A stretch of DNA of 63,698 nt, the filler included, from Klebsormidium nitens (Eukaryota > Plantae > Klebsormidiophyceae), in assembly GCA_000708835.1 (NCBI GenBank). It is 4 parts of 4 records of this genome, joined end to end, with 100 filler letters (N's around TTAATTAATTAA, not from the genome) between each part and the next. Parts side by side here need not be neighbours in the genome. Positions count along the whole stretch, not along the records: positions 1 to 13,949 come from DF238056.1; positions 14,050 to 29,741 come from DF238003.1; 2 more parts are not named here. One strand, given 5' to 3'. The notes under the pieces were generated by a model, which saw nothing but the letters and a program-made list of their open reading frames with translations, was not told where the DNA came from and did no database searches. Each line of letters begins with the position of its first letter. The first letter of the stretch is position 1. Shown here piece by piece: positions 1 to 63,698 of the stretch. The position numbers and the translations under genes were made by a program.

Positions 1-164
1 CCGATGGTCACCAAGAAATTTTAGCATGGTCACTGAGAATATCTCTCTGGGGCATGTGTCTCTGGATCAGTCAAAAGTCGCCTCCTTCTTATATATAGAA
101 AAAGGGCGATTCTGACTGAATAGGACCCCGCACCTGCTTCGACTAGAATCAACCTCCACCAATT

Positions 165-578
165 ATGTTACTTTTCTACTTCAAGACAATATGCATCATG
201 CAAAAGAGGCGATCGGCAGCTGTCCGATATGTGGACACAGATCGGCCTCAGAATATGCGTCATCTGTTAGATGAAGTCAAATGTTATGATTTGGATTCAG
301 AGCGTCCCGAAATGCTAATCGAACGAGGATTATACATTCAATCAGTCGAAAGTGCGGATCTAAGAAGAGGGGTACTACTGATTCTTGCACGTGCAATGGA
401 TCCGGTGTCCAAGACAACCACTCTAAGATCTCTGTCAAACTTTCTAGATGATGCGATGTGTTCCCCATATAAAGAAGCCGGATACTTGGCGCAAAACGTC
501 AATCTGATCCTATATGTAGCGGAGCAAGTGCTTGATGGTGGCGTCGAACGAGGCTACACAGCAATTATTCAAAAATAA
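165..578 (+). CDS. hypothetical protein (137-aa ORF, convergent with the primase-helicase)
   Basis: Uninterrupted ORF with protein-like composition; no recognisable motif. Confidence 0.35.
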   Translation: MLLFYFKTICIMQKRRSAAVRYVDTDRPQNMRHLLDEVKCYDLDSERPEMLIERGLYIQSVESADLRRGVLLILARAMDPVSKTTTLRSLSNFLDDAMCSPYKEAGYLAQNVNLILYVAEQVLDGGVERGYTAIIQK

Positions 579-675
579 CAAATTTCTGAACGACCTCAAT
601 CTCCAATGAAAGGCTATACATATCCGGTACTTGACTCATCTCAAGAACCTTGCCCATTCTCTTTAGTGGTTCCAG

Positions 676-1278
676 CTAATCTATTTCATCAACTTCCACG
701 AAACAGGTTTTGCTTTTCTTCTCCATCAACCTGTCTCTCAATCCTCCGTAGCGCTCATCGAGGGCTTTCCAATCTCTCATAGGAACGACTTGATGAGAAC
801 CTCGGCGAACACCATGCGAATATTTCGCCAATTGTATCGTAAGTCCTAGCCCGCCTTCCAAGATCATTTTGATCACGTTCCTTTTTTTTGTTGCGGTCAG
901 CTTCTCCCCCACGAAAGAAGTTCGCGGCCTATATAAGGCCTCTAGATTACCGAGAGAGCTTCCAAACTCTCCCATATCAAAGACTTCTAACAGCTTCTCC
1001 TCCCCACCATCTCCACCAACAATCTCAAAGCTCCCAAACACGGCGTTGTTGATCTCTTCAGGAGCTACGCCTGCTAAGGCCGCCAGCACGCACCAAGCAT
1101 AATTAACTCCATTTGCTGGCCTATTTCTCACATCGAGATACTCTTGGACATTTTCCGTTTGTTGCCCTTCGTGGATAGCCATGCTGAGGGTGCCGTTGGT
1201 AGATGCATAAGTGGAAGTGACGAACCTGCAGAAAGCAATATGATTAGCAATTGCCAGCACACTTATGCATCTATCCAA
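676..1278 (-). CDS. probable C-terminal exon of the primase-helicase (origin-binding-protein-like C-terminal region)
   Basis: 200-aa ORF directly downstream of, and co-oriented with, the helicase exons; the domain identity is inferred from position only. Confidence 0.5.
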   Translation of the reverse strand: MDRCISVLAIANHIAFCRFVTSTYASTNGTLSMAIHEGQQTENVQEYLDVRNRPANGVNYAWCVLAALAGVAPEEINNAVFGSFEIVGGDGGEEKLLEVFDMGEFGSSLGNLEALYRPRTSFVGEKLTATKKRNVIKMILEGGLGLTIQLAKYSHGVRRGSHQVVPMRDWKALDERYGGLRDRLMEKKSKTCFVEVDEID

Positions 1279-4200
1279 TCTAGCCTTCTTTCATGCTCAA
1301 TTGCTCTAGAGCCCACCGACTGAACCAAAGCATATTCTTTCCTCGAACTCGCATGCTTCAGCTAGAGTATCTACTGGAACCATGTATTTATATAACAGTC
1401 AATTAGATGCAACTCGAAGGACAAGCATCCAGGCTTCTGTTGCAGATAAAGCGCAAGGACGGCGGCGTATACCTCCACTCAGCATTGGAGAAAGTATCTT
1501 AAGGGTTGGAACAAACCTCTCATAGTTCTCGACTTCATCGTCAGACTCTTGGCATGCATCCCTCGCACATATTTTTCCACGAACTTGCGATCTACATTGT
1601 TGTATTGGATTCCGTAGTCAAAAACGGCCTTGCAGTATATCTCGTACCTGAGAACGTCCTGTTTAGTGACGCCTCCAGAGGGCGAATTCAGCATGCCTTG
1701 AATCTTCTCGAACTGATTCCAAGTTATGAGATGCCTTTTGCGCCACTGGTCAATTGTCTCATCAACGACTTCCTCAGCTGTCCCTAGGACAGACATCGCA
1801 GCCTCTCCCTCTGTCCGCATGCTCAATTGATTCACCACGCTGACCCCTTGCCGCTGAAGATCCTCTGTGACCAGCTCGACATAGTATTGCCGACTTTGCA
1901 GCCGGCCCAACAAATTGTTTGCATACAGGTTGCACGTTGCAGAGGTGCGATCATAAATAGGACGCTCTCCGGGAGCACCCCGCAACATGTCCAGATGATC
2001 CATCGAGACCCCTTGCATCATATCGGCTAATTGCTGATCGCTATCCTCTAACATACGAAACACCTCTTCTTTGGTACTCGGGTAAGCAATTATGCGGCGG
2101 CTGGGGATCTTGCCGTAGAAAATTTGGATATCTCCAGCATCTCTCGCCCTCTGTATCTGCTGCATTAGAACCTGGACGTCGGGATGATGATCGGAGTTAA
2201 TCGCCACCGCAATTACCACATCGTAACTATTCTTTTTCTCAATCGATACACCAGGGCCAATGGTGGGCGTAAATGCAAGGCAATCCGCAATAAGCGCGTC
2301 GTCTGGATTCGAGATTGCGTGCTGCAGCAGCATCTTGTCGGATGTCTCTCGCTTGTCGCCATGAAAAGCAATGAGCTTCTTTTCCGGAAGTCGAACCTTG
2401 AACGCAGCCTCCAGCAGCTCGACGAACATCTTGCTTGTGGCGGGAACCTGGAATGCCGCGACAAGGAAGGTTTGAGTCACGGAATTTTTGAACGACTTCT
2501 AGTAGCTTCTAGGGCTGAGGGCCTCGCCTCACGATCTTGGGCCTCGAGAGTGACAATTCAAAGAGTGCGTAGATCGAGTCGGAACGTGAATGGGAGAAAA
2601 GGAATTCTTGAACCGCGACTGATTCCGAATTTTTGTCCCATTTGTGGCATAGCCTACGCCTGCCATACTTACAGCCCTCGAGCAACAGGAGCAAGAATGC
2701 CTTTGGAGATAAAGTCGGAAGCCAGATGGGAAAAAAAAATATTCCTCAACTATACGTTTTCTCGAATCGCAAGTTTTTTTTGTTCCCGTCTCAACTGATA
2801 TTGAGGGTCTGCTGGGCTTCCAAAGCCCCGGAGCAACAGACGCAAAAATGCCCATATCGAGTCGGAAGGCGAGCGGGGAAAAAAGGGCATTCCTATTATA
2901 TACGTTTTCTTGAATCGCAAAAATTAATTTTTCCCGTCCATCCGAGGCTGAGGGTCTGCCGGACTTGGGGCCTCGACTCTCGAAGCGATCGATGAAGAGG
3001 GCAAAAAATAGAGTCTGAGCTACAAAGATCAGGGAGCTGAGTCTCTCTCGTGAGCTTTGGAACGCAGGAGTGCGGAACAGATCGTCAATCAGTTAAGTCG
3101 AGAGAAGCGATTTCAGTAACGGTGCTCACCATGACACTTTTCTCGGATGCCACAAGGTCTAAAACTCTCTCCACTACCAGAGAGTAGGTCTCCTTGGGCT
3201 GCCGCTTTCCCTCAAGCGGTCCAGGCATGGGCATGATGAAGGCCTTTCGGGTCGAAGGCCAGACGCCGAGATTGCGGATGGTGTAGAAACGGCTCGTGTG
3301 CCGCAGGGTTTGGATCCATTCTACCACGCGGGGGCAGTTCAGATGGGCGTCGCATAGAAACGCCGCTTTTGCGCTAGCAACAATCCCCTCGAGGGCCATA
3401 AAGACCCGCTTCTTGTCCTTCATGACAGTTGACGCCATGTTGGTCAGCGTGAAGTTGACTTCGTCCATGACCACCAGATCGAAGTAAGGCAGTACCCTCG
3501 CTATCGAATTGATACAAACCACCACCCGCCTTGCAGTTATCTTCCCCCCTGCCTCATCGAGGTAGCATACAAAATCTAGCCCGTCCTTCTTGGTCTCTTC
3601 GTGGTATTTTCTAGCCAGGGCGATATTCGAAGCGATCAGACAGACGGAAGCCTCGGCGGGCAATTTGGGCAATAGCCCATGAAAGAGCTCTTTGGACTTC
3701 CCCGCGCCCATGTTGGCCATCACGAGAGTCGTCTGAGGCTCTGCATCACGGCAAAGGTTGGGGACGGGGTACCCGAGCATCCGTCCGACGATGTTGTACT
3801 CGCTGCTCCAGGACACGATACACTCCGCATCCAGTTGCAGGACCCGTTGTAATCGCTCAGTGCTGCTGCCGCCATGTACTGCAGCGCCGCTGTGAATGAA
3901 TAGAGTTGAATGTTTCAAGAGGCCATTTTGAGAGCACGATAAAACACACAAGTTCGGCGCCTCACCGTTTTGCTGATGGACTTTGAGAACCTGCCGCCTA
4001 TCTGTCCATTCCATGCTGAAGCTCAACCGCGCTTGGGCAGAACCTTGTCTTGTGTCGCAGTTCAGTAACTAAACTTTTCCTTGATCGGATCTTGGGGTCT
4101 TGCGGAAGACGAAGCAGAACACGAAAGACCCTTTCAATGTCCTCACCTGCAGGACGTCGAATGGCACCTGTAGAAGGCCCTGGATGGCGAGCGCCTGCTG

Positions 4201-7110
4201 TACACCAGGTAACCGCACGCGTTCCCCGGAGACGAGTGCGCTCGCCCCGCTATCCAGCAGAAGGGGGTGTTGACTCCGAAGTGCACCGTGAAGACGTCCT
4301 CGCCCATGGCTTCAGCTCGGAGGATCCAGGCGCCTGGATGGTCCCTCTGGTACCTTCGCAGCAAGCGGTCTTTCTCCACATTCGTCAGAGGGTGTTGCAC
4401 GTGAGCTCTCTCCACAAATGTTCCCCTGAGCCCTCGTGCTGGAACCCTCGCAGGGTGCTGAGAGACGGATGCCGCAGGTTCCGCCCGCTGGTTGTAAGCC
4501 GCCAGCAGGTCGCCGTCGAGTTCCGAGGCCGCTGCTCTGTCTGCTGGACTGTGAAAGCCGATCAAGTGGTCCGCAATGTCGCGAGAGCTCCCGACTGTTG
4601 GCGCGAGAGGACGGCCCGACCCCTTCTTTTCGGAGTAAAGGGTGCGCCAGTTCTGAAACGAGCTATAAACGGTTGTGTCGATGAGGCACTTCTCGACAAA
4701 GACTCCTTCCTTATTGTCTTGGAAGAAGAGGAATTCGCAGCTCCGCCGCAGCTGCTTCGGGGGGTTTTTAAGGAAAAGAGCCAGGGCTTTCTTCAACTCG
4801 ACTCGGGTGGACGAGTCCTTCAGACAGAAGCCTTGCAGGCAGACATGGGCGCTGAACTTATACCCTCCGTTTTTGTGCTTCCCATGGGCGGTCGCAACCT
4901 GAAAGGCAATTGCTTCCGAGGGGACCTTGAGGACCTGCTCGAGGAAGCCACGCAGCACAATGTCGCAATGTTCGAAACGTTCTTGGAAATCTCCTTCGTC
5001 CCGGCCCCTTGTTGAATAGTCGATGTCAACATAAAACTTCGAAGAGGTATGCGCGTCGATGCATTCGTAGTGATTCAGGACGATACCCTCTGCCCGCAGC
5101 CTTTCCAAATAACCCACGAAGACGCCAGCGTTCGCAAAGCTCGAAAACTTCTTATGCCCCCCGGAGGAATACAAGTCACAGGATCCAATCAGAGCGTGCT
5201 CTTGTGCTTGCTGGTGCACAACGGCTGGTGCCTTCTTGTGGAACCAGAGCTGGCCGAGGAAGTCTTCGTCCAAAGGATGATGCTGCAGACATACAAGAGA
5301 TGCTGTCAGATATGCAGGCCCGGAGAGCGAGTCATTGGTAGTATCTGGCCCCAGAGTGATAAACGAATGACTAAACCGCATAGCGCAGATCGACATGGGA
5401 AAAAAAAGCTTTTATAACCTATATACTTTCTGAATCTGGAAAGCTTTTTATTCCCGATGCATTGGGCTTTAGATGCGGGCATTCTTGGGGCCCGAGAGCG
5501 ATCCTGGGCACCCAAATGACGAGTTCTCATGAGCCCAAGTTTCGAGCCGTCCCCACCATCCTACTTCGTTCCGATCTGCAGAACTGCTTACGTGGTTACT
5601 ACCATCAGCCACATTAGCCAAGCTATTCCATCCCCGGAGGTGAAAGTGTGCCTTCTGCTTTTCGGGCCGCAGCAAGAGCTCACATGTTCGAAGGAGAAGC
5701 AAGGCTCTTCTTCCTGCTTCCGCTTCACGCCCCTTTGGCTCGGCAACAACATGGCGCTCGTGCTATCAGGAGGTGCCTGAGGGAATTGGTGGGTATGTCA
5801 GATGTTGCTGACGGCATCGTCTGAGAATTACAACTCGAGAGCGAATTCAACAGGCCATTCTGGACTCAAGAAGTGCAAGGCATATGAGGGCTTGGAACTG
5901 CCACGTGGCACTTTTTGCTGGTCGAAAATGCTCGGTGCGCCCCTAACTGAAGCTCTAATTCAAAGGCACGCAAGCTGTCCTACTAGCCTCGACGTACGTG
6001 CATGCAAGCTGGTTGACATGGTACCTTGACTTGCCTGCTGCAAGGAGTTGCCGTCCCTCGTGACAGTGGCAGCAGGATTCATGAGTTCCTCGCTGGCATC
6101 GAGGGAGGCGTTGGAGTCAGAGCGCTCTTCTCTAGCAAGGGTAGGCGGGATGTTGGTGCTGAACTCGTGAAAGGGGGATCCGGCGTCAAAGGCTCGGCTG
6201 ACAATGGGGCCCTGGCAAGAGGGGGACTCGTTTAATCCGTGCCACTGATGATCTAGCGAATGAATGAATGGCTGTTGCAAGGCAGGCAGCACCGACCCTA
6301 AGCCCCAGAGGGGGCGGGAAAAAACAACTTTCGCGATTCAAGAAAACGTACAGATAAGGGGATTTTTTTTACCCCCATCTGCCTTCCGACTCAATCTATG
6401 CATTGTTGTATCTCAGCGCTCCAGGGCCCCTGTAGAAGGCCGTGGGTATCATGTATTGATACTGGAAAGCATCACAGGGGCAGCATCGCCTACCGAGAGC
6501 ACATCAGTCAAGCGCTGCATATAAAAGACCGGCAAATGCATCTGCTGAGAATTTTTCTTCGAAATGGAGCAACCTGCGGGTTGGGATTAGAGATGCACTC
6601 TACTCTCAGCAACGGGTCCAAGAAAAACGCTCACCTCCATCCACACTTCTGTCACTCTCGAGTTCCCATCACCGCTCTCCACGTGCTTCTCACTGACCCT
6701 TGGGCCCGTTTGCGATAGAGGCGGGACCAAGGCTGACGCTGATTTCGAGCTGCCCACCGCTTTGAATGAGGGCCCTGGATTGCTCTCGATGCCTCCAATC
6801 ATCAGGAAAGTGGCTGCAGAGTTTGAAAAGACGACCTTGCGATTGGGTAGGCAGCCATATGGAACAACTCGGATATCTCAGATCAAAGCTAACAAAACCG
6901 TGTGCAGGGCGTGTGCATCACGTGCACGCACTGAGAACAACGTCCAGGTCTCCACTTGTAAGGAATTTGAATCCCTTACCTAGAAGTTCATGGCTCAACG
7001 GCTTTGATGGAGAAAGCGCTGCTTTGGAGCTGGCCTGATCCCAAACCGCACAAGCGAAAAGAGTCAACGCAAAGCTTGGAGACTTTACCACTGTTTCGAA
7101 AAGGCTCTGC
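676..7110 (-). CDS. spliced AEP primase-Zn knuckle-UL9-like SF2 helicase fusion gene (virus-like replication protein) with N-terminal 2A-like motif; 5' exon structure partly unresolved
   Basis: Four collinear minus-strand ORFs joined by GT-AG introns. ATG|GTGAGC at 3130 splices to CAG|GTTCCC at 2447, giving SVM-VPATSKMFVELLE. TGC AG|GTGAGG at about 4147 splices in frame to an AG near 4050. Candidate 5' exons lie at 5684-5776, about 6040-6250, 6630-6813 and 6980 upward. One phase (5684 to 5344) and the 1479-to-1278 junction are not resolved. Confidence 0.7.
1479..2447 (-). CDS. UL9-like SF2 helicase, C-terminal RecA domain exon
   Basis: Motifs PATSK, IAFHGD, FTPTIGPGVSI (motif V) and MQQIQRAR (motif VI); acceptor CAG at 2448-2450. 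Confidence 0.8.
   Translation of the reverse strand, partial: VPATSKMFVELLEAAFKVRLPEKKLIAFHGDKRETSDKMLLQHAISNPDDALIADCLAFTPTIGPGVSIEKKNSYDVVIAVAINSDHHPDVQVLMQQIQRARDAGDIQIFYGKIPSRRIIAYPSTKEEVFRMLEDSDQQLADMMQGVSMDHLDMLRGAPGERPIYDRTSATCNLYANNLLGRLQSRQYYVELVTEDLQRQGVSVVNQLSMRTEGEAAMSVLGTAEEVVDETIDQWRKRHLITWNQFEKIQGMLNSPSGGVTKQDVLRYEIYCKAVFDYGIQYNNVDRKFVEKYVRGMHAKSLTMKSRTMRGLFQPLRYFLQC
2576..2936 (+). repeat. three degenerate copies (2576-2639, 2713-2788, 2859-2936) of a ~75-bp repeat in the helicase intron
   Basis: Shared pattern GAGTCGGAAG..GGG(A)n..TATACGTTTTCTYGAATCGC..(T)nCCCG; the first copy is the most degenerate. Confidence 0.8.
3130..4050 (-). CDS. UL9-like (Herpes_ori_bp-type) SF2 helicase, N-terminal RecA domain exon
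   Basis: Walker A ANMGAGKS, motif Ia LIASNIALA, Walker B DLVVMDEV and motif III LCDAHL. Confidence 0.85.
4143..5396 (-). CDS. archaeo-eukaryotic primase (PrimPol/UL52-type) with C-H-C-C Zn knuckle
   Basis: AEP motif I FYVDID, motif II KFSAHV and motif III IDTTVYSSFQNWRTLYSEK; Zn knuckle CWIAGRAH...FYRCHSTSC. Confidence 0.9.
   Translation of the reverse strand: MSICAMRFSHSFITLGPDTTNDSLSGPAYLTASLVCLQHHPLDEDFLGQLWFHKKAPAVVHQQAQEHALIGSCDLYSSGGHKKFSSFANAGVFVGYLERLRAEGIVLNHYECIDAHTSSKFYVDIDYSTRGRDEGDFQERFEHCDIVLRGFLEQVLKVPSEAIAFQVATAHGKHKNGGYKFSAHVCLQGFCLKDSSTRVELKKALALFLKNPPKQLRRSCEFLFFQDNKEGVFVEKCLIDTTVYSSFQNWRTLYSEKKGSGRPLAPTVGSSRDIADHLIGFHSPADRAAASELDGDLLAAYNQRAEPAASVSQHPARVPARGLRGTFVERAHVQHPLTNVEKDRLLRRYQRDHPGAWILRAEAMGEDVFTVHFGVNTPFCWIAGRAHSSPGNACGYLVYSRRSPSRAFYRCHSTSCR
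5387..5456 (+). repeat. degenerate copy of the same ~75-bp repeat
   Basis: GGGAAAAAAAA..TATATACTTTCTGAATC..TTTTTATTCCCG. Confidence 0.6.
6315..6392 (-). repeat. inverted copy of the same ~75-bp repeat
   Basis: The reverse complement reads GAGTCGGAAGGCAGATGGGG..TGTACGTTTTCTTGAATCGCGAAAGTTGTTTTTTCCCG. Confidence 0.8.
6770..6813 (-). other. 2A/StopGo-like motif (A)TFLMIGGIESNPGP
   Basis: Direct translation; the exon begins after CTGCAG (6814-6816). The upstream donor CTAG|GTAAGG at 6980 gives SHELLATFLMIGGIESNPGP in frame. Confidence 0.65.
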
Positions 7111-7456
7111 CAGAGTCATGCTATCAGCTGCACAAGAGTGGACTTCTAGCATGTAGTAAAAGGCTGACTGTTCCTTTGAGGTCCGGGTCGAGTCCTCCGG
7201 AGCATTTTGCATCCCAGCGGGAATAGGAAAGTTGGTAATGAGGATTTTGAGTAGGAGTTTTGGATTTTATAGGCCCGCAGACGGGCAGCTCCTGCGGTCC
7301 GGTCCGGTCCCGATGCCACGTACAAGCTCCGAAAGGCCATAATATACAGTGGACTGATCCAGACACTAGAAGGTGGCAAAGACTACCAAGTCGGACCGAA
7401 ATAAGCTGCAACGTACCTACACGAGGGATTGGACCGGAGCACCGGACCGTGAGTGC

Positions 7457-7604
7457 ACCCCGAAGTTAGCGGATCGGTTCGGGCCCCGGGTGTTTTACCG
7501 GACCAATTCCGGGGCGACCGTAGCGCGGCGCGGCAGCGCGTTTCGCCAATTGGGGGCGACGCGTGGCACAATGTGGTTGGTCCTTTTATGCCGTTCAACA
7601 GATG
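7457..7604 (+). repeat. ~148-bp direct repeat, copy 1
   Basis: ACCCCGAAGTTAGCGG...GCGTGGCACAATGTGGTTGG...CCGTTCAACAGATG, matching 13793-13941. Confidence 0.9.
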
Positions 7605-8375
7605 CCTTGGACGTCGAAGAATAAACGGATTGCAATTAGCTGGGAGTCTGAGACGTTGACACTTAACACCGAACGGATGAGATTTGCGCGGTTGTCTGAG
7701 AGGGCAGATGAGATACAAAGGTACTAATGCGATCAGCATGTTCTTCGTCTTGTAGAGTTTGAAAACGTGAGCAGTTAGATAAGTGTGAGCTTACGACGAG
7801 GCAAAGAGCCAATCGAATCGTGTCGCATGAGAGGAGGGGGCAGACTGCAGCGTACTACTTGGCACGAGAAAAAGGTAGCACATGTGGGCATTTGCTGAAC
7901 CAGAGGATGGAGCAAGTTCTGACCCACAGTGACTGCTGCAAGTTCTGGAACGTTCCAACCCGTTGCACCAACTCAGCACTATCTGTATTCTTGTCGTGTG
8001 GAATTGTATCCAAATTCCTGACCCTGTTTTGGCATCCAAATCTGCGGGTTCCTTGTAGCAATAAGCATGCATGTGCCAGAGCCAATCTTCATCTCTCAAC
8101 ACACCAATCTTTCTAAGAGCTCACATCTGAGACTTGGTCTGCTGATAGCCAGCTCTTTCAAACCCCCAAACTCTACGCGTTCGCACCGCTTTCGCGGCTC
8201 TCTCCGGACCCGACGCGCTAGTCGTGGGGCGCAGCAATTGAAAGCCGGCTTTGCAGCACCTTTTGGGGGACGTCAACCAGCTCGTTTTCGTAGAGTCGGA
8301 AAGAATAGAAACGGAAAGAACAGGTGGAGCTGGGGCTCAAGAAGGCTTCACACTTCTCCGTCAAATGGATAAATT

Positions 8376-8965
8376 TTGTCTAAAGGAGCTGAGCACTTTT
8401 TACCACGTTCGAGGTACGGAGACTACTTTCGAGATACAATAATTTGCGCTTTTAGCTCGTTGTTGTCCGTGACAGAATATGTTGACCATTTAGTAAGTAA
8501 CAAAAAGGGCATCCTCAAAGCCCTCATCCCCAAAGCTAACGAAGCGAACCCTGCGTAAGGAGGAGAGGGAAAGATAAATGGTGGGAAATTTTTGATGCTT
8601 CAAAAGGCGAAAATTGAACTAAAGCGACGCGCAGGAGGAGCAGCCAGGCTTTAGGGCAGGCCACACCGTTACCAATGCGGAGGGAGGTCGAGGCAGATGG
8701 GAGACCGGCAGCTGTGAAAGAGAGGCCACCCGAGCTTCCGTTGAGATCGGATCGTCAGGAGAACAGAGAGGTGCGAACACATACTCGAGAAATTGCGCGC
8801 ACCCACGGAGAAGGATCCCCCGAGACGGTGGGGATTCGGAGAGAGCGAGTTGCAAAAAAGGTGCATCAGCTGGCGCGACTCGTGGAAGAGAGCACATGAC
8901 GAGCATATCAAGCCGTTCGGCAAATCCGCCCACAACGGCCATCTTGATCTAAGTAAAAAGCAGAG
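8376..8965 (+). pseudogene. degenerate ORF with possible Myb/SANT (trihelix)-like segment
   Basis: Stop-interrupted reading frame ...CEHILEKLRAPTEKDPPRRWGFGESELQKRCISWRDSWKRAHD; the resemblance to Myb/SANT-like helices is weak. Confidence 0.25.
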
Positions 8966-9808
8966 TACGGGACGGTTACTGTCTTGTCGTACTGGCCATC
9001 CGCGTCGTTTCGACTTGCAAGCTAATATGATATTGTACTTTGCAGTCCGGACTCTGGGTCAACAGTCATGGTCCTTTGACCCCTAGTTCCAAGCCCTCTT
9101 TGCGTTGATTCAGCAGCCAAGACGGCGGCATACCCCCATGTGTTACTAAGTTAGGGTTTGCTTTTTGCACGAATAAAAGAAAGCCAGACAGAAACTTCGA
9201 GTGCCGTGCATGGAATATATTGGCCTGCATACATGGCGTATGTTTGCATGGGTTGCAATCTCTGGCAACTAGATAGATCGCGGCACACCCTTGTGAGGGA
9301 GATGTGAATCTGCACGAAAGTAGGCAGGCTCTGGAGTGGCCAATAAGCCCATTCCCTACAGGCTCATGCAGAGGTATCCAGAAGATACCACTAGCTTAGG
9401 CCACAATCTTCATATAAGACTCAGAGGCGTTGTGAAATCTGCTTTGCCTCACTCTTTCGAGGAAACATATCATCATCCAAGCGAAGAGGAGAAGCATTCA
9501 CTTGCTTATTCTAGCTCACAATTTTGGCATGCAAGTGACACTCTCCAGATTACATGGCAAGCGATGACACAGTCACGGTCGAGTCTCCTGATTTGAGATG
9601 GAAAAAAGCTGCTCACGTATTTCAGGTCCACTTTCGATTGCGCTCTCAGTTTAAGATATGTTTTGAGTAGAGCTCTTGACTAATTGGAGGAGCGCTATTA
9701 GTCTCACTGCGCTTTGACAACTAAGATGAGACATTTGAGCGATATGCGTACGACAATCTGAAACGACTCTGATCTCGAGAGCATCACATGCCCACTGCCA
9801 CTACCATA

Positions 9809-12800
9809 TCAGGGCAGCGCCCACTTTTGCGCCGCATAGAAGGACTCCACCACATGCCACAAGTTCTGCTCCTTCAAAACGGGGGCCATCTCCAGCAGAT
9901 ACCCCTGAAGGGCGGCTGCCATGTAGTTACCGGGCCAGGTTGCGGACGGTACAGACTGCAGGATGGGAAGGACGCCTTCGACATAGGCGCAGGCCCAATG
10001 CGGCTCCGTGACTCTGTGGAAATAGTTGAAGTTCGCCTCAGCTTCGCTGCACAACCGTGGCTCATCAAAGTTTGCGCAGATGTGAGTGCCATACAGAAGC
10101 AGTGGCCGATCCCCAAGCTTTCCAACTGAAGCCCCCGACGCGCCCGGCGTCGTTGATGCTCGGATCTTCCCTAGCTCCTCAGAGTGCGCAATTGGATCCC
10201 CCACGCTCACGGACACGGTGTCTGCAGATCAGGACACAACCCGTCAGCTTACCATCAAGACTGTATGGTCGCAATGAAAAGATCCACGACATCCCAATAA
10301 ATGGTAGGGCTGAGGGATTGACAACGAGCTTTCATCGTTACTTGTGTCCACGCTTCATTCCCTCTTTCGTGTCCTCCAACGAGAAATCGGTGCATGAAAA
10401 CTGAGACTTCAGTTTCTCGTAACCATCTCTGGCCACTGAGAAATTCAACCAACTCCACCACTGCCGAACGGAGCAAGTCCTTGTGGTAAGCAATGATGCA
10501 AAAGAAAGATTCACAGCAACAAGAGCCAATGCATATAGGTGCATAGGTCTAATTTGGGCAGCATACCCTTGTCTTCGTGCTCTGCAAATCGTGCACAGCT
10601 TCAGCGCACCTTCACAGAAGTGCATACGTTCAGTGGTCCTGAAAATAATTCTGCTGATAGGTATACACATAGAAACAAACGCTCCTAGGCAAAGTCTTCG
10701 TTGCTAACGGCCTAGTAATTGACTTACCGGGGCACAGGACTTCCGTATTCATTTGGTAGGCGAGGAGCTTCTCCCGCCCCTTCGGGACCTTGTAAGTCGC
10801 ATTGATAGCGCCCTCCCTGACTGCCCCTGCAATTTACACAGAAGCAAAAAGTCGTATTCCCTGAGGAGCATACACTAGCGAGCTGTTATCCTGATGTACA
10901 AGTGACGATTCGATAATGCACAAGGTGCGTGAAGTCCTGACCCCTCGCAGACCCCGCAGCAGAAGACTGGTGCTCTTGGATGCTCTAAGGCACAGCCCTT
11001 CATATTTATGGAGCAGCTTGATGTCTTCCAGTCCCTGAGAAAACAATCCATCCTTCAATCACCCAATCAGGCGATTTCATAAGATGAATCTCGGTTGCAT
11101 TGAAGGTGTAGATGAGTCACACAGAGATATTCAGGCCCAGTCAGCACTGATCGGGGCTCACTATCACATGTATGTCAAAGTCAACAAGCTATAAATTGAC
11201 ATCATGGGCAGAACTGCATAGAGCGGGAGTGCAGAAAGAAAAAGGTTCATTGTTAATCTTTCCAAAGTGCTGCCAGCAAGCCTGTGATAACAGGACTCCA
11301 GTCTCCTGAGCATCTTTAAACCACAATGAAGCAGTTCCTGTCACTCACCCGGCACTTGAAGAACATAGTAGGTCTGCCCCGGCACCGGCTCTTCTGCAGT
11401 TGGAACATACCACCACTGGTTCGTGTGCTTGCGGTCATTGGTGTAGGGGAAAGGCTGGTTTGTGAAGGGGCTGCATTCTGCCCGGATGACACCTATCAAG
11501 AAGTCTAGACTATGGGGCCGACCAGAACTTGCGGTCTCCTTCACCCCGGAGTAGACGCGGGACCGGCTTCTACCAGCCACATCTGGTGAGACGTAGCTGG
11601 TAGCTCGGCCGGGTCTTGTCGGAACCTCGTTGCGCGCAAGGATCTCCACTCCGGTCTTCCACGCCCTTGAGGAGGTCATGGGCCCAACTGAGGAGCGGGC
11701 AGTAACTGATGGAATCTGTTCCAAGTAGCAAGGAAGTTGGAATTGAGAACAAATAAATCCAACTCCTTCAACTTGCTGCCAATGATCCATGAAGGTCTTC
11801 TTGCTTTAACTACACAGACAAATTGCAGAAACATCTATCCACCAGTAGTCTGTCCATTGTCAAAAGCAAGGCTGCAGCCGTTTGCTGCACCTATAAATGC
11901 CAGCCCCAATGGTTTCCCATATCTACAGCTGTATACACATTTCTCGGCAGCCTGACCCCGTTGTCTTTGGTGAATCCTCCCAAAACTAGGAGGTGAATGC
12001 ATATGATAGAGGTTGTGATCAGCAACTGAGAAGCACAGAAAGAGACCGTGAAGCACAGAAAGAGACCAAGAAGCATAGCCAGTGCTCTGATGATAACCCT
12101 TCCTGAATGGCAATGCAAAAGCAACCCTTCAGTGCCCTTCTCTTTTGTGCTTCCAAAGTTTCCTTTACCAGCTTAGATCCACCTCTCCTGGTGAAGCACT
12201 TGAGCAGTGTGACCAACACCAACTCGACTGGCGCCATCTCAGATAGCTCTGACTAAAACAGTTATCATAACCTCCGTCCCTTGAGCCTGCCCAAACTAGT
12301 CTTGTGTTGCTTCATAAATTCTCCTCACGAGAATACCTTGGAAGGTAAGGCAGATCCTCAATTGTGTTGGCAAGCGCTGGCTGTAGGACTTACCCCTGTG
12401 CCTTCCGCGATGGCATGCCCTGCCGATCCAAAGGCCACTACGTGATAAGAGCGGGGGCTGAGGACTGACGCATCCTGCTTAACCTTAGCCGCAAGCGTGT
12501 TCACATGTGCATCCAGCTCTGCTGTTCGACAAACAGGCGGGGACAACATGTATGCTGTCGCGCGGCCGCCGGTCCCATCTCTTAGTGGCAGAACCTGCGC
12601 CCCATTGAAACGCAGCCGCTCGGCATGCAGCAGCTGCTCGTCGGCAGGCAGGTCATTGCTGCAAAAAGGACCAAAGAATTACACATCAGATGACATGTTG
12701 CCGGCAAGAAGAACAAAAACACCGAGGTCAACATCACCAGCTATCCATGAACAAAACCTCATCCATGAACAAGACCTCATTTATAACACAGCATCCAATT

Positions 12801-13180
12801 GAGCAAGCGCGATGGACACAAAGGACACCTGTATCCAATTAGTGATATACGCCCTAGAAACCTCAGACCATTGTGTCTCACTTCAAACCAAGATCACTGA
12901 AAGGGACGAGAAGACCCATGGTGTGAACTCACTCAAAGACGAAAGGAGCGGCTGTGGCAAGTTGGAAGTCTTCATCGAGCGGCCAGATCTTCTTAAAGTC
13001 CTTCACTTCGTGCGTCCACTTCCCTTCCTGACGGATAAGTCGCTCCTGCGACGGGGCCTCGTCCATGGCAATTCCCAGCAGACAGCGAGGAGTAGCGGGC
13101 ACAGAGGTGCTCTGCTCGAAATTGCTCAGCCACGTTGCTCGCAGGGACTTTCTACTGTGTGGCTTGGACGCTCCTGAACA
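9809..13180 (-). CDS. orphan multi-exon gene, unknown function
   Basis: Three exons (ending 11349; about 10829-10728; about 10222-9809) splice in frame through canonical phase-1 GT-AG introns. Further exon-like segments lie at about 12000-12250, 12395-12660 and 12920-13180. Confidence 0.6.
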
Positions 13181-13792
13181 CCAACGAACGTTCTCATGGT
13201 TATGGTCAGGGGAGCAGGGACCTGGCAGGGAGCAGCGACCTGGCAGGGAGCACCTGAAGTTCGCCGCTACATATACCGTAGTCCAAGGTAATGAGTCCGA
13301 ATAAATAAATAATTATTTGCATTCGGAAAGTCAGAAATTCAGCTTTCCCGTTCGGAAAGTTCAAATTCGGAAAAGTAAAATAATCCCGAAATGGTCCTCG
13401 GAAGGCGAGAAACTGCCAAAATAGGCCTCAAATTTCTTTTTCAAGTGCAAACATAGGGCATTCGGATTCTGGTCGGAATCTGCATTAATAATTGCGCATT
13501 CCTGGTCGGATTGTTGGAAAATATTACTGGGAAAATCCGTTCGGAATCATCACGTTGGACTACGGTACCTTTGCACACCAGTTGGCGCGTCGAATATCCA
13601 CCCAACCCATGGCCCGGCCAATTTCCCTGCAGCATACGCGATGAACCATAAGGAGCTGGAAATACCATAAGGTTTCGAGCTTCACCCTTACCGCGCAGCG
13701 GCAGACCGTTTCCGTGCATTCCCTTGACTTGAAGTCCCAGCCTAGATCCTAGCATTCTCGACATTCCTAACAGCAACTGTGGGCACCTACAA

Positions 13793-13941
13793 ACCCCGAA
13801 GTTAGCGGGTCGGTTCGGGCCTCGGGTGTTTTACCGGACCGATTTCGGGGCGACCGAAGCGCGGCGCGGCAGCGCCTTTGGGGGAAAGGGGGGGACGCGT
13901 GGCACAATGTGGTTGGTTCTTTTTATGCCGTTCAACAGATG
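13793..13941 (+). repeat. ~148-bp direct repeat, copy 2
   Basis: Matches 7457-7604; abuts a scaffold gap. Confidence 0.9.
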
Positions 13942-13949
13942 GTTAGTTG

Positions 13950-14049
13950 NNNNNNNNNNNNNNNNNNNNNNNNNNNNNNNNNNNNNNNNNNNNTTAATTA
14001 ATTAANNNNNNNNNNNNNNNNNNNNNNNNNNNNNNNNNNNNNNNNNNNN
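13950..14049. other. scaffold gap with TTAATTAATTAA spacer
   Basis: N run with a central six-frame stop spacer. Confidence 0.95.
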
Positions 14050-14348
14050 TATATGTCGCCCTTTACCTGGCGACAGTCCAAGTTTCGCATGCGATGGGCC
14101 CGGGAACAGACCATGCGAATCATGCGAAGTGTGCGAAAGAGGCACTAGAAAGTCGGCCTAGGTGTTGTACAAAACACCCGTACGGCTGGGTGCGTAGTGC
14201 CCGTGCAGGTCTTGACTGCGGTGTTCAGTTGCAGTACAGCGGATTTGCTTTCTTACGGATCCGATCGTATGGCCAGTACTTTCGGATCGAACGATCTGTG
14301 TCCTTTCGGAAATTTGAATTCAAAAACGGTTGAACTGGGGCCAGCACC

Positions 14349-16779
14349 TTAGAGGCGCCAGGTCACTAGGTGCAGAAACGATGAAAGCTGGCAATTGCAC
14401 AGAGAGCTTAGCAAGAGGGTAAAAAACATGGACGCCATTAACCCTTTGGTGTCTGCTAGTCCTTTTGAGCTGCAAAGATAGCTGGCAGGGGTTGAGGAGA
14501 CACGGGATAACGGGAAATACCGGCCTGGCCTCAAAAGGGGGAAGCTAGGGTCTCTAGCTGGGACGGTTCTTGACATCCTGCAGGATCAAAGTGGAACGTA
14601 GGCTCCTGTGTGTTATATATATGAAGCTCTGACCCTGCAAAAATTGCCTCCCGAGTGCTCTCTGAATATTGCATTGCCCTTCTTGCCTTTGGGATCATCA
14701 CATAATGGTGATTCTAGAAAGTCAGCCTCCTGCTGGACTTGGAGCAACAACAGTTCCACTTGTGAGGAGGAGGACGCGGCTGACAGCTGAAGCAAATGGT
14801 TCTGCCTCAGCGTTGGATGAAGCGGCTGGCCAAGCTGCAGGGGGATGCTCAGCGCACACAGTGGATCGATGTTCGGTCCAGCATGGCCGAGGGACCCACC
14901 GCTGCACGTCTGAATTGAAAGGGCAGTTTGCAAACCCTGCATGTTCTCTGTTAGATCTAAAGGACCTCCTACTCACAGGACATGGGAAAGGTCAGCCCAC
15001 AGACCTGTTGTCCATCTCTTTTCATGCGGTACACCATGTCGCCGTGCTTGAGAGCTGCCAGTCTTCTGTCCTTCAGTGCTCATGGCAACCAACTACCTAG
15101 TTTTACTTAGTCACAGCAGACAATATTCTGCATCTTTGAGGTCCTTAGAGATGGCCCAGGACGTTGATTTAACTGTCGAAATTGGAGAATGATATATGTT
15201 CAGTGTCATTCCTCTATTAGTCAGGGCCCTTGACCTAATCCAGAAAAGAAACACTCTAATAACCTGTACTGACTGGCGCTCGCTGCAAAACAAATCCATC
15301 TTAGTGTGGATTTGACATCCCCTGCGAGCACCTTTCAACCGCAGGGCTGCCCTCACGGCCACGTACCCAATGTGTTTGAGGCTGAGCTCAAAGGTGCAAG
15401 CACTGTAGGCATGGTAGATGAGGGGTCGGGCAGGCCTGACTTTTTTGTGCTCTGATGGGCATGGCAGGAGACCTGGCTTTCAAAGCGGATATGATAGTCA
15501 TTTAAAGTCAGGTGTTCTTAGCAGTGACCCAATAATGCAATTATCTAAGATTACTTGCACCGGGGCGGCTTATCCTAGCAGACGCTCCGTGATCTGACAT
15601 GTTGGTTCGATCATCTGGTATGCAGATCTCCATGGCATCCAGTGCGACAGCTGCGCGCTTGCAGCGGTTTGCGGGCGCCGTGGCGGCCAGAAGGGGGGGG
15701 CTACTGAATGGCGCTGTGAGGAACATCAGGATCGACTCCCTGCTGGAGCGCGGAGTGCGGCGTCCGCTGGCTACTTCTCAGTTCACAAGAGCTGGGAAGG
15801 TAGAAACTCTTCGACATTATTGCATTTTTAAAAAGTTTGGGAGCTTTGATCAGTTTGAGCTTGCTCGTGTCGTCTGCTTTCGTTCTCTCATAGGAATCAT
15901 GCATTCAAAGATGACCTTTCTGGGGCAGGTCATTCTGCTTGGTCATCCATTACACCTTCATTCTCACATTGCAAATGGAAGAAGGCTATCTTTGAAAAGC
16001 ACTACAAGCATAGACTGCGCTTGACGAACGTTTACCCTTTGCTGTTACTTGGAATACGGGAAAGGCTTGTCTGTGCAGTAGCCAAAGTCTGCCCGGCATT
16101 GTGAGCTGCTACGTCCCTCCAACGTCCAAGATCACCATCTGATGGGCTGCCACGTGAAGCAGTACTCCTCTCCTTACAATCTGTATTCTAGTTTCGAAAA
16201 TCAAGAGGCTTGAATCGAGTACCGACATGGTCATAAATCTCGTACAGAGTGGCTCAAGCGCCGGGAAGAGCGAAGGTGCCAACTGAAGGAGGCGCTTGAA
16301 GGGGCGAAGCAAGAACAACAGAACCATATTCGGAAGCTCCAAGAGCTGCATACGGCTCTTGTGCAGGACGCGCTGGCGCCAGCTCGACACATTCTCAGTG
16401 AGTGCCCTATGCAAAGATGTGTACTGTTCATCCGAGACAGCTTTTTGACAGAGCGAAAAGGTTTTCACACGTCCGATCCAAGGTAACGCCGTGTACAAAT
16501 GGAAGAGAGTGCTACTGTGTGTGCGGCAGCCTGCAATAAAGCTTTCTAGTCGTTCCTTGAACTTGCAGTACTTAGCAACAATGGCCGTTATTCAACCAGT
16601 GAAAACAGTGGATTCCGTGAGAAGCGTACGCTCTTTTTATTGCAGGGTGGGCTGGTTGTGAACGCTTGCGGAGGTGCTTTGCTGAGTATCAAGTATACCA
16701 TGAGCAGTCCATGCCAGCCGGTGTCGAGGTTGGCATAAAGCACATTCTGAGCAGAGCGCTCATTGGTGGGTTCGATCAC
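14349..16779 (-). CDS. orphan multi-exon gene, unknown function, divergent from the recombinase
   Basis: Exon-like segments with splice signals: VIEPTNERSAQNVLYANLDTGWHGLLM, FKERLESFIAG...LLELPNM, ...ARPLIYHAYSACTFELSLKHIGYVAVRAALRL and RLAALKHGDMVYRMKRDGQQ. The full model is not resolved. Confidence 0.45.
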
Positions 16780-17066
16780 CTGTTACCGACGACACGTGGA
16801 CTCTGACTTTTCTTATCTTTGCTTTCAACCCCCCTTTGTATCCTGTGCATCAACTCGCTGGACTGGGTTTTCGTGACTCGAGGGACGCTTTTAAGTTTGC
16901 TCATCCCTCAGTATTCCGGCGGATTCTCAAAGCTTGCCACTTTGTTCCGATTTGAGTCAGGTCAGGCTATCCAACAAATGCAGATTCTTATCAAGAGTGT
17001 AGGAAGAACTCGTTGTGCCCTTTAAGCAAGCAACTGATCAAGCGTCCCTTTTTGTTCTTGCGGCAG

Positions 17067-17110
17067 ACATGCTCCTGCTTCGCGGGAATGTGGAGTCAAA
17101 TCCTGGACCG
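17067..17110 (+). other. 2A/StopGo-like motif (D)MLLLRGNVESNPGP
   Basis: Direct translation; the exon begins after GGCAG at 17066. Candidate upstream donor TCAG|GTCAGG at 16960 (phase 1). Confidence 0.7.
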
Positions 17111-20100
17111 CCAGCTACAGACGAGCAGGCGCGGGTTGACGGTAAGCTTTTGCAAATAGCAGATTACTTTTGGAAGGTACATGACGTCATAGATTGAAAG
17201 GCAAAAGATCAGAGGATCATCCGACTGCACTTTTCAATAAGTGTCGAGTGTGGGTGGGTAGCTCTGAAAAGCCTCCAAAACTGCATCAGTCGAGTAAGGC
17301 TCGGCCTCCCATACTTGCTTATCGATCATATGAGTCGGGCTCATTTGAGTTAAGGCCGTCGAAGTTTTGAACAGGTCTCCAAAGGATCACAAATCACAGG
17401 CAAGGAAGATACGCCTCCTTAGTCAACTATTTGCGCCTGGGTTGTCACTTCCTACAGGTTTTGTTGAAGACGACTACTCGTCTGAGGACGAGCCACTGAT
17501 TCGCCGCACTACTCTCAGCAATCCTGCTCGGTCCACACAACCAAGACCATCGACCGGGGCCACGTCGGAGCTACCCAATTGGCAGACGGGGTGTGCAAGA
17601 AGTAGGAGTCGACAAAGCGGCCAGCGTGGCAGAAGTGGCGTCTCTAGATTGCCTTCAAATGACGTACGCCAGGAGCATACAGGTGACTCGTTTCATCTGT
17701 GCTTCTGTCTTTCGGGCTTTTTCGATTGTTCCAAGCTTTCGTCCTGCGCTTGTTAGGTGTCGCCTCCTCGGGGTCCTCTCGAGCTCCACTCTTCGACCTC
17801 CCTTTCTGAGGTAACATCCTTTTCGGTGGTGCTAAACATGTCATTCTCTCTTTGCCAGCTGTTAAGCTCTCCATTTGCACCCGACATTGAATCAACCAGG
17901 AATCGGTCACCAACTCATTAACTCCGGGCAATTGTTCTCGTTTTTTTTTCACTCTTTGAGTCATGTCCTTCCTCCAGTTTCCTTCACTCCTTGATTCTGC
18001 TCGTTGCAATATTCCATTGCCCTCGCATCACTGCTTTCTTCCCGTTCTTCTTTCTCTTTCACTTCATCCATCACCTTTGCGTTGGGCTTGCTCCTTCTTC
18101 GGCTTCTTTCCTGAGCTTCTGCTCCGGCTGAGTGCACCGCCTACTCCCTTTGACCTTTTTAAACTGATCAGTCCTTCTTGGACATGCAGGCGATGTCGGG
18201 AACTCGCCCCCGACTGCCAATCCCGATGGCGATCACCGATCTGCAACCGAGTGGCCAATTCAGCAGGCTGCTGCTGTGGCCACCGGTCCCACAGCACCGG
18301 GAGCAGCTGCTGAAACGGGACATGGGCAGCGCTCAACCCGAAGCAGGGGGCGTGGTAGGGGCAGAGGATCGGGGACTCGGAGACAAGCAGGCAGCCGGAA
18401 GCAGGGCGTTGGTCGGAAAAGTGGGACGAGTATCCTGGACACAGCGCTTGCGAGGCCCACGGATGGGACTGGCAATCAGCCGGGGTCCGAGGGGGTTGCT
18501 AACGCACAGGATCGAGAGAATGCGGAAAGGCAAGGGGTTCTTGGAAGAAGAGAGCAGAATTCGGAGTGCGTCGAAGAGGACACGGAGGAGCGAGCTCAAG
18601 AGAGGCACGTTGCTGACGCCCGCTGGAATGCTGCAATCAAGAAGGACGCCAATCTGAAGCCGAAGAGCAAGAAGGACTACATTCGAGGCCTCAAAACTTA
18701 CAAGGTAATATCTGTAGGGAATCAAAATTGACCATATGATTGATGACTTGAGAATCCTCTTCCTGCTCTTTCGTCGCCGCGTGCACGACACGCCTGCCCA
18801 TGTAGAACTTAAGTGCAAAGTCAGGACCAGGTTCATCTGATACAGGTGAAATGCGGACTCTAGCGATTGTATGAGACGTCTAGTAAGAGTTTGAACGGGG
18901 GGTCAACCCCGCCTGCGTTATCCAGCTAATGAGCCTTATAGATGCTTCGTCTCTGTTTCTATGTTTCTTATGGTGTGAGAACAAAGCCAATTGTATAGCC
19001 GTATATTGACCTCCAAAGACAGGTTACCGGAGGCGAAATTCAGGGTGTATCAAGGCATTTGCTGGCCTTACTCATGCCGTTTCCTGTACTCGCGCAGCAT
19101 TTCTGTGTCCAACACGGATATGGGAGAGACGATGGTGACTGGGCTCCCGCCAGATCTGCGGCAGTCCTCAAGAAGCTGGGCGGCAGTACGTTGCCTCTCT
19201 GGGCATCAGGCCCTCGAATTACGGTGGACAGAATTGCCTTGGCTGTCGATCTGGTCGAAAAGCTGAACGATCAAGATGAAATGGTGAGTGATGACATCAG
19301 CAAGCGCATGGCATGAAGTTTTCTTCACGCTTGTGGCATCGTTCCGTGTTTCTTGCGATTGTCTAGTTTGGTTGTGCTGAGCGATTGTTGCGCTTGACTG
19401 CGGGCTTATTTGTCCTTAAGAAGATATTGGCAGAATGGTTCCTGACAAGTCTCCACAAGAAAGGCAGGCTATGTAGCAGCTCAATGCTTTGAAAGGACCC
19501 TTCTGCATAACCATATGTCTTCGAGCAGGCTCTTAGACGTTTCTCTTTTCACTGGAATCTATGTGAAGCACGCAACCGATCTTTCATTGCCGCTCCATGT
19601 AGTCCATTGGCGTCGTCCAAAACTTCTGCAAGGCACTGCAATTTTACGCCATCGTCCAAGACTTCCTCGAGGGTATACATACCTCGAGCATGGACGTGAG
19701 AGCCATCCATTCGATGCAAGAGCTTTTGAAGTGTGCAGCTGGCAACACTGCCAACAAGAAGATTCGGTGAGGGTACAACATTTTGATCGATAAGAGAGCC
19801 GCTCGAAGGGAAGAACCCCCGATCACTGCAGCCTTTGACCGCAAAAAGCTGGAGCCTTTGCAATCGCAACGTGACCAGGCATGTTCAGTTGCCCTCCTTA
19901 GAAAATACGGACAAAGTCTCGATGCTATTGACTTGGGCGCGCCCTCTTCGCTTGCAAGCTTCCAAAGACCTTCAACATTCAGATCCCAAGACTGGGTCCC
20001 AGCAGATGGCTTCACTATAGCTAGAGATTCAAACGACTCCGCTGATCATGCTTGATCTTCGATGTGCAGCGCATGTGCAGACCGACAAGAAGGTACAGAA

Positions 20101-20572
20101 TCGGACGGATACACCGAGGAAGAGAAGCTCCGCTTAGCGCAGGCTTGGCTTGCGAAGGGGACCAGGTTGGTGTCTGGTGACGCTGAGGGAGAAGACGGTG
20201 ATGTTCATCAGCACACCACCATGAGGTGAGTAAGCTGGGCCCCGCAACTTAGAACTGTGTGTCTTTTTCTAGCAATCTCTTGTGCGGGAACCTTGTCATC
20301 CTGAGATAAGACTGCAGCCAAGTGATTCAAAAAGCGCGGTCAGATCAATGGGTTAGCAGCTGCCTTAATCCGCGTATTGCCCTGGCAGGATAGGATGAAT
20401 GAAACACTTGCGCCCAACGGTCAAAGATAACGGGACGTCCTCGTTCCCCAAAGGCAAGGCATGATACACGAAGGCACACTGTCCACAAATCCAAGCCGGC
20501 GTCACAGGACTGCTGTCTTTAAAGACGTCGTTTACAATACCATCGGACTTATGATTTCGAAACTTCTTGCAG

Positions 20573-22563
20573 AGGAATGTTCCTGACCTCTCACCAGTTC
20601 TGCCTCCGCGGCGATGATGCTCGGAGTATCGACTTGCCTGATCTGTACTCGAAAACGTACCGGCATGTCGGGCCGGACGTCCCTTTGTACGTGGGCGGCG
20701 TGAGCTACTCGGGGAAGACCAACAAAGTGAGAGCTTATACTTGAGTGCCCGAGGCTGAGTGGCTGAAAATTTGTCATGCTTCTCGGAAAAGATCGAAGAT
20801 TCCTAAACCGTTGAGTCGTCTATGTTTTCTGGAACAAGTAGACTCTTGAAATGCACGCGAACAGTTGCGAGAACGGTCTAGGAACTCTTTGGAAAGATCC
20901 TGTGACCCGACACTGTTGCCCAACCCTTTCATCGCAGAACGGGCGTCTGGAGTACTTCGGTGGCATCCGCCACATGCAGGTCGAACAGTGTGCGGTTGGG
21001 GCGGTCGCCATGCAGCTTTTTCAGACGTTCCATTTGTTGGGTGCCGATGCCCCTGACTTCAGCAGCAGGGAAAGCTGGTGGGTACTTCTTCGATCTGATG
21101 CACTCATTGTGCTTCGCCAATTTTGCTCACTGTCGATCACGAGCAAGCTTTTGTACCTTCAAAGAACAGCCGCTTCTAGAGCCGGTTACAACGTAGTAGA
21201 TATGATATTCTGTCTTTTGGAAGAAGAATCTTGACGTCGAAGACCGATAAGGCCCAAGGTTACGAGTTTAGGCCGTGACGTTTTGCAATTTGACAAAGCA
21301 TCATCCTTCAGAAGGAAAGCATAATCCTTCAGGAGTTGGGTTCCCGCTCTTTCTGGCTAGCTTGCCGTTGTACGGGCTTTATCGCAGATTTGCTCACTCG
21401 GTTCTGAGGTTTTTCGCAGGTACAACTTGCGTCCTCTCTTCTACGAAAATGATGACGTCAGCAGGAACGTCACGTACAATACGCAGCTCAAGCACTTCAA
21501 GCAGGCGTACGGCGAGCAGGAGATTGTATCCAGCAAGCTTACGCATGCGCCGCGCGGCGCATCAGTGCGGCATGCTGAGAATAACGGGTGAGCATTCACA
21601 CCATTCGGGACTTTTCGAAAAAAATGTTACCTCGTCAGAATGTCAATTTCAAGCTCAAGCTGCCCCGCAACCCGATAACCGGTCGCACTTGCGTGTTGCT
21701 CTGGATGCACGGGCAGAGGAGTGTCAAGAGTGCAAGGTCGTCAGTCCAAACTGAGTTCTTGAGGGCGTGCTTCTCGTCAGCCAAAGCCAAACCTTCGAGC
21801 ATGACTGACACCACAAGTCTGCAATGATGTTTGGGGTCCCGCCGAGATGATCTCGGGAAGGCGTTAATTACAGGGCTCTCGACCAAAGATTACTGATCAA
21901 TCGTCTCCATAATTTCTCTGCAGCGGCAAAGAAGCTGAGAGTGCTCGGCTCGGCCGTTGGATCTACGATCACTTCCGGACTTCGTACCTGCACCAACTTC
22001 CAGTCGGGATTATGCTTGTCCAGGCGGGATTCAAGGACGACCGCAAAGGGTACTTTTTCCCACGTGGTCGGGTGCTCCCCTCAGAGGACGAGTACCCGGG
22101 TTTGGCGAAGCAGATCTTTCCCTGGGCCGACGAGGAGCTGCGGAAGGTGAAGCAGGTATGTTCCTTGATACTTGTTGGAAGACTTTTGATGGGTTCCAAA
22201 ATGAATCGCCATTGGACATCAGTGCACGTGTACAATGATCTTGCTGCAGTTCCGCTTCCTCGGAAATATAACCCACTGATATTTCTTCTAGCGAGCATTC
22301 AATCTTCATTTGCAGAGGAACCTAACAGGGCCAGCCAGTCAGCGCGACATCGCCGCGCAAAAGTTCCTGGAGCTGCTCATCGAGTTGCGGGCGGTGCTGC
22401 TGCAAGACGTGGCACTCCTCCAGCGGATGGGGAGATACGAGGACCATCCAATCATCTACCACCACTTCTTCGAGGGGGAGGAGTGGGACAGGTTCTGCGA
22501 CGCTGTAGAAGCGGTGTGCAACGCGCCTGCTCCTCCTCCCGAGCTCGCAAACATCCCCCCGGA
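20573..22563 (+). CDS. tyrosine recombinase catalytic core exons (Crypton/NDC10 type)
   Basis: Five exons (about 20573-20733, 20940-21079, 21421-21588, 21924-22156 and 22316-22563) splice in frame and carry R, HxxR, W and Y. Confidence 0.9.
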
Positions 22564-23802
22564 GGTGAGTAGAGTAAGCGCATCAAGTTTCGCTTTGCTT
22601 GGTGGAACAAGATGTCAAGCATGAACTTCGTTTCCTGTTTCGAAAGGTGGGCGCTTAGTTTCAGTCTTCTTGATGACAAAGCGCGCTTATGCAGGTCTTC
22701 GGCTGTCTTCAAAAGCCAATCCGGTACTTTAAGCAGTGATGTCCTGATTGAAAACCATAAAGAGTCACGTTTCACATCCGCCGAACATGCTCCCATTTTT
22801 TACTTTACCAAACATGACTCCTTGCACTAAAGATTAGACCCCAGCCCATTGCTACATCGCCAGCCAGCTCTCTATCGGCAACCAGGATCTCTCGGACCTC
22901 AGCATAAAATGAGATGAATTCAAATGCGCGAGCCAGCTTAGCACGAAGCCGAAACTATTTTTCGATGAAGCCCGCTTGTCTTTGCAGGTGGTTGCCGTGT
23001 TGCAAGATCAGCAGGTGCAGCTTGCGCGCATCGAGCGCGAGTCGCAAGCCTCAAGGGAGCGCGAGCAGGCCCTGCAGGGCCAGATGTCCGCCGTGCTGCG
23101 CGTGCTCGAGCGGCTTGTATGCGCGTTTTCAGGCGCAGACGAGCAGCCAGCGTCGCCGGCCCCGTCGGCCAGACCCGCTGCACATTCGCCAGTAACCCCC
23201 GAGCCTCGGCGGACGACCACAGGGTTTTTTGCCCGCCCTCCGTCGGCGCCTGTCGCGGCCGCTGCAGAAGCGGCTCTTCGAGCCGCTGCTGTGGCAGCAC
23301 GAGCGGCGGCGGCAACACACGCTGACGCCGAACAAGCCAGTACTCCCCCTCAGAATGAAAGCGGGTCAACGGGTGACGTGGCATCCAGACGTGCGACTGA
23401 AGCGGGCTCCCTCTCCGCCGACAACGACGAGATGGATCTTGAGCCAGGTCGGGCATCTTTCGATCCTTTTGCAATTGATTTTCGTCTTCTTTTCGGAGTC
23501 AAGTGCTGGGCGGGAAAAAGTGTCCGTCGATTGGAGCCGCAATAAGGGCAGCTCGTCGAAGCCGTTTGAGAAGGCCTCTGATCGGGGAATCGTTCCGATT
23601 GCGCATTAGCTAAAAGGCTTCAAAGGAATTTGAGACTTTCCGAGCTCATTCGTCTTTCTCGAAAAGATTAAACGCCCTCGTCAATCGAACGCGAAGCGCC
23701 AGGATGCGGACGAAGTGAAGGTACAGGGACCGGATAACCGGCCGATTCTCATACGATTCCAGGAAGGAGCTCAAATTGTGACTTCTTTGCCCACAGATTT
23801 AG

Positions 23803-25574
23803 GATCCTTTTCTCGTCCGTCGTCGGCTCCTCTCGCGGCCGCGGCTGAAGCAGCTCTCAAAGCCGCTGCCGAAGCAACACAGGCGGCACCTGCGGCTCAC
23901 GCGGCAGTTGGTGGGGCCAGCACGCAGAATCAGGACGCGCTGAGCGACCAGTGTGATCACGAGACACGTGGTCCAAAGACAAGATCCTGGATTACGGAGA
24001 CCGTCGGGGAAACCGTGGAGCCCGAGACAGGTAAAGCGAACTGAACCACGCATACAAGTAGATTTTATACTGGTCAGGTCGATTCGTTTTGCAGGTTCGT
24101 TTGGCCGCCCAAGTGCAACGAGGTGCTGCCGGTATCTTTTTAGACAAGGGATTCGAGAGGCTGCAGTAGTCCTGGACTCCCAGTTGCCGTTGTTAACTAG
24201 GATGATTTTGTTCTGAGCCACCGTTCTAACCTAAGGACTCCACGCACATGTGCTGGTCACTCACCCAGAAAGCTGCACAAGGTCAGGATGGTAGCGGATG
24301 TATCGGACGCAGAAAGAGTCTTTGACATTTGCTTCAGGTCCGGATTCCTTTATCCCTGGGTGTCCGTCGGCTCCTTCAGTTGCGGGCGCTGAGGAGGCGG
24401 CAGTGAGAGCAAGTGCTGCAGCCGCAGCGCAAAATGCTGACGCGCGACCTGCCGAAGCCCACGTGACGAGCCCGGAGCAGGACGTAGGCTTTAACCCCGC
24501 ACAAGCTGAAGGGCTGACTTCACAAGGCGCGACGGTTAGAGAGGAGACGGCTGGAGAAGGTTAGTTGTTTGTTTCATTCGTCAGTGTCCTTCAATAGGGT
24601 CCTTCCGAGCGAACGGTCAAATATGGAATGATGCTGATCGCGGCAAAGAACGGCGCACCTTACTGCTGCCCTTTTCGTGAGTACTCCCTTGCTTGAACCA
24701 GGCTGTTTTCAAACCTACTCAGTGCGTATGTCAAGGCAGTGTTACCCTGCCCTCACTAAACCACGGTGAGGGCTAGTTTCGGCCTCGATGCAAGCTGCGG
24801 ACTGACTGAGCTTTCTTGATGAAGTTGCTTAGACGGTCGAAACACTTGTCAAGCTTCTCGAGTGGACGCCCAAACGCAAGAAAGTGCAACAACAGTTCTT
24901 TGTTGTTTGGAAACACCTTTGGAATCTCGCTTTCTTATGATCCTGCCTCTAAGGTATAGACGGAAGTGTCGAGCGTTACAAAGCACGAGATGCGTCGATC
25001 TCGGACATCCTCAAATCCAAATCCGACTAAGAGGAATCCGTAGGATGAGATCTGACGTCGTGCTTTCATGTGAGCAGGTTTGCATGAGTCGGGGATGTCC
25101 GAGATGTTCCAACAGTGCAGGACTGCCTGATTGCAAGCGATTTCAGCTTCCTCATCAGGTCAAAATGCGTGGAAGAAAGTAAAGCTTTGTGCTCAATTCG
25201 TTCAGTCACGGTAGGACAGGTCGAAGCCGCTTGTCACCTTCAGCGCAAAGCAAAAGGGTTACTTTGCGTTAAGAGTGCATTGACGGGCCGGTATTCAAGT
25301 GCTTCTGAGACGTGGCTAACTTGAGTAACTTGAGTTGAACCGTTGAATTTCTTGTCTCTAGGTATGGACTACGTTTCCCGTCCTTCGTCGGCTCCTGTCG
25401 CGGCCGCGGTTGAGGCGGCCCTCAGAGCCGCTGCCGAAGCAGCTCAATCTGCTGCCGCGCACGCTGCAGCCGACGCGGCCGTCACCCAGGATCCGGACGC
25501 GTTGAGCGGCCAGGACGACAACGAGGCACGTGATCCCCAGACAACCGCCCGGAAGACGGTTCAGCCAGAGACAA
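23803..25574 (+). repeat. three tandemly duplicated phase-1/phase-1 Ala-rich exons (23803-24030, 24338-24559, 25362-25574)
   Basis: RPSSAPLAAAAEAALKAAAE / CPSAPSVAGAEEAAVRASA / RPSSAPVAAAVEAALRAAAE, paralogous to RPPSAPVAAAAEAALRAAA in exon 22988-23447. Confidence 0.8.
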
Positions 25575-26025
25575 GTGAGGGCGAACTTGAAGCATGTGTA
25601 GTATCACTGGTCGCCGTCAGTCTGCAGCAACGCTTACCTTGGTATAAGGTCTAAAGAGAGTTTCGATCTTGCCGATGTGGCTGACCGTCGCATCTGATGA
25701 TTGAGAGTCTTGCCTCAGTCATCCTTGCCATTTGTCGAGCAGATTTTGCAATCGTCCTGAATAGGTCTCAGATTACTTGAGAATGAGGTTCTGCCCAACA
25801 AATTCGTCAGGATGGGTCCGCTACTTCGTATCAGACGACCGAAAGATTCTCATCATGAAAGTGTCTGTCGGTTTTAAGATCTTAGTTATCTGTGTTGAAT
25901 TATTGAGGTACTTCCGCTAGAACGTAAGCCTTAGATTTTTGTGATGCAGGGGGTCCTTCTGAGACATGTTTATTATAACAAAGTCGGCACTCCCTCAACT
26001 TGACGCTCTTTTCTCCATTGATCAG

Positions 26026-26840
26026 GTCTGGGCGAAGGGCTCGACTTCGGAGCTTTTGAGCAGGCGACCGACAAGACGACCGTTCAGGAGGGTGGAATAG
26101 AGACGGAGGAAGCGACCGGGGAGGGCTGCCGGCAGCCTCATTCGGAAGTGGAAGGTGCGGAACAGAGTGGGAACTGTCCAGAGGGCCATCGAACAGGACC
26201 AGGGGAAAGCGAGGGGGGCGGGGAGAGTGGGACGACTTCACAACCTTGCTCGGAAGGAAACGATAGAGAAGACTCGGGGAGGGAAGCGGGAGCTTTTAGA
26301 GGCTTTGGAACAGCAAGCCAAGGCGATGCCGGGGCTAGCCCAAGTGGCTCGGGAAGTGTCGATTTAGGGGCTGCCGATGAGGGAACAATAGAAGATGCTT
26401 CGGTAGTCCCCGAGTGGGCTTTAAATTATATGATCGGGAGAAACTACACTTCGGTTGCAGAGGTCTGGCAAGAATGGGCCTACGGACAAGAGGGGTGCCC
26501 CATGTCTTTGAGACGGATGGAGGAGCTGTGGGGTACTCGCTGGAGAAGAGGACGGGAAAATGAAAGCAAACGTCTCTCGAAGTTCCGCAAGATTATAAGT
26601 TTGGTAGAGATCGTGTTGAGGCAGAGCAATGTAGGTGAGGCTGCAGCAGTGCAAGCCGTTGAGAATAGCATGATTGCATGCGGCATAGATCCGGCGCAGC
26701 CATGGAAGTATTGTGAGTTGCTTCGAGAGTCAAAGGTTGGCAATCGTGATGAACAAGATGAGCCCAAGCGGACAGGAAAACGCCGGAAGATATCAAGTCA
26801 GTCGGAGTCGAACAGGAAACGCCAAAAGTCCTCAGCTTGA
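26026..26840 (+). CDS. terminal exon of the Crypton gene with GCR1_C DNA-binding domain
   Basis: IGRNYTSVAEVWQEWAYG..SLRRMEELWGTRWRR..KRLSKFRKIISLVE; acceptor at 26025 is in frame. Confidence 0.9.
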
Positions 26841-28789
26841 TTGACGAATCCATATAGATTTGCAAGCTTACTAACTTTGCGAATTGTAGAACGGAAGGAA
26901 AACGTGATAATTGTTCTGCCGTGAATTAGCAAATTCAACAAGCCATTACCGCATACGAGTTGCAAGCCACAACTTGATGGACACAGCGGCAAACTTCGAA
27001 TGCCACTCCAAATGCATTTGCGTGTACACGCCTGCAATACTGAGGCAGCCTGTTTCGTCCGAAGTGTAGTATGTCAGTAAAACGTCGATTGGACTGAGAT
27101 TTGAAAGCAGATTGATGCACGGTGAAACCGCAAGTTTGAATGCAATTAAACGCCTCGTTGCATGTGCTCGTGCGCTTGCCATGTGCAGCAAGCATGGTAC
27201 GTATATGTACTAACGCGTAGTTTCAATCACGTGTCAAACTTAGACTGATCACTAGGTGATGAATAATGAGGAGATCCGAGATCGATCTGCACTGATACTG
27301 AACAGCTAGCAATTAGTATAGACTGTCAAAACTTGAAAGCCCATCACAGGCTTGACTTGAATACTACGTACAACCATGGCAATTGCTACATGAAAAAGAG
27401 GTCTCGATGAACGAGCACCTAAACGATATCACGTCCAGGGCCAAGTTTGATCGAGCTCAGTGACATGTACGTATGTTCGGCCAGTGGTCTAGGCTTGCAG
27501 TTACTTAGACACGAGGCTGTCCTATGCATGACAAGGTGAGGCGTAAATAAAGATGGTTCACCATAGATCTGGCTGACCAACTTGCTAGCTACGAGCTCAC
27601 TAGCTTAATTTCAAGCGTGACTAAAGGTTCTTCCCCACAAGCCACGATCATCATGCGGGGGAATTGAAGGGTCGTTACTATCTCCGCGGCTCGCACGAAA
27701 GTGTTCATGGCCCCTTTCTTCCGGACACCCTGCAGTTCACACAGATGTTGTTCGGAGTGAGATATTGGGCCCACACGAAGCTTCTTTCGATTTCGCCACT
27801 TAAGCTTTTACGGCCCCAACCTTTCTTCCCTCAACGGGCCTACTTTTGACAGAGTGGAAGCTTTGAAGAAACGTATAGCAATCCCTGTTAGTAAACGTAC
27901 ATCACAGAATGGATATATTCGAAAGGCAACCAGATTTGCTGTCGATGGACTCGACCACCCTGCAATCTGCTTCATCAACAGTATATCGTGTCGACATCAC
28001 AACAAGGATATAAATCGTAAGCACCAGGAAAGATAGCTTTTGCGAAGTCTTCCAATTTCAGCCCAAGCCTACGGTTCCGGAGTGAGGAAGTCTATGCAAG
28101 GTCTACGCTCACCGTACGGCAGCGTAATGGCCTCCGTTGCTCCGGAAGTGCTACGTTTCGGGGAAGTGCTACATCCTGCACTTCCCGGAAAGTAAACGTT
28201 AGCATTGAAGGATCTGATTGGCAGAGCAATGCAGGTACGGGATCGGAAGACGGCTATCCAGTCGGCTTTTGAAGAAAGATTGAACAGCAGTCTTTCAATA
28301 AATCAAAAGTCTGTAGTGAAAGGGGCTGAAGCATAACATTCGCTTTCTTAGACCCACGAACAAGCTGAGAAACATTGTCATACGTACGAGAAGCTGAACT
28401 ACGATATCATCACTACTGAAATCCAAACAAGCGTAAGCCCAATGGTGGGCCGTGTAGATATCCTCTGCCCGCGGCTGGTTTTGAAAGTCTAGGAGGGGTT
28501 CTGGATGAGCAGTGACTACTCAGATGCGGACACGATACTTTATACCTGCTCAGGTAGACCAGCCAGATCCTTGAATAATTGTTACCGTTACGAAGTCTGA
28601 CAAGCTCAAACTAGCAGAAAACGCGGTATTACAGACTATGTTGGAAGGACCGGAAAGCTGAATATTCTATATGTCTATGTGACATTGCAAGTCCAAGTCT
28701 GCCAAACCTATTGCTGGGCAAAGCTTATAGCACAGCTGCAAGTAAGACGTCTTTCTTGCGTGCTCAGTTGAGGAGAGATGGGCACTTAC

Positions 28790-29420
28790 AACTGACTATG
28801 CCCGAGCTCATCGTGCATTCGCTGAGGAAGACAGACAAATCAGAGCCACCATGAAGCTTTTTGATGAGCTTCTCTTCGTCACTTGCCTTCTTTGCCTTGT
28901 ACCCTGGTCAGAGCCAAAAGAAGCTCACAAACGCTGCCCTCCATCCTTGATCGACCACAAATGCATGAGGCCAGCTCCCGCCCAGCTGTGAGAGGTTGTT
29001 TGAGAAGCCAGTGCATTCCGCTAAGACTGGCTGTAAGCTACATGGCAATGTTGCATAATCACAAGCTCGTGCCAGCATTCACAATCTGTCCGAATTCACT
29101 ATCTTTCAAATTGCCTCTTAGCTGGGCAGCTGGACTGGCCTACATTTCAGGGCCCTGTCTCTGCAGCTAGACAAAAAGGACGCAACTTCTCACATTCTCA
29201 AACTTCCTTGTGCCGCCCATCATGCCTTCAGATGCAGGAGTCAATGCTGCACTCATGCTGCATTTGAGCAACGCGGTGTCCTATGCTCAAGGCTCTGTAG
29301 TAAGAGGCGCCATTTATTGAAGATCCTCTTCTCTGAGCAGAGCTGTCCTGTGCTAAGCAATCTGCTTACGTGTCTCAAGGCTAGGGTTCCAGCCCAGGCT
29401 GAAAACCCTAATATAACTGA
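28790..29420 (-). pseudogene. possible spliced gene fragments, unknown product
   Basis: Short AG/GT-flanked segments (LGWNPSLET; LGGSWPHAFVVDQGWRAAF; YKAKKASDEEKLIKKLHGG...); no coherent model. Confidence 0.2.
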
Positions 29421-29741
29421 TTGCGGCAAAGGGCCGGGCATGCATAGCTTATGACAATCGCTTGGGTTTAACCTAAACACGTCCTCAAGCCTCCAACCGT
29501 GCTCTGCTCCTCGTAACCGCCCTCGGGGCATCCGACTGGATGAAATTTCGTAAACTTTATCTCGTGTGTTGTACCGACAAGGAACTTCGCATCGAAAAAA
29601 CAGAGCCAGGCCGAAGGTCCTCTCGCGGCAGTGAAATGCGACGGTGGACCGCGGTGACCGGTCCGATCGTGCGACGCAGCCCGACGTTTCGCCGCGAAAC
29701 CGTGCGATACCGGCGGTCCGCCCGCTGAAATGTCATAAACT

Positions 29742-29841
29742 NNNNNNNNNNNNNNNNNNNNNNNNNNNNNNNNNNNNNNNNNNNNTTAATTAATTAANNN
29801 NNNNNNNNNNNNNNNNNNNNNNNNNNNNNNNNNNNNNNNNN
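29742..29841. other. scaffold gap with TTAATTAATTAA spacer
   Basis: N run. Confidence 0.95.
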
Positions 29842-29854
29842 TAGCGCCGTTACA

Positions 29855-31371
29855 GACGTTGTGTAGCACAGCGTGGAATCCGTTCCGACAGTCGGACTCA
29901 AGCGGGACATGAGGCACAGAAAGAATAACAGAAGACGTACGGCGAAGGCGAGCCATCTCGTCGATTACTTTCGCGCTTACGCGGATCTCGTCAAAAGCAG
30001 GATCTAAAATAACGATGCCCTCCAGCGTTCTGAAACGACTCAGTTCCACATAGTGACGACCCGCGTCAACATGCCTTGGATTTGCACCGCGAAAATCGAC
30101 AGCGCCTTTATCTAATGTCAAGCCTTGATTGTGGTAGAAAGTTCCTGCTGTTGCAGGGCGCAAAGGGAATTGCGAACGAGATATGAGACTTTCTAACCGC
30201 CGCGTAGCTTGAAAGTGACGGGATAATCTAAAGATAGGAGTCCAAAAGATTTCAATGGAAGGATTAGACTGATAGACATTACAATATCCCTCTCTGGTGC
30301 GTTTTCCGACTCTGGGTTCTACAAAGTGAACCCAAATAACTTGAGGATCTTGCCTGCCGATGTCGTGGAAACGTCGAATGTAACATGTTGCTCCGTTGTA
30401 CAGGCCGTCCGGAACGTCCACGTTGCACGTCACTTCGACCAGCAAGCCCACTTTGAGGCGAAGCTCCCAATACAGGGTTGCCGTTTCTGTATCTGCAAGC
30501 TCTCGAGCTCGCGAGAGAAAAAAGCTGCGGTCGTGCGAAGATAGACTGAGAGAAAGGAGAGTATCACGAGCGAAAAGCTTTAGTCCCTGCCCCGCAGTAC
30601 TGCTGAGCACTAAAGCGTTGTGTTCGTCTCGTTTCTTATGAGTTGCAAATATGTGCTTGTCAAAAGCAGAATAAGACGGAGGAAGATGAAGACGGTCAAA
30701 TACGCGAGTTTGGAAAAGAGCCAAATCGTCTGCAGTGTGAGCACCTATACGTAGTTGGTTGAGCGCTTGTGCAAAAACGAGTGCTTCACGCTGTCGCATA
30801 ATTTCCGTGAGTTCAAACATTCGTACGTTTTCTTCCAGATATTGCTGACGACGACGCCTCTCACTTTGATTCCCTCAAAAAGGTAATCATCCCATAATGG
30901 CTTTAGTTGAAAGAGATCTCCTGTCAATAAAGTCGGCAGGCCCCCAAAAACCTCGGGATTCATGAAGTTCTCCTGCAATCTAGAGCTGATGGTCTGGAAC
31001 AATTTAGCACCGGTGAGCGAAATTTCGTCAACAGCATGCCCTGTCAGATGCACGTATAGATCTCGCAAGAGCGCCTTGTCTTCGCCGGAAAGTCGCTCAT
31101 ACTCAGCCAATTTCTTGTAAATACGAATCTTGAAAGCTGAATGAATAGTCACCCCGTCTACATTGAAGGCAGCGCTCCCCGTAAATGCAGTCAGCAGAAG
31201 CTTTAAAGATACAGGATCGTCACCGATGGCTGTAGAAAAAGTCCGCACGATAAGCTGAGTAGCGCACCGGACAACAAGACTCTTTTCGGTGCCAGCGCCA
31301 CCTGTAAGAAATTCAACAAACTGCCGAGTAGACGGAAATTTGAGGCTTCGCAGCATGTGGTTGACGTACAA
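29855..31371 (-). pseudogene. PIF1-family helicase of the Helentron (frameshifted, Walker A mutated)
   Basis: GGAGTEKS (expected GGAGTGKS), TAFTGSAAFNVDGVTIHS, DEIS, FGG..GDLFQLKP, LTEIMRQ, RSQFPLRPA, QGLTL and YVELSRFRTLEG. Confidence 0.9.
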
Positions 31372-32420
31372 GCACGTTGAGAAAGAGTCAACATCCGCAT
31401 GTCTGCACGAAACTGATCGTCTGGCACCAGATACTGCGTGGTCGGCAGTTTCTCAATTGCTGGAGCGCCTCCACCTGGTTCAAAATCGGGAACGGAGCGG
31501 AATTCCGGCGGAATAGCGGATTCTGGCGTATCATCTTGTACTACTGACGGATGCTGCTGAAAGTCCGGTTCCACTACGTCATCTCGAGAATCAGTAGCGT
31601 CAAACACTGCACGCAAATGTTCATCATCTTCTGCTGCCCACGCATTTGCCTGTCGCTCTACAGCATCCCAGTCGACACCAGCGTTGTACTCGTAAGCAGC
31701 TACTTTTTCTTCCACAGTGTGTTCCACTTGCTTATAACGATCTTCGAAACTGCTGTTCCCAGACAGAAGGATACAACTGTCCTCTTGTTCATTCAGGAGA
31801 ATAACGTCATCTGAAGAGAAAGACCATGGGTAGAATTTAACGAGCAGTCTTTCGCGGTAGAAGAGTTCCGAATCTTCGGCTAACTTGTAACCGACAATAT
31901 GAAGGATCTTGGTCTTTCGCCTCTTTTTGAAGATTCTCGAACCACGACCGCCGCTGGCCTTACCGTCCACAGGATCTCCTCTGACGTTGGAAAGCTGGTC
32001 ATCGTTCGTCTCCTCGGGCGCAGCAGCAAAAGTAGACGAGGGCTCATACCACGTCGCGAACTCCGCGAGCGTAAGCTCAGCAGTGTCCAGCGGGCTGGGA
32101 TTCTGCAATCTGATAGCATATTTGTCGATAATGTTAGAAGCAATACAGTCTGTAGAATCTCGGGATAGACACTGTAATGCTTGATCGCTCTTGATTAGAA
32201 AAGTGCGCTGTGAAGGCGGCGACGACGGAACGAAAATATGTTCCCGAGATCTCCATCGTAACGGCAGTCCCAGACAGCCGTACACAGCCTGTTGAGCCGA
32301 GACTTCTTGACCACGAAGCAAAGCAGTGCCTGCGTGTCTAATCGTACGCCTGACATCCATATTACCTCTCCGCGCTTCTGCGTAGGCCTGATCCATAAGC
32401 TTGCTTAACCTGTAATCCGT

Positions 32421-34530
32421 TTTCATCATGTAAGAACTGATGTAGTTCGCAGCAGCATATATGGTTCCAAAACTACCTGAATATCCATGTTGGTCTCCAG
32501 AAGTTGCACGAGCCTGGGATTATAATTGTTGATGAAAATCTCGAAAGGCCGTCGACACAGAAACACGGCAGGCTTTGTTGAGCTCGCACGCAGTCCCAAA
32601 ATATATTCATCGACACTCAAGTTTAACTTCCCATAGAACTCGAAGCACGACAGCTCTTGACAACAGCCGACCTCATCAGACAGTTCCGCAAGTCCGCCAA
32701 CAATTCTACGATAAAATTGTTTGCACTCACTGATGCGATAGGATGACAAATAGTCCGGAAAGGGATGCAAAATCATCGTTTCATGTAGAGGAGGTCGCGG
32801 AAATCCGAAACGACAAGCTCATTTAGAACTCGTTGTCTTGCGTCGCAGACAGTACCACTTGCTATGATGATGAGTTTGTCCAGCAATATTTGATGCAGAA
32901 GCTCCTGATGCGGAACAGCTCACAAGTCCTTCAACGAAAGCAATTACCTGCGAATCAGGATCGATGCCAAAACGCGGTGCGCCGTCGATGTAGAACGCTG
33001 CATGCGTATGCGGCGATCCGCGCTGCTGGAACTCGTCACGCTAGAAGAAATCGGTCACCTTACCAATCAGACACGAGTACTTTTGTAAAGTCGATATCAA
33101 ATGACTTCGCCGATTGCTATAGCAGCGTCAACTGTCACCGGATCGCCACGGACCAGCTGAACCTTTTGAACCCAAGGAAGATCTAATGCTGCAGCCTCAG
33201 TTACAATCTTACCCGTTGACAGCTTGTACAGCGTACGCAGCAGACCACCCCAATGAGTTTCCTCCATGGTGAAAGTCGCAAAAATGTTGAAAGGACCAAG
33301 CTGCCGAATCATGCAGAAAGCTTGTTTCTGCCCCTGCCTATCATAATCCGGACTGCCTCTGAGCGCTTTCAAATCACGGAACCCCACGTTTTGAGAAACG
33401 AGAGCAGCACGTGTCGTCGGATCCCTAACTTCTCTAACTTTCGGAAAAGGTCGACCTTCCAACTTGTGTTTACGCAGCCGCAACCACGATTGACTGTTTA
33501 CAACGATCGTCTGATGATTGCGGAACTTGTAGAAAATCGACGATGCGTACTGCGCAAAGCGTCTGTCGTAATTAGTCAGTTCGAACTTCGTAAGCTGAGA
33601 ATAGCTCAAAGGCAAAAGCGGGCGCGGAAGTCCGTTGAACAAAGAAGGGAAGGCTTTCTCTTCATTCTGAGGATCGAACAGCATACCTACCGGCGTTTGA
33701 CCTTCGCTCGGCGCTACGTGAATAGCATTATCGAACGTTTCAAGCGACGTCGTATCAACAAGCAGAGTTTCCTCAGGAGGGAGTTCGCCCTCTTTGACTT
33801 CTTTAGTATTTGGCTGGTTCCTGAATTCCTCATCGGAATCGGAATCAGAAGAGAAAAATCCAGTTAAATCAAGCACGCCGCCTTCCTTCGCCGAAGCAGC
33901 TGACAGACTTGTGACATCAGCAATCCAATCGTACCGGATAGTCACCTGAGCTTCGCGCCACAGCGTCGCGTGGGATGTCAAGTACCTTAAAGCATCATAC
34001 AGCTTCGCAGGCCTCACATTCTCCGCCGCTTTGTAACAAGCTTTATACCGCAACTTGTACTTGATAGTAACAGGAACAGTGCCCTCACCTTCTATGAATC
34101 TAGGCAGAGCGAGCTGAACCTTGCTCAGATCAGCAGGAACGTTTACAACCAGCCCCCGTAAAGCTAACTGCCCCAATCTTCTAGGCCCGCCCGCCGAAGA
34201 TGGCGGCAAGCCCCGCAATTTCATAAACGGAATGACCAATGCAATAAGATCATTTTCCATACTTGTCAGACCTTGAAGAGCTGGATGCAGAGAACACAAA
34301 TCCGGTTGACGACAGGGCGCCATGGGCGGGGTTTTCTTTTTAGATATGTACCCGTAACAAATACGGCACAGCCATTCCTGATCATCTACAGACCGATGAT
34401 CCGTCAACCACATAAGAGCCTGCTCAGCACTAAGAGAAGTCCGCATATCACAAGGAACTATGCGCACAGAATGAGAAAACCAAGTGCGACGGCAACAAAC
34501 ACAGACGTAATCTGGACCATCGCTCAGTGT
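32421..34530 (-). pseudogene. Helentron Rep (HUH endonuclease) region, frameshifted with in-frame stops
   Basis: Rep motifs continue across a frameshift near 33130, a TAG at 33041-33043, a later TGA and a frameshift near 32460. Confidence 0.88.
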
Positions 34531-35632
34531 GCCTGCGGAATTCGCGCAGCGCGTCTTCAAACGAAAGATCGGCGGCGCTGCGAGATAAAGAGGCGGTCGT
34601 CGGACTCATCGCCGCGATGATGCTGTGAATTCTCGCAACAGCCGCGTCAGACAACTGAAGCTCGTAATCTAACGGAAAGTTTAAGCGCCTCGACTCACCC
34701 AGCAATCTTGCCACGTAATCGTGAACCATAGCTGCTTCCAGTTCAAAGTCGCACACTCCAAGCTCCAAAACACGATCAGAAACATCCAGCAAAGAGCGGA
34801 AACCAGACCGACCCTGCTCTGCCCGGACACCGATCCTTCGAGTCGCAGCTGTAGCACCAGTATCAGGCACCACATGTGCGTGCGGAAGGTCAGAGCACGG
34901 CTGACCTGCCGCTTCCTGCACAACCTCAGGCGAGCCACCAGACCCACGCTGCACTGTAACTGACTTACCCTGAATCGAGGCGAAACATTTCTCTGCATAG
35001 ACCCGTTCATCTTCGCCCATGCAGACTCCCTCAGGAAAGTTCAGCGCTCGCCGACGCGCACCAGCAGCCACGAGCTTCCGCACAACATAATCGTATGCCC
35101 GAGCAGCTCGCTCTTCGCTTTCGAATTGACCTACTCGATACTGCTTTCGCGAAACTTGGCCTGAGCTTATCCCATAAGTGTTCTTATAGCGGCACGTTCC
35201 TTTATACCTCAACCCCGCTTTTCGAGAACTGGGAGACACTTGTTCTGCTGTAGAATGCATATCAGAAGTTGCCGCAGCTGCACCCGCAGCACTGGAAGTC
35301 GTCACAGTCGCTGCAGGCTCTACAGACGCCGCAGCAAGCTCTGCATGTCTAAAATCGGACGCCATGTACTTCATCTCTCCAGCGTGCACACCAACGCTCA
35401 CATGCCCCGTGAGCAAGTCTTTCCCTGCATAGCCTTCCTCCGCGCCCAACCACTGAACAACCTCGCCTGACACGCCATCAAACCGCCCGTCTAAACTCGT
35501 CGCAACAACCCAGCGCTCTAAAAACGCCGCCGGGCCATAGCGATCAGCATCATCGCCAGGAGACACCATAATGCACACTACAATAGGCAGACTGTGGACG
35601 GAAAGCCAAAGAATTGCAAACGCCTGTCGCAT
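34530..35632 (-). CDS. N-terminal Helentron segment with two AP2-like DNA-binding domains
   Basis: RYKG..QYRVGQFESEERAARAYDYVVRKL..ALNFP and IGVR..LELGVCDFELEAAMVHDYVARLLG..LNFP; a single frameshift separates it from the Rep frame. Confidence 0.75.
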
Positions 35633-36629
35633 TCACCCTCTGCTCCTCTCCAAATCAGAAGCGAGCAAACTGCCGCCAAGAAAACAGCAGCCCGCATGCG
35701 CAAACATTCACGACCGACGCTCAAGTATGCCTAATCAGCCATCTATCGAACGGCACGCAACGATCTCCGACTGCCACGTGACGAACCACGTGCTCATCTA
35801 TCCGTCCATTAGACCACATCGAGGCCAGAAGACATATAGGACACAAAGATCAAGCGGAGTCTGCATACATGCCAACGTCAGCAAGCCCTGGATCGTCAAG
35901 GGTCACGGGGTAGGACTAGCGACTCCATAGGAGCTTCCGTGCGACATTCAATGCGCATTAAAATCTAACCTCAGTTCGGTCGCCTAACACAACTCAGACC
36001 TCAACTTTCCGAGGCGACGCATCCGGCCACGCCGTCTAACAAATAACCGCCGTCAAAGTCGCGGGCGTTCGACGCGAAACCGAGCATCTACGCCGCTCCG
36101 CGCGGCAGTCTGTCAAAGGTATTATACGTTTCATGGCACAAATTCTCCTTTTTCCTGTACGTTTTCTCGTCGAACGCCCGCCATTCGAGCAAGGTCGAAC
36201 CGACTCGATCGCCAGGCCCGCACCACGGCGTCGTACAGTGCCAAATGTACCGAACCCTATGTTTCCCTCTTCCTAAGAGGAAGAGGCAAGCCAATATAGA
36301 TCTGTGTAAACACGGCTTTGAAGTTTGCAGGCCAAAGCATGTACCGGGGTCCAGTACTTGTAACCGGCGGTATAGGAATCAGGATAGACACGGATCATTA
36401 AATTTGCATCATGCAAGCAGATTCTGTGTATAAGGGTACCGTCATTTTGTAACTGGTACCCCCCCATATTTAAATCGACCATTTTCTGAAGTGGCCCGAT
36501 GCCAGGACCCCTGGGGGGCCTCGGCTGCACCGAGAGGTCCCAAGCCCCCCCCCCCTTGGGGCCCTGCAGCATAAGAGGGCAGTGAAGCCAAAGCCAGAAA
36601 CCAGTTTTTTTCAAAGTTTCCCTGAATGG

Positions 36630-36729
36630 NNNNNNNNNNNNNNNNNNNNNNNNNNNNNNNNNNNNNNNNNNNNTTAATTAATTAANNNNNNNNNNNNNNN
36701 NNNNNNNNNNNNNNNNNNNNNNNNNNNNN
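36630..36729. other. scaffold gap with TTAATTAATTAA spacer
   Basis: N run. Confidence 0.95.
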
Positions 36730-37021
36730 CGGCCCGCGGTATGATATGCATATGTATGTACTACATGATACGCTGGATACCAAAGCTGAGCTATTACGTT
36801 CAGTATACCGTACATATACAGACAACATGATGATCTTAACCATGAAGCGGGCCGGGGCCCGGCCCACGCCACTACCTAGAATCTGCCGCCATGTACCGTA
36901 CCAACGCCGGTACGTTACGAACTGCACTAAGTTAAGTTAGGATTCGAATTGATTGACCTACAGGTACCATTGACCATGCTCGAGACTTGGAATCCATGCC
37001 CTTGAACAGTGCGGCGAATCG

Positions 37022-37121
37022 GACCGACCATGTTGATCAACATGGTCGGTCAAAAAAGATCACCGGATCGGATCAACATGATCCGGTGAAAAATTGTACG
37101 ATCGATGGTACAATTTTTCAC
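37022..37121. repeat. cluster of three adjacent palindromes/hairpins
   Basis: Perfect 30-bp palindrome 37022-37051; 9-bp stem 37061-37069/37080-37088; 14-bp stem 37086-37099/37108-37121. Confidence 0.9.
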
Positions 37122-37687
37122 TTATCAACTAGGCTTGCTAGGGAGGCAAGCACGCTGCAGAAGTCCGCTGGCCGGTACGTTGCAGTCGCATGATGTCGGC
37201 CGATGCATAGAACTAGCATGCAGACCAAAATGACTCAAGACGTTTTAAGAATCTGATTGTGCTTACCGAACCGACCAGCTACGGTATGTCTTCCTGATAC
37301 GGAACCTGCAAATCAAAAGCTGAAGACAAACGGGTTTCCGTACTGTTTGTGCATCAATCTCCGCTGCATCTAATGCAGATACTATGCTATTGATCGTTAT
37401 GTAGCAGGAATATCAAAATCCAACCTGCAAGTCTATATTTAAGCCGTCTATATGTACTAGGACAAAATGGAAAACTTGAAGGCCGGCGTAGGGCACCATA
37501 GGCCGTCGGCTCCGCATTTGAACCAACTCCTGTGTAAAACCAGATGACTTTACTTCCTACATTACACCCCAATCGTACAAAACATTACATTATAGTTGCT
37601 CTAGACACACACATGTATGGTATCATACGAAGTCAGCCCATTGAGGGCGCATCTTCTGCCCAAAGGTGCCATCAGGAAGACATGGCA

Positions 37688-39564
37688 CTAGCGCGTTTTG
37701 CTTCTCTGCTTGGCGGCCGCCAGTTCCTGCTCCAGCAGCTCCAAGCGGGCCTTGAGGAGTTGCCTCTCCTCGTGATCACTGCGTGCGCGCGCGAGCATGT
37801 GCTGCCACTGCTCCTCCTTGGCGGCCAGTGCGCTCTGCAACTCCGAGATGTGCTCCTTGGCTTCCCGCAACACTGCCACCACTGCAGCATCAGCGGGCGC
37901 CTGCAAGCAGAGAGCAGTAGCGAAGCAATCCGTGAATGCACTTTGAGGAGAATAACATGAACGCCAGGAGGACGCCACAAGGCACGGGGTCAGACTGATA
38001 GGAGAAGCCAGAACGAGCTGTTAATAGCATCCGCAAGTGAAGCAAACACTGACTATCTCGACAACTCAACACAGCTTTCATCACCTTCAAACATGCTCAT
38101 ATTGGCAAAGTGTTTTGAAGCTAACGGATTGTCCAGAACATTCAAAGGCCTGCAAAAGCCCTCTTCTCTGCAAGGCACGCACCTGACTGTTGTCCACATT
38201 CCTTCCTTCGTCCCTTGCTTCGAGGCCTGTTTCCTGTGGTTCTGCCCTCTCCTTCCGCCCCAGTTGATTCGCCAGGATGTAGGCCAGCGCACCTGCCGCC
38301 ACAGCCAGGATGGTCCCCCAAGGCTGCTGCCCAGCGGATGTGGGCCGAGAAGGTCCAGGAATCTGAATCGAGTTGACAAAGCGTCCTGCACCAATGTCGC
38401 CCGAACTTGTTTTAAGTGGGGCAGATTGAATTTGTAACAGAAGCACCTCATCCTCTTGTATGGATATGCTGCCTTGGAGGACAGAGTCAAGGTCACCACC
38501 TTGTGCTCCTGATGCTCTGTATAGGGTCCTTGCTTTCAGTAGCTCTGCCTACACATGAACAACTCTCGAACTTTCTTTCAAGGAAACGCGGAAGGAGCTT
38601 CAAATGAAAGGGAGTAAAATATGTAAGTAGGCCATGAGATTCTGGGGTGATTGAAACGGATAGAGTTCTTGAATGCTTTGATTTTCTGCTCTCATCCTTG
38701 GGACTCAATTCGACATGATTGTGTTTCAATGAAGCCACCAGGGGCCGTGACAGAAAGCAATCATCAAACAAAGTCTGGGGGCTGGAGGTGATTTTTCGAG
38801 GCGGAAGGTAGGATGATTGAGAGCAGATTTGGATGGGACAGTAGATGAAGCGAGTCTATGTATAATCCAACAAAGACGCAGATTGACTCGTACCTGATTG
38901 TTGTAGATGGCACGTCCAAGTTATCTTAGGGCTGTTGAGTTTGACATTGATATCCGTGCTTCAGGACTTAGCTAATCTCCATCTGCTCAAAAGTGAGAGC
39001 ATCCGCGCTTAAGGAACCACACCCCTCAAATATACTCTAAGAATGCTGTGACCTAAAGATGCATACGACAGCCCACCCCCCCATGCGTGCCCTCTACCTT
39101 ACGTATCCCTCCGCCTGCCAGTTTGTTGCCTGTCCAGCACCGGACCTAGACGCGGGTGGGCCACCGCCACTGTGCCTACCCCCCCCTTCTCAATTCTTCC
39201 TTGGCTCACCTACGGCTGTGCGCACGCCTCCCTTGCTGGCAGCCGCTTTGACTTCCTCTTGCGAGAACCGGTAGTGCACGCCGTCGTCGATTACGAGCAC
39301 CGTCCCCGGCCTGAGCTTAGCGGCGTCCACGTGCGGATTCTCTAGGAGCAACTCTTCCACCGTCACCCCGTGCGTGCTGGCAATGCGGTACAGCGACTCG
39401 CCCGGCTCCACGGTGTGCTGCACCACGCGCCCAGACGCTCCTGCTGCACAGCGCACACCGCGAGATGGGGAAAACACGCGGGTGCTGGAGGCAGACTTGA
39501 CAGACACCCTGCTCCACAGCGATCGCGACCCTGCCACTAAAGACCAAGACGATGTGAGCGCCAT
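37688..39564 (-). CDS. LysM-domain protein with plastid-type transit peptide, one TM helix and C-terminal coiled coil (multi-exon)
   Basis: MALTSSWSLVAGSRSLWSRVSVKSASSTRVFSPSRGVRCAA; LysM HTVEPGESLYRIASTHGVTVEELLLENPHVDAAKLRPGTVLVID; TM PWGTILAVAAGALAYILA; coiled coil at 37688-37900. Joining of the three parts is inferred. Confidence 0.7.
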
Positions 39565-41831
39565 GCTTCCTCGTTGAAAGGTGCTCCTGTCAAAATGCAC
39601 CGAATCTTTCTTCATGGAAGGGCAGGCAGAGGTACAGGAACGCAGCGCTTGCTCAATTGCAGGCTGATGTTGCAGAGAGCTTCCCTTGCTCATGACGCCT
39701 GCAACGCCGCATTCTGTGGCGCAGCGTGCAGATGCCATAGATGCGGGGGATTGTTTGTTGGGCGAACCTTCTGACCATGCAAATGAAAACGCCTTTAGAA
39801 TTCAATGCCACCTACAGATCTAGGTACAATTTAGACGGCGTGCTGGCAGCACTGTGGGTCTACGGCATTGCATGCCTTTGGCACATTGCAAGGATGGCAG
39901 GAGACGATTCGAATTCAAAATGAAATCAGTCTGCATGGAGGCAATATTGTGTACACCCTTACAAAGCGTAGTCCGTCCCTACTACCTATCTAACGTCATT
40001 GATGCTGGCCAATCGGACCGTGGAAAAAGACTGGCAGCTCGCACGCGCGCCATGCTGGAAAAAGGACGAATCAGATAATCCGCTACGCTTGATAGAATCT
40101 CGCTTAATCTCCGAGATTCAGACGTCCACACTGCAGTGTGCACAGTCCAGACTCCAGACCGCACGCGCAGTCCGACGGGCTAGCCTCTCCTGCCAGATAT
40201 CCGCGAGCCGGCGGTACGCGTCGCGTCGTAGATGAAAAGAGACCATTGAAAACACAGGCTCGGCTTGAAGCAGTCTCAACGTTGTCATCTCATGCTACAA
40301 TTAGCATGCTGCAAATTTTCTTTAGGGTATCCAAGAGAACTAGGGAACGTGAAAAAATCGTGAAACCTGGGTCATGCACCGGTCCGCCTGCAAGAATTCC
40401 GGTAGAGGTCGCATCGGTACCGCGGTTGGGCGTAGCCCGGTGCTGACCTCCAACCTGTCATGGTAGAGAATGGTGGCAACTTCTGCAATCTGCCTTAGCA
40501 CCGGTGAAGCGAATCGGTGGATACCGAGTCGCAAAACCGGGCGCTGGCAGATTGTGAAGCTCGGATGTACCCAAACGTCCATAGTAGGTATGTACCGGTA
40601 AAACGCGGATCCCAGGTTACCTATTCCACCCCGGTACCAAGTACAGTTGGTACATCCCACGAATGTACATCACAAGCCAATCATTAGCTCCGGAAAAGAC
40701 GGGTCATTTTCAATCGATGATTTGTCCTCGACCGGTGCAAAACTACCGCTGTATGCAGACCCTCTAATCAGGAAAATGTTGGGTACTTTTAAATACATCT
40801 TTATATTCACGCGCCGCGTTGCAGGACTTGCGGTTTGAGTTCTCCCCTTGTACACCCGTAAATTCATCTGGTGTATGTGTACCCAAACTTTCAATTGTAA
40901 ATCACAGAGATAATTAGCAAGAACAAACGAATCAACGATCCCGAGTAGCTGAAGGCTTACGTCATTATGATCCGACGACCCCAATCCAAAACTGAGGATT
41001 AATCTCAGATTTTACAGCCCGATGGACGTCTCTGTATAATTTTTTCGAATTACAAATTGTCCCGAAAAGCATGCCATTGAATCAAGATGACATGTCTCTT
41101 CCCCGTCTCTTTGTGACGCCGTACTCTGTGCACTAAGCCGTAGGCTTTTTGCACAATCTGTGTGAGACTCTTGCGAAGTACTTTGATATCCTGCATCGAT
41201 CTAGCTAACATCTTGATTGTGCCGCCTCACCAGCTATTCTCCATACACACACTGACCAAGAAGATGCAAAGCAAGGAATAGTCGTCAGCATATATGGTGC
41301 CAGATTTCCACCATTCAATTTTTGCTTCAAGTTGGCAGATCGTAGCTCGAGGTTTGGATATTGAAGATAAGGCGAAACTAAAATTCATGCTGGATAGCAC
41401 TGACCACAATACCATGACTTTGAAACGAAAATAATCATGGCGACTGTCTTGAAAGTCTTGCATGATTGGCACTCTCCTCCCGGACATGTGAGTGTCAATA
41501 ACTCATGCCATAATGCACAATCCTCGTAGTGCTTGCGAGACCTTCACATGCATTCAGACGCTTTCATAACCGTCATAAGTGGCAATCGCGCGGCCTTTGC
41601 AGTGACCTTTTTAGCGGCTCGTAGAGCGATCAGAGCGAAGTTCTGCCTCATACCGTGCGGCTAGAAGGACAAAACAGCCATTTTAAGAAGTCATATAACC
41701 GCAGAGGCTTCAACAAACGAACCCGTCAAAGGCAAAGACCCTGGAGCAGACTCGCTCTGCAACTAGCGTGGATCTGATGTCTTGGTTTGGTCAAAAGACC
41801 GAATTATCAAGCATGAGAAGGAAGAACCTAA

Positions 41832-44800
41832 TTACTCAAGCTTTGTTTTCTTGCCTTTCGTTGGCAGGGTGGCCTGGAAACCTTCAAAATCATACTCGAT
41901 GCCCTGCTCTCGCAGGCGTTTCCGCCTTGTCTCGTCGGCCTTGAGCAGCCGGGTAACCACCCTCTGCTGTTCCTCCGGCGTGCGCTCCTTGTTGTGCTGC
42001 TCCCGCGCTATGCGTTGCCAGGGCACCTGTACAAACCGAGGCATGAGATGAGAGACGCATACGACGACGAGTTACTGCATGCACGCCCAACGGGCGGGAG
42101 CAACAGAGCAGGTGTGACCAAGACAGATGTTGAGGGCCGGTTATGCAGTGGGTGACACGGTCCCGTGCTCGGGAGGCGTGCGAGTGCGCTGACCTTGACG
42201 AACTTCCTGTTCGCGTTTTTGAAGGTGTCGGGGTGCAGCTTGTCGGGGTCCATCACGCTGCACTGCAGCACTGAACCAAACAGCAGGTAGTTGTGCATGC
42301 ACTCCGCCACGATGGCCGCAACCTGCACAAGGAACACATACAGCTCAACAGACGCCGCCGGAAAACATGCCACACACACACACAGGTGCCAACAAGCTTA
42401 AGCCGGGATAAGAAACGACGAGACTGATAATCAAAGCTTGTGAAAACCGAAAGTCCTGAGTAGAACCATAGACCATCTTGACCTCGCTCACACGCAAAGA
42501 CAGATATAGCAACTTCTGATTGGAACGCTCCTAACTGGATTGGCAAACACCGGTTTCCCAAAATATTCCTGTGCTCTTGTCATACATATGATGACCGGTG
42601 CAAATCGACTCGTGTTTGCGAATAAAAGGGATTGTGCACCCAATTTGTCGCCAGACCAACAGGCCGGAGAAAACAGGGCGGAGAGAAGAACAAGGCTGAG
42701 AAGGGTGTATCAATCAGTTCTGAGGCCTTCATGAGACAACCCATTCCGAAAGCAATATTGTTAGTTTCTGCAAAGGAAGGAGGTGTCTGCTGCCCACTCA
42801 TTACCCTTGCATAATTGCTATGCGCTTCCAAACACTAACAACAGTACAACATACAGCATATCCATCATCCAAAGGAATAAGTATGGAGCCTAGACATACA
42901 GCGCAGGGGCTCCTTTTTTCAAACTAGCTTGTCAAGTCGTCCTCGGCTCCGGAATAAGCTGTCATGGACACCCTGCTATTGAAATAGTCAGCTTAACAAA
43001 GAAGCGGATGCTTGTGCGTGGGCAAGAGATTGTCTGCATATAGACCGTTCACTGATCAGTCCCGCAACCGTACTCAGCCAAGCTGGCTCCATACCACAAT
43101 CAGCTTCAACACGGAGACGAAACGATCCTGGGCGGGAACTTGTGCAGCTTTGGACGAGAAACTCACCTCTGACGATTCAAATTCGATGAAGGCATAGTGC
43201 TTGGATTTTCCTGTCTTCTTATTGCGCGAAACTTTGAGCCGCGAGATTGTGCCAAATTGCCCGAAGAATCCTGCGAAAGTACAACAAGCATGAGTGACAA
43301 GCGCAATCACCTTAAAATGGCGATAGATTGAAGCCCCCAAAAGCGCGCAACTGGCTTTGCCCATTCCTAATGGGCCTTCAGCACAAGAAACGTCGATGGG
43401 CGTAACAGTAAGCCTAATGCACAAGCCCCCCCATTGGACCTGCTAACAAAGTTGGACCGACGCTCTTGCTTGGACCGCTTGGACCCTTGTTTGAGGTATC
43501 ACACACCAGGAGGAGCCCCTGACTAAATTGTGGAACCGAAGTAGGAAGGAAAAAACAAACAGAGAGAAGCATGCTACTTATGAGGCGGCTTGTAAGGCTG
43601 CGCAGTACAATCGTTTCTACAATGTGCATGTTCAAGCTCTTGAAGCTCCTAAAAGAGCTTGAAGCTGGATTTACTATCCTATGTTCCTCACGCATCTTCC
43701 CGGGATCAACCTCTCTGAGTCATTGTCCCCATATGCTTAATCTCAACACAAAATGAATCCCAAAACCAAAAGCCCAATTAGATTGAGTATCAAAACAGGC
43801 TTGACCCCCTTCTTGTGTAACCAGGAAATCTTAAAACTGGTCGCTGGATACAAACGTCCACCACATTATTGCTTAAGAACAAGTTCTACAATATGATTGC
43901 TCCCTAAAAGATTCAATATTCGCAGGAAAACTAAAGAACACGGGTATACCATCCTATTGCTTTCCCCCTCCCACTGTCACCGTTGGAAGGGATTCGAGAA
44001 GACGGCACCGTTTAAAGGGCACCCTGAAATGCGGAATGAGCACAGCCCAAGAACGTTGTGCAGATGGTTACTTCAGAACGGTTTGAAGCAGCCTGAAATC
44101 CATGAAATACCCCAACAGGAGAGCACCAGGCTCCGTTCCAAGCTACCACAATAGTATCAGAATCAAGGGTCTGAGGCCCCCACATTTGCCCAGCCCCACG
44201 TAAGGATGCAAAGCGACAGCCTGCTATATTGCACGATCAGCTCGCCCATATCTTGCGATGCTCAAAAGGGCACCGTGCAATTGCCAAGCGGTAAACCCGT
44301 TGCTGTATGCTTCCCTCGCCATCCACCACATATCTGAGAAAGTAATGCAGCCTGCTCATATCACACCGCTCCCCAGAATCCCCTGAGGACATTCCAGACT
44401 GGAAAAACGCACACCACAAGACAGGCTGCACAACCTTGTGCCCTTTCCAAACTTTTAAAAAGCAACATTGACTTCCATCTTCGCTGGACTGGTGGACTCT
44501 AGTTAGGCGCCATCAACAGGACCATTACCAGAGCACACCACCAGTGCATCGGGACCCACCACTCATTTGATCCTCGTAGAAGCCGTGCGGAATCCTGCCT
44601 ATGTACACCACCCTCCCCTGCGCCCCTCCTCCTGCGCCTGCCAGCTGTGCCCCCACCCCCGGCCTGCCTGCTGCAGCAGCTGCCTTGCTGCCCTTCTTTC
44701 TCGCCCGCGCGGCTACTCGCGCCACCTCAATATCTGCCTCCACATCTAGCGGCATGAACGCCGCACCCGCTGTCTCCCTGCCGGACGTGCTTGGAGCCTC

Positions 44801-44935
44801 TGCTGCAGCTGGGCCAGCGGCAGGGCCCTCCGCCTGCGTGCCCCGTGGCTTGGCGGCTTTGGCCGGCTTTTTCTCTGGCGGAGGCTCCACCAGCACCGCC
44901 GGCGAGCGCTTCTTTGTGCTCTTCTTAGAAACCAT
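41832..44935 (-). CDS. NOP15: nucleolar RRM protein NOP15/NIFK (4 exons: 44935-44560, 43270-43167, 42322-42194, 42026-41832)
   Basis: [56 protein letters not shown]; all splice phases are consistent. Confidence 0.92.
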
Positions 44936-45448
44936 GCTGAACTAGGCTAGCTATAACTGGTTCAGGGCGCCAAACCTCTTGAAGTTATGTGGAGGCGAGC
45001 TTTGAACTTGTAAGTCTTGTTTTTGAAGGTACTGCAGCCTGAAGCCTGCAGCCTCAGGAGCCGCTTCCGAGATTCTTGACGACGATTTGTCGGTACTGTA
45101 CATAGCCCACAGCTGCCTTGTGGTGGAAACCGTGGTGTCAGAGGGCAAGCACTGCCAAGCAGCATTTTCTCTCAGTTCTCAATTTTGACACTGCTGAGTC
45201 TCTTGACACTGGAAGTGACACCGTCCTTGCCTGTTCGAAGCATTTCCCAAGCATGAATTCTCACAAAATGTCACTGACATCAGGACACATCAGGAAAAAC
45301 GGTGGCCGGTCTCTAGTTGAAGGCGCTAGGTAGGCTGTAGCGGTGCTGAAAGGTCCCTTCACGCAGTCGACACCGCTGCCACCTCCGATCAGTGAGCAAC
45401 GAGCTTCTTCTGCCCTGCTTCCACAACGCTGAGACGCGTGCCTTGCCT
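44936..45448. promoter_or_regulatory. candidate bidirectional promoter between NOP15 and TSR3
   Basis: About 510 bp between the divergent start codons. Confidence 0.45.
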
Positions 45449-48294
45449 ATGGGGGGCAGAGGGCGGCAGCGAGGGACTGCCACCAAGGGCCGCGACACAG
45501 CGGACCATCGTCGCAGCACCTGGGCCAAGAACAAGGAGAGAAGCACCTGGTGAGCGGGCACAAAAATTGAACAGTCTTGGGGGCGCACTTGTATGCGACC
45601 ACTCTATGTTTCTTCCACAATGATTGTGGTGTGGTGTCCTTGATGGGGGTGGTGCGGTCACATTTATTGAGGAGTTGATCAATGCTGCCATGCATGTGGT
45701 GGCAGGAGAGCAGTCGACTCCTAGTGATGCTATGCGGGTGAGCTTGGAATTTCTGATTGGTCTGAGTACTGTATCCTGCCCACGCCAGCTAAGCTATGCT
45801 CTGGCCGCAGGTCAGCAGGTGATGCTGCCCCTTCAGAAGGGCGCCCCCCCGGCGAGGAGGAGGGCGGGGCGCAGCGCGAGTCCCTGGGTGTGCGGCTGGC
45901 CATGTGGGACTTTGGGCAGTGCGACGCGAAGCGGTGCACGGGCCGCAAGCTGGCGCGCATGGGCCTCGTCAAGGAGCTGCGCGTGCAGGCGCGCTTCGCG
46001 GGGGTCGCGCTTACGTGAGGGACGTGCAAACTTTGCAGCTCGTTGACTTTCTTCTCCGGCAGCTTGCCCCAAGCAGTTCCTGGATGAGCCCCGCTTGCTG
46101 TAGGGCTTCGCTGGGGTCCTACTTGCTCCCCAATGCGGTCACAGTGCTTATTTGTGTCCTCTGGCAGTCGTGATTGTCTGCTGGCTGGCCTCTGCTTCCC
46201 CTGACGGCCCCTCTCCCTTGCTGCGCAGCCCCGTGGGTGTGCGCTGTGTGTCTGCTGCGGATCGACCGCTGGTGCAGGCGCACGGGCTGGCGGTGGTGGA
46301 CTGCTCGTGGGCGCGCCTCGACGATGTGCCCTTTGACAGGATCCGCTGCGCCGCACCCCGCCTGCGTGAGTTGCACGCCGCTGATGTGCAGCTTGCATGA
46401 AGAATCGAGGACTGTGGAGGAGAGAACGTGCTCTTGGAATTAGGGTGTATGCGTTTGATGAACAAGGGCTCCAGACTCTGGTATGGTCGAGGTTCTTTGT
46501 TGCCAGGTTTCGGATCTTGTCTGCTAAGGCGAAACACACGAGTATCTGTGGCCTCACAGCAAGTTTTGCATCACATATTGGATTTGACTGGTGGGGCCTG
46601 CGCCAACGGATGCAGCTTCGAGGCGTGCCGCTATTACAGAAACGAATGCTGAGAACGACTTGGCACGCAACCTGCTTCCTTGCCTCGCTGCCCCCTTGCC
46701 CACGCTGTGTGCTGCTGCGGTGTGCGCAGTGCCGTGGCTGGTGGCTGCCAACCCCGTCAACTACGGCCGCCCCGCCAAGCTGAGCTGCGTGGAGGCCCTT
46801 GCGGCAGCGCTGTACATCTGGTGAGCACGTCACCGTAGGATGCCGTGAGCCCCAAATGGCAGCGGTGTGAAACTTGTGGGCATGGGAAACCGAAATGCGT
46901 GCAAGTTCTAGTTGGCAGGCTCTTTCTCAAGTTACAGAGGAAAGGCGCATGGCTTGATGGTCGAGCAAACTTATCAAGTTTTGGTACTTGAAATCTGTGC
47001 TTTACTCTTGTAGCATCTCAGCGTTTTTGCCTGCACATCACGACCATGCTGTCAGTTGGCCCTGCGGATCACTGCTGCGGATCATTGTTGGCGCATAACA
47101 AAGGACTACTTCTACATTACTCAACCAGGATAACCCTCTTGGTGTTGCAACAAACTTCAAGCACAAGCTACCCCAAGAGCATCATTACTGATGCGAGTTT
47201 CCAGAGGTGCCGCTGGAGAGGATACGACGGGTTCTGAAGCGTCTTGTTTCCCCTTGCTGACACTTGCGCGATCTGAGAATGCAGTGGAGACAGAGGCAAC
47301 GCGGAGGCAGTGCTGGCCAAGTTCACGTGGGGCCACGGTTTCATCTCGCTCAACAAGTGAGGCGAACGGACTTCCGCTTTTTTTTGGTTAGGTTCTTTGA
47401 GGTCTCTCCTTAAGAGTCAGCGAGGCATGCTTGCATCTGACGCCTTTCGAGACAAGAACAACACGCACGGTGGGTTCAACACGGTTTCTAAAGGAAAGCA
47501 CCGGACTTCGAGACGAGTCGTGCAGCCAGGGCAGGTGCTGGGCACCGTTGGTAATACGTTCACTTCGTCTGTTCGAGGGTCGTGCGTTGCAGCATGCCTG
47601 TCTGTTTTCCGCTTCCTGTCTGTCCCCCTCTGAAGCTCTGTTGAATGCTTCGCCGCTCGTCTTACCCCGCTCGTTTTCCCGCGGCGTTACCCACACTCAC
47701 TCTCTGATGCCGCGCAGGGAGCTGCTGGAGGCGTACGCCGGGTGCGCGGATGGTGCGGGTGTGATTGCGGTGCAGGAAGCCTGGCTCACGGCGGACCCCC
47801 GCCGCAGTGTGCCGGCCGGAGACGATAGCGAGGGGGAGGCCAGCGGGAGCGGGGACGAGGACGAGCTGCCGCGGCTGGAGCGGAATGCGAACCACCGGGG
47901 CTGGTCAGAGGACAGCGCGAGCGGGGACGACCAGGACGAGGACGAGGACGAAGGGACGGATGATGAGGTGGGGTCGGAGGAGAGAAGCGGGGCAGGCAGT
48001 GCGGAGGAAGATGGAGGCGACGAGGGTGGTGGGAGCGGGCGGGAAGAGGACGGGCCGGGTAGCAGTGAGGAGACGAGTAGGGGGCGCGGAAGTGGCCGGG
48101 GGGGACCGGGAGCAGGGCCCGTTAGCGGAACAAGCGAGTGCGCGGAGCTGGACGAGGGGACTGGAGCACGACTGCAGAAGGTACCCGGGGCCTGTGCAGC
48201 AGAGCAACCAAACCGAGGGGTGGAAGCGGACCGAGCTGACCTTCCAGGTGGTCCTCCTCTAGATAACAGGTTGGAGTCATTGTCCTTGACCTAG
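45449..48294 (+). CDS. TSR3: 18S rRNA aminocarboxypropyltransferase TSR3 (multi-exon) with acidic C-terminal tail
   Basis: [72 protein letters not shown] and ELLEAYAGC. Confidence 0.93.
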
Positions 48295-51102
48295 CAATGA
48301 CATACCCGGATATTGACGGAACAGAAGTTTGCATGATTCGGGTTCGCGGTGTCGTCCGATCCAAAGTCAGCAAAACTTCGTGAAAATGTAACAGCAGTGT
48401 CATGAAGATGCGACCAAAGTGCAGCATTCAATGTGGAACGTGGCAAGTCCAATGTTAAACTTTCGTCGTCACCGTGCGTTGCACAGCCCAAATTGAAGAC
48501 TCTTAACGTACTCATGGGTTCAAGATGGACTCGAGAAAGAAGTACATGGCCCGTCTTTATGCATGATCAAGCATGACATTCAAGGGCTGCTCTGCAGTTA
48601 GTAATGATCGCAAGTCAATCAATCCAGATTGGTCAAAAGCGCGTTAGAACCACATGAGCTACAAAAGGAGCCAATGGCAAAACTTGAGGTTCCGCGCGGT
48701 CGAGTAAAACAAATCTATAGAGCCGTCTGCCGATTGTAATAAATTGCAAATTTCCGAAGTTACGTGCATAAGCAAACGTGCATTCCGACTATAACTCCGC
48801 ACTGAACGCCTGCCTGGCATGAACGGTGCCGCCCTAGCTACAACTTATGCCGCCAAGCTTAGTTTGGCCAGCTAGTGCTGCACGACTAGGTTAACAAGCC
48901 GTTGAATAATTTGAGTCAACTAGTCGTCGACACGTATAATTGAGCTGGGCCGCAGTTACCACTGCTAGTGGCCGCTGGCCGGCGGCCCTAGGCGCCGCCG
49001 CGTGGCTCCAATGCCTCATGCAATGCGCACAAGCTGGCAGATACGATTCTAGTATGGCGCCGGCCGTGGCAGCGGCGTTGCATAATTGCGTCATAAGCTG
49101 CGCACTGCGGCAATCACAGCCGCCTATATAACGAATTGCAAAATTATCTGTGCATGCACGTACATGTACGAACCACGTTGCATATGGCCATGCCATGACA
49201 GCAGCAACAATTGCGAACGGTGAGTAGTACTAAGCCACTCACCCAGGCACAGGGCGCGCATGGCACAATGATGCAGTACTATAGCTAGAGCGGCGTGCCA
49301 CTGGGCGCCGGCGTGCTGCAGCCCAAGTTCAATCAACTACATGGCCGGGCGGCATGCCGAACTTCTTGACGGCGCGCTTCTAAGTAGTATAGATTGTTGG
49401 CAGCGTAAGAAAAATATCCGCTGGCGTTCATGCCGGCAGCCAGCATGAATGCGACATAAATATGTGCTGCAAGTGTGTACACATGCATGGATCCACAATG
49501 TGTCACGTCTTCGTCCTGTTCGAAAACAGTGGTTTTGATGCAGTCGATCCGATCAGAAAGCTTTTCATCTTAGAGTTGATACATACTACTCCACTCACCC
49601 AAGCCCCACGTGGGTTCCGACGGCTTGTGGCACAAGCTTCCAAGACCTAAACTTTGCAGACCCGAGGTCATCTCCGAATGTGGATTGAACGAAACTGCTC
49701 CAGGTTTATAAAGCATTTGCAGCTTGGTCCAATTCAATCCCTAAACGGTATTTTCGACAAGATGTGGCCACTTAGTTATATGTATGCCTTTTGAGCGCCG
49801 CGCTCGACCTGTCACCATATAGTACGTTCCCCTTGATGTCAACCAACACTCGAAGTTTGCTAGCTCCTCTTTGCAGCGGGGCGCGGCTCAAGTGACCAAT
49901 TCAATACTTTCCTGGGTGTCTATTGATTCGGATGTTGTCTTCTATTATCTCGATCCGCGAGCAGCAAGCTATGGTTCACCAAAGGCAGATGCAGAAAGCA
50001 AGCAGCCAGAAGCGGTGATCAGGTAAATTCCTGGCATTTACGGCCACACTAGCTTCCTGTTTGTCTATGACCCCTATCATAAGCTGGGGAGATCAATCTC
50101 GAGACGTCACTTAGCGAGGCATGGCCGCAAGGCAGCTCCAAGCGGCCATCGCGTGCTCCCCTGTCTGGTCCCACTCTCCCTTGGAGGGGCAGTAAACGGG
50201 CGTCACATCGCATACCTAGACGAGCAGACCAGGAGAGGAAGGGGGATTCAAGCTGAGGTTTGCTCTCGAACCAAGACAAACTCTTGGAACGTATTACCAA
50301 CAGGCATTCTGAGGAACAGAATGACTGGGGGGCGGATCGGCGCCAAGACGGGAGTCGGCTACATCATGATTAGGAAATCTCCTAAGTGTCACAAATCTCC
50401 TCCTAGAAAGGTATGCATCTAGATCGAAATTCACAGGAGCGTGCAATCCTTAAGGGGGCCACTCATATTACCAACCATTTATCGCACGTCTGAGTCCAGA
50501 CGTGCGCCTAAGAGCTGTCTGAGTCCAGAGGGACCGTCAACTCGCATGCTTTGAGTAGGCGCAAGACTTACAATGGTAGCCCCAATCTTTGCTATTGAAC
50601 GGTTTGGCATGGGTACAGGGTGCTTCTAGCAGCAATCGGGCTCGACCAGGCGGTGCGCCGCTTGTCTCACCTGTGGGCATCTCTCCTGCGGGTTCCACAG
50701 CGCATCCAGTTGTGGCGGCTGCGCTAGGGCCGCTTGCCAGCGCGCATCCACCTGCTTCCCAATGGGCCTGCGCACACAAACGAAGCGGTCAACAAGGCTT
50801 GATGGAGAGGAACAAAACCAGAACTGGACCTCGAGTGGTCGGCATCGATTACATATTTCAAAGAAAAAGAAGGGGAGAATACGCTGAACTCCGGACGAAC
50901 AGTTCACTGGGTCAGGATCACAGAGGCTCCCATGCCTGTTGGGGAACGTTGAAGGTCATAGAATTCGCAAGGGCGATGATGATGCCTCTGCCAACTCATA
51001 CTTCGCACAACCAACAACAAAAAATACTTGGTGACAAGGCCACCAGCTTTTGCACCATACCGCGTCTCCTCTTGTTGTTCACCCCTGTTCTTTGCCACTC
51101 TC

Positions 51103-53337
51103 TCACCTGGGCACTGCCTCCGGCGGCATCTCATCCTCCAGGGGGGTGAGCCCCGTATACTGTGGCTGGTCTCCCGTCCCTGCGCCCCCCAGCCTGGCAA
51201 AGTCCCCCAGGGACAGCCCCCCCGCCAGCCCCGCCAGGTCGGCCTTCACGCTGGCGGGCCTGCTGCCCATGGCCACCGATTGCAGCGCCGCGGCCGAGTC
51301 AAACTGCTGCGCCTGCAGCTGCTCCAGCTGGACCAGCAGGCGCGCAGTAGAATGCAGCGCTGGCGCACTTAGCTGGCACGTAATGGCACCGGCACTGCCC
51401 GGGCTGGCCCCCATCGCTACACGGCCTGTAACAGGGGGTCCGCCCTTCCTTTGGAGTGGAGCAACGCCCAAAGCTGGGGCCTTGGAGGTGGCTCTCAAAG
51501 CATTGTCGGCAAGCCGTGCAGGGAGGGGCGACGGAGTGGGCGCCCCATCTTGCTCCTCCTCCAAGTCCTCTCCAGCCAGCTGCACACCCAGCAGCTCCCG
51601 TTTACTGGATGGCCGGGGGCCCCCAACCCCTGACTCAAGGGCGATACTGCTCCCTTCCACCGTCCTCGTTGCTCGCAAGTCCCCAAGCCTCTCTTCCATC
51701 ACTTCTTCCGATTCCACTTCAAGGGGGCCCCTTCTGTCACTACTCGACAGCCCCGGCCGTCCCGTTGTGACTGGCTCCATGTTCGGTTCCTTCCTTGACA
51801 AGGGACCCTGTTTTCCATGCGTGCGATCAGAATCAATACTGTTCACACCTTCCATTGCATCCCTCTTATCAGGAACTTGCGGGCCTGTGCCTTCTGACTT
51901 GACGGCTGCGACAGCCTTCTCCGGGTCCTGTACAACGCACGGCGGCCCGTGAGCAGCCAACACCAGCAGTGACTGGCTTGCATCTGGACTATTGCCACCT
52001 CCGCTGGGTGCCGTCGAGGCACCACCAGTGAGATCTCGTCTCTCAGCAAAGTGGAGCGTAACTGGGCCCTCCGCTACTCCGAAATGAGCCGCAAGGCACG
52101 CCCACCTAGATGTCTCATAAACCCGGATTGGGCAGCTCATCTCCTCTCCAATGCCCCCCAATTCCTCTTCTTCATTGGCCGAGGAACTATCGTACTCTGC
52201 TGGCCTTTGCCTGGACCTGCCCCCCGCAGCTGCGCTGGCCAGAAGGGTGCCCCCTGGAGAAAAGGCCAGGCTGGTTAAGCTGCCCTCTGCAGCGGCATGG
52301 TCCGCAACAAACACCAGCTGCCAACGGCCGCCAGACAGGGCCTTCCACACGTGTAGCATCCCATTGGCAGCGCCTGCAGCGATGACACCGCTGCTCAACC
52401 CCTCACCCTGGCTGGCGAAGGCCTGGCCCTCTTCCAGCCAGTGGACTGCCAAGCCCACCAGTGGGCTTCTCTCCAGTGTTGTCAGGGTGTCGACCAGTTG
52501 CAAGCTGGGGGGACAGTGGCAGGCCCAGATTCGAACAGCCCCGTCGCAGCATGCCGCGACAAGAAGTTGGCTATCAGCAAAAGCTAGAGAATGTATCAAC
52601 GGCCGCCCTGCATTCTGCGGCGCCCAGTCTGCCCCTTCTGCGCCCAGCTTGACCTGCCCATCCACAAGCGACCACACACGGATGGCCCCCTCCTCATCTG
52701 CTGCGGCCACAGCCGTGCCATCTCCTGCCACAGAGAAGCAAGACAGGGCACTTGGACAACTGCCCAAGCAGCCCACCGGTGTGCAGCCAGTGACCTCAGC
52801 TTTGGCGCCGAGCCTGTCGCCTTCCTCATCTGTGCCTTGCCGAGTGCTTGCGAGGCTGCCCCCGCCGTCCTCGACTTGCCTGGGACTGGCCGCATCAGGT
52901 GGTGGTAGCTGTGCGCTGAGCAATCTCTTGCTACCCTGCTGGAACAGAATCAACTCACGGTTTCTGCCAGGTACAAAAGCTACCTGGCCGATGGTCCAGG
53001 ACACTTCCTTTGATCCTACCCAGATCTCGCCTTCTCCTGGGGCTCCGAAAGCCGCCACGCTCAGAGAGTAGCGGACAAGCAGCCGGTAGACTGTGCGATC
53101 AAAAGCAGGCACCATAGGGGCACCCGCTGCTGTTTCCACATCTGATTCGCAGCTGACCTTGTAGATATGTAAGGTGCCGTTGCTGCTTGCACATGCGGCC
53201 AGCAGCCCCGCACCTGGCAGGAATGCAGTGGCAGGCGGATGGGGGCATCCTGTGTGGTCATAGAGTCTGTGCACATTGGCTGGGAGACGGGACAGCCATA
53301 AGCTGGGCTTTGGACGCGCTTCCTGCATCTTCATCAT
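51103..53337 (-). CDS. WD40-repeat protein (large central exon; probable extra exons near 53600 and 50050-50780)
   Basis: AVAAADEEGAIRVWSL, LLVAACCDGAVRIW, VIAAGAANGMLHVWK and LTSLAFSPGGTLLASA. Confidence 0.75.
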   Translation of the reverse strand: MMKMQEARPKPSLWLSRLPANVHRLYDHTGCPHPPATAFLPGAGLLAACASSNGTLHIYKVSCESDVETAAGAPMVPAFDRTVYRLLVRYSLSVAAFGAPGEGEIWVGSKEVSWTIGQVAFVPGRNRELILFQQGSKRLLSAQLPPPDAASPRQVEDGGGSLASTRQGTDEEGDRLGAKAEVTGCTPVGCLGSCPSALSCFSVAGDGTAVAAADEEGAIRVWSLVDGQVKLGAEGADWAPQNAGRPLIHSLAFADSQLLVAACCDGAVRIWACHCPPSLQLVDTLTTLERSPLVGLAVHWLEEGQAFASQGEGLSSGVIAAGAANGMLHVWKALSGGRWQLVFVADHAAAEGSLTSLAFSPGGTLLASAAAGGRSRQRPAEYDSSSANEEEELGGIGEEMSCPIRVYETSRWACLAAHFGVAEGPVTLHFAERRDLTGGASTAPSGGGNSPDASQSLLVLAAHGPPCVVQDPEKAVAAVKSEGTGPQVPDKRDAMEGVNSIDSDRTHGKQGPLSRKEPNMEPVTTGRPGLSSSDRRGPLEVESEEVMEERLGDLRATRTVEGSSIALESGVGGPRPSSKRELLGVQLAGEDLEEEQDGAPTPSPLPARLADNALRATSKAPALGVAPLQRKGGPPVTGRVAMGASPGSAGAITCQLSAPALHSTARLLVQLEQLQAQQFDSAAALQSVAMGSRPASVKADLAGLAGGLSLGDFARLGGAGTGDQPQYTGLTPLEDEMPPEAVPR

Positions 53338-54099
53338 CTAGAAAGCAAGGCCATGGCTCTAGTGGAGCTGGTACTGCGTGGCACCATCATGCTTCACCAC
53401 CAAACACGGCAGCTGTTTGTGAGCTGGATGAATTGGCATACCGGTACATATGTTGGACCACGGCGATCGAAGGGCTCGTGAAAGGCTAAAGCAGCTCTAG
53501 TGCCAGTGGTCAGGTGCCATCACTGATCAGTCGCCTTTTGTCCACCTTCAAGTTGCGCCTGGAGGTCCCATGGAATTCAAAATTTTGAAATACGAAAGCT
53601 CCGAGCATCGCTTCCCCGCCATTTCTTCCGAGTCGATGTCAATTGCATCGAAGATCGCAGTCGATGTCATGCTTGAAGATTTACCGGCAGATTGTGTTTG
53701 ACTGGTTCGACACGGCGCACATGATTTCGCCACCAACGAAAAGACAGTCCCAGAACCGGTCGCTCAGAACTTATGTAGACGTGCATTCAAGCAGGCTGTG
53801 CACTACAGCACTGGGCCGGGGCAGGCTGCATTCAAGTTCAACTTCAAAGTTGCACAAACTTCAGCTGGCCCTCCCTTCTGCAGAGCTCGCCTCTTCACCT
53901 CTTTGACATTCAAAAACAGATTTCAATTAAAGCTCTGGCTTTCAGTTTCCCCAAAGCTCAATAGCTACGCTGTAAAGAACGGGTTGGTTTGCTGCCACCA
54001 GCGTGACAATACGGTAGTTTACGCTTTTCAGGCCATTTCGACATTGATGGCAGTCTTGAAATAGTTGCAGACGGTTTGTTTGTTGGAGTCGTGAAGTTC

Positions 54100-57000
54100 T
54101 TGGCGGCAGCTGGAACGCGAGATGGCTTCACACATTGGAAAGTGGATCTATCTCGATTGGACCAAGGAACTGAAGGCATGGTAGGTCCTCGGAAGCCTGT
54201 TGTGGCTTTTTATTTGGAAACACCAAGGGAATGCTGGCAGCCTTCCTTGTGCTTTTACCACATTGTACATGAAAACATTGCCAGCGATTGGCAAGTTACC
54301 ATGCACTGCTGATACTTGCTGCCAACGATGCCCCTGCCACAATTGAGGACTCTGACAGAAGGTAAATTGGCTCCAGTGGAAAGCTCAGCAATGAGACGCA
54401 ATTGCTCCGTTTGAACACCTTCCCTGGGGTTGCACCAACAAGGAAAACACTTTGCTACTACTCTGCTTTCTGGCGTCACTGGTTAATACTATCCCCCTGC
54501 TAATGCTTCGCTCGTTTTTCTTGGACAGGTGTGCAGCCAAAGTCCTCTCTTTCAAACCTAGCACTCAAATGCACGAAGTGCAGTTCACGGATGGAGAAAG
54601 AGAATGGGCTGACCTTACTGGAGAAGGAAGAAGGTGGACTGAAGATGCGCCAAAGAAGTGAGACCATCAGCTGTTTCATTGCAACCGGCTGTCTCGCCAC
54701 AAAGGAAAGAATGATTGTGATTTGGCAAGCAGGTATGCAAGAACAGCCGGCTGAGAGTCATTCTAGGTGCAGATAATGCTGCAGCTGTTCTCAAAAAAAT
54801 CAGCCAATGTGCGGTGGTTGGAGTGTTGGCCTTGATGAAGTGAAGTACAGACAGAACATTTGGAGTGCTCCTTACAAGGTGCATGCAGACTAAGAAGACT
54901 ACGGTTTTCAGTATGCAGTTTGTACTCCCATGCCCAAGTGGAGCCCTCACAAAAGGAGGTCAATCTAGCCAATGTTGCCAGCTCAAGCCCTTGTCTGTTA
55001 GAATGTAAAACGGGGCAGACGACTAACGGCAACTGTTTGAGTCCATTGTTTTGAAAAGATGGTAGTCAGCGATCGTTGGCACCCGTTACTCTCTATAAAA
55101 TTACTCTCACAGGTTGTGACTCTCTTTTTGCACAATTATTCAGGACAATGATTTGTGTGGTAGGACTGTACCAGTAAGGAAGTTCTGACTTCTGGAGCCT
55201 CTGAGTGAAGAGGGGGACAGTTCAACGAAGCAGCAATCTGACAGGAGGGCTGTGGCCTGTTTTGATTGTGCAGGGTGTGGAAGAACCAGGAGAAGAGGGC
55301 ACGCCGGATGGCCCGGGAGTACGGCATCAAGCTGGAGATGAGTGGGGCCCTGCTAGACGCGGCGGAGGAGCTGCTGGACATGGGTGAGCCAACTCAGTAG
55401 CGCTGGTAACACCATGCAGAGAACTTCCTCTTACTTGTTCATGTTTCTGACCACGATTCTATCGCTATTGGCTTGAAGTTGAGAGCTTCTGCAGCACAAG
55501 CCAATGATTGCCTTCGTCCAAGCTTAAAAGCGTTCCTTGCGAGGGACCCTGCTGAGGCCTTGCAGGGTGGTATCATGGAAAGTGTTGGATAAGACAGGAT
55601 CAGTTCAGAAGGTGGTTAATGCAACCTAGTCCAGATGGTGCTCCAATCTCTCGTGCAGAGGACCGCTTACCCAACCAGGGGGTTAAGAGCCAGCTGCCAA
55701 AGTTCTGGGAGAACCTGAGGAAGCAGATCCTGCGGTGCAAGGTTCCAAAAGAGATGGCTGCGGCCGCCTTCAAGTTTGCGTCGCAGATCAAGGACACTGT
55801 GCTCATGGACGACTGGCAGAGCAAGGTAGGGCCACAACCGGAAGTTTCTTCTACTGCCTGTCAACTGCAAGACTGTGGCTGCGATCTCTGAAGCATAAGT
55901 CTTGCAGTTCCATGCACTCCTGTGGAGGCCGTTTCAAAGACCCGCAAGACCAGCACTCTGAAGGTTGAGCAAGAGTTTTATATTTGTGCAGGCTGCGCAG
56001 TGGAAGGGGTTGGCCAAGCAGGCTGTCACAGAGGAGGACGTTGCCGCGGCCGTGCACCAGATCAAGTACAAGGTGAGGACCACGGAGCGCTTCTTGAAAC
56101 TTCGCCAAAGTCCTCCTGTTGGCACTGTGCAGTTCTGTTTTAATCAGAAGGTATATCACAGCGTGGGAAGATTGCTTACCTGGACATGAACATGAATCTG
56201 CTTTCTTGGCCGGAAAACGTACAAGTACTTATCAAGCTCTGAGGTGTATGAAAGTCTCACACTCCCTGACTTTTTTTAACCTGGTCTATTGCAGATGGTC
56301 AACTGGGCACAGTGTCGCGCCCTATTTCCAAGTGAGGCTTTCTTCTAGGGAATGATGATGGATCCTGAGCAGTTGCTTTCCTATTCCTGGCGTGGAATGA
56401 AACACCCTCGACAGTACTGTGGAGCAGCATCTTCACAATGCACCACAGGACACGGTATTGGGTTGAAAGATCGCAAGGTTATGCGGGATTCCCACAAATT
56501 AGGCTTGCTTGTCAACAGCTTCATTTGTTGCTGATGAGATCTTTGGTTGTTCCCTGATGGCCCCCTTGCTCTTGCAGGCTTCAATGAATCCAAGCCGCAG
56601 GCCAAGAAGGCGGCAGCGACCCCAGCCAAGAAGGCGGAAGCAACCCCGGCCAAGAAGGCGGAGGCAACCCCAGTCAAAAAGCCGGGCAAGGGGCATGTCA
56701 CTGTGGCTAGCAGCTCGGCATCGGGTGTTGCCGTGGAGTGCAACAAAAAGAAAGGGGAGTACCAGCCCCAGACCCACATGTGAGGAACATGGTTTTGTGT
56801 GAAACCTGCACTAGGGCTAGCTCTCAGAGCAGCGGATTCATTGTCGAAGTGTCGCTTTTGTTTCTAGGCGTGTCCCTCCAAGCACAGAACAGGCGTGAAG
56901 GTGACAGATCCTTCCATGCAGCCTCTGCTAACCTTTCGTTGTGGGACTTTTGAGAGTACTAACATGTGCATGGAAAACGGGTGCTTCTTAAGTCCTTGGA

Positions 57001-59497
57001 GTTCCTTGACCACAGCGAGTATCATCAGACCGTCTCATCAATTCTTCGCACCACTTCCGTTTGCTGAAGCCATCCAAAGATGCGCCTGGCGCATCCCCAC
57101 GCTGCAATGCCTGACCCTCGCCCTGGGTATGCGTGCAGGATTCTGTGCCTGTGTGCCGACTGCGCAGGTGCCGAGGAGATGACCCCGCCTGCTTGGGAGC
57201 GCCATGTGGGTTGTCGCACGCACAATTGGACCAAGTCGATTAAGCTGTGCAACACCGTGGGGAGGCTCCACGGCTGGGTGAGCAATGCGCCGGCCCTTGC
57301 TGATGCCGTTCTACACACTAATCTCGTCTTACAATACACAAACGGATTGTTGAGATCCTCCATCAACCTTTGATTAATATCGGTCTCATTGCATTTGCAT
57401 CATTCGGGATTTCCATTGAATACGTAAGAAGAGTCCGCCCTCGACTCCGCCTGCGAACATCATTTGTTTGCCCTATTCCTGTCTCATGAGGTGCTATGGA
57501 GATTCCTGGTCTTGCAAGTCATGCGTCTCCCAAAGCAAGGGTCCTTCGGTCGCTGGCCGTTCCTTTCTTCATCACTGTTCCTGGACTCTCGTGCAGATCC
57601 AGGCGCGGCGCCAGTCAGACCCCCCCCTCGCCTTCCATCAGATGTCGCCCGAGGAGAAGTCTCCGTCGGCGGGCGCCCCTGCGCCGCGCGTGCTGCCCCA
57701 GTCCAAGGTGTCCCAGCTGCCCCCGCAGTCCGCCGCTCGGTTGCGGCAGCAGTCGAGCCACCCCGATACGGGCCAGCTGTCGCCCAAGAGAAACACCAGG
57801 GGGAAGGCCAAAAGCGGGACGAGCGCCGGCAAACGGAAGTTGGAAAACGACGGGGCAGAGAGCAGCGACGGTGAGGGACATACCCCGATGCGTGGTCAAG
57901 TTTGTGGTCAAACCGTGAGGCCCTGCTTGCAGCAGATATCGCCCGGGCTAAAGCACCGAAGTTCCGCAAGATGGCGAGGATCTTGGAGTATTGCATGTCA
58001 TTCGAACCGTCCAATGCACCAAAGAGGAACTGCCGTCTGATGTTCCTGCGAAGGGTCACACTTTCTGGTTTCGCGTGTCCTCTGGCTCAAACCATTTTTG
58101 GGCCGATTGACGAACCCCGTACGACAAACCCTCTTCTGCTGCATATTTGCGATTCGCGTATGTGTCTCGTCAGCCTCCCTTCGGGCTGACCATCTCTCCC
58201 TGCTCTTACAGCCGAGACCAGCTCTCCGGGGCGGCCCGCCAAGCGGACAGCACCGACGAGTCCTGCACACCAGGCAGGCGCGCGATTGTCATCGGAGCCC
58301 ACCCGGGAAACGCCGCAGGCCAGGGAGGAGACGCCAGATGAGGAAGGGGAGGGCGAGGACGCGCAGCTGACATGTGTCGTCTGTGATGTAAGGCTCTCAC
58401 GCAGTCAGGTTCGGTTGTGCGGAAACTGGTGGGATCAATTGGGGGCATGTACGGAAAGGGACATGGAAATCTGCACAAAGGTCCGTGGTAGCAAGGTGAT
58501 GTGCTCCTTGAGGTATGTCGATCATAAGGGGACAGGGTTTTGTAATAAACACAAATCCTGCATCTTCTGCATTGGTCTGGAGTATGTGGTGAAGCTTGCT
58601 CGCCAGCAAGTGGATGGTTGGCCCGCCCCTGATCCATAGCCCCTAAAACCCGCAATTAGTGGAATCGATCAATCAGAAGGCTCGATCTCCAGTCTCGAGC
58701 GTCAGTACATTCACTCCTACGCAAGCAAACCTGTGCTTCAACCGACTTTCTGCTCGCTCGACCAACTCGAGCGGCTCTTTACCATATCGACAGGCACCGT
58801 ACAAGAAGATTTGGTGGTAGTTGTGAAGCGAACGACTAGTATAACCAGCTAAGAAACGGCCTTGGAACTTTAAAGCCTCGATTTCCCTCGTATATTCTGC
58901 CCCCTGCACCAAAGGATACTCGTCCAACCTCCAGGAAGCTCGCAAGTGAGACCATTGCTTTTGATCTCTAGTGAAATATCGTCATGTCTCTGTCCTTACA
59001 AGCCCCTTCCTTTGCTGCAGATGTCGACGGACAGCCATGACATCCTGCAGTGCGACGGCGAGGACTGCGGCCGCGCATTTCACATAGTCTGCCTCACCCC
59101 GCAGCTCCTGCAAATCCCGGACTGCGACTGGTTCTGCCCCGCCTGCCTCCCGAAACAGCTCGCAAGCACAGCCCCCTGCAGTACGGCAGCTGGCCGGGCC
59201 ATTGCTGGCAAAACCGCACGGGGGCTAGGCAGCCCCGCTGCTGCAAGCGAGGACCTCGAGAGCGGCCTCGGCTTCTTCCAGACGCTCTTCGACGAGGGGC
59301 CCGCCAACCACCCGCTTTTCGCTGATACGGAGCCCCAATGCAAAAGCCCAAAGGACCGACCAGAGAAGCTAGAGGAATTGCTGGCCCCGCAGCCGCCCAC
59401 GTCGACGTTTGTGCTGCCGGACGACATGGATGACGACGATGCGCTGATGGCGTTTACGGTGCCCGGCAGTGCATATGCTGCGAAGCTAGGATATTAA
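54100..59497 (+). CDS. multi-exon chromatin reader: Tudor-like + TDBD/ULT-like Zn domain + PHD finger
   Basis: Tudor IGKWIYLDWTKELKAW-CAAKVLSF..HEVQFTDGEREWADL. VECNKKKGEY..ILCLCADC..WERHVG..NWTKSI resembles the domain in ATX3-5/ULT proteins. The PHD is split by an intron: CVVCD|MSTDSHDILQCDGEDCGRAFHIVCL..WFCPAC. Confidence 0.75.
56590..56690 (+). repeat. 24-bp coding tandem repeat (AKKAAATP/AKKAEATP), histone-H1-like
   Basis: Three visible copies. Confidence 0.7.
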
Positions 59498-62164
59498 GCC
59501 GTTGTTTAGGTTGGCGACAAGCCCTAATCTGGTGCGGAGAGGCTATCGCGTCATCGGCGAGGAGTCCCTACTCTATCCAGCTCGACCACGACCACGTTCG
59601 GGTATCAGTTCCGAGGTCATCACAGCAGTAACCCAGAGCGATTCAGACGGTTTCATTGCGAATTGAAACTTGCAGCTTCGAAGCTGCCACCAGCGCGGCT
59701 TGACGGCCCTCAGTGGAATTTTGTCGTTGATACAATATCTTGGACCGCGTGCGATTCAGTCCCGGACGTACTGGAACCGTCACTGTCCAAAGATATCATT
59801 GTATAAAGCAGCATGAGATTTAACGACTTTTTGCGCGAGGATTGCAAGATTCACACATTTAGAGCTCTATACATATCTCTATTCGAAAAACTGTTTTTCT
59901 TCGTGACATCCGAGTTGCGAGAGCTAGCACCTGTGCCACATGTTGGGGCTCTCGACTGCTAGCTCCTTGGCACGCTGTTGAGCCCGCTAGCTAGCTTTGA
60001 ATTATTCGCTCTCATACTTTGCCACCGTAAGTTAATCATAAGTTAATGATCACTAGCTAGTAAGAATATGACAATAATGATACACAAAGCAATTTGCGTT
60101 GGCCAAGCCAACTCAACGTCACTGAGAAGTGAGTAAAAACAACACCTCAGCATCTCAGTAGCTCGAAGATCATTCAAGTGACACGACCGGAAGCCGCGGG
60201 CCTACAAGATCTGACAACGCCAATGCCCTTGGCACCTAAAGTGTAGTGCCCTGTACAGCTCGTGCGGCTCCTGATGGACTCATAATTAGCTCTGGCCCAG
60301 TGACTTCGCTGCCAGCAAGCTGATGGAGATGCGCTGCCTACAATATCGGTTGCAGCGGTCGTGACGCCTCATCTCCGATCTGGCTCTTCAAGTCGCACTG
60401 TGGGCACATACACCGCCGCTAGGGCCGCGGCTATCGAAGTGACCACCAAGGGAAACCAAAGGTTCCGATCGCTGCCGGAACATCATAGCGTTGTAGAAGA
60501 GGCTTGCAACCCCGCCCCTAACTCCGCCCGGTTGCTTGATGGAGAAGTGGTCGGGGCATTTTGGCAAGATTCGTTTGCAGGATAAGGTCCACTCAGAGAC
60601 CGCCACCTGTCTGAGGTCGAAACTTTGGTGTTAGGGGCGGCTCGGCCCTCAACTATGTAGGCCGAGAGCTAATGTAGCTACCGGCTAGACCACCGGGCAT
60701 TTTTGCGTGACTGTATGACAACTGATTTAAATGCCCGGTCCAAGGTGCACCGCGCTGTTTCGACCGGCCCGGCTGTGTTGCCCAAGTTCGGAACACTCGA
60801 CTGGAGTAGGTGATACCTAGGTGACATCAACGCCGAGTTTGAAATGATGTATCCTCTTCAGGCAGGCGCGCCAATATTAGCCGAGTCGCGTGCAACCGAA
60901 ACTGAATCGACAGTGACCGTAGAGGCCTGTACGCAAAATTCGGTCGACCGTACGAGCATGTGTGCTCTCTGTGTGTCCCCGCCCACTCAAAGGGCCCACC
61001 GACCAATACAGGTTTGCCACGTGGTGGCAGAAGACAAGTGCGCGACTCCGCGGTCGCGCGTCCGGGGCCCGGGCACCGGAGTTTAGATTAGAATCCGGGG
61101 TTTAGGGAGTAAGGCCACGGGGGTGAAACTCCCTGCGTGGATTGGCAGATAGCCGTAAGATTTGAAATAAACGGTCTTATGCGGGAAACCGAGACCGTAG
61201 GATCAGACCTTGTAGATTCTGTCTTTTGATTCAAATTAGTAATGAGAGGCGGAGATCAGCGGAGTTGAGTAACGTACCCAGTAGCAGAGTGACTAGACTC
61301 AGATATAGTATAAGGGAGTCAAGCCGGAGTGTTCTACACTGAGTGACTCAGTACGCAACCAGGAAGCTGCCCCCGGAATAGTGGCTGCTTCAGTCTGTGT
61401 GCAGATTTCGGGGTTTCTTGAAGCTCCCCTAGACTGGAACGCAACCATACCAGACTCCGTTATAGAGTAGTTACGTAACTTCTAAGACTCCGCCAGAACT
61501 CCAAGATTGAAAGACAAAGTGATAGAACTTGACGATTAAGACACTCATTCCATCTTCTCTCACTAGACAGCTTCCTTGTTAGGCGCCGTTCGTAGTGAGC
61601 AGGGAGGGTCGGCTGCCAGTGTTTCAGCACGGTACCGCAGCGTAACAGTGACAGCATCCTGTAAGCTACCAAACTCTTAAAAACACCGGCGGTAAAGTCG
61701 GAGGTATTGTTCGTCCGCCAGCCATTGTCCGACCGCAGCTTCTCCCAGTCATTCCGCGCTATTCAGCAGGTGGCATCCGCATGGCAGGTATGTGCACCCA
61801 TGGGTACTGAGGGGGACCTCCCGAAATGGTGGCCTGATATGAGACGGGGCTTTATATGTTTGCATCATTGTGTATGAGATCATCGTGAAAACAACACATA
61901 TTGACCCTGACTCCTTAAGCTGGAGCAGGACTCACGCGGTATGGGACGTTGTTGAGCATATGTGTATGTTACTGTTCTAGGCCAGCCTGGTCAAGGGCCC
62001 GCCACTACCGACTTCCGCTGCGTAGATGAGATAGCCCCCCGCGGTACCCCGGCAGACACCCCCGGTGCACTGTGCTGAGACCCCGGAGCTACTGCATCGC
62101 TACTCGACCTCGCTCTAGTTGCATCCCCGCGGTCAAGTGGGCTTGCTCCGGAGGTGGTCCTCTC

Positions 62165-62175
62165 TGGTATCAGAG
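62165..62175 (+). other. primer-binding site complementary to initiator tRNA-Met
   Basis: TGGTATCAGAG just upstream of a gag-like ORF. Confidence 0.7.
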
Positions 62176-62504
62176 GGAAACTTCGATTCTTCCAGGCCAA
62201 AAACATAGGTGTTACAAATCTCTGGTTGGCTGAGGAAAGGTTCTATTCTTCAAGGAACAAACATGAACCACAGGCAGACCCAGCCTCCAAGGGGAACAGG
62301 TGGATCCAGCCTTTAAGGGACAGATTACAGGTGCTTGATTCTCTTCTCAGAGAATTCAGGAGACTCCAGATCTGGATACTCAAAACTCAGTGAGTGCAAT
62401 GGCTCAGCTCAATGGAGCCCCGGATGATGCTGATGAGATGAATCTGATTGGAATACGGACACGCTAGGGAACTCTGCTGCAGGGAGCTACAGAAACACCC
62501 GAAC

Positions 62505-63698
62505 ATGTTACCCACGATGGCGAAGCTGCAAATATTGAACAACAGGAAAGTCACTGGGATTCCCCCCATGCGAGGAACCCCCGCTGACAACATGAGCAGA
62601 GACAAGTGGCACGCCTCTGCTATGGACCCCCTTTCTGACCCCCACCAGGACCGGACTGCGGATGAAGTGCCAAGGGAGACTCCGCCCTTTAAGGAGACAG
62701 ATAACAAGGAAAACCCGAACAGTGGAGCTTCAACCCCGGAGCTAGACGCGGAGGCAACCTCTTCTGCAGGGATGGTATTGCAGAACGGAGGACTCCCTCA
62801 GGCTACCCCCCCCCGGTGGGATGAGTTTCAATTATATTTGGCTTTCCTGAACATGACAAAAACGGAGACTCAAAACCCCGGAGGTCGATTGCCTGGTCCG
62901 AATCTGGTCTTTACAGCAGATGTCCATCAAAGAACAGTAAGGCAGACACAGACAGCCAGCCCACCACGAACATCCGAGGTACAGGCCCCGCCACCCCAGA
63001 GACATGTCGCCCCTGTCACGAAGACAGAGGAACTGGAACCCCGGATGCTGGACCTCGAGCAACCCTGGCAGAACGATCATCACGACCCAGACGACCATGA
63101 AAACACAGAGTTGCCCCCGCTTGGACCGCCGCAGACGGTAACGACGTACTCACCTCTGAGAAAATGCGGAGAAACCCCGGAAGATTTGCCTGAGCAAAAG
63201 CACGGAAAGACCCCGGATCTGACCCCGCACGCTCCCAAAATCAGCATCCCGCAGGACCCTGCGCCAACTCCCAGCGTCAAGTTTGAGTCGGAGTTCGAGG
63301 CCAAACCCCGGCTTTGGCGGGAGGATGAGTCCGCAAACCACAGACAGATCGAGCGAACACCGTCGAGAATCTTACAGCCCATCAAGGTGGCGACCTACAA
63401 GGGGACGAAGACAGAAGAAGGCTTCCAAGCTCAGCGCTTCATCAAGAAAATGGAGACCTACCTCCGCAACACTCCAGGTCTAACCAGCGGACAGATGGGA
63501 CTGACGTTCTTCCACAACCTCGCCGACGGAGCTCAAGACTGGTTACAGTCCACGGACGACGCCCACATGCATCTCACCGAGGAATCCCTTCTGGAAAACT
63601 GGGAGGTCTTGAAGCAAAAGTTTCCGCACAGGTACGGTCCGACGGACCCCGCTGAGAGCGCGGTGAGACTTGGACAGGTGCAACAATCTGCGGACGAG
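62505..63698 (+). CDS. retrotransposon gag (partial, open to the window end)
   Basis: Stop-free frame from 62448: ..PIKVATYKG..AQRFIKKMETYL..FFHNLADGAQDWLQS..WEVLKQKFPHRYGP. Confidence 0.7.
   Translation, partial: MLPTMAKLQILNNRKVTGIPPMRGTPADNMSRDKWHASAMDPLSDPHQDRTADEVPRETPPFKETDNKENPNSGASTPELDAEATSSAGMVLQNGGLPQATPPRWDEFQLYLAFLNMTKTETQNPGGRLPGPNLVFTADVHQRTVRQTQTASPPRTSEVQAPPPQRHVAPVTKTEELEPRMLDLEQPWQNDHHDPDDHENTELPPLGPPQTVTTYSPLRKCGETPEDLPEQKHGKTPDLTPHAPKISIPQDPAPTPSVKFESEFEAKPRLWREDESANHRQIERTPSRILQPIKVATYKGTKTEEGFQAQRFIKKMETYLRNTPGLTSGQMGLTFFHNLADGAQDWLQSTDDAHMHLTEESLLENWEVLKQKFPHRYGPTDPAESAVRLGQVQQSADE

Follow-up and report, generated by a model that had tools for sequence, protein, structure and literature searches.

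Organisation and expression of the locus

We identified a primase-helicase gene, Klebsormidium nitens KFL_011070010, on the minus strand of a 13.9-kb scaffold. This scaffold forms positions 1-13949 of the window, which here means the whole stretch of 63,698 nucleotides analysed, filler included. The exon joints were taken from contigs of eight runs, which we treat as RNA because the contigs skip GT-AG introns and leave positions 1-465 uncovered. They define seven introns, and the features of the locus are as follows.

6980..7381, minus strand: exon 1 (upper limit is the reach of the RNA contigs)
6635..6813, minus strand: exon 2, carrying the 2A-like motif (joints 6980/6813 and 6635/6211, 7 of 8 runs)
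6770..6802, minus strand: predicted 2A-like ribosome-skipping motif of the GxExNPGP type, in exon 2
6303..6409, minus strand: fifth copy of an intronic repeat of about 105 bp, in opposite orientation
6035..6211, minus strand: exon 3, low-complexity linker, followed by a GC-AG intron (RNA contigs)
5684..5776, minus strand: exon 4, linker (joint 5684/5282, 8 of 8 runs)
5362..5468, plus strand: fourth copy of the intronic repeat
4147..5282, minus strand: exon 5, AEP primase domain (motifs I-III) and C-H-C-C zinc knuckle (4259-4149)
3130..3889, minus strand: exon 6, UL9-type SF2 helicase domain 1 (Walker A 3708-3694, DE motif 3468-3454)
2559..2947, plus strand: three copies of the intronic repeat (2559-2647, 2691-2799, 2842-2947)
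1517..2447, minus strand: exon 7, helicase domain 2 and start of the C-terminal region
1524..1536, minus strand: frameshift when compared with paralogues, seen in the RNA contigs as well
505..1225, minus strand: exon 8, conserved C-terminal domain, out of frame in this copy (joint 1517/1225, 4 of 8 runs)

The contigs of the eight runs place primase and helicase in one reading frame. In four of the runs, each from a different study, single contigs reach from the primase exon across the two helicase exons. This supports the nuclear transcription and splicing proposed in a preliminary description of this DNA, and the separate primase and helicase transcripts that it had named as evidence to the contrary did not appear. 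Its junction 3130/2447 is present in all eight runs, whereas the one placed at 4147/~4050 in fact uses an acceptor at 3889 (7 of 8 runs). The introns that it called canonical are GT-AG in six cases, the seventh being GC-AG. One run of the eight contains an in-frame skip of 225 nt within exon 7 (about 2171-2397).

The AEP motifs of exon 5 read YVDID (5033-5019), FSAHV (4856-4842) and IDTTVY (4682-4665). In an alignment of 90 sequences S144, H146 and D202 never vary, and conservation is at least 90% at D86, at D88 and at each of the zinc ligands (C342, H349, C373 and C378), confirming motifs I-III and the zinc knuckle first read from the DNA. The fold model of the AEP domain has a pLDDT of 90.1 (42 for a single-sequence fold). 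Its best match in the PDB is human PrimPol (E 1.5e-10), and it also matches ASFV F1055L (E 2.4e-13) and the Bodo saltans virus origin-binding protein (E 2.1e-15). The AEP exon alone matched nothing in Pfam, PHROGs or PDB sequences. The helicase, with the domain 2 motifs TPTIGPG (2273-2250) and QxxxRxR (2162-2142) in exon 7, is of the UL9-type SF2 class that had been recognised earlier. It matches Pfam Herpes_ori_bp (E 1.2e-13), and a profile match to HSV-1 UL9 covers UL9 residues 71-404 (E 3e-44), with similarity stopping near residue 415. The second herpesvirus family suggested for this search, Pfam Herpes_UL52, has no match in KFL_011070010.

Each exon is open, as had been noted, but the gene is not intact: at about 1524-1536 the frame of the spliced mRNA departs from that of all five K. 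nitens paralogues tested. Contigs from four of the eight runs cover the site without gaps, so the frameshift is not an assembly error. Programmed frameshifting at 1530 was considered and rejected, the site having no slippery heptamer. The conserved last 186 residues are replaced, and translation ends at a premature stop (1130-1128) in place of the conserved-frame stop (678-676). The exon 8 domain shares 49–64% identity with paralogues, and the C-terminal region runs through in the models KFL_001380210, KFL_002040040 and KFL_005960040.

Exon 1 contains six upstream AUGs; past the stop before 7115, none of them is in the main frame. Over its final ~35 codons the exon can be matched to the leader of the paralogue KFL_004310010; the upstream half of that leader is not detectable in KFL_011070010. 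The first in-frame ATG codes for the Met within the 2A-like motif; upstream of it there is none. The motif has the GxExNPGP form of the 2A core (GDxExNPGP or GxExNPGP) with a hydrophobic upstream stretch, and skipping activity is predicted. By chance 0.0002 occurrences are expected in the six frames of the window, for a pattern chosen after it had been sighted.

In the 13.9-kb scaffold we recognised no gene for a transposase, integrase, polymerase or capsid and found no terminal inverted repeats, target-site duplications or other element ends; positions 1-13949 also contain no recognisable packaging ATPase or other viral core gene. Neither a filled nor an empty insertion site was seen. An upstream gene of 425 aa matches no family. 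Only about 500 bases of the scaffold lie downstream of the gene, and that flank is otherwise out of view. Helitron and Crypton-like pieces in the window are unlinked to the gene, being separated from it by the artificial 100-base linkers. The intronic repeats are unsupported as origins: just one of the five folds better than shuffled sequences (z -3.6, against -0.1 to -1.5 for the rest), and searching paralogue intron read-throughs for them in translation gave nothing significant. There was no match in phage sequences, and no Rfam family was matched.

A multi-copy family in Klebsormidium

The gene belongs to a family with at least ten named K. nitens loci (11 gene models on 9 scaffolds), a lower bound from protein look-ups, in addition to a K. 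subtile transcript that falls in one 90% cluster with KFL_002040040. The family is monophyletic in the AEP tree (28 rows, support 100) and in the helicase tree (7 named loci, support 99), both midpoint-rooted and built without named viruses and PrimPol. It consists of several deep sub-lineages, some with near-identical (93–94%) copies on separate contigs; where such copies come from unnamed records, they could represent alleles of different strains. Nesting in an ordinary single-copy cellular family with conserved synteny, which would have spoken against a virus-type gene, was not observed.

Catalytic residues are conserved across 31–78% identity: among members covering each site D86 is kept in 32 of 33, D88 in 30 of 33, H146 in 30 of 31 and D202 in 24 of 26, and the four zinc ligands in 17/18, 17/18, 17/17 and 17/17. 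The selection proposed for the gene is thus upheld for the family; KFL_011070010 itself is frameshifted and has lost its leader start. Intron positions are common to family members. In eight of 11 short zinc-knuckle ORFs the last Cys is followed by a single residue before the ORF ends, as in exon 5, and this shared end holds down to 36% identity. Similarly, helicase ORFs of 37–88% identity run into 'VS' at the next donor. One member looks full length (2047 aa), and broken and partial copies are also present. KFL_010630010 has the same leader and AEP clade, with a D5-type helicase in place of the UL9-type, an exchange that is described for mriyaviruses (10.1101/2024.02.29.582850).

In several members the N-terminal leader ends in the 2A-like motif. 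The motif occupies the same place in five of the 11 gene models (3 intact, 2 degenerate), is absent from the other six, and occurs in no outside homologue among 215 proteins. Another transcript matches only the 35 motif-coding bases (3 of 4 runs). The leader has no usable match in Atlas. 2A-like peptides are typical of transposon ORFs (10.64898/2026.06.17.732966), and those of non-LTR retrotransposons resemble the K. nitens motif in having a GxExNPGP core after a leucine-rich stretch near the N-terminus of a mobile-element-type ORF. However, the K. nitens motif precedes a DNA primase-helicase, and the main text of that paper mentions neither 'helicase' nor 'Klebsormidium'.

Relatives outside Klebsormidium

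The AEP-UL9 fusion as such is not new, as it is known from mimivirus R8, ASFV pF1055L, OsHV-1 and yaraviruses (10.1101/2024.02.29.582850). KFL_011070010 shares with these enzymes and those of mriyaviruses an N-terminal AEP fold with intact catalytic motifs and a UL9-like SF2 helicase in the same polypeptide; the complete C-terminal region of the viral proteins is missing from the frameshifted copy. A profile-profile match to virus-type AEP-UL9 proteins is collinear over 839 columns (probability 100). SF2 and SF3 helicases are interchangeable in the viral enzymes as in the K. nitens family. In contrast to the R8/F1055L-type systems, the K. nitens gene is nuclear, has seven introns and occupies at least ten loci, adds a 2A-like leader and a long linker, and has no capsid or HUH gene in view nearby.

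In the helicase tree the sister group (support 92) includes a protein on a 548-kb giant-virus contig that carries NCLDV capsid, PolB and RNA polymerase genes. This placement is weak in the AEP tree and absent in a shorter helicase tree. Together with the structure matches, the helicase tree supports the virus-type enzyme of the preliminary description. Homologues lie on giant-virus contigs, and more distant ones beside a virophage capsid gene. Two metagenome scans found no relative. Among the matches listed in five scans of viral contigs, which are insensitive, there is no Klebsormidium-type gene.

HSV-1 UL9 (PMC12543377) resembles the K. nitens protein in its SF2 helicase domains by profile; however, it has no primase, and its C-terminal origin-binding domain (536-851) has no sequence match in that protein. 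Polinton-like viruses with an AEP-SF3 helicase are likewise integrated and multi-copy, with a primase-helicase replacing the polymerase, and KFL_010630010 has their AEP-D5 layout (PMC11161782, PMC10120064). Unlike them, the K. nitens locus has introns, and capsid, ATPase, integrase and terminal repeats were not found. The zinc knuckle of PrimPol has the spacing C-x6-H...C-x4-C. Human PrimPol and herpesvirus UL52 share this knuckle and the AEP fold with KFL_011070010; cellular PrimPol, however, is a stand-alone AEP and knuckle at a single conserved locus and has no helicase, whereas the K. nitens gene is fused and multi-copy.

Origin and possible role of the family

Taking the splicing, fold, motifs, copy number, shared introns and lesions as established, we consider it somewhat probable that KFL_011070010 is a spliced, transcribed, frameshifted member of a multi-copy AEP-UL9 family of likely viral origin, and that it is likely the replication gene of a nuclear selfish DNA element. 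The best reading of this copy is a decaying one, from an old, intron-bearing, virus-derived element. The preliminary description had offered a self-synthesizing mobile element or a domesticated viral gene. Multiple copies in partial decay speak more for a selfish element than for one domesticated gene, but 'self-synthesizing' goes beyond the data, with no integrase, polymerase or terminal repeat found. Mobility is likewise only suggested, since no integrase, capsid or element ends were found. Gene numbering adds weak support for the selfish element: on all five scaffolds with listed conserved genes, one of which has a single such gene, the copy falls outside the span of these genes.

Translation of an intact copy such as KFL_001380210 would begin with a Cys/His and coiled-coil leader; at the 2A-like motif the ribosome would skip the Gly-Pro bond and so release the primase-helicase, preceded by a long disordered linker. 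If UL9 is a guide, the C-terminal region may bind a site in the element, which the helicase would unwind. Origin binding is put forward by analogy only, because similarity to UL9 ends near residue 415. The AEP would then lay primers for host polymerases to extend. Family copies would spread as DNA, because they keep their introns. KFL_011070010 would start at the Met inside the 2A-like motif, giving 1120 residues with intact catalytic cores; with the last 186 conserved residues replaced, its product likely cannot recognise the origin.

It is unlikely, yet worth weighing, that the copies are what is left of repeated integrations by a single nucleus-replicating DNA virus lineage, be it giant, mriyavirus-like or polinton-like, which brought in the gene with its introns and 2A leader already in place, and that they are immobile in the genome. 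The homologues on giant-virus contigs would fit, as would the more remote ones next to a virophage capsid gene, the NCLDV core genes in K. nitens (PMC5294986) and the SF2/SF3 helicase exchange in mriyaviruses (10.1101/2024.02.29.582850). However, no viral hallmark gene was recognised in the 13.9-kb scaffold, the viral-contig matches listed include no Klebsormidium-type gene, and endogenous polinton-like viruses are described as intronless (PMC10120064).

We judge it rather improbable that a viral gene was domesticated and founded a host gene family, serving for example in repriming or chromosome-end upkeep, with KFL_011070010 a pseudogene in the making. Yeast Y' helicases offer a model for the latter role. 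Old shared introns, conserved catalytic residues, clean splicing in up to all eight runs and the clustering of the K. subtile transcript with KFL_002040040 are consistent with such a history. In addition, two copies have gene numbers adjoining those of conserved host genes, and copies are located toward the ends of their scaffolds. Against this stand the broken and partial copies, the window's lack of a telomere-like array, and the 2A-like leader and helicase swap, both characteristic of mobile or viral genes. That an ordinary cellular PrimPol paralogue became fused to a helicase in the alga is very improbable: human PrimPol is the best solved-structure match of the AEP domain, but identity to PrimPol is only 16–17%, the protein is collinear over 839 columns with virus-type AEP-UL9 proteins, and the fusion pre-exists in viruses (10.1101/2024.02.29.582850).

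Returning to the selfish element, we tentatively raise a less likely extension, a new class of capsid-less, intron-bearing DNA element of streptophyte algae whose virus-derived primase-helicase is 2A-released from a conserved leader, with UL9- and D5-type helicases swapped between sub-families. Virus-derived K. nitens genes are reported to be enriched for repressive methylation (PMC12344493). By contrast, the primase-helicase family has acquired introns and a 2A-like leader and has multiplied; it is spliced, and its active sites have been maintained through deep divergence. Should it be mobile, replication by a primase-helicase would join the known means by which eukaryotic DNA elements copy themselves; should it be domesticated, it would constitute a second system of the PrimPol type, equipped with a helicase. 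In both cases a cultured alga is a source of an expressed R8/F1055L-family enzyme for biochemistry, and a 2A-like motif is found in a DNA replication gene.

Structure, transcripts and damage of KFL_011070010

The primase exon matches the Klebsormidium nitens gene KFL_011070010, on a scaffold of 13,949 bases, at 100% identity. Because artificial 100-base linkers (Ns around a stop-codon spacer; window 13950-14049, 29742-29841 and 36630-36729) join separate scaffolds, bases 1-13949 are the KFL_011070010 scaffold, and the pieces that follow are not necessarily its neighbours. Splicing was assessed in contigs from eight runs, one with no study assigned and the rest from six coded studies. Each run is guessed to be RNA; the contigs jump GT-AG introns, and bases 1-465 have no cover.

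Splice joints of KFL_011070010 and the runs in which they occur
6980/6813, minus strand, 7 of 8 runs
6635/6211, minus strand, 7 of 8 runs
6035/5776, minus strand, GC-AG, 8 of 8 runs
5684/5282, minus strand, 8 of 8 runs
4147/3889, minus strand, 7 of 8 runs
3130/2447, minus strand, 8 of 8 runs
1517/1225, minus strand, 4 of 8 runs

These joints leave a single frame open over 1169 codons. The preliminary description had correctly proposed a junction at 3130/2447; its second, at 4147/~4050, is replaced by 4147/3889. One run carries an in-frame 225-base skip in helicase domain 2. Single contigs join the primase exon to both helicase exons in four of the eight runs, although contigs are no proof of a single molecule, of strand or of level.

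Aligned with five K. nitens paralogues, KFL_011070010 switches frame at ~1524-1536 relative to all five, and its mRNA stops at 1130 with the loss of the final 186 conserved residues. There is no slippery heptamer at the frameshift. Since four of the eight runs span the site gap-free, the lesion is present in the transcript. Six AUGs lie upstream at the 5' end; the earliest in-frame methionine sits within the 2A-like motif (6802-6770), a predicted ribosome-skipping signal. About 35 codons upstream still match the leader of one paralogue (E 1e-6, 1-kb search), while the remaining leader was not detectable in the same comparison. UL9 residues 1-535 are reported to retain helicase activity, the C-terminal part serving origin binding and dimer formation (PMC12543377). 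By analogy with this origin-binding part, KFL_011070010 would no longer recognise its site, though its catalytic cores would stay intact.

The family in Klebsormidium

The family comprises at least 11 gene models at 10 or more loci on no fewer than nine scaffolds in K. nitens, a minimum based on names from 30 of the 150 listed matches, with the adjacent KFL_005100070 and 080 counted as one locus. There are K. subtile transcripts besides. In KFL_001380210 (2047 aa) the order is leader, 2A-like motif, long linker, AEP, knuckle, UL9 helicase and C-terminal region. KFL_010630010 has the leader and AEP clade common to the family, joined to a D5-type helicase.

The 2A-like motif occupies the leader/linker position in five of the 11 models, intact in three; the six models without it may be incomplete. 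It is absent from outside homologues among 215 proteins. A further transcript, found in 3/4 runs, shares just the 35 motif-coding bases. A second 2A-like motif occurs in a broken frame on another piece of the window (~17090-17110, plus strand).

Motifs I and II retain their catalytic residues in 30-32 of 31-33 members and motif III does so in 24 of 26, over a range of 30-78% in identity to KFL_011070010; this count took 38 proteins, those without names being assigned to the family on similarity. In eight of 11 short ORFs the end falls one residue past the last zinc cysteine, an intron position shared with KFL_011070010, and the helicase ORFs read into the next donor at one common column. As intron positions are shared among members, the introns appear old, and we infer that the copies multiplied as DNA, without passing through mRNA. 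We consider it somewhat probable that the family is the replication gene of a selfish DNA element.

Relatives and genomic surroundings

At a threshold of E 0.001, a library search gave 317 matches. Most of those listed from outside the family are proteins of 1000-1300 residues with 24-34% identity; one is encoded on a 548-kb contig that also bears NCLDV genes for capsid, PolB and RNA polymerase, and a second on a 234-kb contig. More distant relatives occur on four giant-virus MAG contigs, and also beside a virophage capsid gene and in a T4-like phage context. The virophage capsid gene, of Sputnik type, stands with an A32-like ATPase beside a distant SF2 relative of the family helicase at L018:706-11728.

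All three trees recover the family as monophyletic: the shorter helicase tree (19 family rows, support 94), the AEP tree (28 rows, 100) and the helicase tree (7 rows, 99; built from 56 chosen of 150 rows). Its sister is the outside protein P0037, joined in the AEP tree by another, P0143. A giant-virus group follows outward in the helicase tree (92) and weakly in the AEP tree (64), and not in the shorter helicase tree. Because the trees are midpoint-rooted and their rows include no named references, a viral origin is likely but not proven. NCLDV genes are reported in K. nitens (PMC5294986); five scans of viral contigs and two of metagenomes, all insensitive, found no Klebsormidium-type gene. 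Repeated viral insertion seems a possible but rather doubtful source of the copies.

Features on the KFL_011070010 scaffold
9812-13066, minus strand, five-exon spliced gene of ~425 codons, upstream of the primase-helicase gene on the same strand
7457-7604 and 13793-13941, 149-bp direct repeat, copies 90% identical, one copy 5' of each minus-strand gene
13274-13567, MITE-like short element with 28-bp inverted ends
147-575, plus strand, 143-codon open frame, mostly without RNA cover and without a family

The ~425-codon gene has no Pfam or PHROG family; its long 3' untranslated region reaches ~7417, just short of the primase-helicase transcript. Diverged copies of the MITE-like element occur in RNA contigs. 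Five 105-bp repeats, confined within the window to three introns of KFL_011070010, are not supported as origins. The scaffold yielded no recognisable integrase, capsid or terminal repeats.

Two family copies are numbered adjacent to conserved host genes, and on all five scaffolds with genes listed the copy lies outside the span of conserved genes; four other family scaffolds have no genes among those listed (Supplementary Data 8, PMC4052687). These gene-number positions fit, weakly, repeat-rich or subtelomeric regions. We regard a domesticated host gene family as unlikely.

Elsewhere in the window, 21913-26837 (plus strand) encodes a GCR1_C domain (E 8e-13) and gives a weak match to NDC10_II (E 0.07); it may be what remains of a Crypton-like element, and it contains three related ~110-bp stretches. 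Before a broken Helitron with Helitron_like_N, DUF6570 and PIF1 (29789-35632, minus strand) comes an ORF that weakly matches AP2. The last piece (39193-39801, 51106-53337, 58874-59494 and 62448-63698) carries host-type genes with LysM, WD40 and PHD domains, together with a gag fragment from a retrotransposon.

Enzyme type and published systems

The AEP model of KFL_011070010, built on 90 sequences (pLDDT 90.1), matches human PrimPol in structure comparison (E 1.5e-10) and also poxvirus D5 and HSV UL52 complexes; among viral models it matched pithovirus primases, the Bodo saltans virus origin-binding protein and ASFV F1055L. The 90-sequence alignment shows conservation of the C-H-C-C knuckle and of the motif residues. 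The helicase matches Herpes_ori_bp, and against solved UL9 the family profile reaches E 3e-44, limited to residues 71-404. We regard a PrimPol paralogue as very improbable.

The AEP-UL9 fusion has been described in mimivirus R8, ASFV pF1055L, OsHV-1 and yaraviruses, and SF2 and SF3 helicases are reported to be mutually exclusive (10.1101/2024.02.29.582850). AEP-SF3 fusions are used by polinton-like viruses (PMC11161782; PMC10120064). GxExNPGP is a recognised 2A core, and retrotransposon ORFs commonly carry 2A-like peptides (10.64898/2026.06.17.732966). No account of the family was found in the literature searched, which did not extend to subscription journals or repeat databases.

The family enzyme is of a known viral type. 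We found no published description of the variant seen here, in which the gene is spliced and multi-copy, has a 2A-like leader and occurs with swapped helicases. A similar cluster in the ESM Atlas is 59% eukaryotic (mostly Mucoromycota), so K. nitens may not be alone in having nuclear expansions of such genes.

Follow-up and report, generated by a model that had tools for sequence, protein, structure and literature searches.

Most natural StopGo (2A) peptides known so far come from RNA viruses and retrotransposons, with some in a small number of animal genes. The current core motif is the octamer (D/G/C/N)(V/I)ExNPGP, whose position 12 may also be G or N, both accepted and active variants, and no use of StopGo has been found in plant viruses (PMC12846837). 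The L-rich 2As (class A of Rao 2025; motifs 2/6 of PMC12846837) resemble two sequences of Klebsormidium nitens, M1 in a primase-helicase gene and M2 in a recombinase gene, in having an apolar hexamer ending in G before (G/N)(V/I)ExNPGP. For the L-rich motifs, however, the usual partner at position 12 is D, where K. nitens has G or N; the Klebsormidium peptides tend to lose activity on Asp substitution, lie in nuclear, intron-rich genes and are themselves split by an intron. APE-type non-LTR ORF2 proteins (PMC3708506, PMC3894237) also carry a 2A ahead of a mobile-element enzyme, with a proposed limit on enzyme level, but their leaders are about 40-80 aa compared with a predicted 257 aa in the recombinase, and the K. 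nitens enzymes include no APE or RT. The only metagenome match to a family-shaped 2A pattern was an APE-type non-LTR ORF2 (L001), and this class is a possible source of the family 2A. In sea-urchin NLR proteins the 2A is likewise cellular and N-terminally placed (PMC4981915), but it is a signal peptide at the very start, whereas M2 lies far from the start and the K. nitens products are nuclear-type enzymes.

The downstream enzymes also have described relatives. CryptonF elements (PMC3212892) encode a tyrosine recombinase with a C-terminal GCR1_C domain, as does the K. nitens gene, which has at least four paralogues in the genome; its predicted zinc-finger/coiled-coil leader and N-terminal 2A set it apart. 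Fusions of an AEP primase and a UL9-like helicase in Polinton-like and giant viruses have the same domain pair as the primase-helicase, which in the Atlas lies near Herpes_ori_bp clusters of Mucoromycota and Preplasmiviricota, but the K. nitens gene is intron-rich. The peptide library of Snell & Matreyek 2026 (PMC13405545) contains the exact M2 CDS, and its supplement lists K. nitens GAQ92643.1 (P0048), a tyrosine-recombinase-domain protein, as skipping, together with three other recombinase rows. One K. nitens recombinase 2A has been listed before. The main text mentions neither Klebsormidium, Crypton, Ndc10, intron nor helicase, and 'primase' is absent from file 4. The primase-helicase 2A, the shared intron and the Crypton context were not found in print.

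The window (the whole stretch analysed, 63,698 nucleotides including filler) contains only two matches to [DGCN][VI]ExNPGP, against 0.0004 expected over 127,392 six-frame codons. Both have the core octamer (GIESNPGP in M1, NVESNPGP in M2) and lie where the preliminary description placed them (Table 1). The exon geometry it reported also holds for both: each exon follows a CAG acceptor, begins in phase 1 and reaches the end of PGP after 44 nt. The 20-residue peptides share 10 of 20 residues and an intron after residue 5, and the hexamers TFLMIG and MLLLRG were recognised by inspection upstream of the two cores. The intron inside the 2A peptide points to common descent of the two 2As and their spread between unrelated genes. 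M1 and M2 are likely members of one K. nitens 2A family, with the intron common to both. A shared homologous leader module had been proposed; the 2A peptides themselves are homologous, but what the two genes have in common is limited to the 2A and a few residues. The two genes are on separate assembly scaffolds of 13,949 and 15,692 bp, and linkage of the genes from their adjacency in the window was rejected as an artefact of packing separate scaffolds. The seven K. nitens homologues are spread over seven records of different length, in an assembly that is fragmented.

Table 1. Features of the primase-helicase and recombinase scaffolds, with positions along the window.
Position	Strand	Feature	Basis
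1533..3891	-	UL9-type superfamily 2 helicase exons (3891-3109, 2447-1533)	Pfam, PDB, tblastn
4149..5282	-	Likely AEP primase and C-H-C-C zinc finger	Motifs by inspection against PMC4027207; weak Foldseek matches
6635..6813	-	Exon 2 of the primase-helicase gene, carrying the 2A; 179 nt, begins in phase 1 and ends in phase 0	RNA joints
6770..6793	-	M1 core GIESNPG/P, predicted skip between G and last P	Sequence
6814..6979	-	166-nt GT-AG intron interrupting the M1 20-mer after residue 5	3/3 RNA runs
6980..7258	-	Exon 1 of primase-helicase mRNA, encoding SHELL of M1	RNA contig X9
7089..7091	-	Candidate GUG start, ACA-GUG-G context	Inferred
7457..7604	-	One copy of a 149-bp repeat, ahead of the primase gene; 90% identity with 13793-13941	Sequence comparison
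13793..13941	-	Second copy of the 149-bp repeat, ahead of a further multi-exon gene (about 13065-9810)	Sequence comparison
13950..14049		Artificial spacer N44-TTAATTAATTAA-N44 between the two scaffolds	Sequence; record lengths
14705..16765	+	Predicted leader exons 14705-14990, 15626-15799, 16248-16397, 16646-16765	Open frame, identity to paralogue P0049
16766..17066	+	301-nt intron interrupting the M2 20-mer after residue 5	NCBI model P0047; published CDS
17067..17141	+	2A exon of 75 nt, in phase 1 at either end	Sequence
17087..17110	+	M2 core NVESNPG/P; class of the 20-mer in HEK293T: skipping, reduced protein	Sequence; published screen
17458..26840	+	Remaining 15 exons of Crypton-type tyrosine recombinase (NDC10_II and GCR1_C)	13 GT-AG RNA joints; Pfam

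The donor for M2 had been placed at 16960 (junction 16960/17067), and this required correction. Position 16765 is used by NCBI model GAQ92565.1 and by the published CDS (PMC13405545 supplementary file 1, row 1907), keeps the frame open and agrees with the paralogues, and is most likely the true donor on this sequence evidence, giving a 301-nt intron. An exon at 16912-16960, joined to the upstream exon, gives a stop. Splicing 16765/17067 gives SRALIDMLLLRGNVESNPGP behind the predicted 257-aa leader. None of the 15 RNA joints listed of 23 lies 5' of 17679, and the RNA depth profile over 14705..16765 is consistent with the predicted leader exons. The leader begins at a predicted AUG (14705) in strong context and contains a CxxC...CxxH finger and a coiled coil, followed by SRALI of M2. 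It is 35% identical (55/157) to that of paralogue P0049, matched no Pfam family and gave Atlas scores all below 0.8; a likeness to EsV-1-7 repeats was considered and found no support.

Downstream of the predicted skip the recombinase product is 1388 aa, with Pfam matches to NDC10_II (E 1e-26) and GCR1_C (E 4e-12). R, HxxR, W and Y residues were seen by inspection, and we take these to be the catalytic residues. By its sequence this is a Crypton-type gene, of putative mobility; CryptonF-type 6-bp terminal direct repeats or element ends were not located on the 15.7-kb scaffold. The family is multi-copy (P0005, P0047, P0048 and P0049 on four records, plus a 90-95% identical transcript), and the 2A is at the same place in all three full-length models found, two of them paralogues, despite the 35% leader identity; P0002, P0003 and P0005, whose models lack N-termini, were left out of this count. 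Outside these three models, none of 42 representative-library matches had a 2A core, although most were fragments and say little about range. A metagenome scan with P0005 and IMG/VR scans for primase, recombinase and helicase returned no relative, and the ORFs scanned on either scaffold included no capsid or packaging ATPase gene, although short exons escape such scans.

On the primase-helicase scaffold, the joint 6813/6980 (GT-AG on the minus strand), as given in the preliminary description, was present in all three RNA-type runs from two studies, was absent from one DNA run, and is used by NCBI model GAQ92716.1. No listed run was on record as RNA; the three were treated as such because contigs in them lack GT-AG introns. 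Contigs retaining the 166-nt intron also occur. The NCBI first exon of this gene (acceptor 7035) has no RNA joint among the three listed. Both M1 and M2 are in the spliced reading frame and are kept in paralogues. One contig of run X5, from a paralogous M1-exon transcript and read by hand, has two synonymous and no amino-acid changes in the 17 nt of the core that are visible, and four of the next five codons change residue. The helicase exons match Herpes_ori_bp in Pfam (E 1e-13) and an origin-binding protein in PDB (E 4e-6). The product of 4149..5282 is likely an AEP primase, judged from DxE/D (here DxD), SxH and D motifs in order with a C-H-C-C finger (by inspection, PMC4027207) and from top Foldseek matches to AEPs (poxvirus E5/D5 AEP, PrimPol; E 0.014-0.08, from a poor pLDDT-40 model); it had no Pfam match, and PDB and phage sequence searches were empty.

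Evidence for skipping comes from a pooled HEK293T screen, whose classes are Sort-Seq SVM assignments with 86% accuracy on their own training set and cover 20 residues only. The screen assigned the exact M2 20-mer to skipping with reduced protein and its Asp-'corrected' version to the non-skipping peptides (PMC13405545). G or N at position 12 is therefore no defect, and these residues, both in the current core motif and active (PMC12846837), no longer give the reason for doubt that the preliminary description saw in them. Skipping was assigned to five of six family peptides attributable to Klebsormidium, in most cases without protein reduction, and to 9/13 look-alike natural peptides compared with 4/14 Asp forms (p=0.057, rows picked by resemblance). 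The peptide of paralogue P0049 was classed as non-skipping with reduced protein. M1 is absent from the library (files 1 and 3) and shares 15 of 20 residues with one skipping look-alike. The authors ask for individual confirmation, and one peptide without the core was also classed as skipping (PMC13405545). In 17 look-alike CDS rows the donor position is always G and the Ile codon before it is ATA in 15, against a window baseline of 14/84, a statistic inflated by the relatedness of these mostly unlabelled rows; the pattern fits a shared AG/GT donor.

Our own analysis covers the motifs, intron geometry, expression and splicing, and conservation in paralogues. We consider it probable that M1 and M2 represent one Klebsormidium 2A family with an intron at the same position, in which ribosomes would skip the Gly-Pro bond of M2, likely releasing the Crypton-type recombinase from its predicted zinc-finger/coiled-coil leader and likely lowering recombinase output. 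The primase-helicase would likewise rely on this signal, placed after a short leader that starts at a non-AUG codon, a step for which the chances are about even; the candidate GUG 7091 would give 51 aa ending in the 2A. Skipping would occur on algal ribosomes, attenuation may be the purpose of the 2A, and an ancestral exon-intron-2A unit may have had different enzymes fused to it. The best reading, as previously suggested, is that the recombinase is freed from an N-terminal peptide. The part given to splicing in this release holds less well: the frame can be read only after splicing, and no isoform that toggles release was seen.

A different history for M1 is possible though on the unlikely side. 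The motif could be a relic of a leader-2A fusion that lost its leader, with translation starting at AUG 6802, inside the motif, or later and without skipping; M2 would be unaffected. The RNA-defined exon 1 has no in-frame AUG ahead of M1, its five upstream AUGs do not lead to the 2A, and its two in-frame stops (the last at 7118-7116) are removed by no listed change in a second strain-level DNA run. A profile of the recombinase leader found no counterpart upstream of M1 in the window, and a three-codon uORF stops at the splice donor, leaving 11 nt to AUG 6802. Against a relic stand the fit of all 20 residues to the family pattern across the junction and the core kept in the paralogous transcript. 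GUG 7091 is flanked by A at -3 and G at +4, and in the other strain the sole substitution listed between 7091 and 6980 is silent in the 2A frame, compared with seven in the 167 nt upstream (weak evidence, with 16 of 19 differences listed). A +1 frameshift at 7104-7096 from the upstream frame into M1 was also considered and dropped, as the other strain changes both codons.

The other alternatives concern what the 2As do. That they act mainly as stall or fall-off attenuators cutting enzyme output, with separation of leader and enzyme incidental, is distinctly unlikely: the M2 and P0049 peptides both fall in 'reduced protein' classes, these classes do not part skipping from skipping with fall-off (PMC13405545), and down-regulation has been proposed for non-LTR ORF2 2As (PMC3894237; PMC13405545), but most family peptides skip without reduction and the recombinase leader is itself a protein with domains and is conserved, as one would expect of a two-product polyprotein. 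We regard as quite improbable a splicing switch in which omission of the 75-nt M2 exon, in phase 1 on both sides, would keep the frame, delete the core and yield a fused leader-recombinase. RNA contigs do break at 17457, suggesting more than one path into that exon, but intron retention can explain the break, the exon-skipping joint is absent among the 15 joints listed of 23, and skipping of the asymmetric M1 exon gives a frame shift and a stop. Use of the 2A as a signal sequence for dual targeting, raised in the preliminary description and known from sea-urchin NLR proteins (PMC4981915), would suit the L-rich residues upstream of the core and a modest apolar stretch in the GUG leader of M1; it misfits M2, predicted to lie 257 aa from the start, and the two products downstream are enzymes acting on DNA that carry basic NLS-like stretches, which makes it very improbable. 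Chance or convergent matches without function could be argued from the 60-nt coding stretches, only 31/60 identical, but are largely refuted by the chance expectation, the same intron offset, paralogue conservation and the published activity class, and are scarcely credible.

A wider proposal, tentative and in our judgement doubtful, is that the recombinase and primase-helicase serve as modules, for integration and replication, of a single Crypton-related DNA element family that would be intron-rich, self-replicating and so far undescribed, in which a portable exon-intron-2A unit attaches enzymes and StopGo sets their levels, with a non-AUG start on the primase-helicase. If true, DNA mobile elements of a streptophyte would make natural use of StopGo, in a lineage whose viruses reportedly do not. 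The natural G/N variants, apparently inactive once changed to Asp, would be useful for models of tunnel interaction and as co-expression tools for the plant lineage. The shared intron makes the 2A as a linker for domain acquisition a testable idea, and an expressed, spliced family in this relative of land plants places StopGo before DNA-acting enzymes.

The six-frame translation of the window (127,392 codons) holds two octamers of the form [DGCN][VI]ExNPGP against 0.0004 expected, namely GIESNPGP of the primase-helicase gene (M1) and NVESNPGP of the recombinase gene (M2). As the preliminary description had noted, each exon starts 44 nt before the end of its PGP, behind a phase-1 intron; the acceptor is CAG in both. 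The RNA check called for there bears out the M1 junction, as the joint 6980-6813 occurs in contigs of all three RNA-type runs, from two studies, and is absent from the DNA run; contigs retaining the intron were also seen. The proposed M2 donor (16960) has a good splice-site score and gives no in-frame join to the upstream exon. The most likely donor, 16765, which is found in the NCBI model as well as in the CDS of a published library, yields the peptide SRALIDMLLLRGNVESNPGP, which is in register with SHELLATFLMIGGIESNPGP of M1 (10 of 20 residues identical). The intron therefore follows residue 5 in M1 and M2 alike, and the observation of a 2A split at the same point is confirmed with a corrected M2 donor. 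The M2 exon is symmetric, so that in-frame skipping is possible; for the M1 exon it is not.

In a homologue search the primase-helicase exons were identical to K. nitens protein GAQ92716.1 (P0001) and the recombinase exons to GAQ92565.1 (P0047). The records of these proteins measure 13,949 and 15,692 bp, just as long as the first two pieces of the window, which are parted by an N44-TTAATTAATTAA-N44 spacer. The window is therefore a packing of separate scaffolds, and proximity of the two genes in the genome does not follow from it.

The recombinase has Pfam NDC10_II and GCR1_C domains, the CryptonF architecture (PMC3212892). Its open spliced frame runs from AUG 14705 for 1645 aa, comprising a 257-aa leader and 1388 aa past the Gly-Pro bond. 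Among the 15 of 23 joints listed, 13 are GT-AG joints from 17682 to 26026 and none lies 5' of 17679. The leader exon chain is predicted, backed by homology and depth, and exon 15626 has another reading frame in the NCBI model. The leader, 55/157 identical to that of paralogue P0049, is predicted to contain a CxxC...CxxH finger plus a coiled coil. A 2A occupies the corresponding site in all three full-length recombinase models found. By eye, the same finger precedes a 2A in an unrelated K. nitens protein printed in a supplement (GAQ93188.1).

The helicase part of the primase-helicase is UL9-type. The other part is probably a primase, judging from DxD, SxH, D and C-H-C-C motifs in that order and weak fold matches to poxvirus E5/D5 AEP domains and PrimPol. 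One RNA contig sets the unspliced first exon (7258-6980), and the three RNA runs give no cover at 7386-7534. None of the five AUGs in this exon reaches the 2A, and the first in-frame AUG (6802) lies within the M1 motif. A candidate GUG at 7091 (ACA-GUG-G) would give a 51-aa leader ending in the 2A. The recombinase-leader profile has no match upstream of M1. Other features are listed in the table.

Features of the window
Feature	Position	Strand	Remarks
M1	6793-6770	-	primase-helicase
M2	17087-17110	+	recombinase
Repeat family, ~115-150 bp	2561-2966, 5390-5459, 6294-6408	both orientations	inside primase-helicase introns
149-bp direct repeat	7457-7604, 13793-13941		upstream of both minus-strand genes; starts A|TC on minus strand; both flanks found in other strain's DNA contigs; candidate readings, shared promoter or element end
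RNA contig, deep, unspliced	7648-9491		1.7-1.8 kb, no long ORF, three runs; either long 3' UTR or non-coding RNA
Multi-exon gene	13065-9810	-	no Pfam match; GASGASVG in last exon, reminiscent of trypsin-like proteases
Three recombinase exons	23199-25544	+	internal duplications, Ala-rich RPxSAPxAAAAE repeat
Second spliced, expressed transcript	27700-29700	-	convergent with recombinase
Helitron-type gene with frameshifts	29786-35632	-	DUF6570, Helitron_like_N, PIF1; no 2A core; third scaffold, 6,788 bp
LysM, WD40, PHD-finger, retrotransposon gag ORFs	39193-39801, 51106-53337, 58874-59494, 62448-63698		fourth scaffold

Two further transcripts were recognised from loose contig ends. One, present in each of the three RNA runs, has PK-SRHLIAKL leading up to the core and is identical to library row 2701. 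The other, known from one contig of a single run, aligns collinearly with the M1 exon; changes in its core are silent, and replacements follow directly after the core. The supplement of Rao 2025 places two Klebsormidium LLRGGVESNPGP sites within one protein. In Snell and Matreyek file 1 we noticed 17 look-alike CDS rows, mostly without species label; the donor position is G in 17/17 and ATA precedes it in 15/17 (baseline 14/84), a pattern that fits a shared intron, the rows not being independent. The sole metagenome match to a family-shaped pattern was an APE-RT non-LTR ORF2 (L001, 2977-2, minus strand) with a leading GVESNPGP 2A resembling the K. nitens family; as a lead only, this makes the class a possible donor.

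The 2A core has been widened to (D/G/C/N)(V/I)ExNPGP, natural N variants having ~90% activity or higher (PMC12846837). In the library of PMC13405545 the M2 20-mer falls in the class of skipping with reduced protein, and the Asp form of this 20-mer in the non-skipping class; M1 is absent from the library. Among rows hand-picked from its supplements, 9/13 natural look-alikes (5/6 of those tied to Klebsormidium) are classed as skipping vs 4/14 Asp forms (Fisher p=0.057), the classes being noisy pooled SVM calls from HEK293T.

2A peptides as such, including G/N variants, are already known, and a 2026 supplement (PMC13405545) lists one from a K. nitens recombinase, with tyrosine recombinase as its annotation. 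Giant-virus insertions are reported in K. nitens (10.1101/2025.04.15.648976). Searches of the literature, and of the readable parts of PMC12338488 and PMC13405545, brought up neither the intron-split family nor the Crypton context, nor any 2A on a primase-helicase.

The earlier interpretation, a homologous leader module giving splicing-dependent enzyme release, is partly supported. The common sequence of M1 and M2 stops at PGP, which suggests an ancestral exon-intron-2A unit with different enzymes joined on downstream of it. Splicing assembles the 2A peptide, and a switch role beyond assembly is a supposition. The spliced mRNA would be translated as leader-2A-enzyme; the L-rich nascent chain would stall the ribosome, the leader would be let go at Gly, and part of the ribosomes would resume from Pro. 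Skipping would thereby free the recombinase and likely limit its output, as proposed for 2A in non-LTR ORF2 (PMC3894237; PMC3708506).
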